A program made the translations under genes and the position numbers. The notes beneath the pieces are model-generated. The model saw only the letters and a list, made by a program, of their open reading frames with translations. It was not told where the DNA came from and did not search any database. A stretch of 59,658 bases of DNA, the filler included. It is 6 parts of 6 records of this genome, joined end to end, with 100 filler letters (N's around TTAATTAATTAA, not from the genome) between each part and the next. Parts side by side here need not be neighbours in the genome. Positions count along the whole stretch, not along the records: positions 1 to 16,635 come from SRR31156797_21619; 5 more parts are not named here. The stretch is one strand, 5' to 3'. Below, one piece after another: positions 1 through 59,658 of this stretch (positions are counted from its first letter, which is position 1; every line of letters starts with the position of its first letter).

Positions 1-84
1 AAAATGGAAAATTCCGAATGTATTCTCTGTGGAAACTGTGCCGATGTTTGTCGCAAAAAATGCATTGAATTAAAGTTTAAATAA
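1..84 (+). CDS. 3' end of a 4Fe-4S binding protein (partial)
   Basis: Frame 1 reads KMENSECILCGNCADVCRKKCIELKFK-TAA, containing a CxxCxxCxxxC ferredoxin-type motif. Truncated by the window start. Confidence 0.8.
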   Translation, partial: KMENSECILCGNCADVCRKKCIELKFK

Positions 85-121
85 TTAAAAAACAGAGTGC
101 TAAAAATAATAAACAAATAAA

Positions 122-688
122 ATGAATAAAAAAAACATTCCAAGAACAGGCAGAATAGGACGATATGTGAATATTGTTGAAAGAAAAACAAACGAAGAAA
201 GCTTTTTAAAAATCGTGAACAAATCAGATGAGTACAAAAAATATAATCCGGAAGAAAAAGCCGAATGGTGGAAAAACTCAGTTGTAATACTGGAGAATGA
301 GGTGGGCAGTAATAGTGCTATAGATATAATGAAAACATGTGGAAGCAAATGTTGTGGTAAAGGGAACAGAAATACAGCCAAACGACTTCTAAAAGAATCA
401 ACGACTATAAAGGAATTTCTTCATAGACTTAGTAAATATGAAGTAAAAGAAGGTGAACTTGAATACAAACTTATTAATGAGAACACCATAATTGGAAGAC
501 ACAACAGGTGTTTTTGCGGTCAGGTAAAAAAAACTAAGGAGAATTTCAAAAATGATACCTATTGCCTATGTTCAGTAGAATTTAACAGGCAATTTTTTGA
601 AGCAGCTTTTGAAAGACCAGTTCAGGTGAAGTTGAAACAATCAATTCTTACTGGCGGCAACTACTGCGAATTTGAAATAAAATTTTAA
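122..688 (+). CDS. Cys-rich hypothetical protein (DUF6144/V4R-like)
   Basis: 188 aa with CGSKCC, CFC, YCLCS and a C-terminal SILTGGNYCEFEI typical of V4R-like ligand-binding folds. Confidence 0.6.
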   Translation: MNKKNIPRTGRIGRYVNIVERKTNEESFLKIVNKSDEYKKYNPEEKAEWWKNSVVILENEVGSNSAIDIMKTCGSKCCGKGNRNTAKRLLKESTTIKEFLHRLSKYEVKEGELEYKLINENTIIGRHNRCFCGQVKKTKENFKNDTYCLCSVEFNRQFFEAAFERPVQVKLKQSILTGGNYCEFEIKF

Positions 689-704
689 TATAAAAATAAA
701 TATC

Positions 705-965
705 ATGAATATTCAAAAAACAGAGCAAACAGCTCATCATAAAGCAAAACTAAAAGTTGAATTTCGAATTCACCTGATAACTTACGTGGTAGTGAATTCT
801 TTACTTGTAATTATCAACCTAATCTTTACTCCCGGATATTTATGGTTTATATGGCCACTTTTAGGATGGGGAATAGGAATAGTTTTACATAGAAGAGAGT
901 TAAAATTTCCGCCAAGACAGAGGCTAACGGATCGGTTGATTGAAAAAGAGATGAAAAAACATTAA
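705..965 (+). CDS. 2TM domain protein
   Basis: FRIHLITYVVVN...LWFIWPLLGWGIGIVLH is the 2TM domain signature. Confidence 0.8.
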   Translation: MNIQKTEQTAHHKAKLKVEFRIHLITYVVVNSLLVIINLIFTPGYLWFIWPLLGWGIGIVLHRRELKFPPRQRLTDRLIEKEMKKH

Positions 966-1001
966 ACGAATACATTTAAGAAACTAAAAAAATCAGCAAT
1001 T

Positions 1002-1643
1002 ATGGAACCTAAAAACAAAGAAACATACTGGAGTCAATTTACCTCAGAGTATGAAGAAAAACAAAGTTATGTGGCTGGTAAAGAAGTTATTTCATTAGCC
1101 ATGGAAGAATTATCAACGGAGCTTAACCTGGGGAAAGTTTTAGAACTGGGGTGTGGTACCGGATTATATACTGAAACTTTACAAAAGATTTCAGAAGAAA
1201 TTATAGCAACAGATTTTTCAGAAGAAATGATTGAGGCAGCTAAGCAAAAGAGCGGATATCTTGATAATGTTAGTTTCATGCAGGCAAATGCTCTAAATTT
1301 ACAATTCGATAAAGAAAGTTTTGACACGGTATTTATGGCAAATCTTATACACATTATCGAAGATCCGGAAAAGGCAATTAGGGAGAGTTGCCGTGTGCTG
1401 AAAAGCGGAGGGCAAATTATTATTACTTCTTTTGCAGTTGACCAAATGAGTTTCTTCAACAAAATATCCTTAGCAATACGATATCAAAAAGCATTTGGAA
1501 AACCATCTAAAGAATCATTAAAAGAAAAAACACCAAAAAAAAGAATTGAAAAACTGTTGGTTAATAATGGTTTTAAAATCTCTAAAAGCAAGGTTTTAGG
1601 AAATAAAGAAAAAGCTGTTTATATAAAATGTATTAAAAATTAG
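1002..1643 (+). CDS. Class I SAM-dependent methyltransferase
   Basis: Motifs VLELGCGTG, DFSEEMI, FDTV and RVLKSGG. Confidence 0.9.
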   Translation: MEPKNKETYWSQFTSEYEEKQSYVAGKEVISLAMEELSTELNLGKVLELGCGTGLYTETLQKISEEIIATDFSEEMIEAAKQKSGYLDNVSFMQANALNLQFDKESFDTVFMANLIHIIEDPEKAIRESCRVLKSGGQIIITSFAVDQMSFFNKISLAIRYQKAFGKPSKESLKEKTPKKRIEKLLVNNGFKISKSKVLGNKEKAVYIKCIKN

Positions 1644-1673
1644 AAAAGTGACACGAAAAGAAATATCAAGATA

Positions 1674-2162
1674 ATGGAAACAAAATTCAGAAAAAGCCCG
1701 CCTGTGTGCCTGTTCATTTCAATTATTAGATTACTGACAGGGAAACTTAAATTATCAAAACATTACCTCAAGGATACTGTAAAAATGAAGGATGGTCAGG
1801 AGTACACCATTTTCAGGCATATTACTACATTTCCTGTTAACGATGCTGAACAAGCGGTTACATTTATCGTTCGCTTTAAATTTGCCCGCTTATCGCATAA
1901 TGCAAACAGAATAGCTTCAATAATTCCTATGCTTTTGATTACCGGCTTTCCGGGTTTTCAAACCAAAATGTACGCAGTAAACAAGGAAAATGGCTACTGG
2001 CAGGGAATGTATCAGTGGAAAACCCAAAAGTACCTTGAAGAGTATTTGAAATCCTTTGTGTATAAAATGATGAATAAAAGAGCAACAAAAGAAACAATTA
2101 GTTCCAAGGAGCATAGAAATCAGTTATTAACCAATTATATTGATAATAATAAAATTCTATAA
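1674..2162 (+). CDS. Hypothetical protein, possible YdhR-like dimeric alpha/beta barrel
   Basis: 162 aa ORF co-oriented with the cluster. GFPGFQTKMYAV...WQGMYQW resembles YdhR/monooxygenase barrels. Confidence 0.5.
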   Translation: METKFRKSPPVCLFISIIRLLTGKLKLSKHYLKDTVKMKDGQEYTIFRHITTFPVNDAEQAVTFIVRFKFARLSHNANRIASIIPMLLITGFPGFQTKMYAVNKENGYWQGMYQWKTQKYLEEYLKSFVYKMMNKRATKETISSKEHRNQLLTNYIDNNKIL

Positions 2163-2361
2163 TATTGGAGTTTCAAAGAATCAAATGTGTTCCAACGCAC
2201 TTCAACCATCCCTTCACTTTCAGGCACATTCGGCATTCCTGCAAAGCTTGCTCACAGTCCCAAAATGCCAAAAGAGCCTTCAAGCCCGTCCCGCTCCAAC
2301 GCACAGATAGAGCGACAGTGCATTAATAAACGGATTGATGTTTAAATGAATCAAGGCCAGC

Positions 2362-2492
2362 GTTCAACAATGGGTATGGTTCATTGGCGTGATAGCGGAT
2401 TGCGAGCGTTTGTATTTCAATTTTTCTTATCTTGTAACTTGATAAGTTTGAGCTATGTAATAGCCAACGAAACCATACCCTAACCGTTGGCA
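2362..2492 (+). mobile_element. attC-like imperfect inverted repeat (candidate cassette recombination site)
   Basis: Starts GTTCAAC (fits RYYYAAC) and ends GTTGGCA. The arms GGGTATGGTT-CATTGGC and GCCAACG-AAACCATACCC pair with one extra base. 131 bp, with an internal CTTATC/GATAAG hairpin. Confidence 0.5.
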
Positions 2493-2586
2493 ACAATGTT
2501 AAATAGAAAGCCGATGATTAAATTAAGGCGAATCTCAAAGACAGATTGGAGTTATTAAACGAATTAATAATTTATAGTACAGTAAC

Positions 2587-3222
2587 ATGAGCCCTAAAAT
2601 AATAGCTTTCATTGCTTTAGTGATTACATCCGTATCCTTAACGGGTAATGATTTGTTTCAACTTGCTTTTGGGGATCACTGGACCGATGCTCATAACAAC
2701 ATGGATGGGGCTGTCGAAAAAGTAAAAGCACTGGTCATTAAAACGCTGATACAGGATGGTGACGTGTGGATTGCCGATGCGGGACAATCTGATTTTTCCG
2801 CTGAGCTTGTAGATGCTGTTCAAAAGGAATGGCCTGAAATAGAGACCTCAAAAAGAATACATGTGGTTCAACATGCCGATTGGAATGAAGAGGTAACAAC
2901 GCCTGAAAAGCTGGATTTCGTGAAACAAAATACGGACTATATAAAAATACCGGATGGCAATGGCGTCGGAAACGGAACTCCCGGTTTTCGAACCCCCGAA
3001 TTTACCAATTGGGATGATAAAATTACCAATCCTGATTTGAGGAAAATATGGCAGCTTGCTATTGATCTGTCAAATAAATACAATGGAAAAGATGGCCGTT
3101 ACCACAATGGGGCGATTGCAGCAGGAGGATTAGATTTCTCAGATTTGTCTGAAGTCTGTTGGGTTTTCGGAATTCACGATATTACGGACACCGAGCATTT
3201 TTTTAATCTCTACGCCCAATAA
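2587..3222 (+). CDS. Exported hypothetical protein, possibly internally deleted
   Basis: Signal-peptide-like N-terminus followed by VWIADAGQSDF, HVVQHADWNE, IPDGN and GLDFSD, reminiscent of a nucleoside-hydrolase-like fold. Confidence 0.5.
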   Translation: MSPKIIAFIALVITSVSLTGNDLFQLAFGDHWTDAHNNMDGAVEKVKALVIKTLIQDGDVWIADAGQSDFSAELVDAVQKEWPEIETSKRIHVVQHADWNEEVTTPEKLDFVKQNTDYIKIPDGNGVGNGTPGFRTPEFTNWDDKITNPDLRKIWQLAIDLSNKYNGKDGRYHNGAIAAGGLDFSDLSEVCWVFGIHDITDTEHFFNLYAQ

Positions 3223-3516
3223 TAGGCCATTTAATCCTGATTTTGACTATTGCCGGGTAATCAAACCAACCACTATGGCTCGTTAACTGTTCAAAGCTAA
3301 CCTTTTTTGGTACAGAGCTGAAGTAGCCATTTTTCTCCTATGAAGGTTTCCTGGGCGTCGTTAGGTTACAGGTCAATATTTGCAACACGTTTTAAGCAAT
3401 TTCACAAGGAGTTCCGGCATGTAATGCTAAAATTTTTCGTATGTTTACAGTAATCAAAGCACGTCATAAAGTTTTGGTAGTGAGGTTTACCATTCAACAA
3501 TTAAAAGCAAATTAAG

Positions 3517-5415
3517 GTGGAGGAATCGTTTCAAAAGCAATTAGCAGCGTTAAAAAGGGAAAATTTGCAACTAAAAGAACAGTTGGATTTTGCAAAGAAA
3601 TTTATGGCTAATTCCAATTATTGGGAAACCTATCGGGATAAAACAGGGCAAATTATTTACATTTCCCCGAAACTGGAAGATACGCTTGGCGAAAGAAAAG
3701 AAGCCTATTTAAAGGGAGACATCCAAATTACAGACTTTATCCACGAAGATGATATTGAAAAGACCATCGAAAACTATAAAAAAGTGATGCAGGGGATTGA
3801 TGTTCCACCGATAAAATGCCGTTTGAATAGCACCCTGTCGCTTGAATATGTACTTATTGATTACAAAAGAGTATTGGATGATGATGGCCGGTTGAATGGT
3901 ATCAGAACGTGTATTTCCGACATTACAGAGCTGGAAAAAAAGGAAAGGAATAAACATAACAATGAAGAACTGCTACGGAATACTACAGATCATATTCCGG
4001 CTTTAATTGGGCAAATTGACAATAATTTGAAATACACCTATGTAAATAAAAGGTATGCAGATTATACCGGGATTGAGGCAGACAAGATTATTGGCAGTAA
4101 TGTTATTGACGTTATTTCAGAGGAGACTTTTAAAATATCGCATCCATATATGTTGAGAGCCCTGGCGGGTGAATTTGTAAGTTTTGAAACCAGGTATATT
4201 AACTCGGCCGGAGAGGTTTTTTATTTTGAATCAAACTTTGTCCCTAACAAGAAAAATAATCAGGTTAAGGGTTTCATGGTACTTGCATGGGATATTACCG
4301 AACGAAAAAAAGTGGAACAAGCCTTGAAACAAAGTGAAGAAAAATTCCACACACTATTTTCAGACAGCAGGGTTGTAAAATTGCTTATAAGTGCGCAAAA
4401 AGATGGTAAAATAATTGATGCAAACGAAGCGGCTTCAAATTTTTATGGATATTCAATTGATAAACTTTGCATCATGAAAATAAATCAGATAAATATTTTG
4501 TCTGAAAGTGAAATAAGGGAAAGAATGAACGAAGCAGAGTTGAAAAAACAAAATTATTTTGAATTTAAGCATCGCCTTGCATCAGGCGAAATAAAGGATG
4601 TTGAAGTATTCTCTAATCCTGTAATGATTAACAACGAAAGCGTACTCCACTCTATCATTGTAGATATAACTGAAAGAAAAAAAGCAGAGCATGTCATCAA
4701 AGAAAACCAGGTTCAATTAAAAGAGCTAAATGCTACAAAAGACAAATTATTTTCAATTATTGCCCATGACCTAAGAAGCCCTTTTACTAACATATATTCG
4801 CTCTCTGGCCTGTTAACTGATGACGAAATAGAAATTGATATTTCTAAATCCAGGAGTATCACTGAATTGATTAATTCGGCCGCCAAAAACTCCCTTAGTT
4901 TGCTCGATAACTTATTGAACTGGTCTAAATCTCAAACGGGCACACTCGACAATAACCCCAAAAAAATTGCTTTGTCACACCTTTTGAATAAAATAGAAGA
5001 AGAATTAAACGCACAGGCAGCAGTTAAAAACATTTCATTAAATATTATTCAATCGAAAGAAACGGAAATTTTTGCTGATGAAAATATGGTGAACCTAATA
5101 TTTCGAAACCTGGTTTCGAATGCAATTAAATTTACCAATCAGGGCGGAAGAATTGACGTTATTGCAATTGAAAAGCCGGATGTTGTGGAGATCTCAGTGG
5201 CAGATAATGGTGTTGGTATCCCGGAAGATAAACTTATTCACCTTTTTAAAATAAATTCGGAAGCACAATCTGTTGGTACTGCAAATGAAAAAGGCTCAGG
5301 ATTGGGATTAATACTTTGTAAGGAATTTGTTGAAAAACTTGGAGGAAAGATTTGGGTAGAAAGTATAGTCGGAAAAGGTAGTAATTTCAAATTTACAGTA
5401 CCGTTGCACAAATAA
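3517..5415 (+). CDS. Multi-PAS sensor histidine kinase
   Basis: Three PAS/PAC segments (DITE motifs), H-box IIAHDLRSP, N-box NLVSNAIKF, and G boxes DNGVG and GSGLGL. Confidence 0.95.
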   Translation: MEESFQKQLAALKRENLQLKEQLDFAKKFMANSNYWETYRDKTGQIIYISPKLEDTLGERKEAYLKGDIQITDFIHEDDIEKTIENYKKVMQGIDVPPIKCRLNSTLSLEYVLIDYKRVLDDDGRLNGIRTCISDITELEKKERNKHNNEELLRNTTDHIPALIGQIDNNLKYTYVNKRYADYTGIEADKIIGSNVIDVISEETFKISHPYMLRALAGEFVSFETRYINSAGEVFYFESNFVPNKKNNQVKGFMVLAWDITERKKVEQALKQSEEKFHTLFSDSRVVKLLISAQKDGKIIDANEAASNFYGYSIDKLCIMKINQINILSESEIRERMNEAELKKQNYFEFKHRLASGEIKDVEVFSNPVMINNESVLHSIIVDITERKKAEHVIKENQVQLKELNATKDKLFSIIAHDLRSPFTNIYSLSGLLTDDEIEIDISKSRSITELINSAAKNSLSLLDNLLNWSKSQTGTLDNNPKKIALSHLLNKIEEELNAQAAVKNISLNIIQSKETEIFADENMVNLIFRNLVSNAIKFTNQGGRIDVIAIEKPDVVEISVADNGVGIPEDKLIHLFKINSEAQSVGTANEKGSGLGLILCKEFVEKLGGKIWVESIVGKGSNFKFTVPLHK

Positions 5416-5470
5416 ATAATGAATTATTCGGGATAAATATTGTCCCGGTTAATTGTTTTATCATTACAAT

Positions 5471-5505
5471 AAAAAAGTCCCGAAACCAAACGGTTTCGGG
5501 ACTTT
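5471..5505. terminator. Intrinsic terminator between convergent genes
   Basis: AAAAAAGTCCCGAAACC-AAAC-GGTTTCGGGACTTT perfect stem with an A/T tail. Confidence 0.85.
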
Positions 5506-5524
5506 GCATTAAAGAATTCTAATA

Positions 5525-8359
5525 CTATTTGATTACCACCTGTTTTGTGGTGAATCCTTCATCGGTCATAATTCTGAACATATAAACGCCACTGCTTAGC
5601 TGTGATGTGTTGATGCTGCATTCGTTTCCGGCAGCATACGCGTTTATTACGAGGTTGCCCATGTAATCGAATACCATAACCTTACTCAGATTATTGGCTA
5701 CGCTAATGTTAACCACATCTCTTGCCGGGTTCGGGTAAATGCTTATGCTTTCGGTATTGTTGATATCCTGGCCAAGTCCTGTTGGTACAATATCCCAACC
5801 TTCGCCAAAGCAAACGTCATCATAGAAAGCACCCGGTGTTCCGCCAACATCCCATCCGTAGTAGTCTATTCCGCCAATGGATGTAGCTACATCCCACTGG
5901 TAGAACCATTCGCCGTCGAACCATACCTCGCCAAGACCCATATCAAGGTCAAAAGCTACCTCAACAAAAATCCAGGTATCCGGTGTGTAGGTAAAATCAA
6001 CGTCAATGGTATTTTGTGTTACAGTTCCGGTTCCATCATCATTAAAGAACAACTCAACTACCCATTCCTGCCCTGGAGTGGGGTCGGATTGAACATTGAA
6101 ATATCCTGAAAATCCTGCAGGAATATAAATGTTGTTTGAGTATACCCATTGTCCTTCAGTAATAGGTTCATCAGCCAGTTTTAGTACAAGGTCGATTGTA
6201 CCGGCATCTATGGCAAATGAATTGGATCCGCTGTGTGCATGCATATCGCTGACAAAGGCATCTTCTGAGCCGCCGGGTGCACCGCTCCAGGTAGTCCAGG
6301 GGTCACCCAACTGTTCGGCAACATATCCGCCAACGGTCAGATCATCAAAATACTCACAGGCATCATTCTCGAACAACTGTTCAAAACAAATATCATCAAA
6401 ATGGGCTCCGGCAGGTGCTCCTCCGGTACCCGGATTTGCATAAATATTTGAACCTGCAAGGGTATTGGCTCCCGCAGTACCAAATGTACCGAGTGTCCAC
6501 TGGTATTCATGTGATAGTACGCCATCTATATACAACTGGCACCAGTCATTGTCCAGATCTACAACCACTTCATGGTTGATCCATGTGTCATACTCGAAAG
6601 GTTGTACCAAAGCTGCGGCACCACCGCCATCAACAACGATTGTTCCGTCATCTTCAAACATTACCTGGAAGCCCCATTCTGTTCCCGGAACCACATCTTT
6701 TTGCAGGTTGTAGTAACCGGCTGTTCCTGTTGGAACATAAATATTCAGGCTATAGCTCCATTTGCCGGAGGTGATATTATTCCCTGTAATCAAATGAACA
6801 AGGTCTGTTGATCCTTCAACAAGAATTGAGTTTGAAGGCGATGTGGAATATAAATCAGAAACAACAGCATCTTCGTCGCCACCGGGAGCTCCACTCCAGG
6901 TTGTCCAGTTGCCGCCCAATTGTTCGGCTGCATAGCCACCAACTGTGAGGTCATCAAAACCTTCACAATCGCCGGAGGGTGGAGGTGGAGGAGGGCCACC
7001 GATACTGAAAGGGGTGAACTCTTCAGATCCAAACTCGCCACCTTCCATAAATACCACACTCTCTTCATCCATCAATTTGTAATATCCTATACCGTAAGAG
7101 CAGCAAATGCCGTCGCCATAAGCATCAAAAATGGCAAATGTGTAACAATCGTCATCTGCAAATTCAAAAGTTTCATTGAAAATAGTTCCCGGCTGCCCGG
7201 TGTAAGGTCCGCCGCTGTAAACTACATCTCCTGCTGAATTGGTAACCTCCCAGGTTGTTTCTTCAGGGTAGTTATCGGTTTTTAATTCGAAAAGTACAGT
7301 TGAGGTAGATACTGCGAAAGCAGCTTCAAAGGTACCTTCAAACGTGTCGTTGTCGGGATTTGGATCTGCCTGTCCGTTAGGATTACTTACCGTAAATTCA
7401 AATGTATTAACCGGTTGTGATACAAATTCAATTTCCGGAAGAGTAACATCTTCACTTATGTTAAATGCCAGCTCACCGGTCCATGCATAAGTTCCCGTAG
7501 TACCACCATTGATCGAATATTCAATATCCAGGCTGGTAAGTGGTTCAGCTCCCATGTTTTTAATGGTAACAACAGGCTCAACTGTATTTCCACAGTATTC
7601 GCCAACAGGGTGTTTCAGGGCTTTTGCCTCAGCATCAATGTTATATACTGAAATGGCCATGAATTTTTGAGTCCCCTGTAGAATTTCTTTTGTGCCATTG
7701 TCCTGAACAAATGCTACCATTGAGCAATTATCCGTATCCCAATAGCTGGTATTAAAGTCAAGTTCGATAACTTGCGTGTCGCTACCTGAAAAATCGAGTG
7801 CTGTTCCGTTTTGGCTTGGAACCATCAGGCGGTTTACCCAGTCCTGTTCATCCATTCCACCCCAAACGATAGGTAGTTTTGATTCAGTAATTACAAACTG
7901 AAGAACCAAGTTGGAGGAAGTGTTACCACCTACATTTTCAACAGTTACAACGGCATGGTAATCACCGTCGGTTTCTTCGAATTCAATACCGATCGTAAAG
8001 TCTGACGGGACTTCAAGACGTGGTTCTATTATTCCGGCAGCCGTTGGTGCCCAATTATTAATACCACCAACAATTTCCTGGATACCATCAAATTTGTAAG
8101 TTGGATACCCGGTAATACCATAATAGTTATTACGGGCATTTGAGTAAACGTTGGCTAACGAATCACCATTGTGGTTTTCGATAACAACAACATCATATCC
8201 GTCTTCGACAATTTCTACTGCTCCTTGTGCAGCTGTCGGGCAGAAGCCTCACCAAAAGCCGGTTGCTCCTTCAATAACGACAACGTCGCGCTCTACCTGC
8301 TGGGCGTGAAGGAAAATACCCAACAAAAGTGTTAACATTAGTGTAAATAAATTTTTCAT
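5525..8359 (-). CDS. T9SS-secreted Omp28/thioredoxin-like protein, probable selenoprotein (in-frame TGA at codon 37, UxxC), 944 aa
   Basis: ATG at 8359 gives MKNLFTLMLTLLLGIFLHA-QQVERDVVVIEGATGFW-[TGA 8251-8249]-GFCPTAAQG...YGITGYPTYKFDG, in frame with the tracked ORF 7909-5525. C-terminal T9SS type A signal ISIYPNPARD...LSSGVYMFRI...KQVVIK. Confidence 0.8.
8203..8248 (-). promoter_or_regulatory. Candidate bacterial SECIS hairpin 3' of the in-frame UGA
   Basis: mRNA CGACA-GCUGC-[ACAAGGA]-GCAGU-(AGAAAU)-UGUCG. The apical loop starts after a 20-nt spacer from the UGA. Folded by eye only. Confidence 0.35.
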
Positions 8360-8406
8360 ACCTGAAATTTTGATTGATTAAAAATTAATAGTCTAATTAA
8401 CATATG

Positions 8407-8414
8407 CAAATGTA
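8407..8414 (-). promoter_or_regulatory. Bacteroidetes-type -7 promoter element
   Basis: TACATTTG (TAnnTTTG) about 50 nt upstream of the ATG at 8359, supporting that start. Confidence 0.5.
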
Positions 8415-8937
8415 TGAATCCTTGATGGTATAAAAACAACAAGATGATAATTTGGAATGATTCTGAATCAGCCACTTAATAAGCATTAAATCCCCTATCA
8501 AAATGGTACTGCACTTAAGAAGGCTTATTGATGGCTGGCTTCCCTTTTTCAGGTATTTGATCACTTCTTCGAAAATTGTAAATCGTTCAGTTCACACCAG
8601 AAGGGCACCAAAAAAAATGATCATGGCCAGGATAAGACTTTTGTTCAATTTCATGAAAGTCCGGTTTTTGCTCAACAGGATTAAAGTAGCGCATTTGGCT
8701 TACCCCCCAAAAAAATTTCCTGACGGAGTTCATTTAGATGTATATAGAAATTGGCCATATTTGATTTGAATGGTGTTCTCAATCTTCTGGGTTATAACCT
8801 GAATGTTTCAATCACAAAACGGGGCAGTCCGTCCTGACCAAAGTTTAAAACACAGGATGCAAAAAGGCTGCTAACCGGGTAGGTTTGTTTGCAGATTTAT
8901 GATTAGACTTGCAGCCTGAATTTGCAAATTAAAAAAC

Positions 8938-9747
8938 ATGAAGTATTTAAGAATTTTTCCACTGTTGGTGTTATTGATTTTGATGATTGCCTGTATAAAC
9001 GACAAAGCGGATGAAAATGAAGCAAAGACCATAAACCCTAAAGAAGCTGTGCTTGGTAAATGGGTTCGGCAAGGCCCGGGAGGAAAAGCAAGCCTTGCTT
9101 TTAAAGAAAACAATCGTGTTGAAATTGATATGAAACAGGATGGTGAAGTTGAAGTGGTTTCGGAATACGTGGTAAAAGGTAATACCATAGAAATTACTGA
9201 TGTTGAAGGACAAAAGTGCCCGGGCACCGGAATTTATGATATCACATTTGGGGAACATTACGTGGGTTTGGATATGTTGATGGATAGTTGTTTTGGACGT
9301 GTGAGGGCGACTATGGGTTTCTGGACACGGCCCAACTATGCTGATATCATCCTTGACCTTGATCAGGCCATTGGAAAAACAAAAAATCCGGAACTGCTAC
9401 TGGAAAGAGCCAGGATATATGTTGCCATTGGCAAGGCCCCTGAGGCAAAGGCAGATTTTGAATCATATGTTAAAACAGATTCTACCGACGCCTATGTTTT
9501 TATGAACCTGGCGGGGACATGCTTTCCACATGATCTTCCCGGGGTGATTAAAAACTGTACAAAGGCCCTGGAACTGGACCCGAATGATAAAAATTCCTAT
9601 TTCATGCGCGGACTGGCAAAATACGACCTTGGGCAAAGGGAGGAAGCCTGCGATGATATCCAGCGTGCCATTGAGCTTGGCTTCAACTTTATTGCCCCGG
9701 CAATCTCAAGCCGGTGCAACGAATTTTGGAATCAGGAGCAGGAGTAA
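8938..9747 (+). CDS. Lipoprotein with C-terminal TPR repeats
   Basis: Lipobox-like LMIAC. TPR pattern KALELDPNDKNSYFMRGLAKYDLG...EACDDIQRAIELG. Confidence 0.8.
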   Translation: MKYLRIFPLLVLLILMIACINDKADENEAKTINPKEAVLGKWVRQGPGGKASLAFKENNRVEIDMKQDGEVEVVSEYVVKGNTIEITDVEGQKCPGTGIYDITFGEHYVGLDMLMDSCFGRVRATMGFWTRPNYADIILDLDQAIGKTKNPELLLERARIYVAIGKAPEAKADFESYVKTDSTDAYVFMNLAGTCFPHDLPGVIKNCTKALELDPNDKNSYFMRGLAKYDLGQREEACDDIQRAIELGFNFIAPAISSRCNEFWNQEQE

Positions 9748-9767
9748 TGTTGAGCCTGAGCTCGCTG

Positions 9768-9983
9768 TTATTGATCAAGCAGCCATTTCCAAACAGGAAC
9801 GATCGATACTCCTAATCCATCTTCATTAAAACGGTCTTCCTGATCATATGTCAGGATTAGGCCATTTTTCAGGTTCAGGCTTTTCAGGGCATCAGTCAGC
9901 CCGCTGATTTCACGTTTTTGATTGTCAGGATTTAGCTCAAAACAAACCTGTATAGCTGCTGATAAAGAATTTTTATCTGGATA
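9768..9983 (-). pseudogene. C-terminal remnant of a COG1373/DUF4143-type AAA+ ATPase
   Basis: The minus frame reads AIQVCFELNPDNQKREISGL...GLILTYDQED...IVPVWKWLLDQ-TAA. There is an in-frame stop immediately upstream and no start codon. Confidence 0.7.
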
Positions 9984-10181
9984 TCAATAGTTTATATTAC
10001 TAATATACAAAAATGCATATTGCTAATGCAAACTATCAACAAACGCAGTGAATCTCAATTGATGTGATACATCCGGAATTGCATAATGTGTGATGGCTTT
10101 TCACGGGAAAATCAGGCATAAACCAACCGGGTGCTTTTCAGGTTAATAATCATCAATGAAAGTAGATCGTTCGTAAATCCA

Positions 10182-12161
10182 CTAGCCTGCCATCTCTTTT
10201 TCAACTTCCTTCACCAGCTCTTTCATCGAAATATTGCCAACTGCCGAATTGCGAAGCTGTCCCATGGCCCAGTTAACTGCATCCTGTGGTTTATTGGAAT
10301 TTTTAATTTTTTCAAACTTTTCTTTCAGGAAAGGAATCTTAGCTAAAATATCAGCTTGTGGGTACCTTTTGAATTTGATGGTTGTCAGCACCGATTCAAA
10401 TTCCATCTTTGGGTGCTCATACACTTCCGCAATCATATCCCTGGCCAGCTCTGCATCCAGTTTTTCAGCCACAAGGAAAGCAAAAAGATCATAAATCACC
10501 TCATAGCTGAATTGCGCTGTTGGAGTGTGGTGGCCTTCCACATATTTCATCGTGTGCCCCACAAATGTTCCGGCAAAAACCGGGTCAACGTTTAGTTCTT
10601 TAATGATGCGTTCGATGATGGGAAACAGGTTTTTTGTGAAGATAAAAGTATAGGCATCCTCCGGTATTTTCCATGCTTTCATTTTCTGATAGCGGTCAAT
10701 TACATCTTCCGGCAGGTTTTGCGACAGTTTTGTAATCCGTTCTTCGGTAAGTGGGATTGGTGGAGAATCCGTGTCGGGATACATGCGGTCGGCACCCGGA
10801 AGCACACGCTCGAAGATGGTGGTACCATCCTCGAAAGATTTCCTGGTCTCGTTGGGTACACCCTCAAAGGCCATCCTGCATCTCTCTTCAACGGTTTCAA
10901 GTGCGGTCACCAAATCTTCATCGGGCCCCCAGATTATCAGTTGTGCATCGTCATCCCCGGCTTTAAACATTTCGCGAATGCTGTTAAAATCTTTGGCCGA
11001 AATAACAGGATCAAATTCCTCGCTATGCGTCATATTGGGTTTTTCCAGGCAGGCAATTACCTTGAGCCTGTCGGCAAATTCATCCGAAAACACTTTACCG
11101 GGTTGGGTAAAGTGCGAAAGGATTCCTTTGAAATGTGGCAGGTTCACGGCCAGTATCCTGTTGCCTTCTTTTTTCGAGCCCACCAGCGGTTCATAGGTAA
11201 AATTGTATGAATGGAATTTCAGATACTGATGCCTGGGTTGCCACCTTTTGATGTCTTTGATGCGGTTTTTCAATTCATCCCGGATGGCCAGCAGTGCCCA
11301 CTGCCTGAAACATTCGTTGTGGGTCAACTCCGGGATCCATTTGGTATGTGCCACGCCTTTTATTTCCACCCGGCTACCACCGCGGCAGCTCACGTTTACA
11401 TCCTCACGGCCGGCACCCATGCCTGTACGCACCTTGCCTGTGCTTCGGTTCAGGAATCGGATGTAATCGCAGGCTTCCTGAACTTCATCAGGATTTTCAC
11501 AATCCGGGTAGGTTACCGTTTCGATCAGGGGCATCCCGAGGCGGTCGGTTTTGTAAGTTCTGATGTGGCCAACATCCGAAATCTCACGGCAGGAGTCCTC
11601 TTCAAGGCTGAGCTGGATCAGGCGGATCTTCTTATTTTTCAGTGGAATTTCCCCTTCTACGCCGATGATAGCTGTCCGCTGAAAGCCGGTTGGGATGGAG
11701 CCGTCAAGATACTGTTTTCGTGTTATATGCACTTCGCCAACAATGTTCAGTTTTGAAAGTAGCGATATGGCTATCGAGATATCCAGTGCCTCTTTGTTTA
11801 GCGGAAATGGTGGGGTATCGTCAACCTCATAGGTGCAGGTGGTGTCGTGCTTAACCCGGTAGATGATCTCTTTTTTGGTTTTGAACTCCATCAGCGCAGT
11901 TCCGTCATATTCTCCCAGCTCACTCAGCGTTGGGCGCATGTGGCGGATGAGCTCGGCATCGTAATCTTCACTCTGGTGGAATACGCCGGCAGGGCAGTTA
12001 CAGAAAAGCTTTTTGCCGGTGAGAAGTTGTTGGTGTACTTCAAGGCCCGACATGAATCCAATTCTGTCGTAATCCTTTTGTGTGGCTTGCTTGCGTGTTA
12101 CATAGCCGATATGTTTACGTGTAGTTTCGTAGTTATTCTTCGGATTAAATTTCTGTTTCAT
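10182..12161 (-). CDS. gatE: Archaeal-type Glu-tRNA(Gln) amidotransferase subunit E
   Basis: GLEVHQQL, RPTLSELGEYD, DGSIPTGFQRT, DRLGMPLIE, REDVNVS, RVEIKGV, GVPNETR, PGADRMYPDTD and the AspRS-like (GAD) insertion distinguish GatE from GatB. Confidence 0.85.
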   Translation of the reverse strand: MKQKFNPKNNYETTRKHIGYVTRKQATQKDYDRIGFMSGLEVHQQLLTGKKLFCNCPAGVFHQSEDYDAELIRHMRPTLSELGEYDGTALMEFKTKKEIIYRVKHDTTCTYEVDDTPPFPLNKEALDISIAISLLSKLNIVGEVHITRKQYLDGSIPTGFQRTAIIGVEGEIPLKNKKIRLIQLSLEEDSCREISDVGHIRTYKTDRLGMPLIETVTYPDCENPDEVQEACDYIRFLNRSTGKVRTGMGAGREDVNVSCRGGSRVEIKGVAHTKWIPELTHNECFRQWALLAIRDELKNRIKDIKRWQPRHQYLKFHSYNFTYEPLVGSKKEGNRILAVNLPHFKGILSHFTQPGKVFSDEFADRLKVIACLEKPNMTHSEEFDPVISAKDFNSIREMFKAGDDDAQLIIWGPDEDLVTALETVEERCRMAFEGVPNETRKSFEDGTTIFERVLPGADRMYPDTDSPPIPLTEERITKLSQNLPEDVIDRYQKMKAWKIPEDAYTFIFTKNLFPIIERIIKELNVDPVFAGTFVGHTMKYVEGHHTPTAQFSYEVIYDLFAFLVAEKLDAELARDMIAEVYEHPKMEFESVLTTIKFKRYPQADILAKIPFLKEKFEKIKNSNKPQDAVNWAMGQLRNSAVGNISMKELVKEVEKEMAG

Positions 12162-12195
12162 TTTTGGTTTTGGCCGAATTAGTAATTTTGGGCAT

Positions 12196-12203
12196 CAAAT
12201 GTA
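12196..12203 (-). promoter_or_regulatory. Bacteroidetes-type -7 promoter element upstream of gatE
   Basis: TACATTTG on the minus strand about 35 nt before the gatE ATG. Confidence 0.45.
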
Positions 12204-12341
12204 CGTAATCTTAACCAAAAGATGAGCTAAAAACGGCCGGCTGTTTCAGACTTTTGGATTTATTTTTTTTTCGCTTATGAAATGAAATTGCACTTTTGTT
12301 TGGATTATACTAATTTTACAGGAAATTAAAATCATATCATT

Positions 12342-13121
12342 ATGAATAGTTCAGGAATATTAAAAGTTATCCTCGTGGTTGTTGGCCTTGCAGTAATTGG
12401 GGGCCTGGTATATTATTTTTTACTGAATCCCGGAAATAAATTCGACAGAACTTTGAAAAAAGCCGATCAGTATTTTGCCGAACAGCAATACCAGGAAGCT
12501 AAAAAACTCTACAGCGAGGCTGTAACGATCAAAGATGATGAAGTCTATCCCAAGCAGCAACTTTTCACCATCGATAGCATTCAACGGAAACTTGAACTGG
12601 ACATAAAATATGACGAAAAAGTTCAAAAAGCTGATCTGTTATACAGCCAGGCTGAATACCTGGAGGCAAGTAAATTTTATTTTGATGCACTCAACGTAAA
12701 GCCTGACGAAGACTATCCGGTGGAACAGATCAAGAAAATTCAGGAGTTGCTTGAAGATCCCGATTTTGAAAAAAAACAAAAAGAATTTGCCGCTTCAAAA
12801 GCGAAGCAACCGGCAGCTACCAAGAAGCAGGAACCCAAAACCCAATCAAAACCCACTACACAAAAACCCATGCGAACTAATGCTGACGGCAAATACTTTC
12901 ATGTGGTTGTCGGCGTTTTCGATAATCATGACAACGCAATTAAAATGCGCGATAAAATGATTGAAATGGGGAAGGAGTCGATCATTATCCAGCGGCCCGG
13001 CGACTTAGAAGCGGTTACTTTTGGATCATACGAAAAGCTTAATACAGCGTTTAACTTCCTTGAATTTGTTCGAAACGATATCGCTGCAGATGCCTGGGTA
13101 CTTTATGATAAAACTAACTAA
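12342..13121 (+). CDS. Membrane-anchored TPR-like + SPOR domain protein
   Basis: N-terminal TM helix, two YPxxQ-ended helical repeats, a low-complexity linker, and a C-terminal FHVVVGVF...NA...DAWV SPOR pattern. Confidence 0.75.
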   Translation: MNSSGILKVILVVVGLAVIGGLVYYFLLNPGNKFDRTLKKADQYFAEQQYQEAKKLYSEAVTIKDDEVYPKQQLFTIDSIQRKLELDIKYDEKVQKADLLYSQAEYLEASKFYFDALNVKPDEDYPVEQIKKIQELLEDPDFEKKQKEFAASKAKQPAATKKQEPKTQSKPTTQKPMRTNADGKYFHVVVGVFDNHDNAIKMRDKMIEMGKESIIIQRPGDLEAVTFGSYEKLNTAFNFLEFVRNDIAADAWVLYDKTN

Positions 13122-14682
13122 AATAGGTGTTTCCTCACCCGGCCAACGCACATTAGTGCTGCTTTTCTTCCTTTCATTTTTTTTCTTTCTTCACACGATT
13201 GCCCCGGCACAGAACAAAGCCAAAATTCGGATTGTGCAGGCTGATGACCTGCTGGGTAATCAAACAGATGAAGATGAACTGAATATTTTTACCGGCAACG
13301 TGATTTTCGAACACGACAGCGCTTTCCTTTACTGTGACAGCGCCGTGCTTTACAGCAAAAAAAACAGTTTGGAAGCACACGGGAATGTGCATATTAAAAT
13401 GAGCGATACACTTAACCTGTTTGGTGATGAACTTGAGTATGACGGGAATACACGCGTTGCTATCGTAAAGCGTAATGTGATCCTTGAAGATAACGATGCT
13501 ACCTTGTACACTGACAGGTTGTTCTACGACCGAAAAGTTGATGTTGCATATTACTATTCAGGGGGTAGGATCATCAACGAGGACAACGAACTTACCAGCC
13601 TCATAGGAAATTACAACACCGGCTTGAAAAGGGTTTACTTCCAGGAGGATGTTCAACTGGTAAACCCTGAATATTTGCTGAGGTCGGATACCCTGATTTA
13701 TAATACGGCGCAGGAACTCGCTTACATCCAGGGCCCGACAACCATTACAGGTAAAGATGAAAAACTCTACTCTGAAAAGGGTATGTATAATACGGTTACG
13801 AACTTTACACGCCTCGAGCTGAATTCGCATATGACCTACAAAGAGCAATACCTTTCCGGTGACAGTATTATTTATGATAAAACTTCTGGAGTAGGCAAAG
13901 TATTTGGGGATGTTTTTATTAAAGATTCTGTGAAAGATATTATCGTTACCGGACAATATGCCGACTATCGTCGAAAAGACGGGTTTGCCTACGCCACCGA
14001 CAGTGCCGAGGTGATCATGATCGACAAAACAGATAGTCTCTTCATGCATGCCGATACGCTTTGGCTTACCTTTGACAGCACCGAAAGCCCGGAAAAATTG
14101 CTGGCCTACCACAAATGCAAATATTACAAAACCGACCTTCAGGGTATGACCGATTCGCTGGTTTACTCCTTTGCCGACTCCACCATCACCATGTATTTCG
14201 ATCCGTTGATATGGACGCAGGGCAACCAGCTTTCGGCAGAGCTGATTAAAATATTTTCATCCAATCAGCGGGTGGATTCCATGCACATGACCAATTCTTC
14301 GTTTATCATTTCTCAGGACGATTACGATACGGTGCAGTTCAATCAGATCAAGGGCAAGGATATGGTGGCTTATTTCGAAGAGAATGAATTGAACCTGGTA
14401 ACGGTGAACGGCAACAGCGAAACCATTTATTTTGTGCGGCAGGAAGATGGGGCTTTGATAGGCATAAACAAGGCTGTGGCCAGCAGCATGGAAATCTGGA
14501 TCAGTGAAAGGCAGGTGGAGGATATTTATTATTTCGACAGCCCTGATGCCCAGCTTTACCCGGAGTCGGAGCTACCCGCCGACCAGTATTATCTGCGCGA
14601 TTTCCGCTGGCAAAGCGATGACCGGCCGGGGAACAGGTATGATATTTTTAATTGGCCGGCTGACAGGCCCGCATTGCGATAG
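13105..14682 (+). CDS. OstA-like (LptA/LptD N-terminal beta-jellyroll repeat) protein
   Basis: GNVIFEHDSAFLYCDSA, LYTDRLFYDR, DSLFMHADTL and NQIKGKDM match the Bacteroidetes OstA-like family. Start placed at ATG 13105 (uncertain). Confidence 0.8.
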   Translation: MIKLTKIGVSSPGQRTLVLLFFLSFFFFLHTIAPAQNKAKIRIVQADDLLGNQTDEDELNIFTGNVIFEHDSAFLYCDSAVLYSKKNSLEAHGNVHIKMSDTLNLFGDELEYDGNTRVAIVKRNVILEDNDATLYTDRLFYDRKVDVAYYYSGGRIINEDNELTSLIGNYNTGLKRVYFQEDVQLVNPEYLLRSDTLIYNTAQELAYIQGPTTITGKDEKLYSEKGMYNTVTNFTRLELNSHMTYKEQYLSGDSIIYDKTSGVGKVFGDVFIKDSVKDIIVTGQYADYRRKDGFAYATDSAEVIMIDKTDSLFMHADTLWLTFDSTESPEKLLAYHKCKYYKTDLQGMTDSLVYSFADSTITMYFDPLIWTQGNQLSAELIKIFSSNQRVDSMHMTNSSFIISQDDYDTVQFNQIKGKDMVAYFEENELNLVTVNGNSETIYFVRQEDGALIGINKAVASSMEIWISERQVEDIYYFDSPDAQLYPESELPADQYYLRDFRWQSDDRPGNRYDIFNWPADRPALR

Positions 14683-14684
14683 CC

Positions 14685-14719
14685 AAAAAAAATCCGGATG
14701 GTTTAACCATCCGGATTTT
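14685..14719. terminator. Bidirectional intrinsic terminator
   Basis: AAAAAAAATCCGGATGGT-TTA-ACCATCCGGATTTT between convergent genes. Confidence 0.85.
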
Positions 14720-14746
14720 ATTAAATTGAATTATCCTGACCCGAGA

Positions 14747-14914
14747 TTATTCGGGGTGAATTGCCTCTACCGGACAAACGTCAGCGCAAGCACCACAGTC
14801 AGTGCAAGCATCAGGATCAATTTTGTAGATTTCGCCCTCTGAGATAGCCTCAACAGGACACTCATCAATGCAAGTACCACATGCGGTACAATCATCTGTG
14901 ATTACGTAAGCCAT
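14747..14914 (-). CDS. 2[4Fe-4S] ferredoxin (55 aa)
   Basis: MAYVITDDCTACGTCIDECP...CTDCGACADVCP contains two CxxCxxCxxxCP motifs. True start is ATG 14914. Confidence 0.95.
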   Translation of the reverse strand: MAYVITDDCTACGTCIDECPVEAISEGEIYKIDPDACTDCGACADVCPVEAIHPE

Positions 14915-15068
14915 TTTTCTAACGTTTTTAAGTTTATAGAATCCGTGCAAAGTTGAAAATTATTTCTTTTTAAAGGTTTCTAAATTGGGTTTTTACGGAA
15001 ATTTATAGCCAGTCTAAATTGGGGTTCAGGTTTCTAATGTACTTGAATTGAGGATTTTTAGAAATAAT

Positions 15069-15231
15069 GTTGTCAACTCACTGCGTTCGTGTTGTCATTG
15101 TTGTTGATTCGCTCTGCTCATGTTATTTACTCACTGCGTTCGTGTTGTCATTGTTGTCGATTCGCTCTGCTCATGTTGTCAACGACAACCCGACAACAAC
15201 GACAACCTGACAACAACAACAACCTGACAAC
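15069..15231. repeat. Composite tandem/inverted intergenic repeat
   Basis: A 49-bp unit is duplicated at 15076-15124 and 15129-15177 (one mismatch) and is rich in GTTGTC. It is followed by a run of complementary GACAAC units at 15181-15231. Confidence 0.85.
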
Positions 15232-15268
15232 TTTTTCTTACCTTTCCCCCATCTCCATCCAATTTCAC

Positions 15269-15276
15269 TAATTTTG
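15269..15276 (+). promoter_or_regulatory. Bacteroidetes-type -7 promoter element upstream of hutU
   Basis: TAATTTTG (TAnnTTTG) 35 nt before the hutU ATG. Confidence 0.45.
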
Positions 15277-15311
15277 CCACTCTAATCACAAAAATTAAAA
15301 TTCCGGATATC

Positions 15312-16635
15312 ATGACTGATTTTCAAAATGCCGTACTGCAAGGGATTCCAGAGGTTCTCCCCGTACCCAAAACGTTTGATGCATCTGTTTCGCATGCGCC
15401 CAAACGCAAGGCAATCTTATCACACAACGAAAAGAAACTGGCCCTGAAAAATGCATTGCGTTATTTCGATCCAAAACATCATAAAGTGCTGGCTCCTGAG
15501 TTTGCAGTTGAGCTTGAAAAATACGGCCGTATATATATGTATCGTTTCCGTCCGGATTATGAGATGTATGCCCGCCCCATAGAAGAATATCCTACGAAAA
15601 GCAGGCAGGCCGCTGCCATCATGCTCATGATCCAGAACAACCTGGACCCGGCAGTGGCACAGCATCCCCACGAATTGATCACTTACGGGGGAAATGGGGC
15701 GGTTTTCCAAAATTGGGCGCAATACCTGCTCACCATGCAGTACCTGGCCCAAATGACGGACGAGCAAACCCTGGCCATGTATTCGGGGCACCCCATGGGA
15801 TTGTTTCCATCGCACAAGGATGCACCAAGAGTTGTGGTTACCAACGGCATGGTCATCCCCAACTATTCCAAACAAGACGACTGGGAAAAGTTTAACGCAC
15901 TGGGTGTTTCACAGTATGGCCAAATGACGGCAGGCTCCTATATGTACATCGGCCCACAGGGCATCGTTCATGGGACCACCATTACGGTTTTAAATGCTGG
16001 TCGTAAACTGGCCGGAAAAGCTGATGATGGCCTTGGGGGTAAGTTGTTTGTAACATCCGGATTAGGAGGGATGTCAGGCGCTCAGGCCAAGGCTGCCGTG
16101 ATTGCCGGTGCAGTGGGTGTGATTGCTGAAGTAAACGAAGCGGCAGCAGTCAAGAGGCATTCACAAGGCTGGGTGGATGAACTGTTTTACAATCTGGATG
16201 AAATTATCGCCAGGATACGAAAAGCCAAAGCCGGAAAAGAATCCGTATCGCTGGCTTTTGTGGGCAACATTGTTGACCTTTGGGAAAAAATTGTTGAGGA
16301 GGATATTTTTGTGGAGCTGGGCTCCGACCAGACTTCTCTGCACAATCCCTGGGCCGGAGGTTATTATCCTGCCGGACTTTCGTTTGAAGAATCCAACAAA
16401 ATGATGGCCGATGATCCTGAGCAATTCAAGGTAAAAGTACAGGAATCCCTGAGGCGGCATGTGGAGGCCATCAATAAACTCACTGCAAAGGGCATGTATT
16501 TCTTCGACTATGGCAATGCGTTTCTGCTGGAATCCAGCCGCGCCGGTGCCGATATTCTGAAAGAAAACGGTGATTTCAAATATCCCTCCTACGTGCAGGA
16601 TATTATGGGCCCCATGTGTTTTGATTATGGATTTG
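15312..16635 (+). CDS. hutU: Urocanate hydratase, long form (partial, cut by contig end)
   Basis: NNLDPAVAQHPHELITYGGNG, YGQMTAGSYMYIGPQGIVHGT, GLGGMSGAQ, SDQTSLHN and FDYGNAF. Confidence 0.95.
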
Positions 16636-16735
16636 NNNNNNNNNNNNNNNNNNNNNNNNNNNNNNNNNNNNNNNNNNNNTTAATTAATTAANNNNNNNNN
16701 NNNNNNNNNNNNNNNNNNNNNNNNNNNNNNNNNNN
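16636..16735. other. Artificial contig spacer
   Basis: N44-TTAATTAATTAA-N44, which places stops in all six frames. Confidence 0.98.
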
Positions 16736-16771
16736 CTCGCTGAACCAGCATCTTGAGGTTACTTGGGTATA
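16736..16771. repeat. End of an ERIC-like Vibrio intergenic repeat at the contig edge
   Basis: ...GCATCTTGAGGTTACTTGGGTATA resembles the terminal inverted repeat of ERIC/IRU elements and would explain the assembly break after potC. Confidence 0.6.
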
Positions 16772-16814
16772 ATCATTTAACTGATGATTTCAAATGTTTT
16801 AAATATTAGTAGAG

Positions 16815-17585
16815 TCACTTTACTTTTTCTCTTGCCAGTAGCTGTGACGTCACTACTAACACGAGTGAAACGACTAACATCACGGTTGCAAGGGCATTAA
16901 CCTCTGGTGAAATTCCCACTTTAACCATCGAATAAATTTTCAGTGGCAGAATTTCATAAGTCGGCCCGGTCACGAATGAGCTGATAATCACGTCATCCAG
17001 TGAAAGAGTAAAACTCAGCAACCAACCCGCAGCAACCGCAGGTTTCGCCAAAGGTAAGATAATTTTCTTCAAAATTACCCATTCACTGGCACCGAGGTCT
17101 TTCGCCGCTTCTAACATTTTGACGTCAAAGCCGTTCAAACGACTAAACACAGTGACAACGACAAAAGGTAGACAGAAGGTAATGTGAGCAACTAAAAGAG
17201 TCATAAAACCGAGTTTCGCACCCAGCACCAAAAACAGTGCCAATAACGAAATCGCCATGACGATATCAGGAGACATCATTACAACAAACAGCATACCGTT
17301 AACCATGTTTTTACCACGGAACTGATAACGGAATAGGGCAACTGCGGTAAGGCTACCAATAATGGTTGCTGCGGTCGCAGAGAACACTGCGACATTGATT
17401 GAGTGCCATGCGGCTTGCATTAAACTGTCGTTATTGACTAAAGCGTGATACCACTTGGTGGTAAATCCACCCCATTTGATACCAAACTTATTGTCGTTAA
17501 ATGAGTTAGCAATTAATACGATGATTGGTAAGTACAGGAACAAGTACACCAAACTCATAAAGCTAAATCTAACTGTTTTTCCCAT
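16815..17585 (-). CDS. potC: Spermidine/putrescine ABC permease PotC
   Basis: FLYLPI, EAAKDLGA and FTLSLDDVIIS motifs, plus operon order. Confidence 0.95.
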   Translation of the reverse strand: MGKTVRFSFMSLVYLFLYLPIIVLIANSFNDNKFGIKWGGFTTKWYHALVNNDSLMQAAWHSINVAVFSATAATIIGSLTAVALFRYQFRGKNMVNGMLFVVMMSPDIVMAISLLALFLVLGAKLGFMTLLVAHITFCLPFVVVTVFSRLNGFDVKMLEAAKDLGASEWVILKKIILPLAKPAVAAGWLLSFTLSLDDVIISSFVTGPTYEILPLKIYSMVKVGISPEVNALATVMLVVSLVLVVTSQLLAREKVK

Positions 17586-18445
17586 TAGTCTAGCTCCACT
17601 TTTTTATTCAATAATTTACCTGCACGGTAGTAGGCGTAAAGCATGATGGCCATTGCAATCGTCAGCGCGATGCTGGTTGCTGCGCCAAACGGCCAATCTC
17701 GGGCATTAAGAACTTGGCTCTTGATGACGTTACCAATCAATAAGTTCTTCGCGCCACCTAACAGATCTGAAATGTAGAACATTCCAAGAGCGGGCAGTAG
17801 CACCAACAAACAACCACCAATAATGCCTGGCATTGTTAATGGCAGAATGACTTTGGTCAGCGTTTGAATTTTGTTGGCACCTAAATCGCGAGCTGCCTCG
17901 ATGTACGTATCATCCAGTTTTTCTATGGCTGAATAGAGCGGAAGAATCATAAATGGCAATAAGATGTAAACGAGGCCAATCATCACCGCCGACTCGCTAT
18001 ACATAATTCGCATTGGCGTATCAATAATACCGATACCAATCAGGGCCTTATTCAAAATCCCTTGAGTACCAAGAACAATTTTTAAACCATAAGTACGTAT
18101 TAATGAGTTAGTCCAAAACGGTACAATAACCAGAAATAGCATAATAGGACGCCATTTCTCAGGCATTTTTGCCACGATATAGGCGAACGGGTAACCAATA
18201 ATCAAACAGATGATGGTCGCCACAATTGCCATATAGAATGAATGAATCAGAACCTTGGCATAAAGTGGGTCCAACAGACGCACATAGTTATCGAAAGTAA
18301 AGGTCATCTCGATAAGGTTCGCTTCATCTCTCGTTAAGAAACTTGTACCAATAATCATCACATTGGGGATTAAAACAAAAAGTACTAGCCAACCAACAAT
18401 CAGAGTGATGATCGCGTTTTGGAGATTAAACTTCTTGCTCATCAT
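17585..18445 (-). CDS. potB: Spermidine/putrescine ABC permease PotB
   Basis: [19 protein letters not shown] and RDWPFGAA. Confidence 0.95.
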
Positions 18446-19541
18446 TGAGGACGACCTCCCAGCTTTCTACCCAAGTGATAGCGACTTTTTGACCAATAGA
18501 GTGGTCGACGTCTGGGTCATCTTCGTTAAAGAACTCACTGACCATGACACTCATGCCAGAATCTAATTCGATCACCGATTCTAAAGTCATCCCTTTATAG
18601 GTACGATCCATAACGTGACCAACGATTCCTTTAGTTTCAGACTCTTTAATCTCTTCAATGCGTAAGTCTTCCGGACGAAGCAACACTTGCAGTTTTTGCC
18701 CTTCATCAATCGGCTGGTCGTAATAAACGACAGACTCAACACCTTCAATGGAAACCAAAATGCGTTTTTCATCCAAACGCTTAATCGTATCCGCGGCGAA
18801 AACGTTGATCTCACCAATAAAGCGCGCTACGAATAGATTCTTAGGCTCTTCGTAGATTTCGCGAGGGGAGCCATCCTGTTCAATGTTACCGTCACGCATA
18901 ACAATAATGCGGTCAGACATGGAAAGTGCTTCTTCTTGATCGTGGGTAACAAAGATAAACGTAATACCTAACTGACGTTGAAGCTGTTTCAATTCAGTTT
19001 GCATCTGCTTACGCAATTTGTAATCCAGAGCGGAGAGAGATTCATCAAGCAGCAGAACTTTTGGTTTGTTGACCACCGCACGTGCAATCGCAATACGCTG
19101 TTGCTGCCCGCCAGAGAGCTGGTGTGGTTTGCGTTGCGCCATCTGCTCTAAGCGAACCATACGCAATACTTCCATTACACGCGGTTCGATATCGCTAGCA
19201 GGCACTTTTTGCATACGCAGACCGAAGGCAACGTTTTCAAACACCGTCATATGTGGGAATAGAGCGTAACTCTGGAAAACAGTGTTGACGTGGCGTTGTT
19301 CAGCAGGAACTTGAGTGACATCTTGACCATCGAGGAGAATCTGACCTTCATCGGCAGATTCAAAACCTGCAATCATCCTCAGCACAGTGGTTTTACCACA
19401 ACCCGAAGGGCCAAGAATCGTTAGAAATTCGCCATGATTAACATCAAGTTTAAAGTTTCCAACGACCTGTTTTTCATCGAAACTTTTACTAATACCAGTG
19501 AGTCTGACAACTGGTTTATCTACTGAATTTGGTTTGTTCAA
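18426..19541 (-). CDS. potA: Spermidine/putrescine ABC ATPase PotA
   Basis: [31 protein letters not shown] and EFFNEDDPD. Confidence 0.95.
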
Positions 19542-19885
19542 CGTCTGTCTTTCTCCACCTTGGTCTATAGAAGAAAATCTACAAATCTGACCTGTTAGTT
19601 AAGCAACAAAATATGCGCGCATCATAATCACGAAGAACGCGAACTCAAAGCATTTTCTTATCTTGAAACATAAAAAATTTTGCAGTTAAAACTAAAGATT
19701 CTTTACCATAACAAGTATGATAACTACCAATGCTTTCAACTGGTTAATTATCAACCATAGCATAAAGAAAGCAAGATGCTTTTCGAGATCGGATTTAAGA
19801 CTGACCAGCATTTAAGTATAATGATTTAAAACTAAACGTCGTCGTATGACCGATATACGTACTACAAGCCAAATTAGGGCAAAAT

Positions 19886-20704
19886 ATGAACAAGGATATT
19901 GAAAGAGATTTCAACTTAGGAGGTACTGTAGAGCAGGCGCTGTCAGGCCAATACCAACTGAAAGTAGGAGCGGTACTGAAAGAAGCTTGGGATACCACCC
20001 TTAAGCACTTTATCTCTTTTTCTCCAGCCATCGTAATTATGGTCGCAATTCAAGTTGCAATATTTATCATCGCATTAAAGCTTCAACTGGGTGAACCGTC
20101 GATAATACTCACTGTGTTAGGTGAAGGGGGTGAGTTCCAGGAATCTTGGATTAATGCAATTTTCATCGCTAACTTTAGCTATGAGGTTGTTAGTGCTCCT
20201 GTTTATGCGGGTATATGTTTAATGGCAATGAGCCACGCTGCTGGGTTAAAAACCCAAACGAGACATATTGCTAAAGGCTTACAGTTTACGATTCCGGTTA
20301 TTTTAGCCACGATGGTAGGGCTCATGTTACAAGGCATTGCGGGTATGATTTTTCCATTGCTCTCAATGTATCTATCCGTTGCGTTTAGCAATTCAACACT
20401 GTTGATTTGTGAGAAGAACGTACCGCCAATGCAGTCGCTAATTCTCTCGTTACGAGCTGCGAATAAGAAATTGTTCCCTCTCGCGACTATTTACTTAACT
20501 GTGATGATAATGTTCGTCATTGCGGCTCTGCTGTACGGCATCGGTCTTATCTTCGTCGTACCATTTTTCTTCCATGTTAAAGGGATCATCTATCGAAATA
20601 TGTTTGGCGTGCGTCTGAAGATCGTCGCTTCTGGCAATGATGATAGTAACAACAAGGACGATAACGATAACAACAATAAAAACCCACAGGTGTTCGATGC
20701 ATAA
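19886..20704 (+). CDS. Conserved inner-membrane hypothetical protein
   Basis: 272 aa with several TM segments and an Asp/Asn-rich tail. Confidence 0.75.
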   Translation: MNKDIERDFNLGGTVEQALSGQYQLKVGAVLKEAWDTTLKHFISFSPAIVIMVAIQVAIFIIALKLQLGEPSIILTVLGEGGEFQESWINAIFIANFSYEVVSAPVYAGICLMAMSHAAGLKTQTRHIAKGLQFTIPVILATMVGLMLQGIAGMIFPLLSMYLSVAFSNSTLLICEKNVPPMQSLILSLRAANKKLFPLATIYLTVMIMFVIAALLYGIGLIFVVPFFFHVKGIIYRNMFGVRLKIVASGNDDSNNKDDNDNNNKNPQVFDA

Positions 20705-21506
20705 TATGGTTAAAGCTGCTGTTTTTGGTGGCGTTATAGCGGTTGCTGCATTCGGAGTATACAACTTCGAAACTAAGCATGCGTTAGTCAAACAAACAGC
20801 AACTCAAAGCAAATTAAAAGGTAAAGCCGTTTCTAAAGCACCTGATTTTACCGCTTTCACGGATGTTAACGAAAAGAAGCACGCGTTTTTTAGTTATCTT
20901 AAGCCCGGTATTGAGTTAGAAAATCAACGTATCCTCAAAGAGCGTGAACGCTTAATGCGAATCCAACACGATTTACTGAGAGGCTCTGTGAGTGAAGCGG
21001 ATATTGAAGACGCAAAACATTTAGGTCGTTTATATCAAGTTGAACTGACAGGCAATAGTATCTCGGCTCAATGGGTCGATGAAATGCTTCATCGTGCAGA
21101 CGTGATTCCAGAGGCGCTAGTATTGACTCAAGCCGCCAACGAATCCGCTTGGGGAACCTCTCGTTTTGCACGTACCGCTAAGAACTATTTTGGCCAATGG
21201 TGTTACAGTAAAGGCTGCGGTGTTGTTCCGTTACAACGTAGCGAGGGAATGACTCATGAAGTAGCAAAATTCAGTTCTGTTCAAGAGTCAATTCATCGTT
21301 ACTTTATGAATGTGAATCGTAACAACGCTTATATTGACTTACGCCAAATACGATTTGAACTGCGTGAAGATGGTGCTGACCTGGTAAGTACGAGCAGTGC
21401 TATGGAGATGAGTAACGGATTGTTGAAGTACTCTGAACGTGGGGAAGATTACGTACAAGACTTACAAGCAATGATGCGCCATAACGAAAAATATTGGATA
21501 AATTAA
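20697..21506 (+). CDS. bax: Bax-like GH73 glucosaminidase domain protein
   Basis: QAANESAWGTSRFA, NYFGQWC and YSERGEDY. Start placed at ATG 20697. Confidence 0.85.
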   Translation: MHNMVKAAVFGGVIAVAAFGVYNFETKHALVKQTATQSKLKGKAVSKAPDFTAFTDVNEKKHAFFSYLKPGIELENQRILKERERLMRIQHDLLRGSVSEADIEDAKHLGRLYQVELTGNSISAQWVDEMLHRADVIPEALVLTQAANESAWGTSRFARTAKNYFGQWCYSKGCGVVPLQRSEGMTHEVAKFSSVQESIHRYFMNVNRNNAYIDLRQIRFELREDGADLVSTSSAMEMSNGLLKYSERGEDYVQDLQAMMRHNEKYWIN

Positions 21507-22165
21507 TGAAGTCAGTTTCAGCTATCGCTCTGGGAATCCTATGCGCTGGGTTTACGCTAAATGCGACCGCACAAGAATACATGTTTACCTATAGTAAACT
21601 TTACTCATCGGTAAAAAATAACGCTAAGCCTGAATATACAGATGTAAAAGTTGGTGTGTTTTTCTTAAATGCAGATACCAAACGTCTGTGTGAAATAGAA
21701 AAAGCCTGGATGGAAAAAGAAAAGCATTACGAAGAACTTAAAACCAGTGCAAGTCATGAACTCATGCTACCGGTAGATTCAAATCTAAAAGAAGCCAATC
21801 CACTGGTATTTGTCGATACCCCTCTAGATACTCGCTGTGACTTTTCACTGGTGGTGATGAGCAGAGAACCGTTCCAAGGACGCGTTTCTTATGGTGAAAT
21901 TGAGCCTTTGCTTCCTCAGATGCAAAGCTTGCTAGAATCTTTAGGTGGTATGTTCTCTAGCTGGTTTACCCCTGATGTAGAGGGTGTGACATTAGAGTTT
22001 GCTGATAACCTGAATGATGTGATCAAACTAAGCAGTGGTGAGCAAATCGCTATTACTGAAGGCAAAGCTCAAGTAACCTTACAGCAAATATCCAAAGACG
22101 GTTGGATGGAGCTCCCTCAACCGACGACACGGGTTTTACCTTTCTTGCCAGGGGCAAAAAAATAG
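21506..22165 (+). CDS. Exported hypothetical protein (DUF2987-like)
   Basis: Signal peptide, TAATG overlap with the upstream stop, and YMFTYSKLY N-terminus. Confidence 0.7.
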   Translation: MKSVSAIALGILCAGFTLNATAQEYMFTYSKLYSSVKNNAKPEYTDVKVGVFFLNADTKRLCEIEKAWMEKEKHYEELKTSASHELMLPVDSNLKEANPLVFVDTPLDTRCDFSLVVMSREPFQGRVSYGEIEPLLPQMQSLLESLGGMFSSWFTPDVEGVTLEFADNLNDVIKLSSGEQIAITEGKAQVTLQQISKDGWMELPQPTTRVLPFLPGAKK

Positions 22166-22168
22166 CAC

Positions 22169-22200
22169 AAAAAAGGCTGCATAATATGCAGCCTTTTTTT
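22169..22200. terminator. Bidirectional intrinsic terminator
   Basis: AAAAAAGGCTGCAT-AAT-ATGCAGCCTTTTTTT. Confidence 0.85.
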
Positions 22201-22218
22201 CATCAATTAGGGCAGCGA

Positions 22219-23154
22219 TTAAACGTTAGTTACGTCCAACTTTAAGCTTGGATCAAACGCCACAACGGTGTCTTCATCTTCAAATGACTGTACTGGGATC
22301 TCTTCTTTATCAAAACCAATATCGCCACCGTTAATCACGCCAGAATCGCGGTCAATAGACTTAAAGTCAAACAGCTCATGATCCGCTAAATGACTCGGTA
22401 CGACATTTTGCATAGCACGGAACATGGATTCAATACGCCCAGGAAACTGTTTATCCCATCCGTTAAGCATTTGCTTAATGTTCTGACGTTGTAAGTTAGG
22501 CTGAGAACCGCATAAATTACATGGGATGATAGGGTAGTCACGCATTGTGGCATATTTGATAATATCTTTTTCACGACAGTACGCTAAAGGACGAATAACC
22601 ACGTGTTCACCGTTATCTGAAACCAGTTTTGGTGGCATGCCTTTCATTTTGCCGCCATAGAACATGTTCAAAAATAACGTTTCTAGAATATCATCGCGAT
22701 GGTGGCCCAACGCAATTTTAGTTGCGCCAATCTCTTTCGCGGTACGATACAAAATGCCTCGGCGTAAACGCGAGCATAGAGAACAGGTCGTTTTACCTTC
22801 AGGGATTTTATCTTGAACGATAGAGTAAGTATCTTCTTCAACGATCTTGTGCTCGACACCTAACTGCTCTAGATAAGCAGGAAGAATATCTGCAGGGAAG
22901 CCTGGCTGCTTCTGATCAAGGTTGACTGCAACTAACTCAAACGATACGGGTGCACTTTTTTGCAGGCTCATTAGTATCTCAAGCATAGTAAAGCTGTCTT
23001 TACCGCCAGATAAACACACCATGATACGGTCGCCATCCTCAATCATGTTGAAATCAGCAATGGCTTGGCCGGTATGGCGACGAATCCGCTTTTGCAATTT
23101 ATTGAAATTGTATTGTTGAGCTTTGGTTAGCTCTTGAGTTTGCTCAGTCATCAC
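22219..23154 (-). CDS. ttcA: tRNA 2-thiocytidine(32) synthetase
   Basis: PP-loop SGGKDS, CSLC, GHHRDD and CNLCGSQ. Confidence 0.97.
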
Positions 23155-23239
23155 TTGCAGTCTTAATCATCAAAACAAAATGAAGTGCGTATGATACGGA
23201 TAAATGGGCGAGATGCCAGAGTTTAGCGTGAATCGATAC

Positions 23240-23271
23240 AAAAAAGTCCCTAAACAAAAGTTAGGGACTTT
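23240..23271 (-). terminator. Intrinsic terminator after uspE
   Basis: AAAAAAGTCCCTAA...TTAGGGACTTT stem. Confidence 0.75.
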
Positions 23272-23292
23272 CAGTGTAACGCTATTTAGTGA

Positions 23293-24240
23293 TTAAGAAG
23301 CGACGGTCGGATCTAATGGACTTACATAGCCTTTAGGTTTTAGTGCCATTACATCACAATTGATTTTATCAATGACTTGCTCAGCAGTATTACCGATAAA
23401 GACAGCCGAAAGACCTGTACGACCTGTAGTGCCTAAAATAACCATTGCTGCGTTAAGCTTATCAGCAGCTTGAGGGATCACATCCTCGGGTAGCCCTTGC
23501 TCAACCATGGTATGTTCTTCATCAATGCCATGTTTCTGTCTCAACGCTTTCATTGCTGTGAGATGATGACCGCGAACCGCATCGGTATAGGTTGTTGGAT
23601 CAAACTCAGGCAACTCAATAGTAATGTTTGCTGGAGTGACGGGATATGCATTGACTAAATAAGGCGTGGTGGATAAACGCTCTGAAAGATTGAGCAGCTG
23701 TTCAACCATACGGTCATTTAAATCCAGATGCGTATCGATTTCGGAACCAACGTGAACAGAAGCGACAATGTTCGCGTTTTCTGGCCAGTCCGAATTTTTC
23801 ACAAGTAGCACAGGAATAGGGCATTTACGCAATAGATGCCAATCCGTAGGGGTGAAAATAACGGATTCTAAAACGTCATGCTTACGCGTACCTTTAATTA
23901 AAATGTCGTGTTCACCTGCGAACACTTCACCAATAATGGCCTCATAAGGTCGGTTATGCCAAACAACTTTAACATCAAAAACAACGGATTCGTTTAGGTA
24001 TGGTTCCGCAACTTTATGCATCCACTGCTCTCGTTGATGAATCACACCGCGTCTCATGGCATCCCGCTCATCAGCCGATAACATCGATGTCATGTCGTAT
24101 GAAAAATCATAGATCGACAAGAAAAATGTTATATGGCTAGTAGAGCGACTTTTCTTTGCTAATTGAATAGCGCGAGCTAAAGCTGGTTGTTCATCATGAT
24201 TAATATCAGCAACTACCAGTATTTTGTTATAGATACTCAT
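23293..24240 (-). CDS. uspE: Universal stress protein E
   Basis: Tandem USP domains, TPTDWHLLRKCP and GRTGLSAVFIGNTAE. Lies downstream of fnr. Confidence 0.95.
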   Translation of the reverse strand: MSIYNKILVVADINHDEQPALARAIQLAKKSRSTSHITFFLSIYDFSYDMTSMLSADERDAMRRGVIHQREQWMHKVAEPYLNESVVFDVKVVWHNRPYEAIIGEVFAGEHDILIKGTRKHDVLESVIFTPTDWHLLRKCPIPVLLVKNSDWPENANIVASVHVGSEIDTHLDLNDRMVEQLLNLSERLSTTPYLVNAYPVTPANITIELPEFDPTTYTDAVRGHHLTAMKALRQKHGIDEEHTMVEQGLPEDVIPQAADKLNAAMVILGTTGRTGLSAVFIGNTAEQVIDKINCDVMALKPKGYVSPLDPTVAS

Positions 24241-24333
24241 AACAAACTCCTTTTTCGTTTGGAGATTTCTTATTTAAGAGTAGCTTAGAAGTGACGAGAG
24301 GTTTAGCAAAAAAAGAGGGAATGTAGAAGAAGT

Positions 24334-24363
24334 ATGACGTAGCTCATTATTGAGCTACGTCAT
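24334..24363. terminator. Palindromic hairpin between fnr and uspE
   Basis: ATGACGTAGCTCA-TTAT-TGAGCTACGTCAT perfect 13-bp stem. Confidence 0.55.
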
Positions 24364-24369
24364 TGATGT

Positions 24370-25122
24370 TTATTTAGTTTCTTTAGAAACGCCAGCAAGT
24401 TCCATTAGGGCATCGTGATCCAAAATGGTGATGTACTTACCTTTTACACTGAGAATTTCAGATTTCTGGAAACGTCCAAGTAGACGACTGATCGTTTCAA
24501 CAGTTAGGCCAAGGTAGTTACCAATATCACCACGCGTCATGGTTAAACGGAACTCTCTAGGGCTGAAACCACGTTGTGAAAAACGAGTAGAAAGGTTGAA
24601 AAGAAAAGCGGCTAAACGTTCTTCAGCGTTTTTCTTTGACAATAGAAGAATCATCTCCTGATCGCCCTTAATTTCGTTACTCATCAAACGCATAATCTGT
24701 TGACGAAGCTTCGGCATCTTGCCAGAAAGATCATCTAAGATTTCATAAGGAATTTCACAAACCATTGAGGTTTCGAGAGCTTGAGCGAAACTAGGGTGGG
24801 AGTCACCTGTAATAGCATCAAAGCCTACTAAATCACCCGCTAAATGGAATGCTGTAATTTGCTCATCACCTTGCTCAGTAATGGTGTAACTCTTAATGGT
24901 TCCAGAACGGATTGCGTATAAAGACTTAAGTTCATCACCCGCTTTAAAAAGTTCCTGACCTTTTTGGATTGGCTTTTTACGCTCTATAATTTGGTCGAGT
25001 TGATCTAACTCAGACTCATTAAGAGTGAATGGAATACATAGTTGGCTGATACTGCAATCTTGACAGTGAATTGCACATCCACCAGATTGAATTCGCTTCG
25101 CAGCAGGCTTTTCCGAAATCAT
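24370..25122 (-). CDS. fnr: Fumarate/nitrate reduction regulator FNR
   Basis: N-terminal [14 protein letters not shown] Fe-S ligands and [12 protein letters not shown]. Confidence 0.97.
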
Positions 25123-25138
25123 AACGACCTTTCACTAA

Positions 25139-25152
25139 TTGATTTACATCAA
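25139..25152. promoter_or_regulatory. FNR box (autoregulation of fnr)
   Basis: Perfect TTGAT-TTAC-ATCAA just upstream of the fnr start. Confidence 0.85.
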
Positions 25153-25212
25153 TATTTTAGCATTCCTTTGCACTAAAGGATAGTTAAAAAAATTGCTCCA
25201 ACAATCAATCAT

Positions 25213-25890
25213 CTAATGTAGATTGATTAGCATATTTATCGCTCCGTAACCGGAATAGAGGCCATAACAAACAATTGAAATTGCAGCAATTGATCGAAAC
25301 CAATCTGATTGCTGTAACTGTTTAATTTTTGTTGCCCCAAAGCCAACGAGTAACATTGCTGGCAAGGTTCCGATTCCAAAAGCTGACATAATAAGTGCGC
25401 CATTTAGTGCGCTTCCCGAAACCGCTGCCCACGTTAACGTAGAGTAAACTAAACCGCAAGGTAACCAGCCCCAGATTATGCCAAAAGGTAGAGCGTACCA
25501 GCTTTTTTTTAGTGGCAGTAATGAGCGTCCGTAAGGGGAGACCCATTTCCAAATGTTTTGCCCCAGCGTTTCCAAACGCAACAAACCAAACCACCACCGG
25601 CCAATATACAGACCAAGGATAATCATCATCACTGCTGATAATATTCTGAGCCAAACTAGAGAGTGATTAAGAGATGTTAAATGTGACAAAGATGCGGTTA
25701 AACCTGCAACGATGGCACCAAAAATGGAATAGCTAGCGATTCTGCCCACATTGTAAAACAGTAAAGGAACCGCAGGGTTTTTATTGGGAGAGTTCAGCAT
25801 CAATAGTGAACTCAACCCTCCGCACATTCCTACGCAGTGTCCGGCTCCCAGGAGGCCAACGACGAAAGCGCCTAAAAAATCTGGCATCAT
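25213..25890 (-). CDS. DsbD_2/TauE-SafE-like membrane protein of the cco maturation cluster
   Basis: HCVGMCGG, YNVGRI, GWLPCGLVY and FGIGTLP. Confidence 0.85.
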   Translation of the reverse strand: MMPDFLGAFVVGLLGAGHCVGMCGGLSSLLMLNSPNKNPAVPLLFYNVGRIASYSIFGAIVAGLTASLSHLTSLNHSLVWLRILSAVMMIILGLYIGRWWFGLLRLETLGQNIWKWVSPYGRSLLPLKKSWYALPFGIIWGWLPCGLVYSTLTWAAVSGSALNGALIMSAFGIGTLPAMLLVGFGATKIKQLQQSDWFRSIAAISIVCYGLYSGYGAINMLINLH

Positions 25891-26060
25891 TTTTTGTTAT
25901 CGTTCTTTGGCGTTAAATGCTCGTCTTCATCAAATAAAATGTTATGTCCCTGACGTTCGAGATCTTCAAATTGATCACTTTTGACCGCCCATAGAAATAT
26001 CGCGACAGCAACACACACAATCACAATAGCGATGGGAATCAAAATGTATAAGCTTTCCAT
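25887..26060 (-). CDS. ccoS: cbb3 oxidase maturation protein CcoS (57 aa, not in ORF track)
   Basis: MESLYILIPIAIVIVCVAVAIFLWAVKSDQFEDLERQGHNILFDED...-TGA. Confidence 0.9.
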   Translation of the reverse strand: MESLYILIPIAIVIVCVAVAIFLWAVKSDQFEDLERQGHNILFDEDEHLTPKNDNKK

Positions 26061-28442
26061 TTATGAGCCACTCTTTTCTTTCAGCAACCGAAGAGAATTC
26101 GATACTACTATAATTGAGCTCGCAGACATACCAACAACAGCGACATAAGGAGCAACAAAGCCCGCAACGGCCAAAGGCAAAATAACAAGGTTGTAGCCTA
26201 GTGCCCATGCTAAGTTCTGTCTGATGATGCTCCGTGTTTTTAGAGCCAATTCACGCGCTTCTAACAACTTATCCAATTTATCGCCTAGCAACACCATGTC
26301 AGCCGAAGCTTTAGCGACATCGGTGCCGCTACCCATGGCAACAGAGAGGTGCGCACCAGCGAGAGTCGGCGCATCATTAATACCATCACCTACCATCATG
26401 GTAATGTCGTTATTATCCAGTGAGCGTAAGTGGCTAAGTTTATCTTCCGGCTTTGCTTGTGCTATCACGTTGTCGACACCTAGTTGGTTAGCAACCTGAT
26501 CAGCATTAATTTTTGAATCACCCGTTAACAGGGTGATTTTAATCCCTGCTTCGTGAAACTTTGAAATAAAGCTGCTTGCTTCTTTTCGAATCGGGTCTTG
26601 ATAAACAAACGTCGCCACATGTTGACCATCGACCGACATATAAACGGCATTACGCTCCTTCAAGCCTGAGTCAGCTGCTAGCGCATAAGAGGCGTTACCC
26701 ACACGAACGAGCTGACTATCAATGAGTCCTTCAATCCCAGAGCCGATAATATTCTTCACATCTGAAGCAATAACTTGTGAAGAAAAGTAGGGCTTGAACG
26801 CTTTAGCAATGGGGTGGTTTGCATACTGTTCAATACTAGCGGCAACGGCGAGGCAACGATCTTTGTCCCAAGATGCATTGACCACTAACACATCACTAAT
26901 TTGAATATTTCCTTGTGTTAGCGTGCCAGTTTTATCCAAAACCAGATGGTTCACTTTGCACAAGGTTTCGAATACGTGATTTTTTCTTAAAAGAATACCA
27001 AAGCTACCCAATTTTGAGGTTGCACAAGTCAAGGCTGTTGGCGTGGCAAGTGACAGTGCACAAGGGCAGGTTGCAACCAATACAGACAACATGATCCAAA
27101 ATGCATCGTCTGGACGAGAATCATGCCAATACAGCCATGTTGCTGCCGAAATGATAAGAATAATAGCCACAAAATAACGAGCGACGACATCAGCGATTTC
27201 AGCGATCTTTGGTTTCGAAGATTGAGCATCGTCTTGGAGCCGGACGATATTTGAGATCACCGAGTCTGCTTTGCTCGCCGTTACTTCTAAATCAAAGGCT
27301 TCATCACCGTTTAACGTACCGGCAAACGTTGCGTCACCGACATTCTTAATCACTGGGAGTGACTCACCTGTTAGCATAGATTCATCAATATGTACCCGAT
27401 TTGAAATCACCACACCATCCGCTGGGATATGCTCGCCAGGTAATACTCGAATCTTGTCGCCAACCTTAAGTGTTTTTACGGGAACCTGAGTTCCATCAAG
27501 ACGAGTGGCAATCGCCGGAATGAGTTTTAAAAGGTTACCACTTGCTGCTGCCGCTTTACGTCGTGCTCTCATTTCAAGAAAACGGCCAACCAGAAGGAAG
27601 AATGTAAACATCGAAATTGATTCGAAGAATACTTCTCCTTTTTCAGTCACTGTCGCAAACAAACTCGCCACATAAGCAAAAAGTAGGGCAATAGAAACGG
27701 GAACATCCATGCCTAAAGTTCGCCCTTTGATACTCCGCCAGGCGTTGACATAGAAGGGGAATGCTGAATAGAGCAGTACCGGTGTAGCAAATAACAAGCT
27801 CACCCATCGGAAATAGTTTTTGAACTCGCTATCAAGGTCACCAAATGCTTCTAGATACAAAGCAACAGCAAGCATCATAACTTGCATCGTCGCCAGCCCT
27901 GCAACACCTAAGCGATACAGGTATTGCTTCATCGATTGATGGTATTGTTCTTCGTGCTTATCCGCTTCAAAAGGCGCGGCTTTATAGCCTAGCTTATGAA
28001 TACGAGAGAGGATATTACTCAATTTGGCAGAGGAGTTATCCCAACTTAACAGCGCCCGGTTGGTTGTAGTGTTGACTCTTATACCGATGACCCCAGGTTC
28101 ATTAGAGAGTTGCTTTTCAATCAACCAAGCACATGCTGCACATGAGACCCCTTCGAGCGATAGCGTCACTTCAGCATGATCATCCGTGTTTCTGACAAAC
28201 TCTTGTTGTACATCGGTATTGTCATAATGGATAAGAGACTTTAGCTGCTCAGGAACCAACTCGACTCTCTCTGCCTTGGTGGTACGAAACTGATAGTAGG
28301 AAACGAGTCCGCTATCGACAATCGTTTCCGCTACCGTTTTACAACCAGGACAGCACATGTCACGTTCTTCTTCGAGAATAGTAACCTTGAAGTCCGTGTT
28401 TTCTGGTACATCTTCACCACAGTGATAACACGATTTGCTCAT
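26061..28442 (-). CDS. ccoI: Copper P1B-type ATPase CcoI/FixI
   Basis: CYHC, CCPGC, CAAC, TGES, CPC, DKTGT and GDGIND. Confidence 0.93.
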   Translation of the reverse strand: MSKSCYHCGEDVPENTDFKVTILEEERDMCCPGCKTVAETIVDSGLVSYYQFRTTKAERVELVPEQLKSLIHYDNTDVQQEFVRNTDDHAEVTLSLEGVSCAACAWLIEKQLSNEPGVIGIRVNTTTNRALLSWDNSSAKLSNILSRIHKLGYKAAPFEADKHEEQYHQSMKQYLYRLGVAGLATMQVMMLAVALYLEAFGDLDSEFKNYFRWVSLLFATPVLLYSAFPFYVNAWRSIKGRTLGMDVPVSIALLFAYVASLFATVTEKGEVFFESISMFTFFLLVGRFLEMRARRKAAAASGNLLKLIPAIATRLDGTQVPVKTLKVGDKIRVLPGEHIPADGVVISNRVHIDESMLTGESLPVIKNVGDATFAGTLNGDEAFDLEVTASKADSVISNIVRLQDDAQSSKPKIAEIADVVARYFVAIILIISAATWLYWHDSRPDDAFWIMLSVLVATCPCALSLATPTALTCATSKLGSFGILLRKNHVFETLCKVNHLVLDKTGTLTQGNIQISDVLVVNASWDKDRCLAVAASIEQYANHPIAKAFKPYFSSQVIASDVKNIIGSGIEGLIDSQLVRVGNASYALAADSGLKERNAVYMSVDGQHVATFVYQDPIRKEASSFISKFHEAGIKITLLTGDSKINADQVANQLGVDNVIAQAKPEDKLSHLRSLDNNDITMMVGDGINDAPTLAGAHLSVAMGSGTDVAKASADMVLLGDKLDKLLEARELALKTRSIIRQNLAWALGYNLVILPLAVAGFVAPYVAVVGMSASSIIVVSNSLRLLKEKSGS

Positions 28443-28443
28443 A

Positions 28444-28926
28444 TTACTTGTTCATCAATTGAGTAACAGACGACGATGGGAAAGTAACGCGACCTTGGAC
28501 TAACCATTCACCATTGTGCGGCGTTAATTCGATAAACCACGGGCCTTGCATTTCATGATCCAGCGAGATGCGATAGTTACCTTTCGCATCTGATGTAATC
28601 AACTGCGTAAAGTCTCGGTCTGGAAGCGTACGGTGAGCAAACATGGCTTGGATTGCGGGGTAATGATCCAAGCTACCTTTATCGAATTGAATGACAATAT
28701 CGTTGTCTTGAGAATACACGGAGGCTTTTAAACCTAAATCTTTTGCTACGTGAATCTTAGATAAGTCGATGTTTATCCCTTTACCTTTTTTATAGTAATC
28801 CTCAGTCACTAAAGAGACAGAATTATTTGAAAACACGATAACCGTAATAATTGTCCAAACAACAACTGTAAGAGGAAGGATAATCAGGAACCACGGCCAA
28901 AATTGTTTATACCAAGGCTTTACCAT
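28444..28926 (-). CDS. ccoH: FixH/CcoH family protein
   Basis: PWYKQFWPWF and DYYKKGKGIN. Confidence 0.9.
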   Translation of the reverse strand: MVKPWYKQFWPWFLIILPLTVVVWTIITVIVFSNNSVSLVTEDYYKKGKGINIDLSKIHVAKDLGLKASVYSQDNDIVIQFDKGSLDHYPAIQAMFAHRTLPDRDFTQLITSDAKGNYRISLDHEMQGPWFIELTPHNGEWLVQGRVTFPSSSVTQLMNK

Positions 28927-28975
28927 AAAAAAGTTCTCTACAACAAATAAATAAGAAGGGCTTAAAACTTAAGAG

Positions 28976-29003
28976 AAAAGCAGCCCCTGGGAAAGGGGCT
29001 GTT
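28976..29003 (-). terminator. Hairpin/terminator after ccoP
   Basis: AAAAGCAGCCCCT-GGGAA-AGGGGCTGTT. Confidence 0.65.
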
Positions 29004-29015
29004 ATTAGATTTTTA

Positions 29016-29993
29016 CTATTTTTGTGAATTGCTTAGGCTCCAGACATATGCTGAAACAAGTTGCACTTTGTCTTCACCTAAAATGTCAATCCAAGCTGGC
29101 ATCACACCAGAACGTCCGTTCATAACAGTTTCTGTTACTGCCGCACGTGAATCGCCGAACAACCAATCTTGGTCAGTTAGGTCAGGAGCACCCACCGCTG
29201 GGTTACCTTTACCATCTGTACCATGACAAGCTGCACACACTACGAAGCGAGCTTTACCCGCTTCCGCTTCACGAGCGTTAACAGAACGGCCACTTAGGCT
29301 TAGCGTGTAGCTTACAACTTCAGCTACGCCTTGTTCACCTAATGCATCTTTCCATGCTGGCATTTGACCGATACGTCCGTGACGAATAGTCGTCACGATA
29401 GCAGCTGGCTCACCGCCATATAGCCACGCGTTATCAGTCAGGTTAGGGAAGCCAGTTTGACCACGGGCATCTGAACCATGACATTGGGAACAGTTTTGCA
29501 AGAACAAACGTTGACCAACCTTAAGTGCATCAGAGTCTGCTGCAATTTCAGGGATTGAACGTAGTTCTGAACCACCGTCTTTAAAAGCTAGGCGTTTAAA
29601 TGCTTCACCAAAATACGCATCTGCATCATCCAGCTCTTTCGCATACTGTACAAGAGTTTTGGTCTCTTGCGCATTTGCGATAGAAGCTTTCGATTCTGCT
29701 AATGAACGTACTTGTTGATCTGAACTTTGCCAACCTAGAACACCTTTGAAGTTGCCTAGGCCTGGGTATAGTGTCAGATAAATAGCAGCAAAAATGAACG
29801 TACTTACAAATAGGTAAGTCCACCATTTTGGCAATGGGTTGTTGATTTCGCGAATACCATCGTACTCGTGGCCCATGTCTGCGCCTTCTTCAACACCCAT
29901 TTTGTCTTTTAAACACCAAACGAGAAGAATCGCACATCCAAGTAGAGTACCGACCGTTATTACGATGATCCAAAGACTCCAGAATGTAGTCAT
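29016..29993 (-). CDS. ccoP: cbb3 cytochrome c oxidase subunit III
   Basis: GHEYDGIREINNPLPKWW and two heme motifs, CSQCH and CAACH. Confidence 0.97.
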   Translation of the reverse strand: MTTFWSLWIIVITVGTLLGCAILLVWCLKDKMGVEEGADMGHEYDGIREINNPLPKWWTYLFVSTFIFAAIYLTLYPGLGNFKGVLGWQSSDQQVRSLAESKASIANAQETKTLVQYAKELDDADAYFGEAFKRLAFKDGGSELRSIPEIAADSDALKVGQRLFLQNCSQCHGSDARGQTGFPNLTDNAWLYGGEPAAIVTTIRHGRIGQMPAWKDALGEQGVAEVVSYTLSLSGRSVNAREAEAGKARFVVCAACHGTDGKGNPAVGAPDLTDQDWLFGDSRAAVTETVMNGRSGVMPAWIDILGEDKVQLVSAYVWSLSNSQK

Positions 29994-30169
29994 TACTTAG
30001 TCACTCCTTGTTTATTAGAGGGTGTTTTTGGCTCTTCGTCTGCAAAAATTAGGTTGGCAGCTTCGTCAAAACGCGCTTTACGCTTCTTGCCATATGCCCA
30101 CCAAACTACACCAATAAAGCAGCCGAATAGCACTATGGTCCAAATACTGTGAATAGTACCGATATCCAT
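29993..30169 (-). CDS. ccoQ: cbb3 cytochrome c oxidase subunit IV (58 aa, not in ORF track)
   Basis: MDIGTIHSIWTIVLFGCFIGVVWWAYGKKRKARFDEAANLIFADE...-TAA. Confidence 0.9.
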   Translation of the reverse strand: MDIGTIHSIWTIVLFGCFIGVVWWAYGKKRKARFDEAANLIFADEEPKTPSNKQGVTK

Positions 30170-30181
30170 AATTACCTCTGT

Positions 30182-30802
30182 TTATTTCATTGCGTGACCA
30201 AGAGACTGAAGGTAAGCAATGATGGCATCCATCTCTGATTTTCCTTCTACATCTTTTGTCGCATTTGCTATTTGCTCATCTGTGTATGGCACACCGAATT
30301 GGTTACGGAAAATCTCAAGTTTTCTCTGAGTATCCTTACCATCTAACATGTTTTCAGCTAACCACGGGAAACCCGGCATATTCGATTCAGGTACAAGCTC
30401 ACGTGGATCTAATAGGTGAACACGGTGCCATTCATCAGAATAACGCCCACCAACACGAGCTAGGTCTGGACCAGTACGCTTAGAACCCCATAGGAATGGG
30501 TGTTCCCATACACTTTCACCAGCAACGGAGTAATGACCATAACGTTCTGTTTCAGAACGGAAAGGACGTACCATTTGGCTGTGACAAACGTTACAACCTT
30601 CACGGATATAGATATCACGACCTTCCATCTGAAGCGCAGTATATGGCTTCAAGTTTTCTACAGGCTCAGTGGTTTGCTTTTGGAAAATCAACGGTGTGAT
30701 CTCAACCAAAGCACCCCAACTGATTGCGAATACAATCATAATTGCCAACAAACCGACGTTACGTTCGATAATGCCATGGCGATTATTAGAATCTGAACTC
30801 AT
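30182..30802 (-). CDS. ccoO: cbb3 cytochrome c oxidase subunit II
   Basis: [20 protein letters not shown] and [10 protein letters not shown]. Confidence 0.97.
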
Positions 30803-30815
30803 TCTTTAAATCTCC

Positions 30816-32243
30816 TTACGCTGGTTGTTGAACAGCTTTAAGGCTGTGATTCGGAGCAGAAATCGTCTTATATGTGTTGTATGCCATTAAGAACATACCA
30901 AACAAGAAGATGAAACCACCGATGAAACGTACTGTGTAGAATGGGTACGATGCTTGTACTGATTCAACAAAGCTGTAAGTCAACGTACCGTCAGAGTTAA
31001 CTGCACGCCACATCAGACCTTGCATTACACCAGAAATCCACATTGCTACGATATACAGTACAGTACCGATTGTTGCTAACCAGAAGTGAGCGTTAATCAG
31101 ACTAACTGAGTACATACGTTCTTGGTTAAATAGGCGAGGGATCAAGTGGTAAACAGAACCAATCGAAACCATTGCTACCCAGCCCAATGCGCCAGAGTGA
31201 ACGTGACCAATCGTCCAGTCGGTATAGTGGGATAGTGCGTTAACCGTTTTAATCGACATCATTGGTCCTTCAAAGGTAGACATACCGTAGAAAGATAGAG
31301 ATACGATTAGGAAACGTAGGATAGGGTCGTAGCGCAGTTTATGCCATGCACCAGACAGCGTCATGATACCGTTGATCATACCACCCCAAGAAGGAGCGAA
31401 TAGAACCAAAGACATCACCATACCTAACGACTGTGTCCAGTCAGGTAGTGCTGTGTAATGCAAGTGGTGTGGACCTGCCCAGATATAAAGAGAGATCAAT
31501 GCCCAGAAGTGAACAATTGACAAACGGTAAGAGTAAACTGGACGTTCTGCTTGTTTCGGTACAAAGTAATACATCATACCCAAGAAACCAGCTGTCAGTA
31601 GGAAACCTACCGCATTGTGACCATACCACCACTGAACCATCGCATCCACAGCACCTGAATAAATCGAGTATGATTTAGTCATTGAGACTGGGATCGCCAT
31701 ACTGTTCACGATATGTAGAACAGCAACAGTGATAATAAAGGCTCCAAAGAACCAGTTTGCTACATAAATATGAGAGGTTTTACGTTTCACTAGTGTTCCG
31801 AAGAACACGACAGCGTAAGAAACCCATACTAGTGCGATAGCAATATCGATAGGCCATTCTAACTCAGCGTATTCTTTACCAGAGGTTAAACCCAACGGTA
31901 GAGTTATTGCTGCAGAAAGAATGATTGCTTGCCATCCCCAGAAGGTGAATGGAACAAGCGGACCACCAAATAGACGTGTCTGACAAGTACGCTGAACAAC
32001 ATAATAAGATGTTGCAAACAGGGCACTCGTACCAAACGCGAATATAACCGCATTAGTATGCAGTGGACGGAGACGACTATACGTCAGCCACGGCGTATCA
32101 AAGTTTAGCTGTGGCCAAACTAGTTGAGCGGCAATCAAAACACCTACAGCCATTCCGACAATACCCCAGAGAATGGTTACTAAGGTAAATTGACGAACAA
32201 CTGTATAGTTATAGTTTTGTTCAAGCTGCTTTTCTTGGCTCAT
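30816..32243 (-). CDS. ccoN: cbb3 cytochrome c oxidase subunit I
   Basis: [30 protein letters not shown] and [13 protein letters not shown]. Start placed at MSQEK. Confidence 0.97.
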
Positions 32244-32503
32244 TTTGCATGCTTCCAATGTCTAATTAACTACACTTTTCTTCCAACACGACAAATGTCG
32301 TAATGCCACCCAAATCCACGACGAAATTAAAGTTTTATCAAAACGTTAATAACCATTGCTGACTTTATAAAAAAGTGGCATTTTCAAGCGAGAAAGTATA
32401 CTGCAATTAACAATTCAATGACAGTGTAGTAACCTTACCCTTTATCCGGATTTGCTCTTTTATTTCAAAACTTTGAAGTTTGTTACACGGGGAACGCGTT
32501 CTA

Positions 32504-32860
32504 ATGGCAGCTGAAAAGCTTACAAAACACAGACTTGCTCAAATACTCATCACTTTATGCCTGTTGGTGATCGCCTTTTTTTGGAGAACGCTCACGTATA
32601 CGGACACCGATTCAATTAAATGTGTTGTAAAACCCAATTGTTCTGTAATTGTGAATGGTCAAAAAATAACTGTTACAAAAGATAATAAAAATGGCCAAGT
32701 GCTTACTATTTATCCGGCAAAACCCGAATGGCAATTCGAGTACGATGGTGAAGTGATTACTACAGAGAAATCAACAACACTAGTACCACGTAATAACAAG
32801 TTAAATACACCACAAACACTAGTCATTAATGAATCAGTAAAGATTCATTTTGAACTCTAA
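32504..32860 (+). CDS. Small membrane-anchored hypothetical protein
   Basis: MAAEKLTKHRLAQI followed by a TM helix. ATG 32504 preferred over the upstream TTG. Confidence 0.65.
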   Translation: MAAEKLTKHRLAQILITLCLLVIAFFWRTLTYTDTDSIKCVVKPNCSVIVNGQKITVTKDNKNGQVLTIYPAKPEWQFEYDGEVITTEKSTTLVPRNNKLNTPQTLVINESVKIHFEL

Positions 32861-32969
32861 AATAATGTGTAGTTATTAAGACTTTTGTGAAGATACAAAG
32901 AGAGAGACGTTTTTATCTGCATTATTATCGGGTATAAGGTATAGAATTCACACAGATTATAATTCGCTA

Positions 32970-34163
32970 ATGCGACTGACAACGACTATTTCTACAGAGC
33001 TGGATGCAGGGATTGCGATCCAGAATTTAAAAGCGGCCATCGAACTGGATGGGCTGGCGTGTTTTGTTTGCTACTTTACTCAAGAGTATGCTTTACAGCA
33101 CTTGTCGGTGTTATTTGCCCAACACTTTCCTAATGTACCATTTATTGGCTGCTCCTCATGTCACGGTGTTATGACTGAAACTGGTTACCACCAGGGCCCG
33201 GTACTCGCGGTTTTATCCATTCACGAACCTCACAATAACTCCGCTTACGGCACTGGATTAGTTAGCCTCATCAACTGTTCTGACTATGGTTCAGCTGCGC
33301 AGGCAGCAATCAACCAAGCACTTTTATCGGCAGACAGAGTAGGCGAAGTGCCCGAGCTCGTTATCGTCCATTCCACCTCTGGGCACGAAGAACGATTGAT
33401 CGAAGCAATCGACCAATTATTCGCAACACAGGTACCCATCATCGGTGGAACCGCGGCTGATAATGACATTAGCGGCGAATGGATGGTAATGACTGAAAAT
33501 CAGACCTCCAGTTCCGCATTATCTGTCCTCGTTTGTTTCCCGTCGAAACCCTTAGCTACAGGCTTGAGTATCGGTTATTCACCGACTGAGTTTTCTGGAA
33601 CAATCACTAAAGCAGTCGGTCGGCGTATCTATGAGATTGATAACGATTCGGCAAAAGAAACTTATAAAGAGTGGGTAAGCGATCATTCGGCGATACAGTT
33701 AACCGATGAACACTTATTCGCTTATGTGTCAGAGTTCCCAATAGGAATCGCAGTAGGTAACATCAGTGATCGGCCTTACTTTAAATTGTCGCACCCAGTC
33801 AGAGTGACTTGTGACTCAGCACTAGAGATGTTTGCTGATATGAAGGAAGGAGATCAAATCACGTTAATGACCGGTACTAAAGAGCACCTAATTAACCGCG
33901 CTTCGAGAGTCGTTCGGGAAGCAAATACAAATAACTACAACGAATCATTGTTATTGGGAGCCATCATCATATTCTGTGCAGGTTCAATGTTACGACTTGG
34001 CGATGATATTCATAAAGTTTACGAGCAACTTTTAACTCAAATGAATGGGCAACCTTTTATATGTCCATTTACGTTTGGGGAGCAGGGTAGACTAGTCGGT
34101 GGTGAAAATGCACATGGTAACTTAATGATTTCATCAGCCATTTTCTATGAATCAGAGAGCTAA
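32970..34163 (+). CDS. FIST-domain sensor (NosP/VpsV-like)
   Basis: FIST N and C patterns IGCSSC, PIIGGTAADN, IFCAG, FTFGEQG and HGNL. Coupled to a hybrid kinase. Confidence 0.85.
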   Translation: MRLTTTISTELDAGIAIQNLKAAIELDGLACFVCYFTQEYALQHLSVLFAQHFPNVPFIGCSSCHGVMTETGYHQGPVLAVLSIHEPHNNSAYGTGLVSLINCSDYGSAAQAAINQALLSADRVGEVPELVIVHSTSGHEERLIEAIDQLFATQVPIIGGTAADNDISGEWMVMTENQTSSSALSVLVCFPSKPLATGLSIGYSPTEFSGTITKAVGRRIYEIDNDSAKETYKEWVSDHSAIQLTDEHLFAYVSEFPIGIAVGNISDRPYFKLSHPVRVTCDSALEMFADMKEGDQITLMTGTKEHLINRASRVVREANTNNYNESLLLGAIIIFCAGSMLRLGDDIHKVYEQLLTQMNGQPFICPFTFGEQGRLVGGENAHGNLMISSAIFYESES

Positions 34164-34165
34164 TC

Positions 34166-35881
34166 ATGAAGCAATCGCATATTGATAACTACAATGAAGC
34201 GCTACTGGAATTAGAGCGCAGTAGAGAGCGAGAACACCGATTATCGGAAGAAAACCGCGTGATACTCGCAGCCTTAACCGCCTTGAGTCATGCCGATAAC
34301 AAGTATCAAATTTTTGATGAATTGAAGAAAGTTCTGAGTCGTTACATTCAATTTAATGATTTTATCGTACTGTCAAAAAACAAAGCGAGTAACACCTACA
34401 CCACATATTTAACTTCTAATATTGCTTACTCTGGAAAAGACTGGCTAAACGGCAAGAAATTTCAGCGTGTATTGAATGATGAGTGCATCGTTCTATTTGA
34501 TCCTGTACACCTTGATGAGTTTAAGCACCTTAATCAATTCCTCAAAGACCAAATCAACTCAGCTCTAATTACTGGGATAAAAACTCAAGCTTCAGATTCG
34601 GTGTTATTGCTATTGGGTCGAGAACGAGGCCAGTTTAGCTTAGATACCAAAGCTACCTTAACGAGGTTTAGGCCACTGTTAGAAAGAGCCATCAATGACA
34701 TCGAAAATAAAGAAGAGTTAGAAAAACTGGTAGAGATCAAAACCAAAGAACTGTCGGTGGCACAGCAATTAGCAGAACAGGCAAGTAAGTCAAAATCTCA
34801 ATTTTTGGCAATGATGAGCCACGAATTGAGAACACCACTTAACGCAGTTCTTGGTCTTATTGATGTTTTAAGAGATGACTCTAATCGCCATCAACTCGAG
34901 CTACTAGAGCAGATGGAAAACTCAGCCGAACTGCTGCTAGTCATTATTAATGATGTTCTAGATCTCAGCCGAGTTGAATCAGGTCACTTCAAGTTACAAT
35001 GTCACAATGTAAATCTTAATCACAAACTCAACAATGCTCTTGAATATCATCGTCAAGTTGCTGAAGACAAAGGGATTAACTTTTATGTCGATGTATCGTT
35101 ATGCCCGACAGCAGAATATTGGGTGGACTCTGTCAGACTGACCCAGATTTTGTTTAATGTTGTGGGCAATGCCGTTAAGTTCACTGAAAACGGAATGGTG
35201 ACGGTGTCACTGAAGGATTCGCAATGCAGTTTGTATATCGAAGTTAGCGATACGGGGATTGGAATGGAGAGTGAAAAAGTCGACCAACTTTTTTCTCCAT
35301 TTATTCAGGCGGATTCTTCTCATACCAGAAACTATGGTGGCACCGGATTAGGTTTGACGATTACTAAACATCTCGTAGAACTGATGAAAGGGACAATTTC
35401 AGTCAAAAGTACGTTAAATATGGGAAGTACGTTCTACATTAAAATTCCATTAAAAAACCATGTTGTAGCTGCTAACAACGTGGATGAAGATAAAGGCCTT
35501 AAAACAGACGAACCAAGCAAAACACATAATATTCTTGTCGTAGAAGATACCAAAACAAATCAAATGGTCATTCAGCTAATGCTCAGCCGGTTAGGTTACA
35601 ACGTGGCTTTAGCAGATAATGGGCAAGAAGCCCTGAAACTGGTTTGTAACAACAACGAATTTGACCTCATATTTATGGATATCTCTATGCCTGTGATGGA
35701 TGGCATTGAAGCGACAAAACGTATAAGGGCAAGACAAATAGACATACCAATCATCGCATTAACGGCACATACCATGGAAAACGATAAAGAAGAGTGTTTG
35801 AATGCCGGAATGAACGATTTTGTTTTAAAGCCAATGCGTATCAACGAGATTTCAAACATCATAGAGAAATATGTTTTCTAA
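34166..35881 (+). CDS. Hybrid sensor histidine kinase with receiver domain (VpsS/NahK-like)
   Basis: MSHELRTPLN, NAVKFT, GGTGLGL and receiver LIFMDISMPVMDG. Confidence 0.9.
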   Translation: MKQSHIDNYNEALLELERSREREHRLSEENRVILAALTALSHADNKYQIFDELKKVLSRYIQFNDFIVLSKNKASNTYTTYLTSNIAYSGKDWLNGKKFQRVLNDECIVLFDPVHLDEFKHLNQFLKDQINSALITGIKTQASDSVLLLLGRERGQFSLDTKATLTRFRPLLERAINDIENKEELEKLVEIKTKELSVAQQLAEQASKSKSQFLAMMSHELRTPLNAVLGLIDVLRDDSNRHQLELLEQMENSAELLLVIINDVLDLSRVESGHFKLQCHNVNLNHKLNNALEYHRQVAEDKGINFYVDVSLCPTAEYWVDSVRLTQILFNVVGNAVKFTENGMVTVSLKDSQCSLYIEVSDTGIGMESEKVDQLFSPFIQADSSHTRNYGGTGLGLTITKHLVELMKGTISVKSTLNMGSTFYIKIPLKNHVVAANNVDEDKGLKTDEPSKTHNILVVEDTKTNQMVIQLMLSRLGYNVALADNGQEALKLVCNNNEFDLIFMDISMPVMDGIEATKRIRARQIDIPIIALTAHTMENDKEECLNAGMNDFVLKPMRINEISNIIEKYVF

Positions 35882-35923
35882 TAACTGCATTTTTAATCGA
35901 AGATGATAAATGTAGTTATTAGG

Positions 35924-36023
35924 NNNNNNNNNNNNNNNNNNNNNNNNNNNNNNNNNNNNNNNNNNNNTTAATTAATTAANNNNNNNNNNNNNNNNNNNNN
36001 NNNNNNNNNNNNNNNNNNNNNNN
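35924..36023. other. Artificial contig spacer
   Basis: N44-TTAATTAATTAA-N44. Confidence 0.98.
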
Positions 36024-36848
36024 AAAGCAACCGCCCTGGTCAATGGCAACGTCGACGATAACGGAACCGTCTTTCATGGTTTTAAGCATTTCGCGGGTAA
36101 CCAGTTTGGGTGCTTTAGCACCGGCAACCAGAACTGCACCGACAACAACGTCAGCTTCCTGAACCAGCTCACGCACCAGAGCGGGGCTGCTCATCATGGG
36201 GAAGCAGTTCTTGGGCATGATTTCGGAGAGGTAGCGCAGTCTTTCAAGGTTCATGTCGAGAATAGTTACTTTGGCGCCCAGACCGCAGGCCATCATGGCT
36301 GCGTTGGTACCAACTACACCGCCGCCGATAACAACAACGTTTGCGGGAGTAACACCGGTTACACCGCCCATGAGCATGCCGCGTCCGCCGTAGTAGCGTT
36401 CAAGGTATTTGGCGCCTTCCTGAACTGACATACGTCCGGCTACTTCAGACATAGGGGTCAGCAGGGGCAGGTCGCCTTTGTCGCCTTCAACGGTTTCGTA
36501 CGCGATGGCCACGGATTTGTTCTTGACGAATGCGCGGGTCAGGGGCTCATCAGGAGCAAAGTGGAAGTAAGTGAAAACGATCTGTCCTTCACGGACCATG
36601 TCGTATTCAGAAGCCTGGGGTTCTTTAACGTGCATGACCATTTCACATTCCGCATAGATTTCAGCGGGAGTGTCGATGATTTTTGCACCGGCTGCTACGT
36701 AATCTTCATCGGAAAAACCGCTGCCTACACCGGCGGTTTTTTCAACCCACAGTTCATGACCGTTTGCGATCATGACTTCAACACCGGATGGTGTCATGGA
36801 AACTCTGTTCTCTTCTGCTTTGATTTCTTTCAAGATACCAACTTTCAT
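36024..36848 (-). CDS. ald: Alanine dehydrogenase (3' truncated)
   Basis: KEIKAEENRV, HVKEP, LPLLTPMSEVAGR, GGGVVG and VDVAIDQGGC. ATG 36848 follows an AGGAG RBS. Confidence 0.95.
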
Positions 36849-36943
36849 TTCCACTTCTCCTGATTTGTTTGTTTACGCCCCGCAATCACGACGGGACAGC
36901 TGTTGAAAAATAGAGTCTGAACTCTTGGTTGGTTTTCCCTAAG

Positions 36944-36959
36944 GCAATCCGCATGCCAA
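36944..36959 (-). promoter_or_regulatory. sigma54 -24/-12 promoter of ald
   Basis: Minus strand TTGGCATGCGGATTGC gives GG-N10-GC, next to a GAFTGA activator gene. Confidence 0.85.
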
Positions 36960-37099
36960 AAAAGCTAAGAGTATGGAATTTGATTTTGGTGTGAAGTTAA
37001 AAATTTATGAAAACGCAAGTTTAGGAGAAAAAATTAAATATTGTGCGAATATTCACAAAATAATCACGTGTTGAGAGAGAGTTTAAAGGATGGCGGTTC

Positions 37100-37261
37100 G
37101 GTAATAAAAGTTTCCAGGGGGGAGTGAGGGTTTGTCTTAAGGTCCTTTAATTTATGTGTTTATTTGAGGTGGTAACAAAAGTTTCCGATGAGGGTTTGCC
37201 CGCTAAAATTTGGACTGATTGTTGAAAACATAAGGAGGGATAGCTGGTATAAAAAGTTTCC
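37100..37261. promoter_or_regulatory. Three candidate enhancer (UAS) boxes
   Basis: GGTAATAAAAGTTTCC (37100), GGTAACAAAAGTTTCC (37171) and GGTATAAAAAGTTTCC (37246). Confidence 0.7.
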
Positions 37262-37325
37262 ATAAAGAAATCCCCGTGACTTTTTCAGAGCCTCGGGGAT
37301 GTGTCGAGAATATTTTTGAGCAGGA

Positions 37326-38951
37326 TTAATTGATGGAAGTTGCAGACTTCCACGGGAGGACCTTGTTTTCGCTGCGTAACTGGTGTTTTTCAATTTTTTT
37401 GAGCAGAGCCGTATGGGATATGTTCAGCTTTTTAGCTGCCTTGCGTATGCTTGGCGTGGAGTTGAGAGTTTCAAGGAGTATTTGTGTTTCATATTTGCCG
37501 ACCATGTCTTTCAGAGAAGTGCCGACTTCGAGGGTGGTGGGTATAGCTCTGCACTGCTGGCCGCAATTTGATTGCTGCTTGGAATTCAGAAGGATTGAGT
37601 CTGCTGAAATTTCGTTGGAGTTGCTGAAAATTGAGGCCCGTTCAATTACATTCTGTAGTTCCCGGACATTACCCGGCCAGCTGTATTGCAATAGTTTTTG
37701 CTGTCCTGCTGCACTAATTATCTGCTCCTTCTTTTCCAGTTTGCGGTTGAAGCGGTTCAGGAATTTACCGGCCATGAGTATTATGTCGAAATTTCTTTCA
37801 CGCAAGGGGGGAATCTGGATGTTCAGGACGTTGATGCGGTAAAAAAGGTCTTCGCGGAAATCCCCAGCGGCAACCATGTCATTAAGATTCTTGTTGGTTG
37901 CGGTAATAACCCGGGCGTTGACCGGGATTTCTTCCACCCCGCCAATGCGGCGCACGCAGCCTTCCTGCAAGACGCGCAGGATCTTGGCCTGTGGTCCGGG
38001 GGGCATATCCCCTATCTCGTCAAGAAAAATTGTCCCGTTCTGGGCGGCTTCAAAGAGTCCGGGCTTGCCTTTTTTCTTCGCTCCGGTAAAGGCACCGTCA
38101 ATGTAGCCGAAAAGTTCGCTTTCAATAAGTTGTTCGGGCAGGGCTGCACAGTTGATGGGAATGAAGGGACCGGGTCTGCCGCTTTCAAAGTGGATGGCTC
38201 TGGCGAAAAGTTCTTTACCTGTTCCACTTTCCCCGGTGATGGAGACTATGGTATCCAGTTCGGCAATACGTTTGGCAAAGGTGATCAGGTTCTTGATGGC
38301 CGGGCTTTCGCCGATGAAGTCGTCAAATTTGAAGTCGATTGGGGTCATGACCGCATCCACCATGGCTTTGACTTCCTGTAAGTCCTTCATGAGTAAGACT
38401 GCTCCTACGAAACCTCCTTGTGAGTCGTGGATGGGCTTTGCTGATCCGTAAAAATCCACCCGACCTGTACTGGTTACTGCGGACTTCCGCCTGTTGACTG
38501 GAATCCGTTTTTCCATGCATTCCATGAGCAGATTGTTTTTTGGCGTAATCTCACCGACATAGGTGTTGACGATGCTTTCGTAGGGAGTGTTCAAAATGCG
38601 GCAGGCAACACTGTTTGCGGTATTGATGATGCCTTTGGAGTTTACCGAAACAATACCTTCACTCATGCCGTCAAAAAGGGTGCGGAACCATTTTTCCCTT
38701 TTTTCCTGTGGGAGTCTTTTGAGTTCTGTCTGGCTGTCAATTCCGGGCAGAGTGGAAAAAAGAGCCAGCATTTCTTCCGTATCAAGGGTATGTCCTCCCT
38801 CAATTTCCACTGAAATCTGGGCGAACCCCTCTTTCTGCTCAACCTCCATACTGATAATGTTCAGCTTGTGTTCCAGCATAAATTTGGTGATGTCAAAAAC
38901 GATTCCGATACGGTCCCTAAACAGAAGCTTATACTTTTTGTTTTCAACCAT
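37326..38951 (-). CDS. sigma54-dependent activator, ACT-PAS-AAA+-HTH (TyrR/PhhR-like)
   Basis: ACT DRIGIVFDI, GESGTGKE, ESELFG...GAFTGA, WPGNVREL and a TyrR-like HTH SIRKAAKKLNISHTAL. Confidence 0.92.
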   Translation of the reverse strand: MVENKKYKLLFRDRIGIVFDITKFMLEHKLNIISMEVEQKEGFAQISVEIEGGHTLDTEEMLALFSTLPGIDSQTELKRLPQEKREKWFRTLFDGMSEGIVSVNSKGIINTANSVACRILNTPYESIVNTYVGEITPKNNLLMECMEKRIPVNRRKSAVTSTGRVDFYGSAKPIHDSQGGFVGAVLLMKDLQEVKAMVDAVMTPIDFKFDDFIGESPAIKNLITFAKRIAELDTIVSITGESGTGKELFARAIHFESGRPGPFIPINCAALPEQLIESELFGYIDGAFTGAKKKGKPGLFEAAQNGTIFLDEIGDMPPGPQAKILRVLQEGCVRRIGGVEEIPVNARVITATNKNLNDMVAAGDFREDLFYRINVLNIQIPPLRERNFDIILMAGKFLNRFNRKLEKKEQIISAAGQQKLLQYSWPGNVRELQNVIERASIFSNSNEISADSILLNSKQQSNCGQQCRAIPTTLEVGTSLKDMVGKYETQILLETLNSTPSIRKAAKKLNISHTALLKKIEKHQLRSENKVLPWKSATSIN

Positions 38952-39021
38952 GCGTTCCCCGCTTTGCGTATTGTTTGGGTATGACCGTATCTTTTTGTAA
39001 GTGGAAAGAAAAGGGATAAGT

Positions 39022-39037
39022 GGTAACTTTTTATACC
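39022..39037. promoter_or_regulatory. Fourth copy of the operator box, upstream of the activator gene
   Basis: GGTAACTTTTTATACC is the reverse complement of GGTATAAAAAGTTACC. Confidence 0.65.
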
Positions 39038-39168
39038 GGTATGTTTTAAGTGATATTAATTGCAGGTGATAAATGCGTATGCTTATGATTTGTGGTAATA
39101 TATGTTTCCAATGGGTTTGCTGCTGGGCATAATGAAATGTACTCTCTGAGTAAAACCTGTCTTGTTCA

Positions 39169-42030
39169 TTGTACTTACTGATGCTATTTTCTGTTCAGAC
39201 CGCAAAAGTATCTTGCAAGGGGACAGTTCCATTGAATTTTAAGACTTCGGATAAATATAGCTCTTTTCGTTTTCAGTTATTTTGCGTTCTTTTGTTTTTT
39301 TTCTGGTTCGTAATTCCAAGACCTTGCATTGCTGCCGGAGATTCTCATGCTGATCCTGTTGTTCAGGATAGTTCTCCATTTCCTTTGAAATTAACTTCTG
39401 AAGAAGAGGAGTTCGTCCGCAGTGGCTTGCCGCTTCGGATCAGTGAGGTGGACTGGGAACCCTTGTCCATAATCGATGACGAGGGACAGTTCCGGGGAAT
39501 CATTGCGGATTATATGAATATGATTTCCGAAATGTCCGGTTTGAAATTCGAGTTTGTAGTCAGTGATTCATGGGCTGATGTTCTTCGGAAATATACTGAA
39601 GGTGAGTTGGATATTATTCCGGCCTTGAGCAGTGAGGAAATGGTCGGACGGGAAGTTCTCTTTTCTGACGTATATGTTTCATTCCCGCTGGTAATTGTTA
39701 CCGGAGATGAACACGGCACAGTGCAGGACTTGTCACAGTTGAAAGGCAAAAGGGTCGCTGCCGGACAATCGTACACCAGTTATCACTATATAAAAGATAA
39801 TTTCCCTGAAATCGAACTTGTCGGAACTTCTGATGTGGAGGATGGCCTGCTGCTTCTGACCAAAGGTCAGGTAGATGCTTTTGTGGGGCACCTTGCAGTG
39901 GTTGTCGATAATATGAATATGCTCGGAGTGGAAAACCTCAAAATTGCGGGAACCACCAAGTTTGAGTTTGAGCACCGTATCGGCGTATCGCCGGAGTATC
40001 CCCAGGCCCTGTCGATTATCAATAAAGCGCTTGCTGCCATCAGTGATAATTCACACCGTGAAATACGTAAGAAATGGTTTGACGTACGTTACGAACAGTC
40101 CGTGGACTATAATGAAATCTTACTGCTTTTTGCTTTTATGGCCCTTGCTCTTGCCACGATCATTTTTTGGAACCGCAAACTTTTCAAACTCAATGAGTCA
40201 TTGAATACAGAGGTTGCGCAGCGTCGCCGTATGGAGAAGGCCCACAATATCCTTTATGAAATAGCCATGTCCGTATCTCAGGTTTCAGGCATTGATGAGT
40301 TTTATTCCATCGTGCAGGGGCAGGTTAACCAGCTGATGCATGCGCGAAATTTTTATATCGCTGCCTATGATCGGGAAACAGAGATGATCAGTTTTCCTTA
40401 CTTTTCTGATGAAAAGGAAGCTGCTCCGGCAGCGCGGATAATGGGGGTCGGATTGACTGATTATGTTGTCAAAACCGGAGAGCCTTTGTTCGGAGATTTG
40501 GATACCCGCATGAAACTTCGCGGAGAAGGTGAGTACGGTATTATGGGCCCTGAATGCAATATATGGCTCGGTGTTCCTTTGAAGCTTCAAGGGGATGTTG
40601 TGGGTGTTATGGCTGTCCAGACTTATAGCGAAAGTGAACCCCTTGATAAAAAAGATTTTGAGGTCTTGTTGTTCCTTTCCTCCTATGTGGGGCTAGCTCT
40701 TGAAAGGTTGTATCTCATGGAGCAGGGACGGGAGCAGAATGAGGTTTTGAAGGAAAGGGAGATCAAATATCGATCCATTTTTGATAATGCCAGTGATGCT
40801 ATCTTACTGATGGACCTGAAGTATAATTTCATAAGTGCCAATCCTGAAGCTGTCTCAATGTTTCGCTGTGGTTCTGAGGATGAATTGCTTTCTTATAGGC
40901 CGGAGAATCTTATTTCTTCCAATCAGCTGGATGGAGGGCCTTCTGAAGTTCTGCTCGAAGAGTGGGTCCGGACTACTATTGATTCTGGAGGGTTGGATTT
41001 TGATCTTATCTGCAGGCGCTCTGACGGGGAGGAATTTTTTGCCAGTGTTCGCGCCCGCAAGATGGTTATCAACGGAATTCCTTTGATTCAGGCTACTTTG
41101 AGAGATGTGACTGAGAAACGTCGGAGTAAAGAAGAAATTGAGCGTTCGGTTTCACTTCTGACTGCTACCATTGAGTCCTCTGCTGACGGCATTCTTGCTG
41201 TGGACGGCTACGGACAGGTAGTGGCATGGAATTCGCGATTCTCAAGCATGTGGAGTATCTCAGAACACGTTCTGCAGTCCGGGGTTGTTTCGGATGTGTT
41301 CGGATATATCGCGGCTCAGGTGAGTGAGGGGCATTCTGTTCACGGGCTTTGGGATTATTCCTTGGAGTCAGAGGCCGGGCAGGTCGAGGAACTCATACTC
41401 AGTGACGGCAGAATTGTAGAAAAATATTCGAATCCGCAGCGCATCGGTACCGATATTGTAGGCAGGGTCTGGAGTTTTCGGGATGTGACCAGAAAACGTT
41501 TGAGCGAAAAGGAATTGCGGGATTCCTATCAACGATTGAACGATATTATTGAGTTTTTGCCTGACCCGACGATTGTTATTGATAGCAAAGGGGTTGTGCT
41601 GGCTTGGAACAAAGCGGTTGAAGAAGTTACCGGGGTCAGCAAGCAGGACATGATAGGCAAGGCGGATTATGAATATGCATTGCCGTTTTATGGTGAACGC
41701 AGGCCGATTCTTATTGATTTTGCTCTTAGGGATGACCTTGAACCTCTGACTGACAGATATGAGTCTCTGGAGCGCCGTTCCGGAATGCTTTACGGTGAAG
41801 TCTACACCCCTAGAGTTTTCAATGGTCAGGGAGCATATTTATGGGGCATTGCCGGACCATTGCGCGACCATTCCGGAAAGATCGTCGGTGCTGTTGAGTG
41901 CATGCGGAATGTGACTGAGCGTAGGAGGGTGGAAAAGGAACTTAACCGGGCAAGGTTGGCCGCGGAGGCAGCTACCCGTGCTAAATCTGAATTTCTTGCT
42001 AATATGAGTCACGAAATTCGTACGCCTATG
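39169..42030 (+). CDS. Sensor histidine kinase with periplasmic binding, GAF and 3 PAS domains (partial, start uncertain)
   Basis: PBP2-like DWEPLS...GIIADY, a TM helix, GAF WLGVPL, PAS repeats, ending at H-box FLANMSHEIRTPM. Confidence 0.9.
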
Positions 42031-42130
42031 NNNNNNNNNNNNNNNNNNNNNNNNNNNNNNNNNNNNNNNNNNNNTTAATTAATTAANNNNNNNNNNNNNN
42101 NNNNNNNNNNNNNNNNNNNNNNNNNNNNNN
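42031..42130. other. Artificial contig spacer
   Basis: N44-TTAATTAATTAA-N44. Confidence 0.98.
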
Positions 42131-42850
42131 GAGGGGGGGGGGCAGGTCCGCCTTGCGGGTCGCTTCGGCCAGATTTTTATCGAGGTCGTATGGTTTTAGG
42201 TTCTCCCTTCTGCGGGTCCTGCTTTTGTGGGCCCGCAAACTTTCTTCCTCCTGTTTGGCCATTAAGGCCTTCAGGTCTTGAATTTGCTTTTCGGTATCCC
42301 TTTTGCTTTCCTCTACCTCGGCACTTTCAAATTCCGTATATTCCCGGATCTTTTTGTGCCGTTCAATTCCGCGCTTGGTCTCCACCCTGGCGGAATCCAC
42401 GTCGCCCAGCATCAGATAATTCATGGACTTGACGGTATGTATGTAGACCTTTTCATAATCAGCAAGCTCATATTCCCGGGAACCTTCTCCGAACAGGACG
42501 TCAATAGCGTTTTTTCCGACTTTTCGAGCGCCCAAAAGGGCCTCTTCCTCCCTTTCCGTGTACCGTTCGTATGCCGCTTCCAGGACCTGGTTGCTATTTT
42601 CGAATTGTCCCAGGGCCGAATAGATGCTGCCCAGTTCCAGAAGATAGAGGACGTCTGCGTCTTCATCGATCTTTCCGTTTTCAAAGACCTTGTCTTCAAA
42701 AGTTTTGGGGTCCAGGGGGCCGGTTGTTATGCCACCCATACTTTCTTTGTGATCCCATGCGGCACAACTGAAAAAAAGACACAAAACCGTCAAAGTGAAA
42801 AATGTATAACCGATTGTCCTGGCGAGTGCAGTTATTTCATGTCTTTCCAT
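42131..42850 (-). CDS. COG3014-like TPR lipoprotein (3' truncated)
   Basis: Possible lipobox LFFSC. LYLLELG...SNQVLEAA and YEKVYIHTVKSMNYLMLGDVDSARVE match COG3014-type proteins. Confidence 0.7.
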
Positions 42851-42924
42851 ACTGTTTCAACCTGTGTTCGCTTTAGGTGGCAAATCAGGAACTCTAAAAA
42901 AAGGTAATATATTCCCCCGTTTTT

Positions 42925-44088
42925 TCACCGCCCTTTTTTTACAAGATGAAGACTGTTGCCGCCGGCTTCCTGAAATTGAAAATCAATGCCCTTTTCCCGA
43001 AGGGTTTCATGAAGCTCCCTTTGAAATTCAAATTTTTTGCCAAGGTATCGGATGTCCATTTCAAAGGCTTTGAAATTGTCGTTTCGCACATCCTTTCCCT
43101 TGAATCCGCCCAGGTTTTCAATGATTCCGATAATAGTGAAAATTTCGTTTTGATTAAAGTTGGTAAAGAGGCAGGCGTACCGGGTGCCGTTCAGGAATTG
43201 CCTTCCGATATGGGCAACTGTTTCCTCCAAAACCGATTCGGCCACCCTTTTTGCCATTTGCCTGGCCTTTTTTTCCGTCATCGGGTTTTCATTCACATGA
43301 TCTATTGCCGTCCGAACAGTCCTGACATTTTTATAGTCGCTTGCCGAAGCGATGATTTCAGACGTTGCCGGCGCCACCACCTTCAAGCTTACATCAATGG
43401 ATGCTTCGGCAAAGTATTTGTTCCTGATGTCGGTTCTTTCGACCGAACCCACATCAAGAACCAAAAGGAGATCCGCCGCCTTTTTGAGGGCCATGCCCGA
43501 AAGATCGGGCACGTTCGGGGAAGCCCGGCCCGAACGAAGAATTTCGTTCTGAACGTCGCGAACAAGGGTTTTATCCAGCAAAAGAAATCCTTTCCGGATA
43601 AATGCGTTGTTCACGGTCTGCTCCACGGCAGACACGATTCCGCAATTCCCCGGCAAGGATGCGCGCCTTCCCGGCACGTAGACGGTCATGAAACGGGGAT
43701 TTCCGTATCTTTTAATCAGATTTGCAAGCGCTCTGTAGTCGTCCTTTATGCTGGCCAATTGGACCGTTGCCTTCACACAAACCTCATGGGCATTACCCAC
43801 ATTCTTTCTGCCCTCCGAAATGACCGTGTACGTTTTTACATACCCGGATGATTGGGAATAGATGATGTTCCGGACCATTTGGTCATTTTTTATGATGGTT
43901 TGCGAGTCTAAAACGGCGCCCAATCCCTGTTCAACGGCGTTTCTTTGCGCATCCTCAATGGCGGCACTTCTGGTGGTTCCGGTTCCGCACGCCTTGACCT
44001 TTTTCGGATCCGCATTACAAAAGGAAGCATGTAGGACAATTCCCAATCCCAGGATTGTCCACAAAAGAAAGAATCTGCCGGCTTTCAT
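42925..44088 (-). CDS. Exported protein with FlgT N-terminal/LPP20-like domain
   Basis: Signal peptide followed by VKACGTG...AAIEDAQRNAVEQGLG.LDSQT...SSGYVKTY...VCVKATV and an alpha/beta middle domain (GNPRFM). Confidence 0.65.
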   Translation of the reverse strand: MKAGRFFLLWTILGLGIVLHASFCNADPKKVKACGTGTTRSAAIEDAQRNAVEQGLGAVLDSQTIIKNDQMVRNIIYSQSSGYVKTYTVISEGRKNVGNAHEVCVKATVQLASIKDDYRALANLIKRYGNPRFMTVYVPGRRASLPGNCGIVSAVEQTVNNAFIRKGFLLLDKTLVRDVQNEILRSGRASPNVPDLSGMALKKAADLLLVLDVGSVERTDIRNKYFAEASIDVSLKVVAPATSEIIASASDYKNVRTVRTAIDHVNENPMTEKKARQMAKRVAESVLEETVAHIGRQFLNGTRYACLFTNFNQNEIFTIIGIIENLGGFKGKDVRNDNFKAFEMDIRYLGKKFEFQRELHETLREKGIDFQFQEAGGNSLHLVKKGR

Positions 44089-44141
44089 CAGAACCTCCCA
44101 AAAAATCCTTCCAGCTGTTTCAGTTTAAAAATGAAAATTGA

Positions 44142-44726
44142 CTAATAACCGAATAACGGTTTCTTGATGACTTTGCGCACTTGCCCCACGTCCGTCCAGT
44201 ATTCCCCAGTTGCAAAGTCCTCCACTTTTAATGAAAACATATAGGAAACGTCCTTCATGCTTTGGCTGATGCTCCGTATTCCAGTCAATTCGCCATATAT
44301 ACGGTAGCGGGGAGAGGTTTGATCTTTTAGGAATCGCTCTCTGGCTTTATCGCTGATTCTACGATTTATTTCAACTATAGCTGCTTCATCGGAGCGATCC
44401 AATTCAGAGTAATCCACCACGAACTTTATATGTCTGTATCCAAGCCTTTTTTGCAATTTTGCTACGATGAGATCCGTTATGGCTTTCGTACTGATATGCT
44501 CAGATGTTTTATTATAAATTCTGTCCACCCTTATGACGCTATTGGACGGAAAAGGGAATTGTAGCAATGATTCCACCATTGAGTCCGCAATAAGTTGTTG
44601 GTCTGTTGTCTGATAGCCTGAACTGACATCCGTAACTTCTCCGGACCTCACATAAACGCCTCCACCGCATCCCCCCAAAAAAGCCAGACTCAAAATGATC
44701 AAGAAAACTTTTCCGTACACTTTCAT
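44142..44726 (-). CDS. LpoB/CsgG-like lipoprotein
   Basis: Lipobox LGGC, DQQLIADSMVESLL, NKTSEHI and YMFSLKVEDFATGEYW. Confidence 0.7.
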   Translation of the reverse strand: MKVYGKVFLIILSLAFLGGCGGGVYVRSGEVTDVSSGYQTTDQQLIADSMVESLLQFPFPSNSVIRVDRIYNKTSEHISTKAITDLIVAKLQKRLGYRHIKFVVDYSELDRSDEAAIVEINRRISDKARERFLKDQTSPRYRIYGELTGIRSISQSMKDVSYMFSLKVEDFATGEYWTDVGQVRKVIKKPLFGY

Positions 44727-44761
44727 TCCTTTTCCTCCTTGTTTGATTTACGCCAATGGCT

Positions 44762-45772
44762 TTAAAACAGCTTACCGATGGCGACATAATAAAGCCCGGC
44801 CCGGGTGTCTTCCCATTGGGCCACCACCGGCATGGCCTTGATGAAGCCCGAGACCCTTGCCTCCTCCACCGAAATAAAACTGGACAGCATCTCATGTTTT
44901 GCGCCGGTTTCACCGAGTACCAGAATCTCCCCGTCCGTCAGACATTCCACCGTCGAAAGCGTGATCCCCTTCTTGTGGCCCAGCACGGACCGCATGGCCT
45001 TGATCTTGGCGATCCTTTGAGCATTGGCAACGGACCCCTTCAGCTTTGTGGCCCCGACCGCCACCAGGGCCTTTCGGCCGTCCGGCAGATAAAATCCCCG
45101 GATCCCGCCGTGAGTGCGCAGAACCGGAGACGCATGAATGATCGCGTTCAGGAGTGCCCGGGGGTCCATTTGTTTGCCAACGGTTGAAACCGGGGGACCA
45201 TTTCCCGTGGGTCTACCGGATCCCTTCAGGATTCTTCCCACCGCCACATACAACACGTTCCGTTTGGAAGCCCGCCAGGCGCCGATGATGGGCATCCTTT
45301 TGACGATCCCCGCCACCCGGGATTCGGTCACCTGGAAACAGGTGGAAAGGGCGACCTTTTTCCCTTTTATCCAGACCGGTCCGGAGGCATTGTCGAACCC
45401 GCGGGATGTCTTGATTTCAATGCCGTCCCGGAGCGCCAGGACCGCCGTTCGGGCCCGGATTTCCGCTTTCCGCCGGGCTTCCAGGACCTTTGCGGGATCC
45501 GTCCCGTCTATCACGGATTTTCCGATCCCCACGACCGCCGAAAGGCCGTTTTGAGCGGAAATGACCTCCGCGCCGCCCGTTGCCATGAATTCCGCATGGG
45601 GAATCAGAACATCCCTAAAAGGCGCTTCAATATGTAGGTCCCGAAAGGGCGATGCTCCGGCGAACGCGGGAGGGATCGCCGGCAGGGCCAATGACAGAAA
45701 TAATCCGGTCAATGCCAAAACAAGAGACCCTGTTTTTCCTCCGGGTATGAAGCCTGCTTTGGTGTTATCCAA
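44762..45772 (-). CDS. Exported protein with two tandem LPP20-like modules
   Basis: Internal duplication: VVGIG...ARRKAEIRA...VAGIVKRMPIIGAW...LYVAVG versus LVAVG...AQRIAKIKA...VSGFIKAMPVVAQW...YYVAIG. Confidence 0.65.
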   Translation of the reverse strand: MDNTKAGFIPGGKTGSLVLALTGLFLSLALPAIPPAFAGASPFRDLHIEAPFRDVLIPHAEFMATGGAEVISAQNGLSAVVGIGKSVIDGTDPAKVLEARRKAEIRARTAVLALRDGIEIKTSRGFDNASGPVWIKGKKVALSTCFQVTESRVAGIVKRMPIIGAWRASKRNVLYVAVGRILKGSGRPTGNGPPVSTVGKQMDPRALLNAIIHASPVLRTHGGIRGFYLPDGRKALVAVGATKLKGSVANAQRIAKIKAMRSVLGHKKGITLSTVECLTDGEILVLGETGAKHEMLSSFISVEEARVSGFIKAMPVVAQWEDTRAGLYYVAIGKLF

Positions 45773-45801
45773 TTTCGGTCCACCTTAATAGAGGTTGATC
45801 G

Positions 45802-47388
45802 TTATTCCGCTGTTGTTGCAGGATCCGGGCCTTTTTTACGGACTGCTTTTTTGAATGCGCCGTAGGATTCCCGCACCCAGGGGGTCGGGCTCTCTTTTAC
45901 GGCGTCTTGTTCAAAGTAGTAGCCGGCGGTCTTCATCAACCCCAGTTTTTGGCAGCAAAGGCCCAGATTGGTCAATGCATAGTCGTAGAAGGGTTTGAGC
46001 TTGAGGGCCTGCCACAAAAAGGGGAGGGCCAGGGTGGGCCTGTCCAGATGCCTGAAACAGGCGCCCAACAGGTTGTAGGTCTCCGGTGAAAAGGGTTGTT
46101 TCTCGCATGCCGCCATGAGCAGTCGGACCACTTTGCCCAGGTCATGGTCGGTTTTGGCCTCCATGAAACCTTTCTGAGCCTCAAAGTAAAGGGGATCCGG
46201 TTTTTGGGGTGCTCCCGCAACGACCCGGCCCAGGCTCAGGATGACCATGTAAGGGACGGAACCATCCTCCAGAACGCGGAGCGTCACGTTCCAGTTCACG
46301 GGCAGGGACACGGCATCCGAGCCGTCCCCTTGGGGTTCAAGACGGGAAAGAAGATAATCATAGAGTTGGGCCTCGGGATTTTGAAGGGCCTTCAAGGCGG
46401 CGGTGGTTTTTGAAAGCGCCTGCCCAAGGCACGTTCCGTCTCGAAACGCTTGGTCCGCGGCCAGGATGGCGAAAGCGGGTTTTTTTTCCTCCGTTAGGAA
46501 ATAATCCGCCAAAACCAGATAGGCCCCGGAATAGTCCGGCGTCAGGTCCAGAACACGGGTGATGAGCGCTAAAGCATTTTTCCAATTGGATGCAAAAGCC
46601 AGTTTTTGGGCGTTTGTGGTTAATCGGGCGGCGCGGGAGAGACGGTTTTGAAGGGCGAACGGTTCCAGTTGCGGGTTTAGCCTTTGTTTTTCCCGGGATG
46701 GGACGAAACAGGAGGCCAGAGCCTTCAAACCTTGCTTTTCATACCAGCGGCCGATCCGTTTTCGGACCCTGCGGCCAAGGCTGGAATAGGGTGAAACATG
46801 ATTTAAACAGAAACCGAGACCTTCCGATGTGACGATTTCGGAGTCCAAGTAGCGGGTAATGACCGAAGAAAGATCCGGAAAACCACAGGGAAGGTCTTCA
46901 ACGGACTTCAAAGGTACGGAAACCGTCGTGAAATGGATTCGGCCCTCTTCCCATTGGCGTATGACCTCGGTCCCTTTTAAGGCCACGGGGCCGAGGAGCG
47001 GCAATAGCATCTGTTCAAGGCGTTTTTGCGCGGCAGGTTCCAGTGTTTCCATCAGATGCCTACATGAAGAAAAGACATAAGCCAACTGGAGGGCTCGCAG
47101 AAGAGACTTCTTGCGTGCCAATTCATGAACCTTGTCCGGTCTGATGTGATTTGCCGTGATTGCCATGCCCGTGGCATAGAGGTGTTGCCCCTTTGTCAGT
47201 GCCCCGGTTTGGTGCTTAAGGGGATCGGGGATTCCGTTCCATGGATTGTCCGCTGCCATGGCCTGACCGGTGGGGTTTCCCATAAACAGGCAGGCGGCCA
47301 TAAGAAATATGGACCCCAATGGGAAATGAATGTGTTTTTTCGCTATTCCGGCGTTTATTCCGGAACTTCTTTGCGGAAAAAAGTCCAT
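45802..47388 (-). CDS. Exported protein with N-terminal LPP20-like module and TPR repeats
   Basis: Signal peptide ending AMA, LYATG...LARKKSLLRA, and TPR PETYNLLGACFR...QALKLKP.YDYALTNLG. Confidence 0.65.
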   Translation of the reverse strand: MDFFPQRSSGINAGIAKKHIHFPLGSIFLMAACLFMGNPTGQAMAADNPWNGIPDPLKHQTGALTKGQHLYATGMAITANHIRPDKVHELARKKSLLRALQLAYVFSSCRHLMETLEPAAQKRLEQMLLPLLGPVALKGTEVIRQWEEGRIHFTTVSVPLKSVEDLPCGFPDLSSVITRYLDSEIVTSEGLGFCLNHVSPYSSLGRRVRKRIGRWYEKQGLKALASCFVPSREKQRLNPQLEPFALQNRLSRAARLTTNAQKLAFASNWKNALALITRVLDLTPDYSGAYLVLADYFLTEEKKPAFAILAADQAFRDGTCLGQALSKTTAALKALQNPEAQLYDYLLSRLEPQGDGSDAVSLPVNWNVTLRVLEDGSVPYMVILSLGRVVAGAPQKPDPLYFEAQKGFMEAKTDHDLGKVVRLLMAACEKQPFSPETYNLLGACFRHLDRPTLALPFLWQALKLKPFYDYALTNLGLCCQKLGLMKTAGYYFEQDAVKESPTPWVRESYGAFKKAVRKKGPDPATTAE

Positions 47389-47391
47389 CTT

Positions 47392-48939
47392 CTACCAGGC
47401 ATCCTTGTCCGCGCCCTGACCGGATGAAATCAGACCCTTGCGTGATGGTGGGTTTTCCGGTGGGCGTCTGGGGGGGGTTGCCCGGGCGCCCTTATCGACA
47501 CCGTGATCGATGGCGTTTTTCAGATCTTCGGACAGTACCTGGGCGGAGGGAGACCACATCATCACTTCCATAACCATGGGTTTTCCCGTGAAATGGTGGA
47601 GCAGTTCCCGGGAGATCAGTCCATGCAGCCCCCTGATGGGCTGCCTTTTGGCTACGGCGGTGATTTTTTCCTGGAATTGGCTGATGGATCTGTATTCTTG
47701 CGCGCCTTCGTCGCCCTGCCCGTCGGCCATTTCAGAAGCATATAGCGCCAGAACTTCCTTCAGATCTTCCGAAAGGGCAAATTTCACCCGCTCCCCCATG
47801 AACGTCCGTATGGCCGACATGGCCCGCAACCGCGCCTTTTTCCCGGCCAGTTCAAACGCCTTGTCTTCCCTGCCGCCGTAAACATGAACCCCCGCCTGAC
47901 CGAAGGCGAGCAGGACGGATTCTCCATGTTCATCCACGAATGCCCTCACGCCGGTCAGGCAGGACAACTCACGGGGGTTTTTCGGCAACTGTTTGGCCAC
48001 TTCCCTTTTGGCGGTTTTGCGGGACAATCCTTTGGGGGCCCTACCCGTTGCCATGGATTCCACCAGGCGTTGGAGATTGAGGGACCAGAGAGTAACCACC
48101 GCCACTTCGTAGTTGCCGTGGTAGGAGCCTTCAAAGGCCTGGATCACCTGGGTCCCCTGGACTTGGGCAAAGGAACAGGCCGCTGCTTTAACCGACGTCT
48201 CGCTGATGCTTCTGAGTTGCAGGCGTCTGTTCTTTTCAGCTCTTGCTTCCGCCCTCCTCCGTTCCGTTATGGATTTTTCAGCCGCAAGATCCACGCCGGA
48301 CTCTTCAAGGGCCTTGTCCAGTTTGGCACCCGCCAACCGGGTACTCTTTCTGAACAAACCATAGACATCCTCCTTGATGCCGGTTTTTTCTATGTTTTTC
48401 TGAATGGTGGGGCTCGTGTTGACGATCTCTTCCAGAGCAGCCCGTTCCCGCGGATTGATTTCCCGTTCCGAAGCCCCCCTTTCAGTGGTTAGATCCACCC
48501 CCAGAAAAAGGGCCGTTTTGGCCTTGGCGTTCAATTCAGCTCGTTGAAAGGCCAGGTAACGGCTGTCTATATAATTCTTATTAGACGGGGTTGCATTAAT
48601 GGTCGCGGAACCGATGCTGATATAGACCAGCTTATGGTCCACCATATTCCTTCCCTCATACAACTCCGGCGTTTGATCGGCCAACCAGTCTTCAGCCGCC
48701 TTTTTGGGCCGTTCACCCACGGACAGTTTTCCGGGATGCGTTAACGTTTGGCTCACGACCCTTACCCCGGGGCTGGTGGTCAGAACCTTCCACTCCCCCG
48801 TTTCAATGGAAATGGCCGCCTTTTCCTGCTTTCCCGGTTCCTGGGCCATGGCAAAGCCGCACCCGGCAGACAGACAACCGAGCACACACCACCCGACCCG
48901 GAAAGCACGCTTCAATCCTTGTTTGATCGTGGCTTGCAT
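47392..48939 (-). CDS. Exported DUF6844/LPP20-like protein
   Basis: Signal peptide ending AMA-Q, YIDSRYLAFQRAELNAKA, GVRAFVDEHGESVLLAFGQ and WSP. GGAGG RBS upstream. Confidence 0.65.
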   Translation of the reverse strand: MQATIKQGLKRAFRVGWCVLGCLSAGCGFAMAQEPGKQEKAAISIETGEWKVLTTSPGVRVVSQTLTHPGKLSVGERPKKAAEDWLADQTPELYEGRNMVDHKLVYISIGSATINATPSNKNYIDSRYLAFQRAELNAKAKTALFLGVDLTTERGASEREINPRERAALEEIVNTSPTIQKNIEKTGIKEDVYGLFRKSTRLAGAKLDKALEESGVDLAAEKSITERRRAEARAEKNRRLQLRSISETSVKAAACSFAQVQGTQVIQAFEGSYHGNYEVAVVTLWSLNLQRLVESMATGRAPKGLSRKTAKREVAKQLPKNPRELSCLTGVRAFVDEHGESVLLAFGQAGVHVYGGREDKAFELAGKKARLRAMSAIRTFMGERVKFALSEDLKEVLALYASEMADGQGDEGAQEYRSISQFQEKITAVAKRQPIRGLHGLISRELLHHFTGKPMVMEVMMWSPSAQVLSEDLKNAIDHGVDKGARATPPRRPPENPPSRKGLISSGQGADKDAW

Positions 48940-49201
48940 TGGACATCTCCTCCAAAAAGTGATCCCTAGAATGATGTAAAAAGGAATGAGAATGGTTTCA
49001 GGGCGGAGAAGGTTTGCACCTTTCCCGGCGACCTTGAAAGAACAAATGAGCAGTTTCTACTACCTAGTTCGATCGTGATTTGCGCTCACCCCTAAAATTA
49101 CAAATGAAATATTATTTCTAAACAGAGACAAAGTGATATGTCAACAATTTTAGATAGTTGTTTTTACATTTTTATCATACAAAATTGATGTGATTTTTAA
49201 T

Positions 49202-49301
49202 NNNNNNNNNNNNNNNNNNNNNNNNNNNNNNNNNNNNNNNNNNNNTTAATTAATTAANNNNNNNNNNNNNNNNNNNNNNNNNNNNNNNNNNNNNNNNNNN
49301 N
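49202..49301. other. Artificial contig spacer
   Basis: N44-TTAATTAATTAA-N44. Confidence 0.98.
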
Positions 49302-49330
49302 ACAGTTGACAGTTGACAGTTGACAGTTGA
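49302..49330. repeat. Heptamer tandem repeat (ACAGTTG)x4
   Basis: ACAGTTG ACAGTTG ACAGTTG ACAGTTG at the contig edge. Confidence 0.9.
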
Positions 49331-49369
49331 AGGTAAAAAAACAATCACATATAATAAATGATTATGATT

Positions 49370-49494
49370 TGTCATCCCGGAAAGCGGAATATAGTGTAGC
49401 TTATCCGGGATCTAAATTACTTTAATCCTCCCACAAAAACATAACGAATAAGAAAGATCCCGGATAAGATCCTGTGGATCTTTCCGGGATGACA
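49370..49494. repeat. Nested inverted repeat (REP/REPIN/MITE-like)
   Basis: Outer arms TGTCATCCCGGAAAG / CTTTCCGGGATGACA (15 bp). Inner arms CTTATCCGGGATCT / AGATCCCGGATAAG (14 bp). Confidence 0.85.
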
Positions 49495-49516
49495 TGGTAA
49501 CTGAAATTAATATACA

Positions 49517-49542
49517 AGGGACGAAAGATATTTCGTCCCTAC
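49517..49542 (-). repeat. GTAG-type REP hairpin
   Basis: Minus strand GTAGGGACGAAA-TATC-TTTCGTCCCT. Confidence 0.7.
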
Positions 49543-49581
49543 AAAAGAAAATTCCCAGTGCCCAGTGCTCAGCGCTTGAAT

Positions 49582-50712
49582 TTATTCGTATCCAAATTCC
49601 TTAAAGTAAAAATCAAGTTCCTTGCGAACACGTGCCTTTTGTTCAGGTGATAATTCCTTAAATACATTTTTCTTGTAATTCTTGACTTCTTCAAGGTGCT
49701 TATTGATCGCAGGTTCCACCTGTTTAAATTCGGGCAAACTTAATTCATCATAGATCTTTTTAACTGTTTCATAGGGCTTGTCAGAAAGATCCTGATAGGG
49801 TACTTCGATCAAGTTACCTTCCGGGATCAGTTGGCGGTCATCCAGATATTTCTGCAAGGTTTCACGGGACATATACATGACAAGATCTTCGATCTCCTGA
49901 TCGCTGACTTCCTGTAGGAACTGAGTTCTCACCACCCGGTCATACATATGAAGGGTTGAAAGAAATACCGTGTAGGGATCACGATGCAAAAAGATGAACT
50001 TTGCATGAGGGAATAGCTCTAATAATTCTTTGACCCGGCCTGTATTATGCGGATTTTTCAGAAGCAAGGGCTTGCGATTATTATACAAACTGATGTTTCT
50101 AAGCAAGTAGATATAATCCCGTTGCCATAATCTTTTTTCTCGAACAGAGATCCCCTTGAACACATTATACTTATCAAAGTACATGCGATTGCGGGGAAAG
50201 AAAAATGTATTCATCCCGGTACGGGTGGATATCATGCTGAATGGTTGTTCTTCTTCTGCCGGATAGCTTGGTCCAACCTTGATATTGTCCTGCGAACGTT
50301 CATCGGGGAACAGCGGTTTTGACAGCGCCCGGACAACGCGTTTACTCAGCAAGGCAACGGTAAAAACAAATGTTTGGTAGTTACTCAAATATCCAAAACG
50401 TTTATCCAGATGCAACATATTGTGTAAAAAAGTTGTACCTGTTCTCCAATGTCCCAGAACAAATAAGGGAGGATTGTCTTCAAAATTAATACGCTTCAGA
50501 TTTCGACGATTCAGGTTATTCTGAAGAAGCTGTAAGGGGCGTGAAAGATAGGTCATGAAGGCTATGCGCCTGGTCATGGGACGATATTTTTTATCGATGG
50601 TGTTTTCACGCTTCAGTTTTCTCCAGACATCAGGGCGTGCAAGATACAGTTGATGCTGGGAGATCACATACTTCTTCTTGGGGTTCTTATGATCGTTCTT
50701 GATAATGTCCAT
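49582..50712 (-). CDS. PAPS-dependent sulfotransferase
   Basis: 5'-PSB LGHWRTGTTFLH, LLKNPHNT, FIFLHRDPY...S and a PAEEE motif. Confidence 0.9.
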   Translation of the reverse strand: MDIIKNDHKNPKKKYVISQHQLYLARPDVWRKLKRENTIDKKYRPMTRRIAFMTYLSRPLQLLQNNLNRRNLKRINFEDNPPLFVLGHWRTGTTFLHNMLHLDKRFGYLSNYQTFVFTVALLSKRVVRALSKPLFPDERSQDNIKVGPSYPAEEEQPFSMISTRTGMNTFFFPRNRMYFDKYNVFKGISVREKRLWQRDYIYLLRNISLYNNRKPLLLKNPHNTGRVKELLELFPHAKFIFLHRDPYTVFLSTLHMYDRVVRTQFLQEVSDQEIEDLVMYMSRETLQKYLDDRQLIPEGNLIEVPYQDLSDKPYETVKKIYDELSLPEFKQVEPAINKHLEEVKNYKKNVFKELSPEQKARVRKELDFYFKEFGYE

Positions 50713-50718
50713 ATAAGA

Positions 50719-52620
50719 TCACTTGTTTTGTATGATTTCTACTATAGCTTCGATATTTTTGTTCTCAATGTCAAGTGCCACATCAGGATTTTCGGGGACT
50801 TCATAAGGAGCATCCACACCGGCCAGATGTTGCAGTTTTCCTTCTTCGGCTTTCTTATATAGAGCGGGTTCATTCTTTTTACTTGTTGCAAGATCCGTTG
50901 CCATATATACCAGAGAGAATTTATCTTTTCCGATGATCTCGGCGATCTGATCCCGGGTATCCTTCAATGGTGAAATGAAAGTACAGATCGTTATGATCCC
51001 CTGTTCATTCAGTAGACGACATACTTCAGCGACCCTGCGAAGGTGTTCGGCTCGGTCGGCTGATGAATAATCCAATTCTCTGGATAAACCGGAGCGCACA
51101 TTATTCCCATCTAAAAGGACAGTTACATGTCCCAGGTCAAAAAGACGTTTTTCCAACATGTACGCAACATCTGTTTTACCGCTGCCATGCAGTCCGGTGA
51201 TCCAGATCGTCTGACCTTTTTGCTGATATTTTGTTTCGCGCTCTTTTGTACTGACAAGACTTTCGCCCTCAGCGATCTTCTTGCGTTCAACATCCGTAAT
51301 ACGGCTGGGTAAGTCTTCTGCGCTTACACGATCAATGATCATACCTACAGCACAGGTATTGTGAGTAACCGGATCGATAAGAATGAAGGAGCCCGTTTCA
51401 CGATTCTTTTCATAGGCATCAAAAAACAGTGTCTTACTGGTTGTCATAACCACGCGACCGATCTCGTTCAGTTTAAAATGATCCACTTCAGAACGATGCA
51501 TGGTATTTACATCGATCTTATAACGGATCGTGTCAACTCTTGCTTTGGTCAGATTGGTTGTTTGCTTAATGATAAAATTCGTATTCGGGTTCATATCATT
51601 TTCATCCATCCACACCAGCATGGCTTCAAAATGACGTTCGATACGCGGTTGGTTGTTCGGGTGGACCAACATATCCCCGCGAGAAATATCAATTTCATCC
51701 TCCAGCGTCAGTGTAACACTTTGCGGCGGGAAGGCATAATCAAGTTCACCGTCGTATGTGACGATCTCTTTGACTTTGCTGGTCTTGCGTGAAGGCAGAA
51801 CCATCAGTTCATCACCTTTGCGGACGATACCACTGGCAACCTTGGCAGAAAAACCGCGGAAGTTGTGTTCGGGACGAAGCACATACTGCACGGGATAGCG
51901 CAGGTCTGTAAAATTCCTATCTGAAGACACATGTATGGTTTCCAATAATTCCAGGATAGGCTGGCCTTTGTACCATGGCATATTTTTAGAGAGGTTTACC
52001 ACATTATCGCCGTTAAGGGCTGACATTGGAATAAAGTGAATATCCGGAATATTCAATCTTGTAAGAAAGGCTTTATAATCTTCACAAATTTGATTGAAAA
52101 CTTCTTCTTTATAATCGACAAGATCCATTTTATTGACTGCCAGAACAACATGTTTGATACCCAGGAGTGAGATCAAAAATGTATGTCGTTTTGTCTGTGT
52201 GATCACACCATTTGATGCATCTACTAGAATAATAGCCAGGTTTGCAGTAGAGGCGCCGGTCACCATATTACGGGTATACTGTTCATGGCCCGGTGTATCT
52301 GCAATGATGAATTTACGGCGGTTCGTTGAAAAATAGCGGTAAGCAACGTCAATGGTGATACCCTGCTCACGTTCGGCCTTTAAACCATCCAGCAAAAGTG
52401 CATAATCGATCTTTTCACCGGCATGACCAACTCGTTTGCTGTCACGCTCAAGTGCTACTAATTGATCTTCATATAAACGTTTCGAATCGAACAATAAACG
52501 CCCGATCAGGGTTGACTTCCCATCATCGACCGAACCGGCGGTCAAAAGACGAAGCAGGTCTTTCTTTTCATCCTGCGCGAGAAATTCTTCTATTTTTAAT
52601 GCTTGTGTTTTGTTTTCCAT
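50719..52620 (-). CDS. cysN: Sulfate adenylyltransferase subunit 1 fused to an APS-kinase-like domain (CysNC)
   Basis: [29 protein letters not shown] and NKMD, with C-terminal TGLHGSGKT. Confidence 0.95.
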
Positions 52621-52630
52621 GTTTCCTTAG

Positions 52631-52787
52631 CTCTCGGCTGTCAGCAATTAGCTTTCAGCATCATCTAATATTTGTTTTGTTTCTTTATCATTTCAATTGC
52701 TCTGTCTCATGAATAGATCTTTCGACTTCGCTCAAGATGACAGTTAAAACGGCATTTCAACTCGTCACTCGTTACTAGTTACCAGTC
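52631..52787. repeat. Degenerate heptamer runs and a half REP-like element between cysD and cysN
   Basis: CTCTCGG CTGTCAG CAATTAG CTTTCAG (52631), AGATCTTTCGACTTCGCTCAAGATGACA (52715), and ACTCGTC ACTCGTT ACTAGTT ACCAGTC (52760). Confidence 0.6.
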
Positions 52788-52788
52788 A

Positions 52789-53703
52789 CTAGAAATATCC
52801 TTCGCGCTTCTTCTGTTCCATGCTGGCTTCCTGGTCAAAATCGATGACGCGTGTTGTTCGTTCGGATTCTGTGGTCGTCATCATTTCTTCAACGATCTTC
52901 TCGATAGTATCGGCTTCGGACTCAACAGCACCCGTCAGAGGGTAGCAACCCAATGTTCTGAATCGAACCATTTTCATTTCAGCTTTATCCGCCAATTCTT
53001 TGGGCATACGCTCATCATCAACCAAAACCAAAGCACCGTTATATTTTACAACAGGTCTTGGTTTTGCATAATACAATGGGACAATGGGAATATTCTCCAA
53101 ACGTATGTATTGCCAGACGTCCAATTCAGTCCAGTTCGAGATGGGAAACACACGAATGGATTCACCCTTCATGACGCGGGTATTGTAATTCGCCCAGAGC
53201 TCGGGACGCTGATTTTTGGGATCCCATTGATGGAACTGATCACGGAAAGAAAAGATACGTTCTTTTGCACGTGATTTTTCTTCATCCCTGCGGGCACCAC
53301 CGAATGCGGCATCAAAACCGTGTTTTTCAAGCCCGGCAAGTAAAGCCTGGGTTTTCATGATATCGGTATGAACTTTTGAACCGTGAGTAAAGGGCCCTAC
53401 TCCGCTTTCGAATCCTTCTTTGTTATAATGAACGATCAGGTCCCAGCCCTTTTCCTTGGCATAGCTGTCCCTGAAATCGATCATTTCTGTAAACTTCCAT
53501 TTGGAATCAATATGCATCAGCGGGAAGGGAACCTTACCCGGTGAAAATGCCTTTTCTGCCAAACGAACCATCACGGATGAATCCTTGCCAATAGAATATA
53601 GCATCACAGGATTTTCAAATTCTGCCGCTACTTCACGGATAATGTGAATAGCCTCGGCTTCAAGTTCTCTCAAATGCGAGAGTGAATAATTTTCTTTTTT
53701 CAT
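52789..53703 (-). CDS. cysD: Sulfate adenylyltransferase subunit 2
   Basis: [31 protein letters not shown] and [11 protein letters not shown]. Confidence 0.97.
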
Positions 53704-54305
53704 TTCTTCTCGATAATATGGTTATCTACTAAATAATCTATAACGACTTTTGTCGATTCTTTTAAACTCTGCTCACCGGTGTTCACTTTAACCTCAGGAG
53801 AATTCGGGGCCTCATAAGGTGATGAGATGCCGGTAAAGGCGCTTATTTCGTTGTTTCGTGCCTTTTTATACAAACCTTTGACATCACGTTGTTCGCAAAT
53901 ATCAAGCGGACAGTCAACATATACTTCTATAAATTGTCCTTGTTCCAGGATATCTCTCACCGCTTTTCTATCCGCTTTGAAAGGTGAAATAAAGGCGGTC
54001 AGCGTGATCAAACCTGCGTCGACGAAAAGCTTGCTGACCTCTCCGATACGACGGATATTTTCTTTACGGTCTTCGTCTGAAAATCCAAGATCACCATTCA
54101 ATCCGTGGCGCACATTGTCACCATCCAGGACATAACAAAGCTGTCCCATGTTGTAAAGTTCTTTTTCAACCGCAGCGGCCAGCGTGCTCTTGCCAGAACC
54201 TGAAAGTCCGGTGAACCACAGGCAAACGCCCTTCTGTTCCAGCAGTGCTTCTCGCTTCTTACGATCGATGTCCCCTTCGTGCCATTTAACGTTTGTGGAT
54301 CTCAT
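53700..54305 (-). CDS. cysC: Adenylyl-sulfate kinase
   Basis: [32 protein letters not shown] and [11 protein letters not shown]. Confidence 0.97.
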
Positions 54306-54439
54306 TTTTTCAATGCCTCCAGGAAAGGTAAAAGATGTACGCGCTGTACATTCATACCCAGTTCGATATCGGCTTTATTGGCACCGTGAAAATCGGATCC
54401 TGTGGTGACCAACAGATCATATTTTTTGGCATAGCCAAG
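54302..54439 (-). CDS. 3' end of a PHP-domain phosphoesterase (partial, not in ORF track)
   Basis: The minus frame reads LGYAKKYDLLVTTGSDFHGANKADIELG...LEALKK-TGA. GSDFHG is the PHP C-terminal motif. ATGA overlap with cysC. Confidence 0.8.
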   Translation of the reverse strand, partial: LGYAKKYDLLVTTGSDFHGANKADIELGMNVQRVHLLPFLEALKK

Positions 54440-54539
54440 NNNNNNNNNNNNNNNNNNNNNNNNNNNNNNNNNNNNNNNNNNNNTTAATTAATTAANNNNN
54501 NNNNNNNNNNNNNNNNNNNNNNNNNNNNNNNNNNNNNNN
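54440..54539. other. Artificial contig spacer
   Basis: N44-TTAATTAATTAA-N44. Confidence 0.98.
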
Positions 54540-54883
54540 GGATCATCATCCTGGACGAACCCACGGCGGGACAGGACTATCGCCACTATACCAGGATCAT
54601 GGAGTTCGTCAACGAGATCAACGGCCTGGGGGTCGCCATCATCCTGATCACCCACGATATGCATCTGATGCTGGAGTACGCCTCCCGTGGGGTCGTTATC
54701 GCCGACGGCCGCAAGATCGCCGACGCCAGGCCCAGCGAGATCCTGACGGACGGGGATGTCATCGAACGGGCCAATCTCAAGGAGACCTCTCTCTACGCCC
54801 TGAGCCAGATGGCGGGCATCGGAGACGGCACGGCCTTTGTGCAGAACTTCATAGATTACGAACGGAGAGAAAGACGCGCATGA
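54540..54883 (+). CDS. ECF transporter ATPase (3' part, 5' truncated)
   Basis: IIILDEPTAGQDYRHYTRIMEF...ITHDMHLMLEY...ANLKETSLY. Confidence 0.88.
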
Positions 54884-55713
54884 GCCGGCCCCTTTTTTCT
54901 TACCACTTTCTGGATACGCCCATACACAAGCTCTCGGGGCTGACGAAGCTTCTCTCCTTCCTGCTCCTCACCTTCGCCGTGATGTTCAGCTATGACATAC
55001 GGGTCGTTACGGCGATCATGTTTTTTTCCCTGTACATCATGCGCACGGCGCGGATACGCTACTCCCAGATACGCCTGATGGTCATTTATGTGACCTTTTT
55101 CATCCTGACCAATGCGGTGATCACCTATTTTTTCTCTCCCGAGGAGGGGGTGAAGATCTACGGCAGCCGCCATGTGATCCTGGAGGGAATAGGACGCTAC
55201 TCCCTGACCATGGAACAGCTCCTCTATCAGGGAACCAAGCTGTTGAAATACGTCTCGGTCATTCCCCTGGGGATCACGTTCCTTCTGACCACCCACCCCA
55301 GTGAGTTCGCCTCGGCCCTCAACGGCATCGGGGTCCATTACAAGGCCGCCTATGCGGTCTCCCTGACCCTGCGTTATTTCCCCGATATCCAGAGGGAGTA
55401 CAGGAACATCAGCCTCTCCCAGCAGGCCAGGGGGCTGGATATGTCCCGCAAGGCCGGTTTTATGACTAGGGTGAAGAACTCCCTTCTCATCATAATCCCC
55501 CTGGTCTTCTCCACCCTGGACCGGGTGGAACTGATCAGCAACGCCATGGATCTCAGAGGCTTCGGCAAGCTTAAGAAACGCAGCTGGTTCAGCAGGAAGA
55601 AACTCGGGGCCGCCGATTTTGCGGCCCTGGTTCTTTCGGTCCTGGTCTTCGGGGGAACCCTTTGGGTCTCGGCCTTTGTCAATCATAGCCGCTTCTACAA
55701 TCCCTTCAATTAA
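54880..55713 (+). CDS. ECF transporter T component (CbiQ/EcfT)
   Basis: TTHPSEFA, LRYFP, QQARG and AMDLRGF motifs. Confidence 0.92.
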   Translation: MSRPLFSYHFLDTPIHKLSGLTKLLSFLLLTFAVMFSYDIRVVTAIMFFSLYIMRTARIRYSQIRLMVIYVTFFILTNAVITYFFSPEEGVKIYGSRHVILEGIGRYSLTMEQLLYQGTKLLKYVSVIPLGITFLLTTHPSEFASALNGIGVHYKAAYAVSLTLRYFPDIQREYRNISLSQQARGLDMSRKAGFMTRVKNSLLIIIPLVFSTLDRVELISNAMDLRGFGKLKKRSWFSRKKLGAADFAALVLSVLVFGGTLWVSAFVNHSRFYNPFN

Positions 55714-55737
55714 ACCATATTCAAAGGAGTATCAGTC

Positions 55738-56610
55738 ATGGGTAAAACGATGGAGAACGGAATGGAAAAGCCAATCCTTGTGTTTCAGACGGACTTCACT
55801 TACAAGGAGGGCGCCGTCTGTTCCATGTACGGCGTAGTCAAGTCGGTGGACCGCTCCCTGGAGATCATGACGGGCACCCACGAGCTGCCCCCCTTCGATA
55901 CCTGGTGCGCCTCCTACCGCCTCTATCAGTCCATGAAGTTCTGGCCCGAGGGGACCGTCTTCGTGTCAGTGGTGGATCCCGGGGTGGGGACTCCCCGGAA
56001 GGCCTCTGTCGCCCTGACGGAGAACGGCTACTATATCGTCAGCCCCGATAACGGTTCGCTGACCCATGTGGCCGCTGAGTTCGGTATCAGCGAGGTGCGG
56101 GAGATCGATGAATCGGTCAACCGCCTGCGGGGCAAGGATACCGAGGAGGTCAGCATCTTCCACGGCCGGGACCTCTTCGCCTATTGCGCCGCCCGCCTGG
56201 CATCGGGGATCATCGACTTCCAGGGGGTGGGGCCAGCCTATCCGGCGGAAGAGATCGTCCGCCATCCCATCCTCCAGCCCGAGATAAGGGCGGGGGAAAT
56301 CAGGGGCATCTTTGAGATCAACGATCCCAACTTCGGCAACCTCTGGACCAATATCAGCCTGGCCCGTTTCAGGGAGGCCGGGTTCGAGTTCGGGGACCGG
56401 ATAAACCTGAGGATCTGCGAGGACGGACAGGAGCGCTTCAACAGGCCCCTGCTTTTTGAGAAGTCCTTCGGATTCGCTCCCAACGGGGAGCCCATGATCT
56501 ACAACAACGAACTGATGAAGATATCCCTCGCCGTATCCCGGGGGAGCTTCAGCGATGCGTTCGACATCGGCTACGGCCCCGAATGGAGCGTCGAGTTTCG
56601 GAAGGAGTAG
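55738..56610 (+). CDS. DUF62 SAM hydroxide adenosyltransferase (chlorinase/fluorinase family)
   Basis: QTDF, VVDPGVGTPR, PDNG, FHGRDLFA and FGNLWTNI. Confidence 0.9.
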   Translation: MGKTMENGMEKPILVFQTDFTYKEGAVCSMYGVVKSVDRSLEIMTGTHELPPFDTWCASYRLYQSMKFWPEGTVFVSVVDPGVGTPRKASVALTENGYYIVSPDNGSLTHVAAEFGISEVREIDESVNRLRGKDTEEVSIFHGRDLFAYCAARLASGIIDFQGVGPAYPAEEIVRHPILQPEIRAGEIRGIFEINDPNFGNLWTNISLARFREAGFEFGDRINLRICEDGQERFNRPLLFEKSFGFAPNGEPMIYNNELMKISLAVSRGSFSDAFDIGYGPEWSVEFRKE

Positions 56611-56696
56611 GGGCTCACTATACAGTTTAACTATAAATTAAATGAAAAACCTTTTGTCCATGCCTTAGAATTATAAACATATATAAATACATAAGG

Positions 56697-58811
56697 GTGG
56701 ACAATATGATAATCAGGAAACTAAAGCTGGGTCAGAAAATGAACCTTCTGACCTCGATAGCTGTCATCGCCTGCCTGGCGGTCTTCTATCTCTATGTCAG
56801 AACGGAAACCATGGAACTGGCGAATACGGCTGCCCGGGTGGTGGCCCTTGAATACGCCAAGCACCACGGGAAGGCCGTGGAACAGATTTTCGAGGCGACC
56901 CTGAGCGAGACAGCGGCGATGGGAGATTCCCTCACGGCCCTGGCCCTCACCGAATCCGGAGAGCCCTCCAGGGAGCTGGTAAGCTCCATGCTGAAGCACT
57001 GGTATGACAGGGGGCGGCATGAGAGCCGGATCTACGATACCTGGGCGACCTTCGAGCCGGGAGCGTTCGACAGCCGCGATGATGAGTTCGCCGGCAGCGA
57101 TCGCTACGGAGAGACCGGACAGTACAGCGCCTGGATCCTGGAGGACGAGGTCTATCCCTTGACCCTTTCGGGAGATGCGGCGGCCGATATCTGGTATACC
57201 GAACCCAGGGACAGGGGACAGATCACCGTGTCCGATTACTTTCAGTACGAGTATCCCGACGGTTTACAGACGGTGGTGGCCATTTCGACTCCTCTGTTTG
57301 ACAGGCAGAAACGTCATATAGGGGTCGTGGGATGTGACTTTGAGATCGGTTCCATTCATGATGAAATATCATCAGTCAGCATATATGACAGCGGATATCT
57401 GACACTGATTTCCGAGGGAGGCGGGATCGTCTCGACAAAGGACGAAGGGGTTCTGGGACAGGATATCTCCTCCTTCCCGTGGATGACTGCCGACCTGGAA
57501 AAGGAAATCCTGAGCGGCGACGAGTTGAGTTTCCAGTACGATTCGGAGCTGTTGGACGACCAGGTTATCGCCTCGGTGATACCTCTTCACTTCGGACACA
57601 GCGGCAAAACCTGGTATATGATGGTCAGCATCCCCGAGACCGAGATAAGCCGGGACGCCATCCGCCTGGCCAATATACTGCTCCTCTTCTCTCTGGGGAC
57701 GGTTCTGATCCTCGTGCTTATCCTCTCCCTCATTTCCCGCAGCATAACCCGCCCCCTGAACCAGGCCGTTGCCTTCGCCGATGAGATCTCCCAGGGGAAC
57801 CTGAAGAGCTCCCTCGATAACAGCCGCTCCGACGAACTGGGGGATCTGGCCGGGGCCCTGAACAATATGAAGGATAACCTGGTCAATATCATCATCAATA
57901 TCCGCAGCAGCACGGAGCAGTTCCGGGCGGGCAGCAGCCAGCTCAACGGCTCGGCCATACATATATCGGAGGGGGCCAACCAACAGGCGGCCAGCGTGGA
58001 GGAGATCTCCTCCAGCATGGAAGAGCTGATGTCCAACATACAGCAGAATTCAGAAAACTCCGCCCATTCCAACAAGCTCGCTGATGAGGTTTCCGCATCG
58101 GCGTCAGACGGAGGCGAAGCGGTGGTCGAGACGGTTCAGGCCATCAAGGAGATCGCCGAGAAGATCGCCGTCATAGAAGAGATCTCACGGAACACGAACC
58201 TTCTGGCGCTGAACGCCGCCATCGAGGCGGCCAGGGCGGGTGACGCGGGCAAGGGCTTCGCGGTGGTCGCTTCGGAGGTCAGGAAGCTGGCGGAGAACAG
58301 CGCCCGGGCGGCCTCTGAAATTACGGACATTGCCGGCAACAATGTGGCAAAGGCGGAGAACGCCGGACAGATCATCAGCGAGATGGTGCCCCAGATAGGA
58401 AAAACCGCGGAACTGATACAGGAGATTTCGGCGGCCAGCCGTGAGCAGAGCAACGGAGCGGAGCAGGTGAATGAGTCCATTCTCCAGATGAACCAGGTCG
58501 TTCAGAGAAACGTCAGCGTTTCGGAAGAGATGGCCGGAATGGCTGAGGAACTGGACTCTCAGGCCAAGTCCCTGATGGAGCTGATCTCTTTCTTTTCCAT
58601 CAATGATGATGCGAAGGCCTCTTCCTATCAGGTGAGACAGCCTCGGGAGACGGGGACGGAAAGCGCTCCGTCCCTGCCTGCTCCTGAGACCGGGAGCGCA
58701 TCTCCCCCGTCTGAAAGCGGCAATGTTCGCAAGGTGGACGTCGGCCAGATCTCCGTGGGAACCGATCGGGTGAGATCTGATGTTGACGAGAGGGATTTCG
58801 AAGAGTTCTGA
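56697..58811 (+). CDS. Methyl-accepting chemotaxis protein (Cache-HAMP-MA)
   Basis: Two TM helices, WY..P Cache motif, HAMP DELGDL and [26 protein letters not shown]. Confidence 0.95.
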
Positions 58812-58818
58812 ATAGGGT

Positions 58819-58860
58819 CTCCCGGGGAGGCGCTTCTTAAGAAGGACCGCCCCGGGAAAA
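58819..58860. terminator. GC-rich hairpin between convergent genes
   Basis: CCCGGGG...CTTCTTAAGAAG...CCCCGGG nested palindrome. Confidence 0.5.
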
Positions 58861-58870
58861 GAACCGGGAG

Positions 58871-59658
58871 TCAGTCTGCGTACTTCCGGCAGACGGCGTA
58901 GTTTTTATACCCCCCCGAGAGATTGTAGACTGTCTCAAATCCGGCGTTGATTAAGAGGTTCTGGGCCGCGTTGCCTGTTACGCCCTTGTTGCAGTGGGTG
59001 ACGACGGGCCTGGTTCTGTCCAGCTCTCCCAGCCTGCTCCTGAGCTCGCCCAGGGGGATGTTCACGGCCGTTTCGATATGTCCCTTCTCATAGTCTCCGG
59101 GTGAGCGGACATCCAGGATCTGATACTCCTTCTCCCGCCCGATCAGCCGGAACGGGGTGATGACGGCCCTTCCTCCCGAGATGGCGTTGGACAGGATCAT
59201 ACCCGTGTACATCACCGGATCCTTGGCGGTGGAGAAGGGGGGAGCGTAGCTGAGATCCAGATGAAACAGATCTTCCGCCGAGGCGCCGAATGTGATGGCC
59301 GTGGCGAACACATCCAGGCGTTTGTCCACGCCCCGCTCTCCGATGATCTGCACTCCCAGGAGCTTTCCGCTCTCCCTGTCCGCCAGGGCTTTGATCACCA
59401 TCTCCCTTGATTCGCTGAGGTACTTGCTCTGGTTCTCCTTGATATTGTGAATGACTTCGGTCTTCCCGGGTTCCCAGTCCCTTTCGGTCTTTCCAGTGAA
59501 TCCGATTTCCAAATCGAAGAACTTCAGGATCCCCGTTCCCAGAACACCGCGGAATTCCGCGTTTCCTCCGGAAAGAAGGGTGCCAGCTATCCGTCCCGTT
59601 TTGTTGGCGGTGGAGCCCATGGGGCGGTACATGGCCGTTCCGTCAACAACCGACCAGA
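58871..59658 (-). CDS. CoA-disulfide reductase-like flavoprotein with rhodanese domain (5' truncated)
   Basis: PMGSTANKTGR, LLGVQIIG, DLSYAPPFS, and rhodanese LDVR...GHI...HCNKG...NLSGG. Confidence 0.9.
   Translation of the reverse strand, partial: WSVVDGTAMYRPMGSTANKTGRIAGTLLSGGNAEFRGVLGTGILKFFDLEIGFTGKTERDWEPGKTEVIHNIKENQSKYLSESREMVIKALADRESGKLLGVQIIGERGVDKRLDVFATAITFGASAEDLFHLDLSYAPPFSTAKDPVMYTGMILSNAISGGRAVITPFRLIGREKEYQILDVRSPGDYEKGHIETAVNIPLGELRSRLGELDRTRPVVTHCNKGVTGNAAQNLLINAGFETVYNLSGGYKNYAVCRKYAD

Follow-up and report, generated by a model that had tools for sequence, protein, structure and literature searches.

Hypothetical protein GOS_C was predicted as a selenoprotein in 2008 by Zhang and Gladyshev, who described a thioredoxin-like fold and a UxxC motif, counted 74 sequences with selenocysteine (Sec) and 312 homologs with Cys, noted SECIS-like hairpins and proposed a thiol-based redox function (PMC2398784). 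GOS_C corresponds to the NCBIfam model NF045500, "Omp28-related selenoprotein", entered with a UxxC motif in the table of PMC13188914. Other bacterial UxxC selenoproteins of the thioredoxin fold (DsbA-like, thiol-disulfide isomerase-like and redoxin) belong to other families, commonly have Cys homologs, and are not described as cargo of the type IX secretion system (T9SS) in the accounts cited (PMC9312934, PMC13188914). An exported relative is HBP35, the 35-kDa haemin-binding protein of Porphyromonas gingivalis (PDB 5Y1A), which is described as combining a thioredoxin-like motif with a C-terminal domain. HBP35 has thioredoxin activity that is lost once both active-site cysteines are mutated; it also binds haemin and helps the bacterium to grow where haemin is scarce, and shorter cytoplasmic products of its gene have been reported (PMC2907840). 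Its export to the surface and its modification with A-LPS depend on the Por/T9SS system (PMC3120885). A literature search found no paper that pairs Omp28 with a selenoprotein, and a full-text search for selenoproteins together with type IX secretion returned an unrelated match only.

The window, which is the whole stretch of DNA analysed (59,658 nucleotides, filler included), consists of six unrelated pieces; the gene described here lies on one of them, and the other five are separate contigs of different composition. The region from 8359 to 5525 on the minus strand is very probably one gene for a 944-residue secreted selenoprotein, in which an in-frame TGA almost certainly specifies an active-site selenocysteine; the product is predicted to be exported to the cell surface and to be thioredoxin-like. 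Codon-by-codon reading of this strand confirmed that the frame is open from an ATG at 8359-8357, as the initial annotation had stated, with a TGA at 8251-8249 (in the context TGG-TGA-GGC-TTC-TGC-CCG) as the sole interruption. Readthrough gives 944 residues followed by a TAG stop, and U37 is the only codon that departs from translation table 11. The peptide around it reads VVIEGATGFW-U-GFCPTAAQ, with YGITGYPT further on at residues 80-87. Under table 11 the ORF is 5525..7909, with a TTG start and 794 aa; the initial annotation had described it as having a T9SS C-terminal signal yet no signal peptide, and the ORF listing and matches to PF18962 and TIGR04183 agree. A putative signal peptide, a hydrophobic N-terminus ending LHA/QQ that is common to relatives, is present only when the TGA is read through. 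A redox motif was absent from all other frames joined by one or two TGA in the six pieces scanned. The predicted features are as follows.

5525..8359, minus strand: full predicted selenoprotein gene, 944 codons plus TAG with one in-frame TGA; the alignment with relatives runs through the TGA and covers residues 1-240.
8303..8359, minus strand: putative Sec-type signal peptide MKNLFTLMLTLLLGIFLHA, then QQ (residues 1-19); the hydrophobic N-termini of homologs match and end in AQ or AQQ.
8249..8251, minus strand: TGA codon 37, read as selenocysteine, first position of U37-G-F-C40; aligned with loci that have TGA or TGC/TGT.
8240..8242, minus strand: Cys40, the predicted resolving cysteine of UxxC; an invariant column in the 100-sequence alignment A4.
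8206..8238, minus strand: SECIS-like hairpin of 5+5 bp with a 7-nt apical loop, ACAAGGA; identified from folding, synonymous constraint and covariation.
7661..8299, minus strand: Omp28/HBP35-like thioredoxin-type domain, residues ~21-233; matched by NF045500 and PF11551, and linked to HBP35 by a family profile.
6950..7654, minus strand: middle region containing a YGDGICCSYGIGYY motif, residues 236-470; sub-threshold family matches only.
5720..6952, minus strand: two tandem modules of ~190 aa, tentatively concanavalin A/LamG-like; from mutual identity and Laminin_G_3.
5531..5740, minus strand: T9SS type A C-terminal sorting domain, residues 874-943; matched by PF18962 and TIGR04183.

The N-terminal domain resembles GOS_C/NF045500 in the domain itself and in the class of UxxC placement, to judge by the HMM match and the published description. 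As in the DsbA-like, thiol-disulfide isomerase-like and redoxin selenoproteins, Sec would take the place of the first Cys of CxxC. NF045500 was the best NCBIfam match of the domain (residues 25-233), with the whole protein scoring 54.8 bits and the domain by itself 58.2, and the model also matched 12 of 13 members scored from the clade that contains the window's protein. The window's protein scores far under the curated cut-off of 200 bits. At E<=1e-30 the model matched none of 401 Bacteroidales genomes and none of 401 genomes of a phylum sample, and its best score in five genomes with TGA forms was 92.8 bits. These sub-cut-off scores, with no match at E<=1e-30, indicate that the Bacteroidales clade is a separate branch. 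The protein also goes beyond GOS_C, as described (PMC2398784), in its long lectin-like modules and T9SS tail.

Of the Omp28 family models, PF11551 matched residues 76-231, at 30.0 bits where the gathering score is 34.9, and NF033782 (Omp28 family outer membrane lipoprotein) matched residues 19-232, at 30.5 bits where the cut-off is 150; the PF11551 cut-off was passed by three of seven clade relatives scanned (P0044, 41.1 bits; P0191, 43.2 bits; P0110, 52.3 bits). Unlike Omp28 lipoproteins, the window's protein lacks a lipoprotein signal; its N-terminus is putatively of the signal-peptidase-I type, and it ends in a T9SS tail. The sorting domain is above cut-offs (PF18962, 55.5 bits, cut-off 27; TIGR04183, 51 bits, cut-off 23) and is also found in six of the seven relatives. 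The two tandem modules are 47% identical to each other over 193 aa (E 3e-46); Laminin_G_3 reached only E 0.0096 in the window's protein, versus 110 bits in the clade relative P0174. Matches in the middle region to CBM_2 (E 0.046) and choice_anch_D (E 0.015) were both sub-threshold, and this region is also present in the relative P0039. The attached modules differ among relatives, comprising PKD, GEVED and LamG.

A family profile, A1, links the protein to HBP35 (E 1.7e-6) through two stretches, the region of the WCGYCPG motif and a later beta-rich part. The likeness is distant, with 19-23 residues aligned around the motif and ~90 residues later, and HBP35 differs from the window's protein in having Cys instead of Sec, a length of 344 residues and no pair of lectin-like modules. 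A WCxxCP motif with a conserved Pro is the thioredoxin-type redox signature, and the cis-Pro candidate P86 in YGITGYPT is, like C40, invariant in alignment A4. Together with the match to HBP35 and a weak match to the Thioredoxin Pfam model (E 0.19), the motif suggests a thioredoxin-type fold.

In the proposed pathway, translation would start at ATG 8359, and the hairpin at 8238-8206 would recruit SelB and Sec-tRNA(Sec) to decode UGA codon 37 as selenocysteine. The putative signal peptide would direct the protein across the inner membrane, and the C-terminal sorting domain would pass it to the T9SS and on to the cell surface. There, the HBP35/Omp28-like domain is predicted to use the U37-x-x-C40 site for thiol-disulfide exchange, while the lectin-like modules behind it may hold a substrate or a surface partner.

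It is conceivable, but unlikely, that the protein is a real selenoprotein that is not an oxidoreductase, with the UxxC site serving in ligand capture (haem, metal, polysulfide or selenium) or in removal of peroxide at the surface. HBP35 binds haemin and aids growth when haemin is limiting, besides having thioredoxin activity (PMC2907840); no extracellular electron donor is evident, and the varying attached modules (PKD, GEVED, LamG) suggest binding roles. However, WCxxCP with invariant C40 and P86 is the signature of a thioredoxin-type redox site, and a thiol-based redox function is what was proposed for GOS_C (PMC2398784). A selenium-dependent thiol-disulfide exchange site is the preferred reading.

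The assignment of Sec to codon 37 is supported by the pairing of TGA with Cys codons in homologs. Codons aligned to U37 were TGA in 47, TGC or TGT in 78 and GAT in one of 126 related loci, although the TGA forms share ancestry and their counts are not independent events. The 79 metagenome loci had TGA in 23, TGC/TGT in 55 and GAT in one, and the 47 loci from Bacteroidales species genomes had TGA in 24 and TGC/TGT in 23; L086 and L113 coincide, which leaves 23 distinct places among the 24 TGA loci of the species genomes. The peptides on either side of the TGA are conserved among related loci, and likeness in protein among those that carry TGA at this codon is 33-81%. The initial annotation had proposed Sec in the UxxC site of an Omp28/thioredoxin-like protein with a signal peptide and a T9SS tag, and had called for a tally of TGA versus TGY; the tally upholds that proposal. 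In the tree, the window's protein falls in a 25-row clade with TGA in all 25 rows (SH-aLRT 94), nested among Cys forms, and at least three Sec/Cys switches are indicated. Five genomes have two to five TGA paralogs each. A scan of genome contigs with the single protein found one distant Cys homolog only (L001).

Selection on the RNA is also seen. The hairpin at 8238-8206 begins 10 nt past the UGA and its apical loop begins 20 nt past it; its folding energy is -9.3 kcal/mol (z -2.74), with 2 of 200 shuffles equally good. RNAalifold recovered the upper helix unaided. Among unique sequences, 19 of 20 TGA forms versus 10 of 46 Cys forms have every pair of the upper helix, and A is found at loop position 24 in 20 of 20 versus 8 of 46, and at position 30 in 19 of 20 versus 12 of 46. 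Pair 21-33 covaries, being UA in 16 sequences and AU in four, and none of 500 shuffles reached the observed covariation score. Synonymous-site constraint 3' of the TGA was seen only in TGA forms (n=43), where third-position entropy is 0.43 at codon 44 and 0.81 at codon 46, while 33 other four-fold sites average 1.62; at these two codons the Cys forms (n=71) have 1.72 and 1.87.

Other measures of the hairpin were less discriminating. Subclades differ in the register of the lower helix, of which only 78.8% is paired when one register is imposed. Folding energy did not separate TGA from Cys forms (-11.3 versus -12.1 kcal/mol), and the fold of 71 nt around the TGA had a z of -0.17. The published bSECIS model requires a loop of 3-9 nt, a stem of at least 4 bp, a spacing of 16-37 nt and an MFE of -7.5 or lower, and also wants G in the first two loop positions (PMC13188914). 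In loop size (7 nt), stem, spacing (20 nt) and energy the conserved hairpin fits, but G is absent from positions 1-2 of its loop, ACAAGGA, unlike that model (PMC13188914). Of the 43 TGA forms, 33 have some hairpin that satisfies the generic constraints, as do 63 of the 71 Cys forms; since Cys forms pass about as often as TGA forms, these constraints are uninformative here. Covariance model R1, built on a 70-nt stretch, scored held-out close TGA forms at 74-89 bits and distant TGA paralogs at 16-65 bits; because Cys forms reached up to 62 bits, R1 mostly follows coding similarity, not structure. An Rfam scan of the window gave no family at gathering score, and a permissive scan of 8150-8300 gave chance-level matches only.

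The relatives encode the machinery for Sec insertion. Among the matches listed, selA is present in all 11 Bacteroidales genomes with TGA forms, versus 45 of 401 sampled genomes over the cut-off. In five TGA-form genomes that were tested, selB and selD were over the cut-off in all five, and tRNA-Sec was over the gathering score in four, clustered with selA. Neither selA, selB, selD nor tRNA-Sec was found inside the window, and a tRNA scan of the window found no tRNA. To judge from these relatives, the source organism probably inserts Sec as well. Neighbour genes on the window's piece have orthologs in the same five genomes, 67-71% and 43-49% identical, and the earlier assignment of the host to a Bacteroidales-like organism is supported. 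Sec use had also been considered uncommon in the phylum. It is a minority trait but not exotic in Bacteroidales, where 45 of the 401 genomes sampled have selA over the cut-off, so that part of the description was overstated.

It is very unlikely that the TGA is instead a recent nonsense mutation that terminates translation of a pseudogene, leaving a shortened product that lacks the signal peptide, or none at all. The 794-aa ORF from TTG 7909, which lacks a signal peptide, would suit such an event, as would the truncated forms of the clade present in databases; the shorter cytoplasmic products of HBP35 indicate that internal starts are not unheard of in the family (PMC2907840). However, a recent mutation does not account for the recurrence of TGA at this codon in 47 of the 126 related loci, only 33-81% alike in protein, for conserved open frames to either side of it, for selA in each of the 11 genomes with TGA forms among the matches listed, or for synonymous-site constraint 3' of the codon.

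A general recoding, in which every TGA specifies Trp or Gly (code 4 or 25) and the site is W/GxxC, is extremely improbable. The 11 ORFs on the piece all have stops other than TGA (TAA in seven and TAG in four), and W is printed at the codon-37 position in two database relatives. Yet the other 10 ORFs contain no in-frame TGA, where many would be expected under code 4 or 25, and the family frames of relatives have a single TGA, exactly at the Cys position, in genomes with Sec machinery. Since TGA is what the close metagenome relative L002 has there, the W in the database entries, P0003 among them, would most simply reflect translation under code 4 by a gene caller.

That the TGA is an assembly or sequencing error for TGT or TGC is scarcely credible, since, although the window is a metagenome assembly, TGA is found in 24 other clade members from other samples and genomes, and a separate assembly of run X1 has 7700-8700 in a single 16,614-base contig with zero differences at a mean word depth of 350, an agreement that is not independent because X1 is probably the source sample. 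Read support at base 8249 had been set beforehand as a refuting check, and the re-assembled run has the same base. X1 was the only full-length carrier of the region among the runs compared; X2 contained a small share, with two short pieces over 8150-8247 that both end before the TGA, and no sequence matching the region was found in X3.

The gene reads as a divergent representative of the selenoprotein group that was predicted in 2008, which makes selenocysteine at this site a solid rather than a surprising result. The framing of T9SS cargo as lying outside the classical selenoprotein classes was overstated, as the superfamily was already predicted to include UxxC selenoproteins (GOS_C) and the exported relative HBP35 has been characterised. 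Knowledge of Sec decoding, or of the folds that use Sec, is unchanged. What the GOS_C/Omp28-related selenoproteins gain is a large Bacteroidales branch that has multiple paralogs and bears a tail for type IX secretion. If so, selenocysteine would work outside the cell, on the surface of anaerobes, and HBP35 offers a ready experimental model for the role of such a site. It is possible, and proposed tentatively, that Sec-using Bacteroidales export by T9SS a set of UxxC HBP35/Omp28-like selenoproteins, with paralogs fused to different lectin, PKD or GEVED modules, which jointly would form a selenium-dependent redox layer at the surface and share a lineage-specific SECIS loop, A-Y-W-W-G-G-A, that is off the bacterial consensus.

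Finally, members of the clade appear in public data as N-terminally truncated "hypothetical proteins" that have neither signal peptide nor active site. The prediction that standard gene callers overlook the gene is borne out by these truncated or unnamed forms, and annotation pipelines will go on missing it, because the curated NCBI model falls short of the clade.

The gene studied here occupies a minus-strand frame that runs from ATG 8359 to a TAG stop whose last base is 5525 and is interrupted only by the TGA at 8251-8249 (codon 37); when the TGA is read through, the protein has 944 residues. The initial annotation had proposed a hidden, type IX-secreted selenoprotein, and the frame, the single TGA, the motifs and the type IX secretion (T9SS) signal that it described are all present on the minus strand between 8359 and 5525. 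The longest ORF that table 11 allows, 5525..7909, begins with TTG and encodes 794 aa without a signal peptide. That this is a real selenoprotein gene is well supported, and its annotation in public data is wrong.

Features of the read-through gene and protein
Start of the read-through protein, minus strand: hydrophobic N-terminus, MKNLFTLMLTLLLGIFLHA/QQ
Around TGA 8251-8249, minus strand: putative active-site peptide, VVIEGATGFW-U-GFCPTAAQ
8238-8206, minus strand: hairpin, 10 bases 3' of the UGA, 5+5 base pairs, 7-nt loop ACAAGGA
Residues 80-87: YGITGYPT
Residues 236-470: unassigned middle region, behind the N-terminal domain
Residues 874-943: type IX secretion C-terminal sorting domain (PF18962, 55.5 bits, cut-off 27; TIGR04183, 51 bits, cut-off 23)

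A protein search gave a family of 1476 representatives at E<=0.001, and 164 of the 187 homologous proteins compared have Cys at the position aligned to residue 37 (U37). Most of the closest proteins (>50% identity) begin downstream of this position (12 proteins) or print W there. This is the expected output of gene callers at an in-frame TGA, as the DNA of the loci confirms, and bears out the earlier suggestion that standard callers miss the site. At 79 metagenome loci, the codon aligned to the TGA is TGA in 23, TGC or TGT (TGY) in 55 and GAT in 1. A homolog at E<=1e-25 occurs in 80 of 401 sampled Bacteroidales species genomes, and among the matches listed 23, from 11 genomes, contain one TGA; in 23/23 of these places the TGA falls on the first Cys of CxxC in the alignment. 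The species-genome loci examined numbered 47, comprising 24 TGA loci (covering the 23 places) and 23 TGY loci. The proposed tally of TGA against TGY shows TGA recurring at the same codon in both samples.

A maximum-likelihood analysis of 114 unique domain sequences, from which the trait column had been taken out beforehand, places the window protein inside a 25-row clade that is 25/25 TGA (SH-aLRT 94) and sits among Cys forms. On this tree, the Sec/Cys label changes at least six times, with three changes forced by well-supported branches. Among the matches listed, several Bacteroidales genomes carry multiple TGA paralogs (5 in G071, 4 each in G119 and G344, 2 each in G239 and G313). A Cys-form paralog adjoins a TGA-form paralog on one contig of G239 (G239:C167:14641-18175), providing a natural Sec/Cys pair to compare. 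One clade relative, seen as a locus (L021, match 2501-3157) and as a protein (P0047, 52% identity), carries an Asp codon, GAT, in place of the Sec/Cys codon and Ser for the second Cys (...AFWDPYSPGAA...); the domain is kept but the redox site has apparently gone.

A hairpin follows the UGA. It folds at -9.3 kcal/mol (z -2.74; 2 of 200 shuffles fold equally well), and RNAalifold independently predicted the upper 4-bp helix from 20 unique TGA forms. The hairpin stretch encodes conserved residues (CPGAALGA), so Cys forms with nearly the same peptide served for comparison. Complete pairing of the upper helix is seen in 19/20 unique TGA forms versus 10/46 unique Cys forms; A stands at the first loop base (Ala third position) in 20/20 versus 8/46, and at the last (Gly third position) in 19/20 versus 12/46. 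In 43 unique TGA forms, the four-fold codons 44 and 46 have third-position entropies of 0.43 and 0.81, against a mean of 1.62 over 33 other four-fold sites in the same sequences; in 71 unique Cys forms their values are 1.72 and 1.87. Pair 21-33, which joins two synonymous sites, is U-A in 16 sequences, A-U in 4 and broken in none, and its covariation score was reached by 0 of 500 shuffles. Distant TGA paralogs with other peptides after UxxC still have a hairpin 13-17 nt past the UGA.

Unlike the published bacterial SECIS model, which as outlined in PMC13188914 asks for G in the first two loop positions, the conserved loop has no G at positions 1-2. Folding energy did not tell the TGA and Cys forms apart, and the generic bacterial model was satisfied by some hairpin in 63/71 Cys forms as well as in 33/43 TGA forms. 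The register of the lower helix shifts between subclades, and a covariance model of the stretch tracked mainly coding similarity. Given the consensus misfit and the undiscriminating energy and model tests, the case for a SECIS element rests on the synonymous-site constraint and the one covarying pair.

The Sec reading also agrees with the distribution of the machinery. selA is over cut-off in 45 of the 401 sampled Bacteroidales genomes, including all 11 with TGA forms among the matches listed (chance odds about 1e-11 by simple arithmetic, related genomes not being independent). G071, G119, G344, G239 and G313 all have selB and selD matches over cut-off (5/5), and tRNA-Sec is above the gathering score in four of these; G344 has a partial 38.5-bit match beside selA. 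The four others have compact one-contig clusters of tRNA-Sec, selA, selB and selD.

Clusters of tRNA-Sec/selA/selB/selD
G239:C53:9638-14762
G119:C38:22178-27267
G071:C5:40954-46085
G313:C7:69246-74945

A further selB-like match over cut-off is present in G119, and a further selD-like one, within a 742-aa frame, in G071.

The window consists of six pieces with spacers of 100 bases between them, each a run of N on either side of TTAATTAATTAA.

Pieces: 1-16635; 16736-35923; 36024-42030; 42131-49201; 49302-54439; 54540-59658
Spacers: 16636-16735; 35924-36023; 42031-42130; 49202-49301; 54440-54539

Piece 1, which carries the candidate gene, is Bacteroidales-like, gammaproteobacteria-like genes (PotABC, Fnr, UspE, TtcA, cbb3 oxidase ccoNOP, CysDN) lie on pieces 2-6, and GC ranges from 0.41 to 0.57; the six pieces are not to be read as a single genome. 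No tRNA or Rfam match was found in any of the six pieces, and no selA, selB or selD among the window's genes. Each of the five Sec-using genomes has orthologs of two neighbour genes on piece 1 (67-71% and 43-49% identity), indicating that piece 1 comes from a relative of those genomes. From these related Bacteroidales, we infer Sec machinery in the organism's own genome.

Other explanations of the TGA were considered. General recoding of TGA in the organism would make it an ordinary sense codon, and TGA is the terminal stop in 0/11 ORFs of piece 1; the other 10 ORFs have no in-frame TGA, however, and recoding is therefore unlikely. As to support for base 8249, which the initial annotation had proposed to check in the reads, a 16,614-base single contig of a separate assembly spans 7700-8700 with 0 differences at a mean word depth of 350. 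This assembly is probably from the same sample, and so counts against a low-coverage error yet is not independent support.

The N-terminal domain (approximately residues 21-233) scores below cut-off against NF045500, "Omp28-related selenoprotein" (54.8 bits, cut-off 200), NF033782 (30.5, cut-off 150) and Pfam Omp28 (30.0, cut-off 34.9). The family profile matches PDB 5Y1A, the haemin-binding protein HBP35 of P. gingivalis, at E 1.7e-6 in two stretches, one being VVLEVFTAEWCGYCPG. C40, the Cys of UxxC, and the cis-Pro candidate P86 do not vary across 100 aligned relatives, in which the Sec position is Cys in at least 90%. The plain Thioredoxin Pfam match is weak (E 0.19), so the predicted thioredoxin fold draws its support from the motif and from the relationship to HBP35 and GOS_C. 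Behind the middle region are two tandem modules, 47% identical to each other, that are weakly LamG-like here (E 0.0096) and clearly LamG-like in one relative (110 bits). The T9SS tail is present in 6/7 clade relatives scanned, whose middle modules vary (PKD, GEVED, LamG).

GOS_C was described in 2008 with 74 Sec sequences and 312 Cys homologs; it has a UxxC motif in a Trx-like fold, together with SECIS-like hairpins (Zhang & Gladyshev, PMC2398784), so that UxxC selenoproteins have been known in the superfamily from that year on. A table in PMC13188914 gives GOS_C with the model NF045500 and the UxxC motif. The selenoprotein type itself is thus already known, and the Bacteroidales clade adds to it. 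By the curated cut-off the clade is not a member of GOS_C/NF045500, and no true NF045500 members were found in 802 sampled Bacteroidota genomes. A literature search found no link of selenoproteins to Omp28 or to type IX secretion, and the available portions of reviews from 2022 and 2026 include no such family.

It is proposed that Sec would be inserted at codon 37 and the protein exported through the Sec translocon, cleaved after Ala19, passed through the T9SS and anchored at the surface. N-terminal pyroglutamate is a habit of Bacteroidetes, which the new N-terminal Gln would suit. HBP35 may serve as a functional analogue. It is reported to have thioredoxin activity that is abolished when both active-site cysteines are mutated, to bind haemin and to support growth under haemin limitation (PMC2907840), and its surface translocation is reported to be Por/T9SS-dependent, with A-LPS modification (PMC3120885). 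By this analogy, thiol-disulfide chemistry at the cell surface would be the task of the U37-x-x-C40 site.

Finally, two other genes of piece 1 deserve mention. The urocanate hydratase gene (hutU, 15312-16635, plus strand) is cut by the end of the piece, matching profile positions 12-340 of 545; its ORF end as called, 16691, lies inside the spacer. GatE is usually regarded as archaeal. A 659-aa protein (10182-12161, minus strand) is over the cut-off of archaeal-type GatE models (NF003107, 483.5 bits versus 456); no GatD-like neighbour of its gene was recognised, and orthologs with 67-71% identity are present in 5/5 Bacteroidales genomes searched.

Follow-up and report, generated by a model that had tools for sequence, protein, structure and literature searches.

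The tRNA-dependent amidotransferase GatDE is stated to occur only in archaea in reviews up to 2022 (PMC2330236, PMC7373986, PMC9499178). A gene for its subunit GatE was nevertheless noticed among bacterial genes in the DNA analysed here, a stretch of 59,658 nucleotides which we call the window. The initial annotation took it for an inter-domain transfer giving an alternative Gln-tRNA route, or for a repurposed amidotransferase, and its premise that the literature regards GatDE as archaea-specific agrees with the statements of two of these reviews (PMC2330236, PMC9499178). Is the gene a true gatE that belongs to its bacterial host, where does it come from, and which aminoacyl-tRNA does the enzyme serve? 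We consider it quite probable that the gene encodes the GatE of a bacterial GatDE amidotransferase, which is resident in a Lentimicrobiaceae-like Bacteroidales organism and goes back to an old archaeal transfer.

A genuine gatE resident in a bacterial contig

Translation of the window yielded the intact open reading frame that had been described (Table 1), and all five quoted GatE motifs (EVHQQL, RPTLSELGE, DGSIPTGFQRT, GVPNETR and PGADRMYP) are present in the protein. It scores above the cut-offs of both NCBIfam GatE equivalog models, NF003107 (483.5 bits, cut-off 456) and TIGR00134 (417.3 bits, cut-off 319.55), and the match covers residues 28-656, which correspond to model positions 3-627 of 630. 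GatB models, in contrast, align to the cradle region only. The best of them (TIGR00133/NF0040xx set) reached 120.9 bits with a cut-off of 338, and none exceeded 121 bits although all cut-offs are 315 or more, which argues against a misread GatB. The closest solved chains are those of GatE, 1zq1_C and 2d6f_C (E = 1.7e-88); Pfam GatB_N was matched with 3e-45. An AF2 model of the protein (pLDDT 90.7) had its best fold match in 1zq1_C (target-normalised TM 0.85 over 512 columns), with values of 0.79-0.85 for GatE compared to 0.56-0.75 for GatB. Thus, the open reading frame encodes a genuine GatE and not a GatB, as initially claimed. The gene is under purifying selection, with a dN/dS of 0.034 in comparison to the relative L003.

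Table 1 Features of the gatE locus (positions count along the whole window)
Feature	Position	Strand	Evidence
gatE CDS, 659 aa plus stop; kinase/transamidase subunit of the GatDE tRNA-dependent amidotransferase	10182..12161	-	ORF, NCBIfam, PDB, AF2 fold, dN/dS
N-terminal extension, residues 1-29, missing from archaeal GatE	12075..12161	-	alignments to 1zq1_C and 2d6f_C; subclade A consensus; modelled helix
His43 codon, counterpart of Mg ligand His15 of M. thermautotrophicus GatE	12033..12035	-	hand mapping on the 2d6f_C alignment; invariant column
Glu187 codon, counterpart of Mg ligand Glu157	11601..11603	-	mapping on the 2d6f_C alignment; invariant column
Glu214 codon, counterpart of Mg ligand Glu184	11520..11522	-	mapping on the 2d6f_C alignment; invariant column
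Insertion domain (approximate), residues about 301-424, GAD/AspRS-like, not in GatB	10890..11261	-	Pfam GAD sub-threshold; GatE model and PDB alignments; borders from model secondary structure
C-terminal helical and tail region (approximate), residues about 473-659, diverged from the YqeY-like tail	10185..10745	-	Pfam GatB_Yqey sub-threshold; all-helical model; GatE match to residue 656
Stretch 3' of gatE where gatD sits in most relatives; without gatD here	9748..10181		tblastn
TACATTTG, TAnnTTTG promoter-like match, 42 nt upstream of the gatE ATG	12196..12203	-	motif scan
OstA_2/LptD_N-like gene, conserved divergent neighbour of gatE	13021..14682	+	Pfam OstA_2 1e-55
Artificial spacer (N44-TTAATTAATTAA-N44) closing the gatE contig	16636..16735		letters of the window; Logan contig of run X1, 16,614 bases

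Alignments to the two solved chains begin at residue 29-30 of the window protein but at chain residue 2-8, in agreement with the reported N-terminal extension of about 30 residues. The extension is kept in the consensus alignment of the bacterial subclade to which the protein belongs (subclade A, see below), and a helix is modelled at residues 7-18. The window protein also reads GAGREDVNVS, as had been noted, where archaeal GatE has GTIRQD(L/V)N(V/I)S; the consensus of the bacterial clade in this stretch is GxGAxRQDVNVS. Three alignment columns, invariant in 48 sequences, correspond to His15, Glu157 and Glu184, the mutationally tested Mg-binding residues in the cradle of M. thermautotrophicus GatE (PMC2330236). 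Judged from these columns the active site is intact, with H43, E187 and E214 as the predicted Mg ligands.

The two remaining regions are more diverged. A GAD/AspRS-like insertion stretch is aligned in both the GatE model and the PDB alignments, and the GAD insertion of the initial annotation agrees with the full-length GatE match and the fold match; the Pfam GAD model itself, however, scored below its cut-off at residues 331-420 (17.4 bits, cut-off 23.4). The same holds for Pfam GatB_Yqey at residues 516-656 (19.4 bits, cut-off 27), the model for the YqeY-like tail with which GatE recognises the D-loop of its tRNA. The C-terminal region is modelled as all-helical with high confidence, and the best solved chains end before the tail in the alignments.

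The window was built from six contigs joined by N44-TTAATTAATTAA-N44 spacers. The single contig assumed initially is therefore correct for gatE and its surroundings (positions 1-16635) but not for the window as a whole. This artificial concatenation, together with the archaea-only status of the GatDE family in reviews, might suggest archaeal contamination or a chimeric assembly join. Nevertheless, gatE lies inside one contig between a gene for a T9SS sorting domain protein (5525-7909, Pfam) and the OstA_2 gene, and its GC content matches that of the flanks. A Logan contig of the probable source run, which comes from another assembler and not from independent reads, spans positions 7500-15500 with 0 differences. 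Furthermore, the same arrangement recurs in related genomes: an OstA-like cluster is divergent to gatE in 24 of 78 related loci, 18 times at position -1 and six times at -2, including complete chromosomes of 3.5-4.1 Mb. In relative L013 the OstA-like gene is preceded by MlaD, Amidase_3 and LptD_2 genes. The conserved OstA-like neighbour thus places gatE within a block of bacterial synteny. According to the shared synteny, the bacterial neighbours and the reproduced contig, gatE is native to its contig, as had been proposed, its host being a Lentimicrobiaceae-like member of the Bacteroidales, and we regard contamination, a chimeric join or a misread GatB as extremely improbable.

Not all of the initially named neighbourhood features carry this conclusion. 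The T9SS sorting domain and OstA_2 were confirmed by Pfam, while SPOR was detected only below the threshold (15.9 vs 21 bits). The TAnnTTTG element is present upstream of gatE, but the 16.6-kb contig has 21 such sites when both strands are counted, which makes the match weak evidence by itself. A 71-aa open frame at 9771-9983 (minus strand) matched no Pfam family. No tRNA genes were found near gatE within 30 loci, the only exceptions being three unrelated ones at distances above 5 kb.

Distribution and origin of bacterial GatE

GatE relatives are encoded on 452 species-genome stretches, and the best 80 of these 452 are nearly all from Bacteroidota. Among 201 genomes sampled from the order of relative G001, 91 encode a GatE above the cut-off, and the best 120 database clusters share 69-92% identity with the window protein. 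The bacterial GatE clade comprises thousands of database entries from many phyla, with named relatives in at least eight bacterial groups beyond the Bacteroidota order. Indeed, PGAP already assigns the label 'Glu-tRNA(Gln) amidotransferase subunit GatE' in Bacteroidales, Aminicenantes, KSB1, Latescibacteria, Calditrichia and others. The window gene is an ordinary member of this large, already labelled family.

A phylogeny of GatB and GatE, which had been suggested as a check, placed the window protein with GatE, inside subclade A of the bacterial clade on both trees. All 25 labelled bacterial GatE rows form one clade (SH-aLRT 100), which in the GatB-rooted tree is nested among archaeal GatE with a Heimdallarchaeota (Asgard) sequence as sister (SH-aLRT 96). 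The tree comes from a quick search with SH-aLRT support only; it uses four bacterial GatB as outgroup and includes 21 unlabelled rows, and the sister is a single Heimdall MAG sequence. One bacterial clade beside an Asgard sequence points to a transfer that is old and not specific for this contig. Of the inter-domain transfer claimed initially, the archaeal origin hence fits the tree, while a special transfer into this contig does not, as the clade spans many phyla. An old transfer from an Asgard-like archaeon into bacteria, to which the tree topology points, is part of the explanation that we hold to be quite probable as a whole; this transfer would have given rise to the large bacterial GatE clade, with the window gene in subclade A.

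No paper on bacterial GatDE was found in the open-access literature searched. The archaea-only statement of the reviews is opposed by nearly half of the genomes sampled from one Bacteroidota order carrying GatE, and bacterial GatE matters for reasoning in which GatDE serves as a marker of archaea or is assigned to LUCA. The window alone is of little weight here, being one more member of a clade already named by annotation pipelines.

GatD partner and tRNA substrate

With the GatD proteins of four relatives as queries, tblastn gave a best E value of only 1.4 for gatD in the whole window. In all five complete related genomes a GatD above the cut-off is encoded directly downstream of gatE, and 49 of 78 subclade A loci have gatD no more than two genes behind gatE. 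The GatD proteins of 4/4 relatives contain the TGGT and HGTDT motifs. The window gene belongs to a sub-lineage in which both genes are unlinked: among its 10 genomes, gatD was intact elsewhere in seven, split in one and not found in two. Since the window lacks gatD, the partner is drawn from the relatives, and we infer from them that GatE acts with GatD in the window organism too. In this sub-lineage gatD would have moved out of a gatE-gatD operon; in three relatives it is located behind purC. The relocated gene is adjoined by purC and an epimerase gene, neither of which offers a functional clue.

An orphan GatE, which works without GatD on free ammonia or with another amidase or is heading for loss, would be compatible with the non-adjacent gatD, with its missing from the window and from two of the 10 related genomes, and with a gatD split over two frames in the closest relative, G006. 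However, the genomes in which gatD was not found are draft MAGs, most of the sub-lineage has an intact gatD with a conserved spot behind purC, and gatE itself shows an intact frame, invariant catalytic residues and the low dN/dS given above. We consider an orphan GatE very unlikely.

As a GatDE amidotransferase, the window enzyme would work as follows, by analogy with its family. GatE would bind a misacylated aminoacyl-tRNA, phosphorylate the side-chain carboxylate with ATP and Mg held by H43, E187 and E214, and amidate the intermediate using ammonia from GatD, an asparaginase-like glutaminase.

The substrate was addressed by inventories of synthetases, GatB and tRNAs in the genomes of GatE-positive relatives, not of the window organism itself. 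GlnRS exceeded the cut-off in 22/22 GatE-positive relatives and AsnRS was present in 5/5. There is one GluRS per genome, and a single-residue marker, the discriminating-type Arg, was found in 19/19 GatE-positive genomes and likewise in 14/14 without GatE; exchange of this residue (Arg358 in T. thermophilus GluRS) to Gln makes the enzyme non-discriminating (PMC2978374). Relative G001 has two tRNA-Gln genes, both with a U1-A72 pair in place of the A1-U72 by which archaeal GatDE identifies its tRNA (PMC2330236). Among the other tRNAs, tRNA-Asn has U1-A72 like tRNA-Gln, while tRNA-Asp has G1-C72 and tRNA-Glu G1-U72. The D-loop of tRNA-Asn has 9 nt, like those of tRNA-Asp and tRNA-Glu, compared to 7-8 nt in tRNA-Gln. 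With GlnRS, the discriminating-type Arg and a U1-A72 tRNA-Gln in the relatives, Glu-tRNA(Gln) is not evidently made, and the alternative Gln-tRNA route of the initial annotation is not borne out by the synthetase data.

GatB was found in none of 33 subclade A genomes (0/33) but in 252 of the 301 genomes of a phylum sample. In the phylum sample GatE and GatB do not exclude each other, as 12 of 13 GatE-positive genomes also carry GatB (Fisher p = 0.70); these 12 belong to a separate subclade, B.

A canonical Glu-tRNA(Gln) amidotransferase, which would give the host an indirect way to Gln-tRNA(Gln) in addition to GlnRS, is the default of the family, and we regard it as quite possible though somewhat short of probable. 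It agrees with the curated equivalog cut-offs, which are those for the Glu-tRNA(Gln) amidotransferase subunit E, with the conserved catalytic core and with the weak first pair and short D-loop that distinguish tRNA-Gln from tRNA-Glu. Subclade B combines GatDE with GatCAB in 12/12 genomes, just as archaea divide Gln and Asn between the two enzymes (PMC2330236). Such a route needs a non-discriminating GluRS, yet the single GluRS of each genome examined carries Arg at the switch position whether GatE is present or not, and GlnRS is there in all 22 relatives. Furthermore, the amide comes from Gln or Asn consumed by GatD (PMC2330236), so that no net glutamine would be gained.

With GlnRS and the discriminating-type Arg present, Glu-tRNA(Gln) looks unavailable, and GatDE of subclade A might instead amidate Asp-tRNA(Asn), either exclusively or together with Glu-tRNA(Gln). 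It would then have taken over the Asn-on-tRNA role which GatCAB plays in other Bacteroidota equipped with GlnRS and AsnRS. This reading is tentative. That GatB was found in none of the 33 subclade A genomes would fit, but its absence may be a mere trait of the order, and 48 of the 49 GatB-negative genomes of the phylum sample also have no GatE. The U1-A72 pair shared by tRNA-Asn and tRNA-Gln, with G1 in tRNA-Asp and tRNA-Glu, is in line with an Asn substrate, while the D-loop of tRNA-Asn resembles tRNA-Asp and tRNA-Glu and not tRNA-Gln. AsnA/AsnB above the cut-off was found in 19/29 subclade A genomes and in 17/19 genomes with neither amidotransferase; its lack in 10/29 vs 2/19 is a trend only (Fisher p = 0.09), counted in genomes of unreported completeness. 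GatCAB serves Asn synthesis in bacteria with both synthetases (PMC4206432), whereas archaeal GatDE rejects Asp-tRNA(Asn) (PMC2330236). In addition, the single AspRS would have to be non-discriminating, and subclade B keeps GatDE beside GatB.

The more specific proposal that subclade A GatDE was retuned to U1-A72 via its diverged tail and added N-terminal helix, and amidates Asp-tRNA(Asn) as a non-orthologous replacement of GatCAB, appears rather unlikely; if true, GatDE of these Bacteroidales would not be a Gln-tRNA enzyme but would serve tRNA-dependent asparagine synthesis. A substrate other than both Glu-tRNA(Gln) and Asp-tRNA(Asn) is less likely still. Since the hosts can decode without any amidotransferase, the role of GatDE in them is a testable question.

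Comparison with known systems

The nearest known counterparts of the window protein are the archaeal GatE of P. abyssi (1ZQ1) and M. thermautotrophicus (2D6F). They belong to the same family by the curated models, with about 30-35% identical residues along almost the entire protein, and share the fold and the Mg ligands; the relatives of the window gene also have a GatD partner with asparaginase motifs, as in archaeal GatDE. Unlike archaeal GatE, the window protein carries a 29-residue N-terminal extension and has insertion and tail domains that have diverged below the Pfam cut-offs. The setting differs as well: the relatives are bacterial hosts with GlnRS and AsnRS, their tRNA-Gln has U1-A72 instead of A1-U72, and gatD is unlinked in the window sub-lineage. 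The archaeal indirect Gln-tRNA pathway combines a non-discriminating GluRS with GatDE in a host without GlnRS, and none of its three host features was found in the relatives, which have GlnRS, a GluRS with Arg at the Arg358 position and tRNA-Gln without A1-U72.

GatB of bacterial GatCAB has a paralogous cradle domain and performs the same chemistry as GatE (PMC2330236). It differs from the window protein in that its models remain far below their cut-offs, and it was not found in the 33 subclade A genomes. GatB has no insertion domain, is about 180 residues shorter than the window GatE and pairs with GatA and GatC, not with GatD. Within the annotated bacterial GatE clade, finally, the window protein is unremarkable, and the local gene order alone is different: gatD is not downstream of gatE in the window and its nearest relatives, whereas it follows within two genes in most subclade A loci.

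Identity of the gatE product

The minus-strand ORF assigned to gatE in the initial annotation is intact, and its translation contains every one of the GatE motifs quoted there. Both NCBIfam GatE equivalogs scored above their cut-offs (NF003107, 483.5 bits vs. 456; TIGR00134, 417.3 bits vs. 319.55), with the match spanning residues 28-656, whereas the top-scoring GatB model reached only 120.9 bits (cut-off 338). These scores confirm GatE, and a misread GatB was set aside. The catalytic domain shared by GatB and GatE was detected by Pfam (3e-45). For the proposed GAD insertion and for the tail, the Pfam domains scored below their cut-offs. Among solved structures, the protein is closest to the GatE subunits of P. 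abyssi and M. thermautotrophicus (E = 1.7e-88).

A structure predicted with AlphaFold2 from a 48-sequence alignment (mean pLDDT 90.7) gave target-normalised TM values of 0.79-0.85 against the GatE chains of these two archaea and of 0.56-0.75 against GatB chains. The N-terminal extension noted before comprises about 29 residues, is kept across the subclade and forms a helix in the model. Residues H43, E187 and E214, mapped by hand, align with His15, Glu157 and Glu184, identified by mutation as Mg ligands of M. thermautotrophicus GatE (PMC2330236), and are invariant columns in the 48-sequence alignment.

Genomic setting and residency of gatE

The window is not a single contig but consists of six, joined by five artificial spacers with 44 N on either side, and only positions 1-16635 belong to the gatE contig. 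GC of the parts ranges from 0.31 to 0.58. The neighbours of gatE are bacterial and encode a T9SS sorting domain protein, a TPR protein, an OstA_2/LptD_N-like protein and urocanase; the T9SS and OstA-like genes named initially were thus recovered, but SPOR stayed below threshold. Just downstream of gatE lies a 71-aa open frame without start context, which matched no Pfam family, occupies the place of gatD in relatives and looks like a C-terminal fragment left over from a different gene.

Coordinates of features in the window and in related genomes
Feature	Position	Strand	Remark
gatE	10182-12161	minus	intact, 659 aa
Open frame	9771-9983	minus	71 aa
Urocanase gene	15312-16635		truncated by contig end
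Artificial spacer	16636-16735		N44-TTAATTAATTAA-N44
Artificial spacer	35924-36023		N44-TTAATTAATTAA-N44
Artificial spacer	42031-42130		N44-TTAATTAATTAA-N44
Artificial spacer	49202-49301		N44-TTAATTAATTAA-N44
Artificial spacer	54440-54539		N44-TTAATTAATTAA-N44
Second-contig gene set	16815-35881		cbb3 oxidase and others
Contig with LpoB-like protein	42131-48939		six ORFs
Split gatD, G006	C120:8008-9223		locus L095
gltX, tRNA-Gln(CUG), glnS, G001	C1:1724864-1728505		loci L142, L145
glnS and gatE, G063	C45:508058-512924		locus L110

The second contig encodes a cbb3 oxidase (COX1, FixO, FixP), FixH, a P-type ATPase, DsbD_2, a Crp/Fnr-type regulator, Usp, a PP-loop ATPase, DUF2987 and a FIST sensor with hybrid kinase, a proteobacterial-looking set unlike the Bacteroidales gatE contig. 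Other contigs carry chemoreceptor, sigma-54 activator and sulfate-activation genes. Because gene content differs among them, the contigs need not come from one organism. On the contig with the LpoB-like protein, its sole named product, five of six ORFs had no Pfam family at 1e-8; two of these exceed 500 aa, with a GC of 0.54-0.57 around them.

The window protein shares 69-92% identity with its best 120 database clusters; those among them that carry a name are called GatE and assigned to Bacteroidales or Bacteroidota. When species genomes were scanned, relatives were found encoded in 452 stretches; the best 80 of these loci come almost exclusively from assemblies of Bacteroidales, Lentimicrobiaceae, Prolixibacteraceae or Marinifilum, with chromosomes of 3.5-4.1 Mb among them. 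Among 78 distinct loci of subclade A, the Bacteroidota GatE lineage containing the window protein, the divergent OstA-like gene is found at position -1 in 18 and at -2 in 6; at locus L013 it is preceded by MlaD, amidase and LptD genes. Comparison with the closest relative (protein identity 92%) gave a dN/dS of 0.034. Shared synteny, dN/dS and chromosomal loci thus bear out that gatE is resident and not contaminating. The stretch was located in one run, probably the source sample, and the Logan assembly of this run yields a 16,614-base contig spanning 7500-15500 with 0 differences. In view of this contig, the relatives' loci and the OstA-like synteny, archaeal contamination and a chimeric join were set aside. 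Sampling of the order to which the related genome G001 belongs gave GatE above the cut-off in 91/201 genomes, and sampling of its phylum in 13/301.

Phylogeny and origin of bacterial GatE

Among 1.84 billion cluster representatives, 635 matched at E ≤ 1e-30. Trees were calculated with FastTree (146 rows) and by IQ-TREE quick search (65 rows), both rooted on a small outgroup of four bacterial GatB, with origin labels taken from source names (21 rows unlabelled) and SH-aLRT as the only support measure. All 25 labelled bacterial GatE and 12 unlabelled rows form one clade (SH-aLRT 100), whose sister is a Heimdallarchaeota sequence from one single Asgard MAG (SH-aLRT 96). The base of the tree is occupied by sequences from Thorarchaeota and Hodarchaeales, the remaining archaea form a clade of their own (SH-aLRT 99), and both methods agree on these four features. 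The bacterial members with names include KSB1, Calditrichia, Latescibacteria, Krumholzibacteria, Aminicenantes, Desulfaltia, CSSED10-310 and a Clostridiales MAG.

The phylogeny suggested in the initial annotation places the window protein within GatE, inside the bacterial clade, in subclade A, which has a long stem. Subclade B (47-52% identity to the window protein; 12 other Bacteroidota genomes) groups with an Aminicenantales sequence, apart from subclade A; therefore two GatE lineages exist in Bacteroidota. A single ancient transfer from archaea to bacteria, with later spread between bacterial groups, fits the tree. Of the inter-domain transfer proposed for the window gene, the old archaeal origin is compatible with the tree. 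The gene itself is real and belongs, as an ordinary case, to a large clade of bacterial GatE that databases annotate as such. GatDE is listed as an archaeal signature protein in reviews (PMC2330236), and the relevant passage of PMC7373986 describes it for archaeal genomes only; no paper on bacterial GatDE was found in the open-access literature searched.

GatD partner, synthetases and tRNAs

In five of five complete genomes GatD exceeded the cut-off (about 495-509 bits vs. 324) and gatD immediately follows gatE on the same strand. Among the 78 subclade A loci gatD is next downstream at 39 and one gene further at 10, while 25, including the window and its nearest relatives, have other genes and 4 no downstream ORF; the corresponding numbers for 12 distinct subclade B loci are 7, 1, 3 and 1. 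Neither gatD nor a remnant was detected in the window (tblastn, best E = 1.4). Within this sub-lineage with unlinked genes GatD is intact elsewhere in 7/10 genomes and was not found in two, both draft. In the closest relative, G006 (GatE 92% identical), gatD is split over two adjacent frames matching GatD model positions 2-173 and 167-403, either by a frameshift or by an assembly error. In all three relatives examined (L093, L094, L095) purC (SAICAR synthetase) immediately precedes gatD, in the same orientation. The asparaginase signature motifs TGGT and HGTDT are retained in the GatD of four relatives. The gatE-gatD split is what sets the window's sub-lineage apart.

Judged by its family, GatE would bring about phosphorylation of a misacylated aminoacyl-tRNA on its amino-acid side chain, a step described as ATP- and Mg-dependent, and would then amidate this intermediate with ammonia from GatD (PMC2330236). 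Inventories were taken from relatives' genomes. GlnRS is present in all 22 GatE-positive relatives, AsnRS in 5/5 complete genomes, and GluRS once per genome. GatB was found in none of 33 subclade A genomes, in 12/12 of subclade B and in 252/301 of the phylum sample. Where bacteria keep an amidotransferase alongside both synthetases, the known reason is that they make asparagine on its tRNA (PMC4206432). Among genomes of unreported completeness, AsnA or AsnB exceeded the cut-off in 19/29 of subclade A vs. 17/19 with neither amidotransferase (Fisher p = 0.09), a non-significant trend to fewer genomes with an Asn synthetase in subclade A.

Replacement of Arg358 by Gln renders T. thermophilus GluRS non-discriminating (PMC2978374). 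The aligned position holds Arg in all 33 GluRS (subclade A 13/13; subclade B 6/6; neither amidotransferase 8/8; GatB only 6/6), and by sequence the relatives' GluRS looks discriminating. In G001 the first pair is U1-A72 in tRNA-Gln (UUG and CUG) and tRNA-Asn, G1-C72 in tRNA-Asp and G1-U72 in tRNA-Glu; the D-loop has 7-8 nt in tRNA-Gln and 9 nt in the others. In this genome gltX, tRNA-Gln(CUG) and glnS adjoin, gltX and glnS are no more than a few kb apart in the related genomes G002-G005, and in G063, a genome of subclade B, some 1.4 kb separates glnS and gatE.

The alternative Gln-tRNA route proposed initially is not supported by the GlnRS, GluRS Arg and tRNA-Gln of the relatives, and because of GlnRS, a discriminating-looking GluRS and bacterial-type tRNA-Gln the context of the archaeal pathway is absent from them. 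Archaeal GatDE reads A1-U72 as first pair (PMC2330236); in contrast to that pathway, the relatives own GlnRS, and the tRNA-Gln of G001 has U1-A72 and is of bacterial type.
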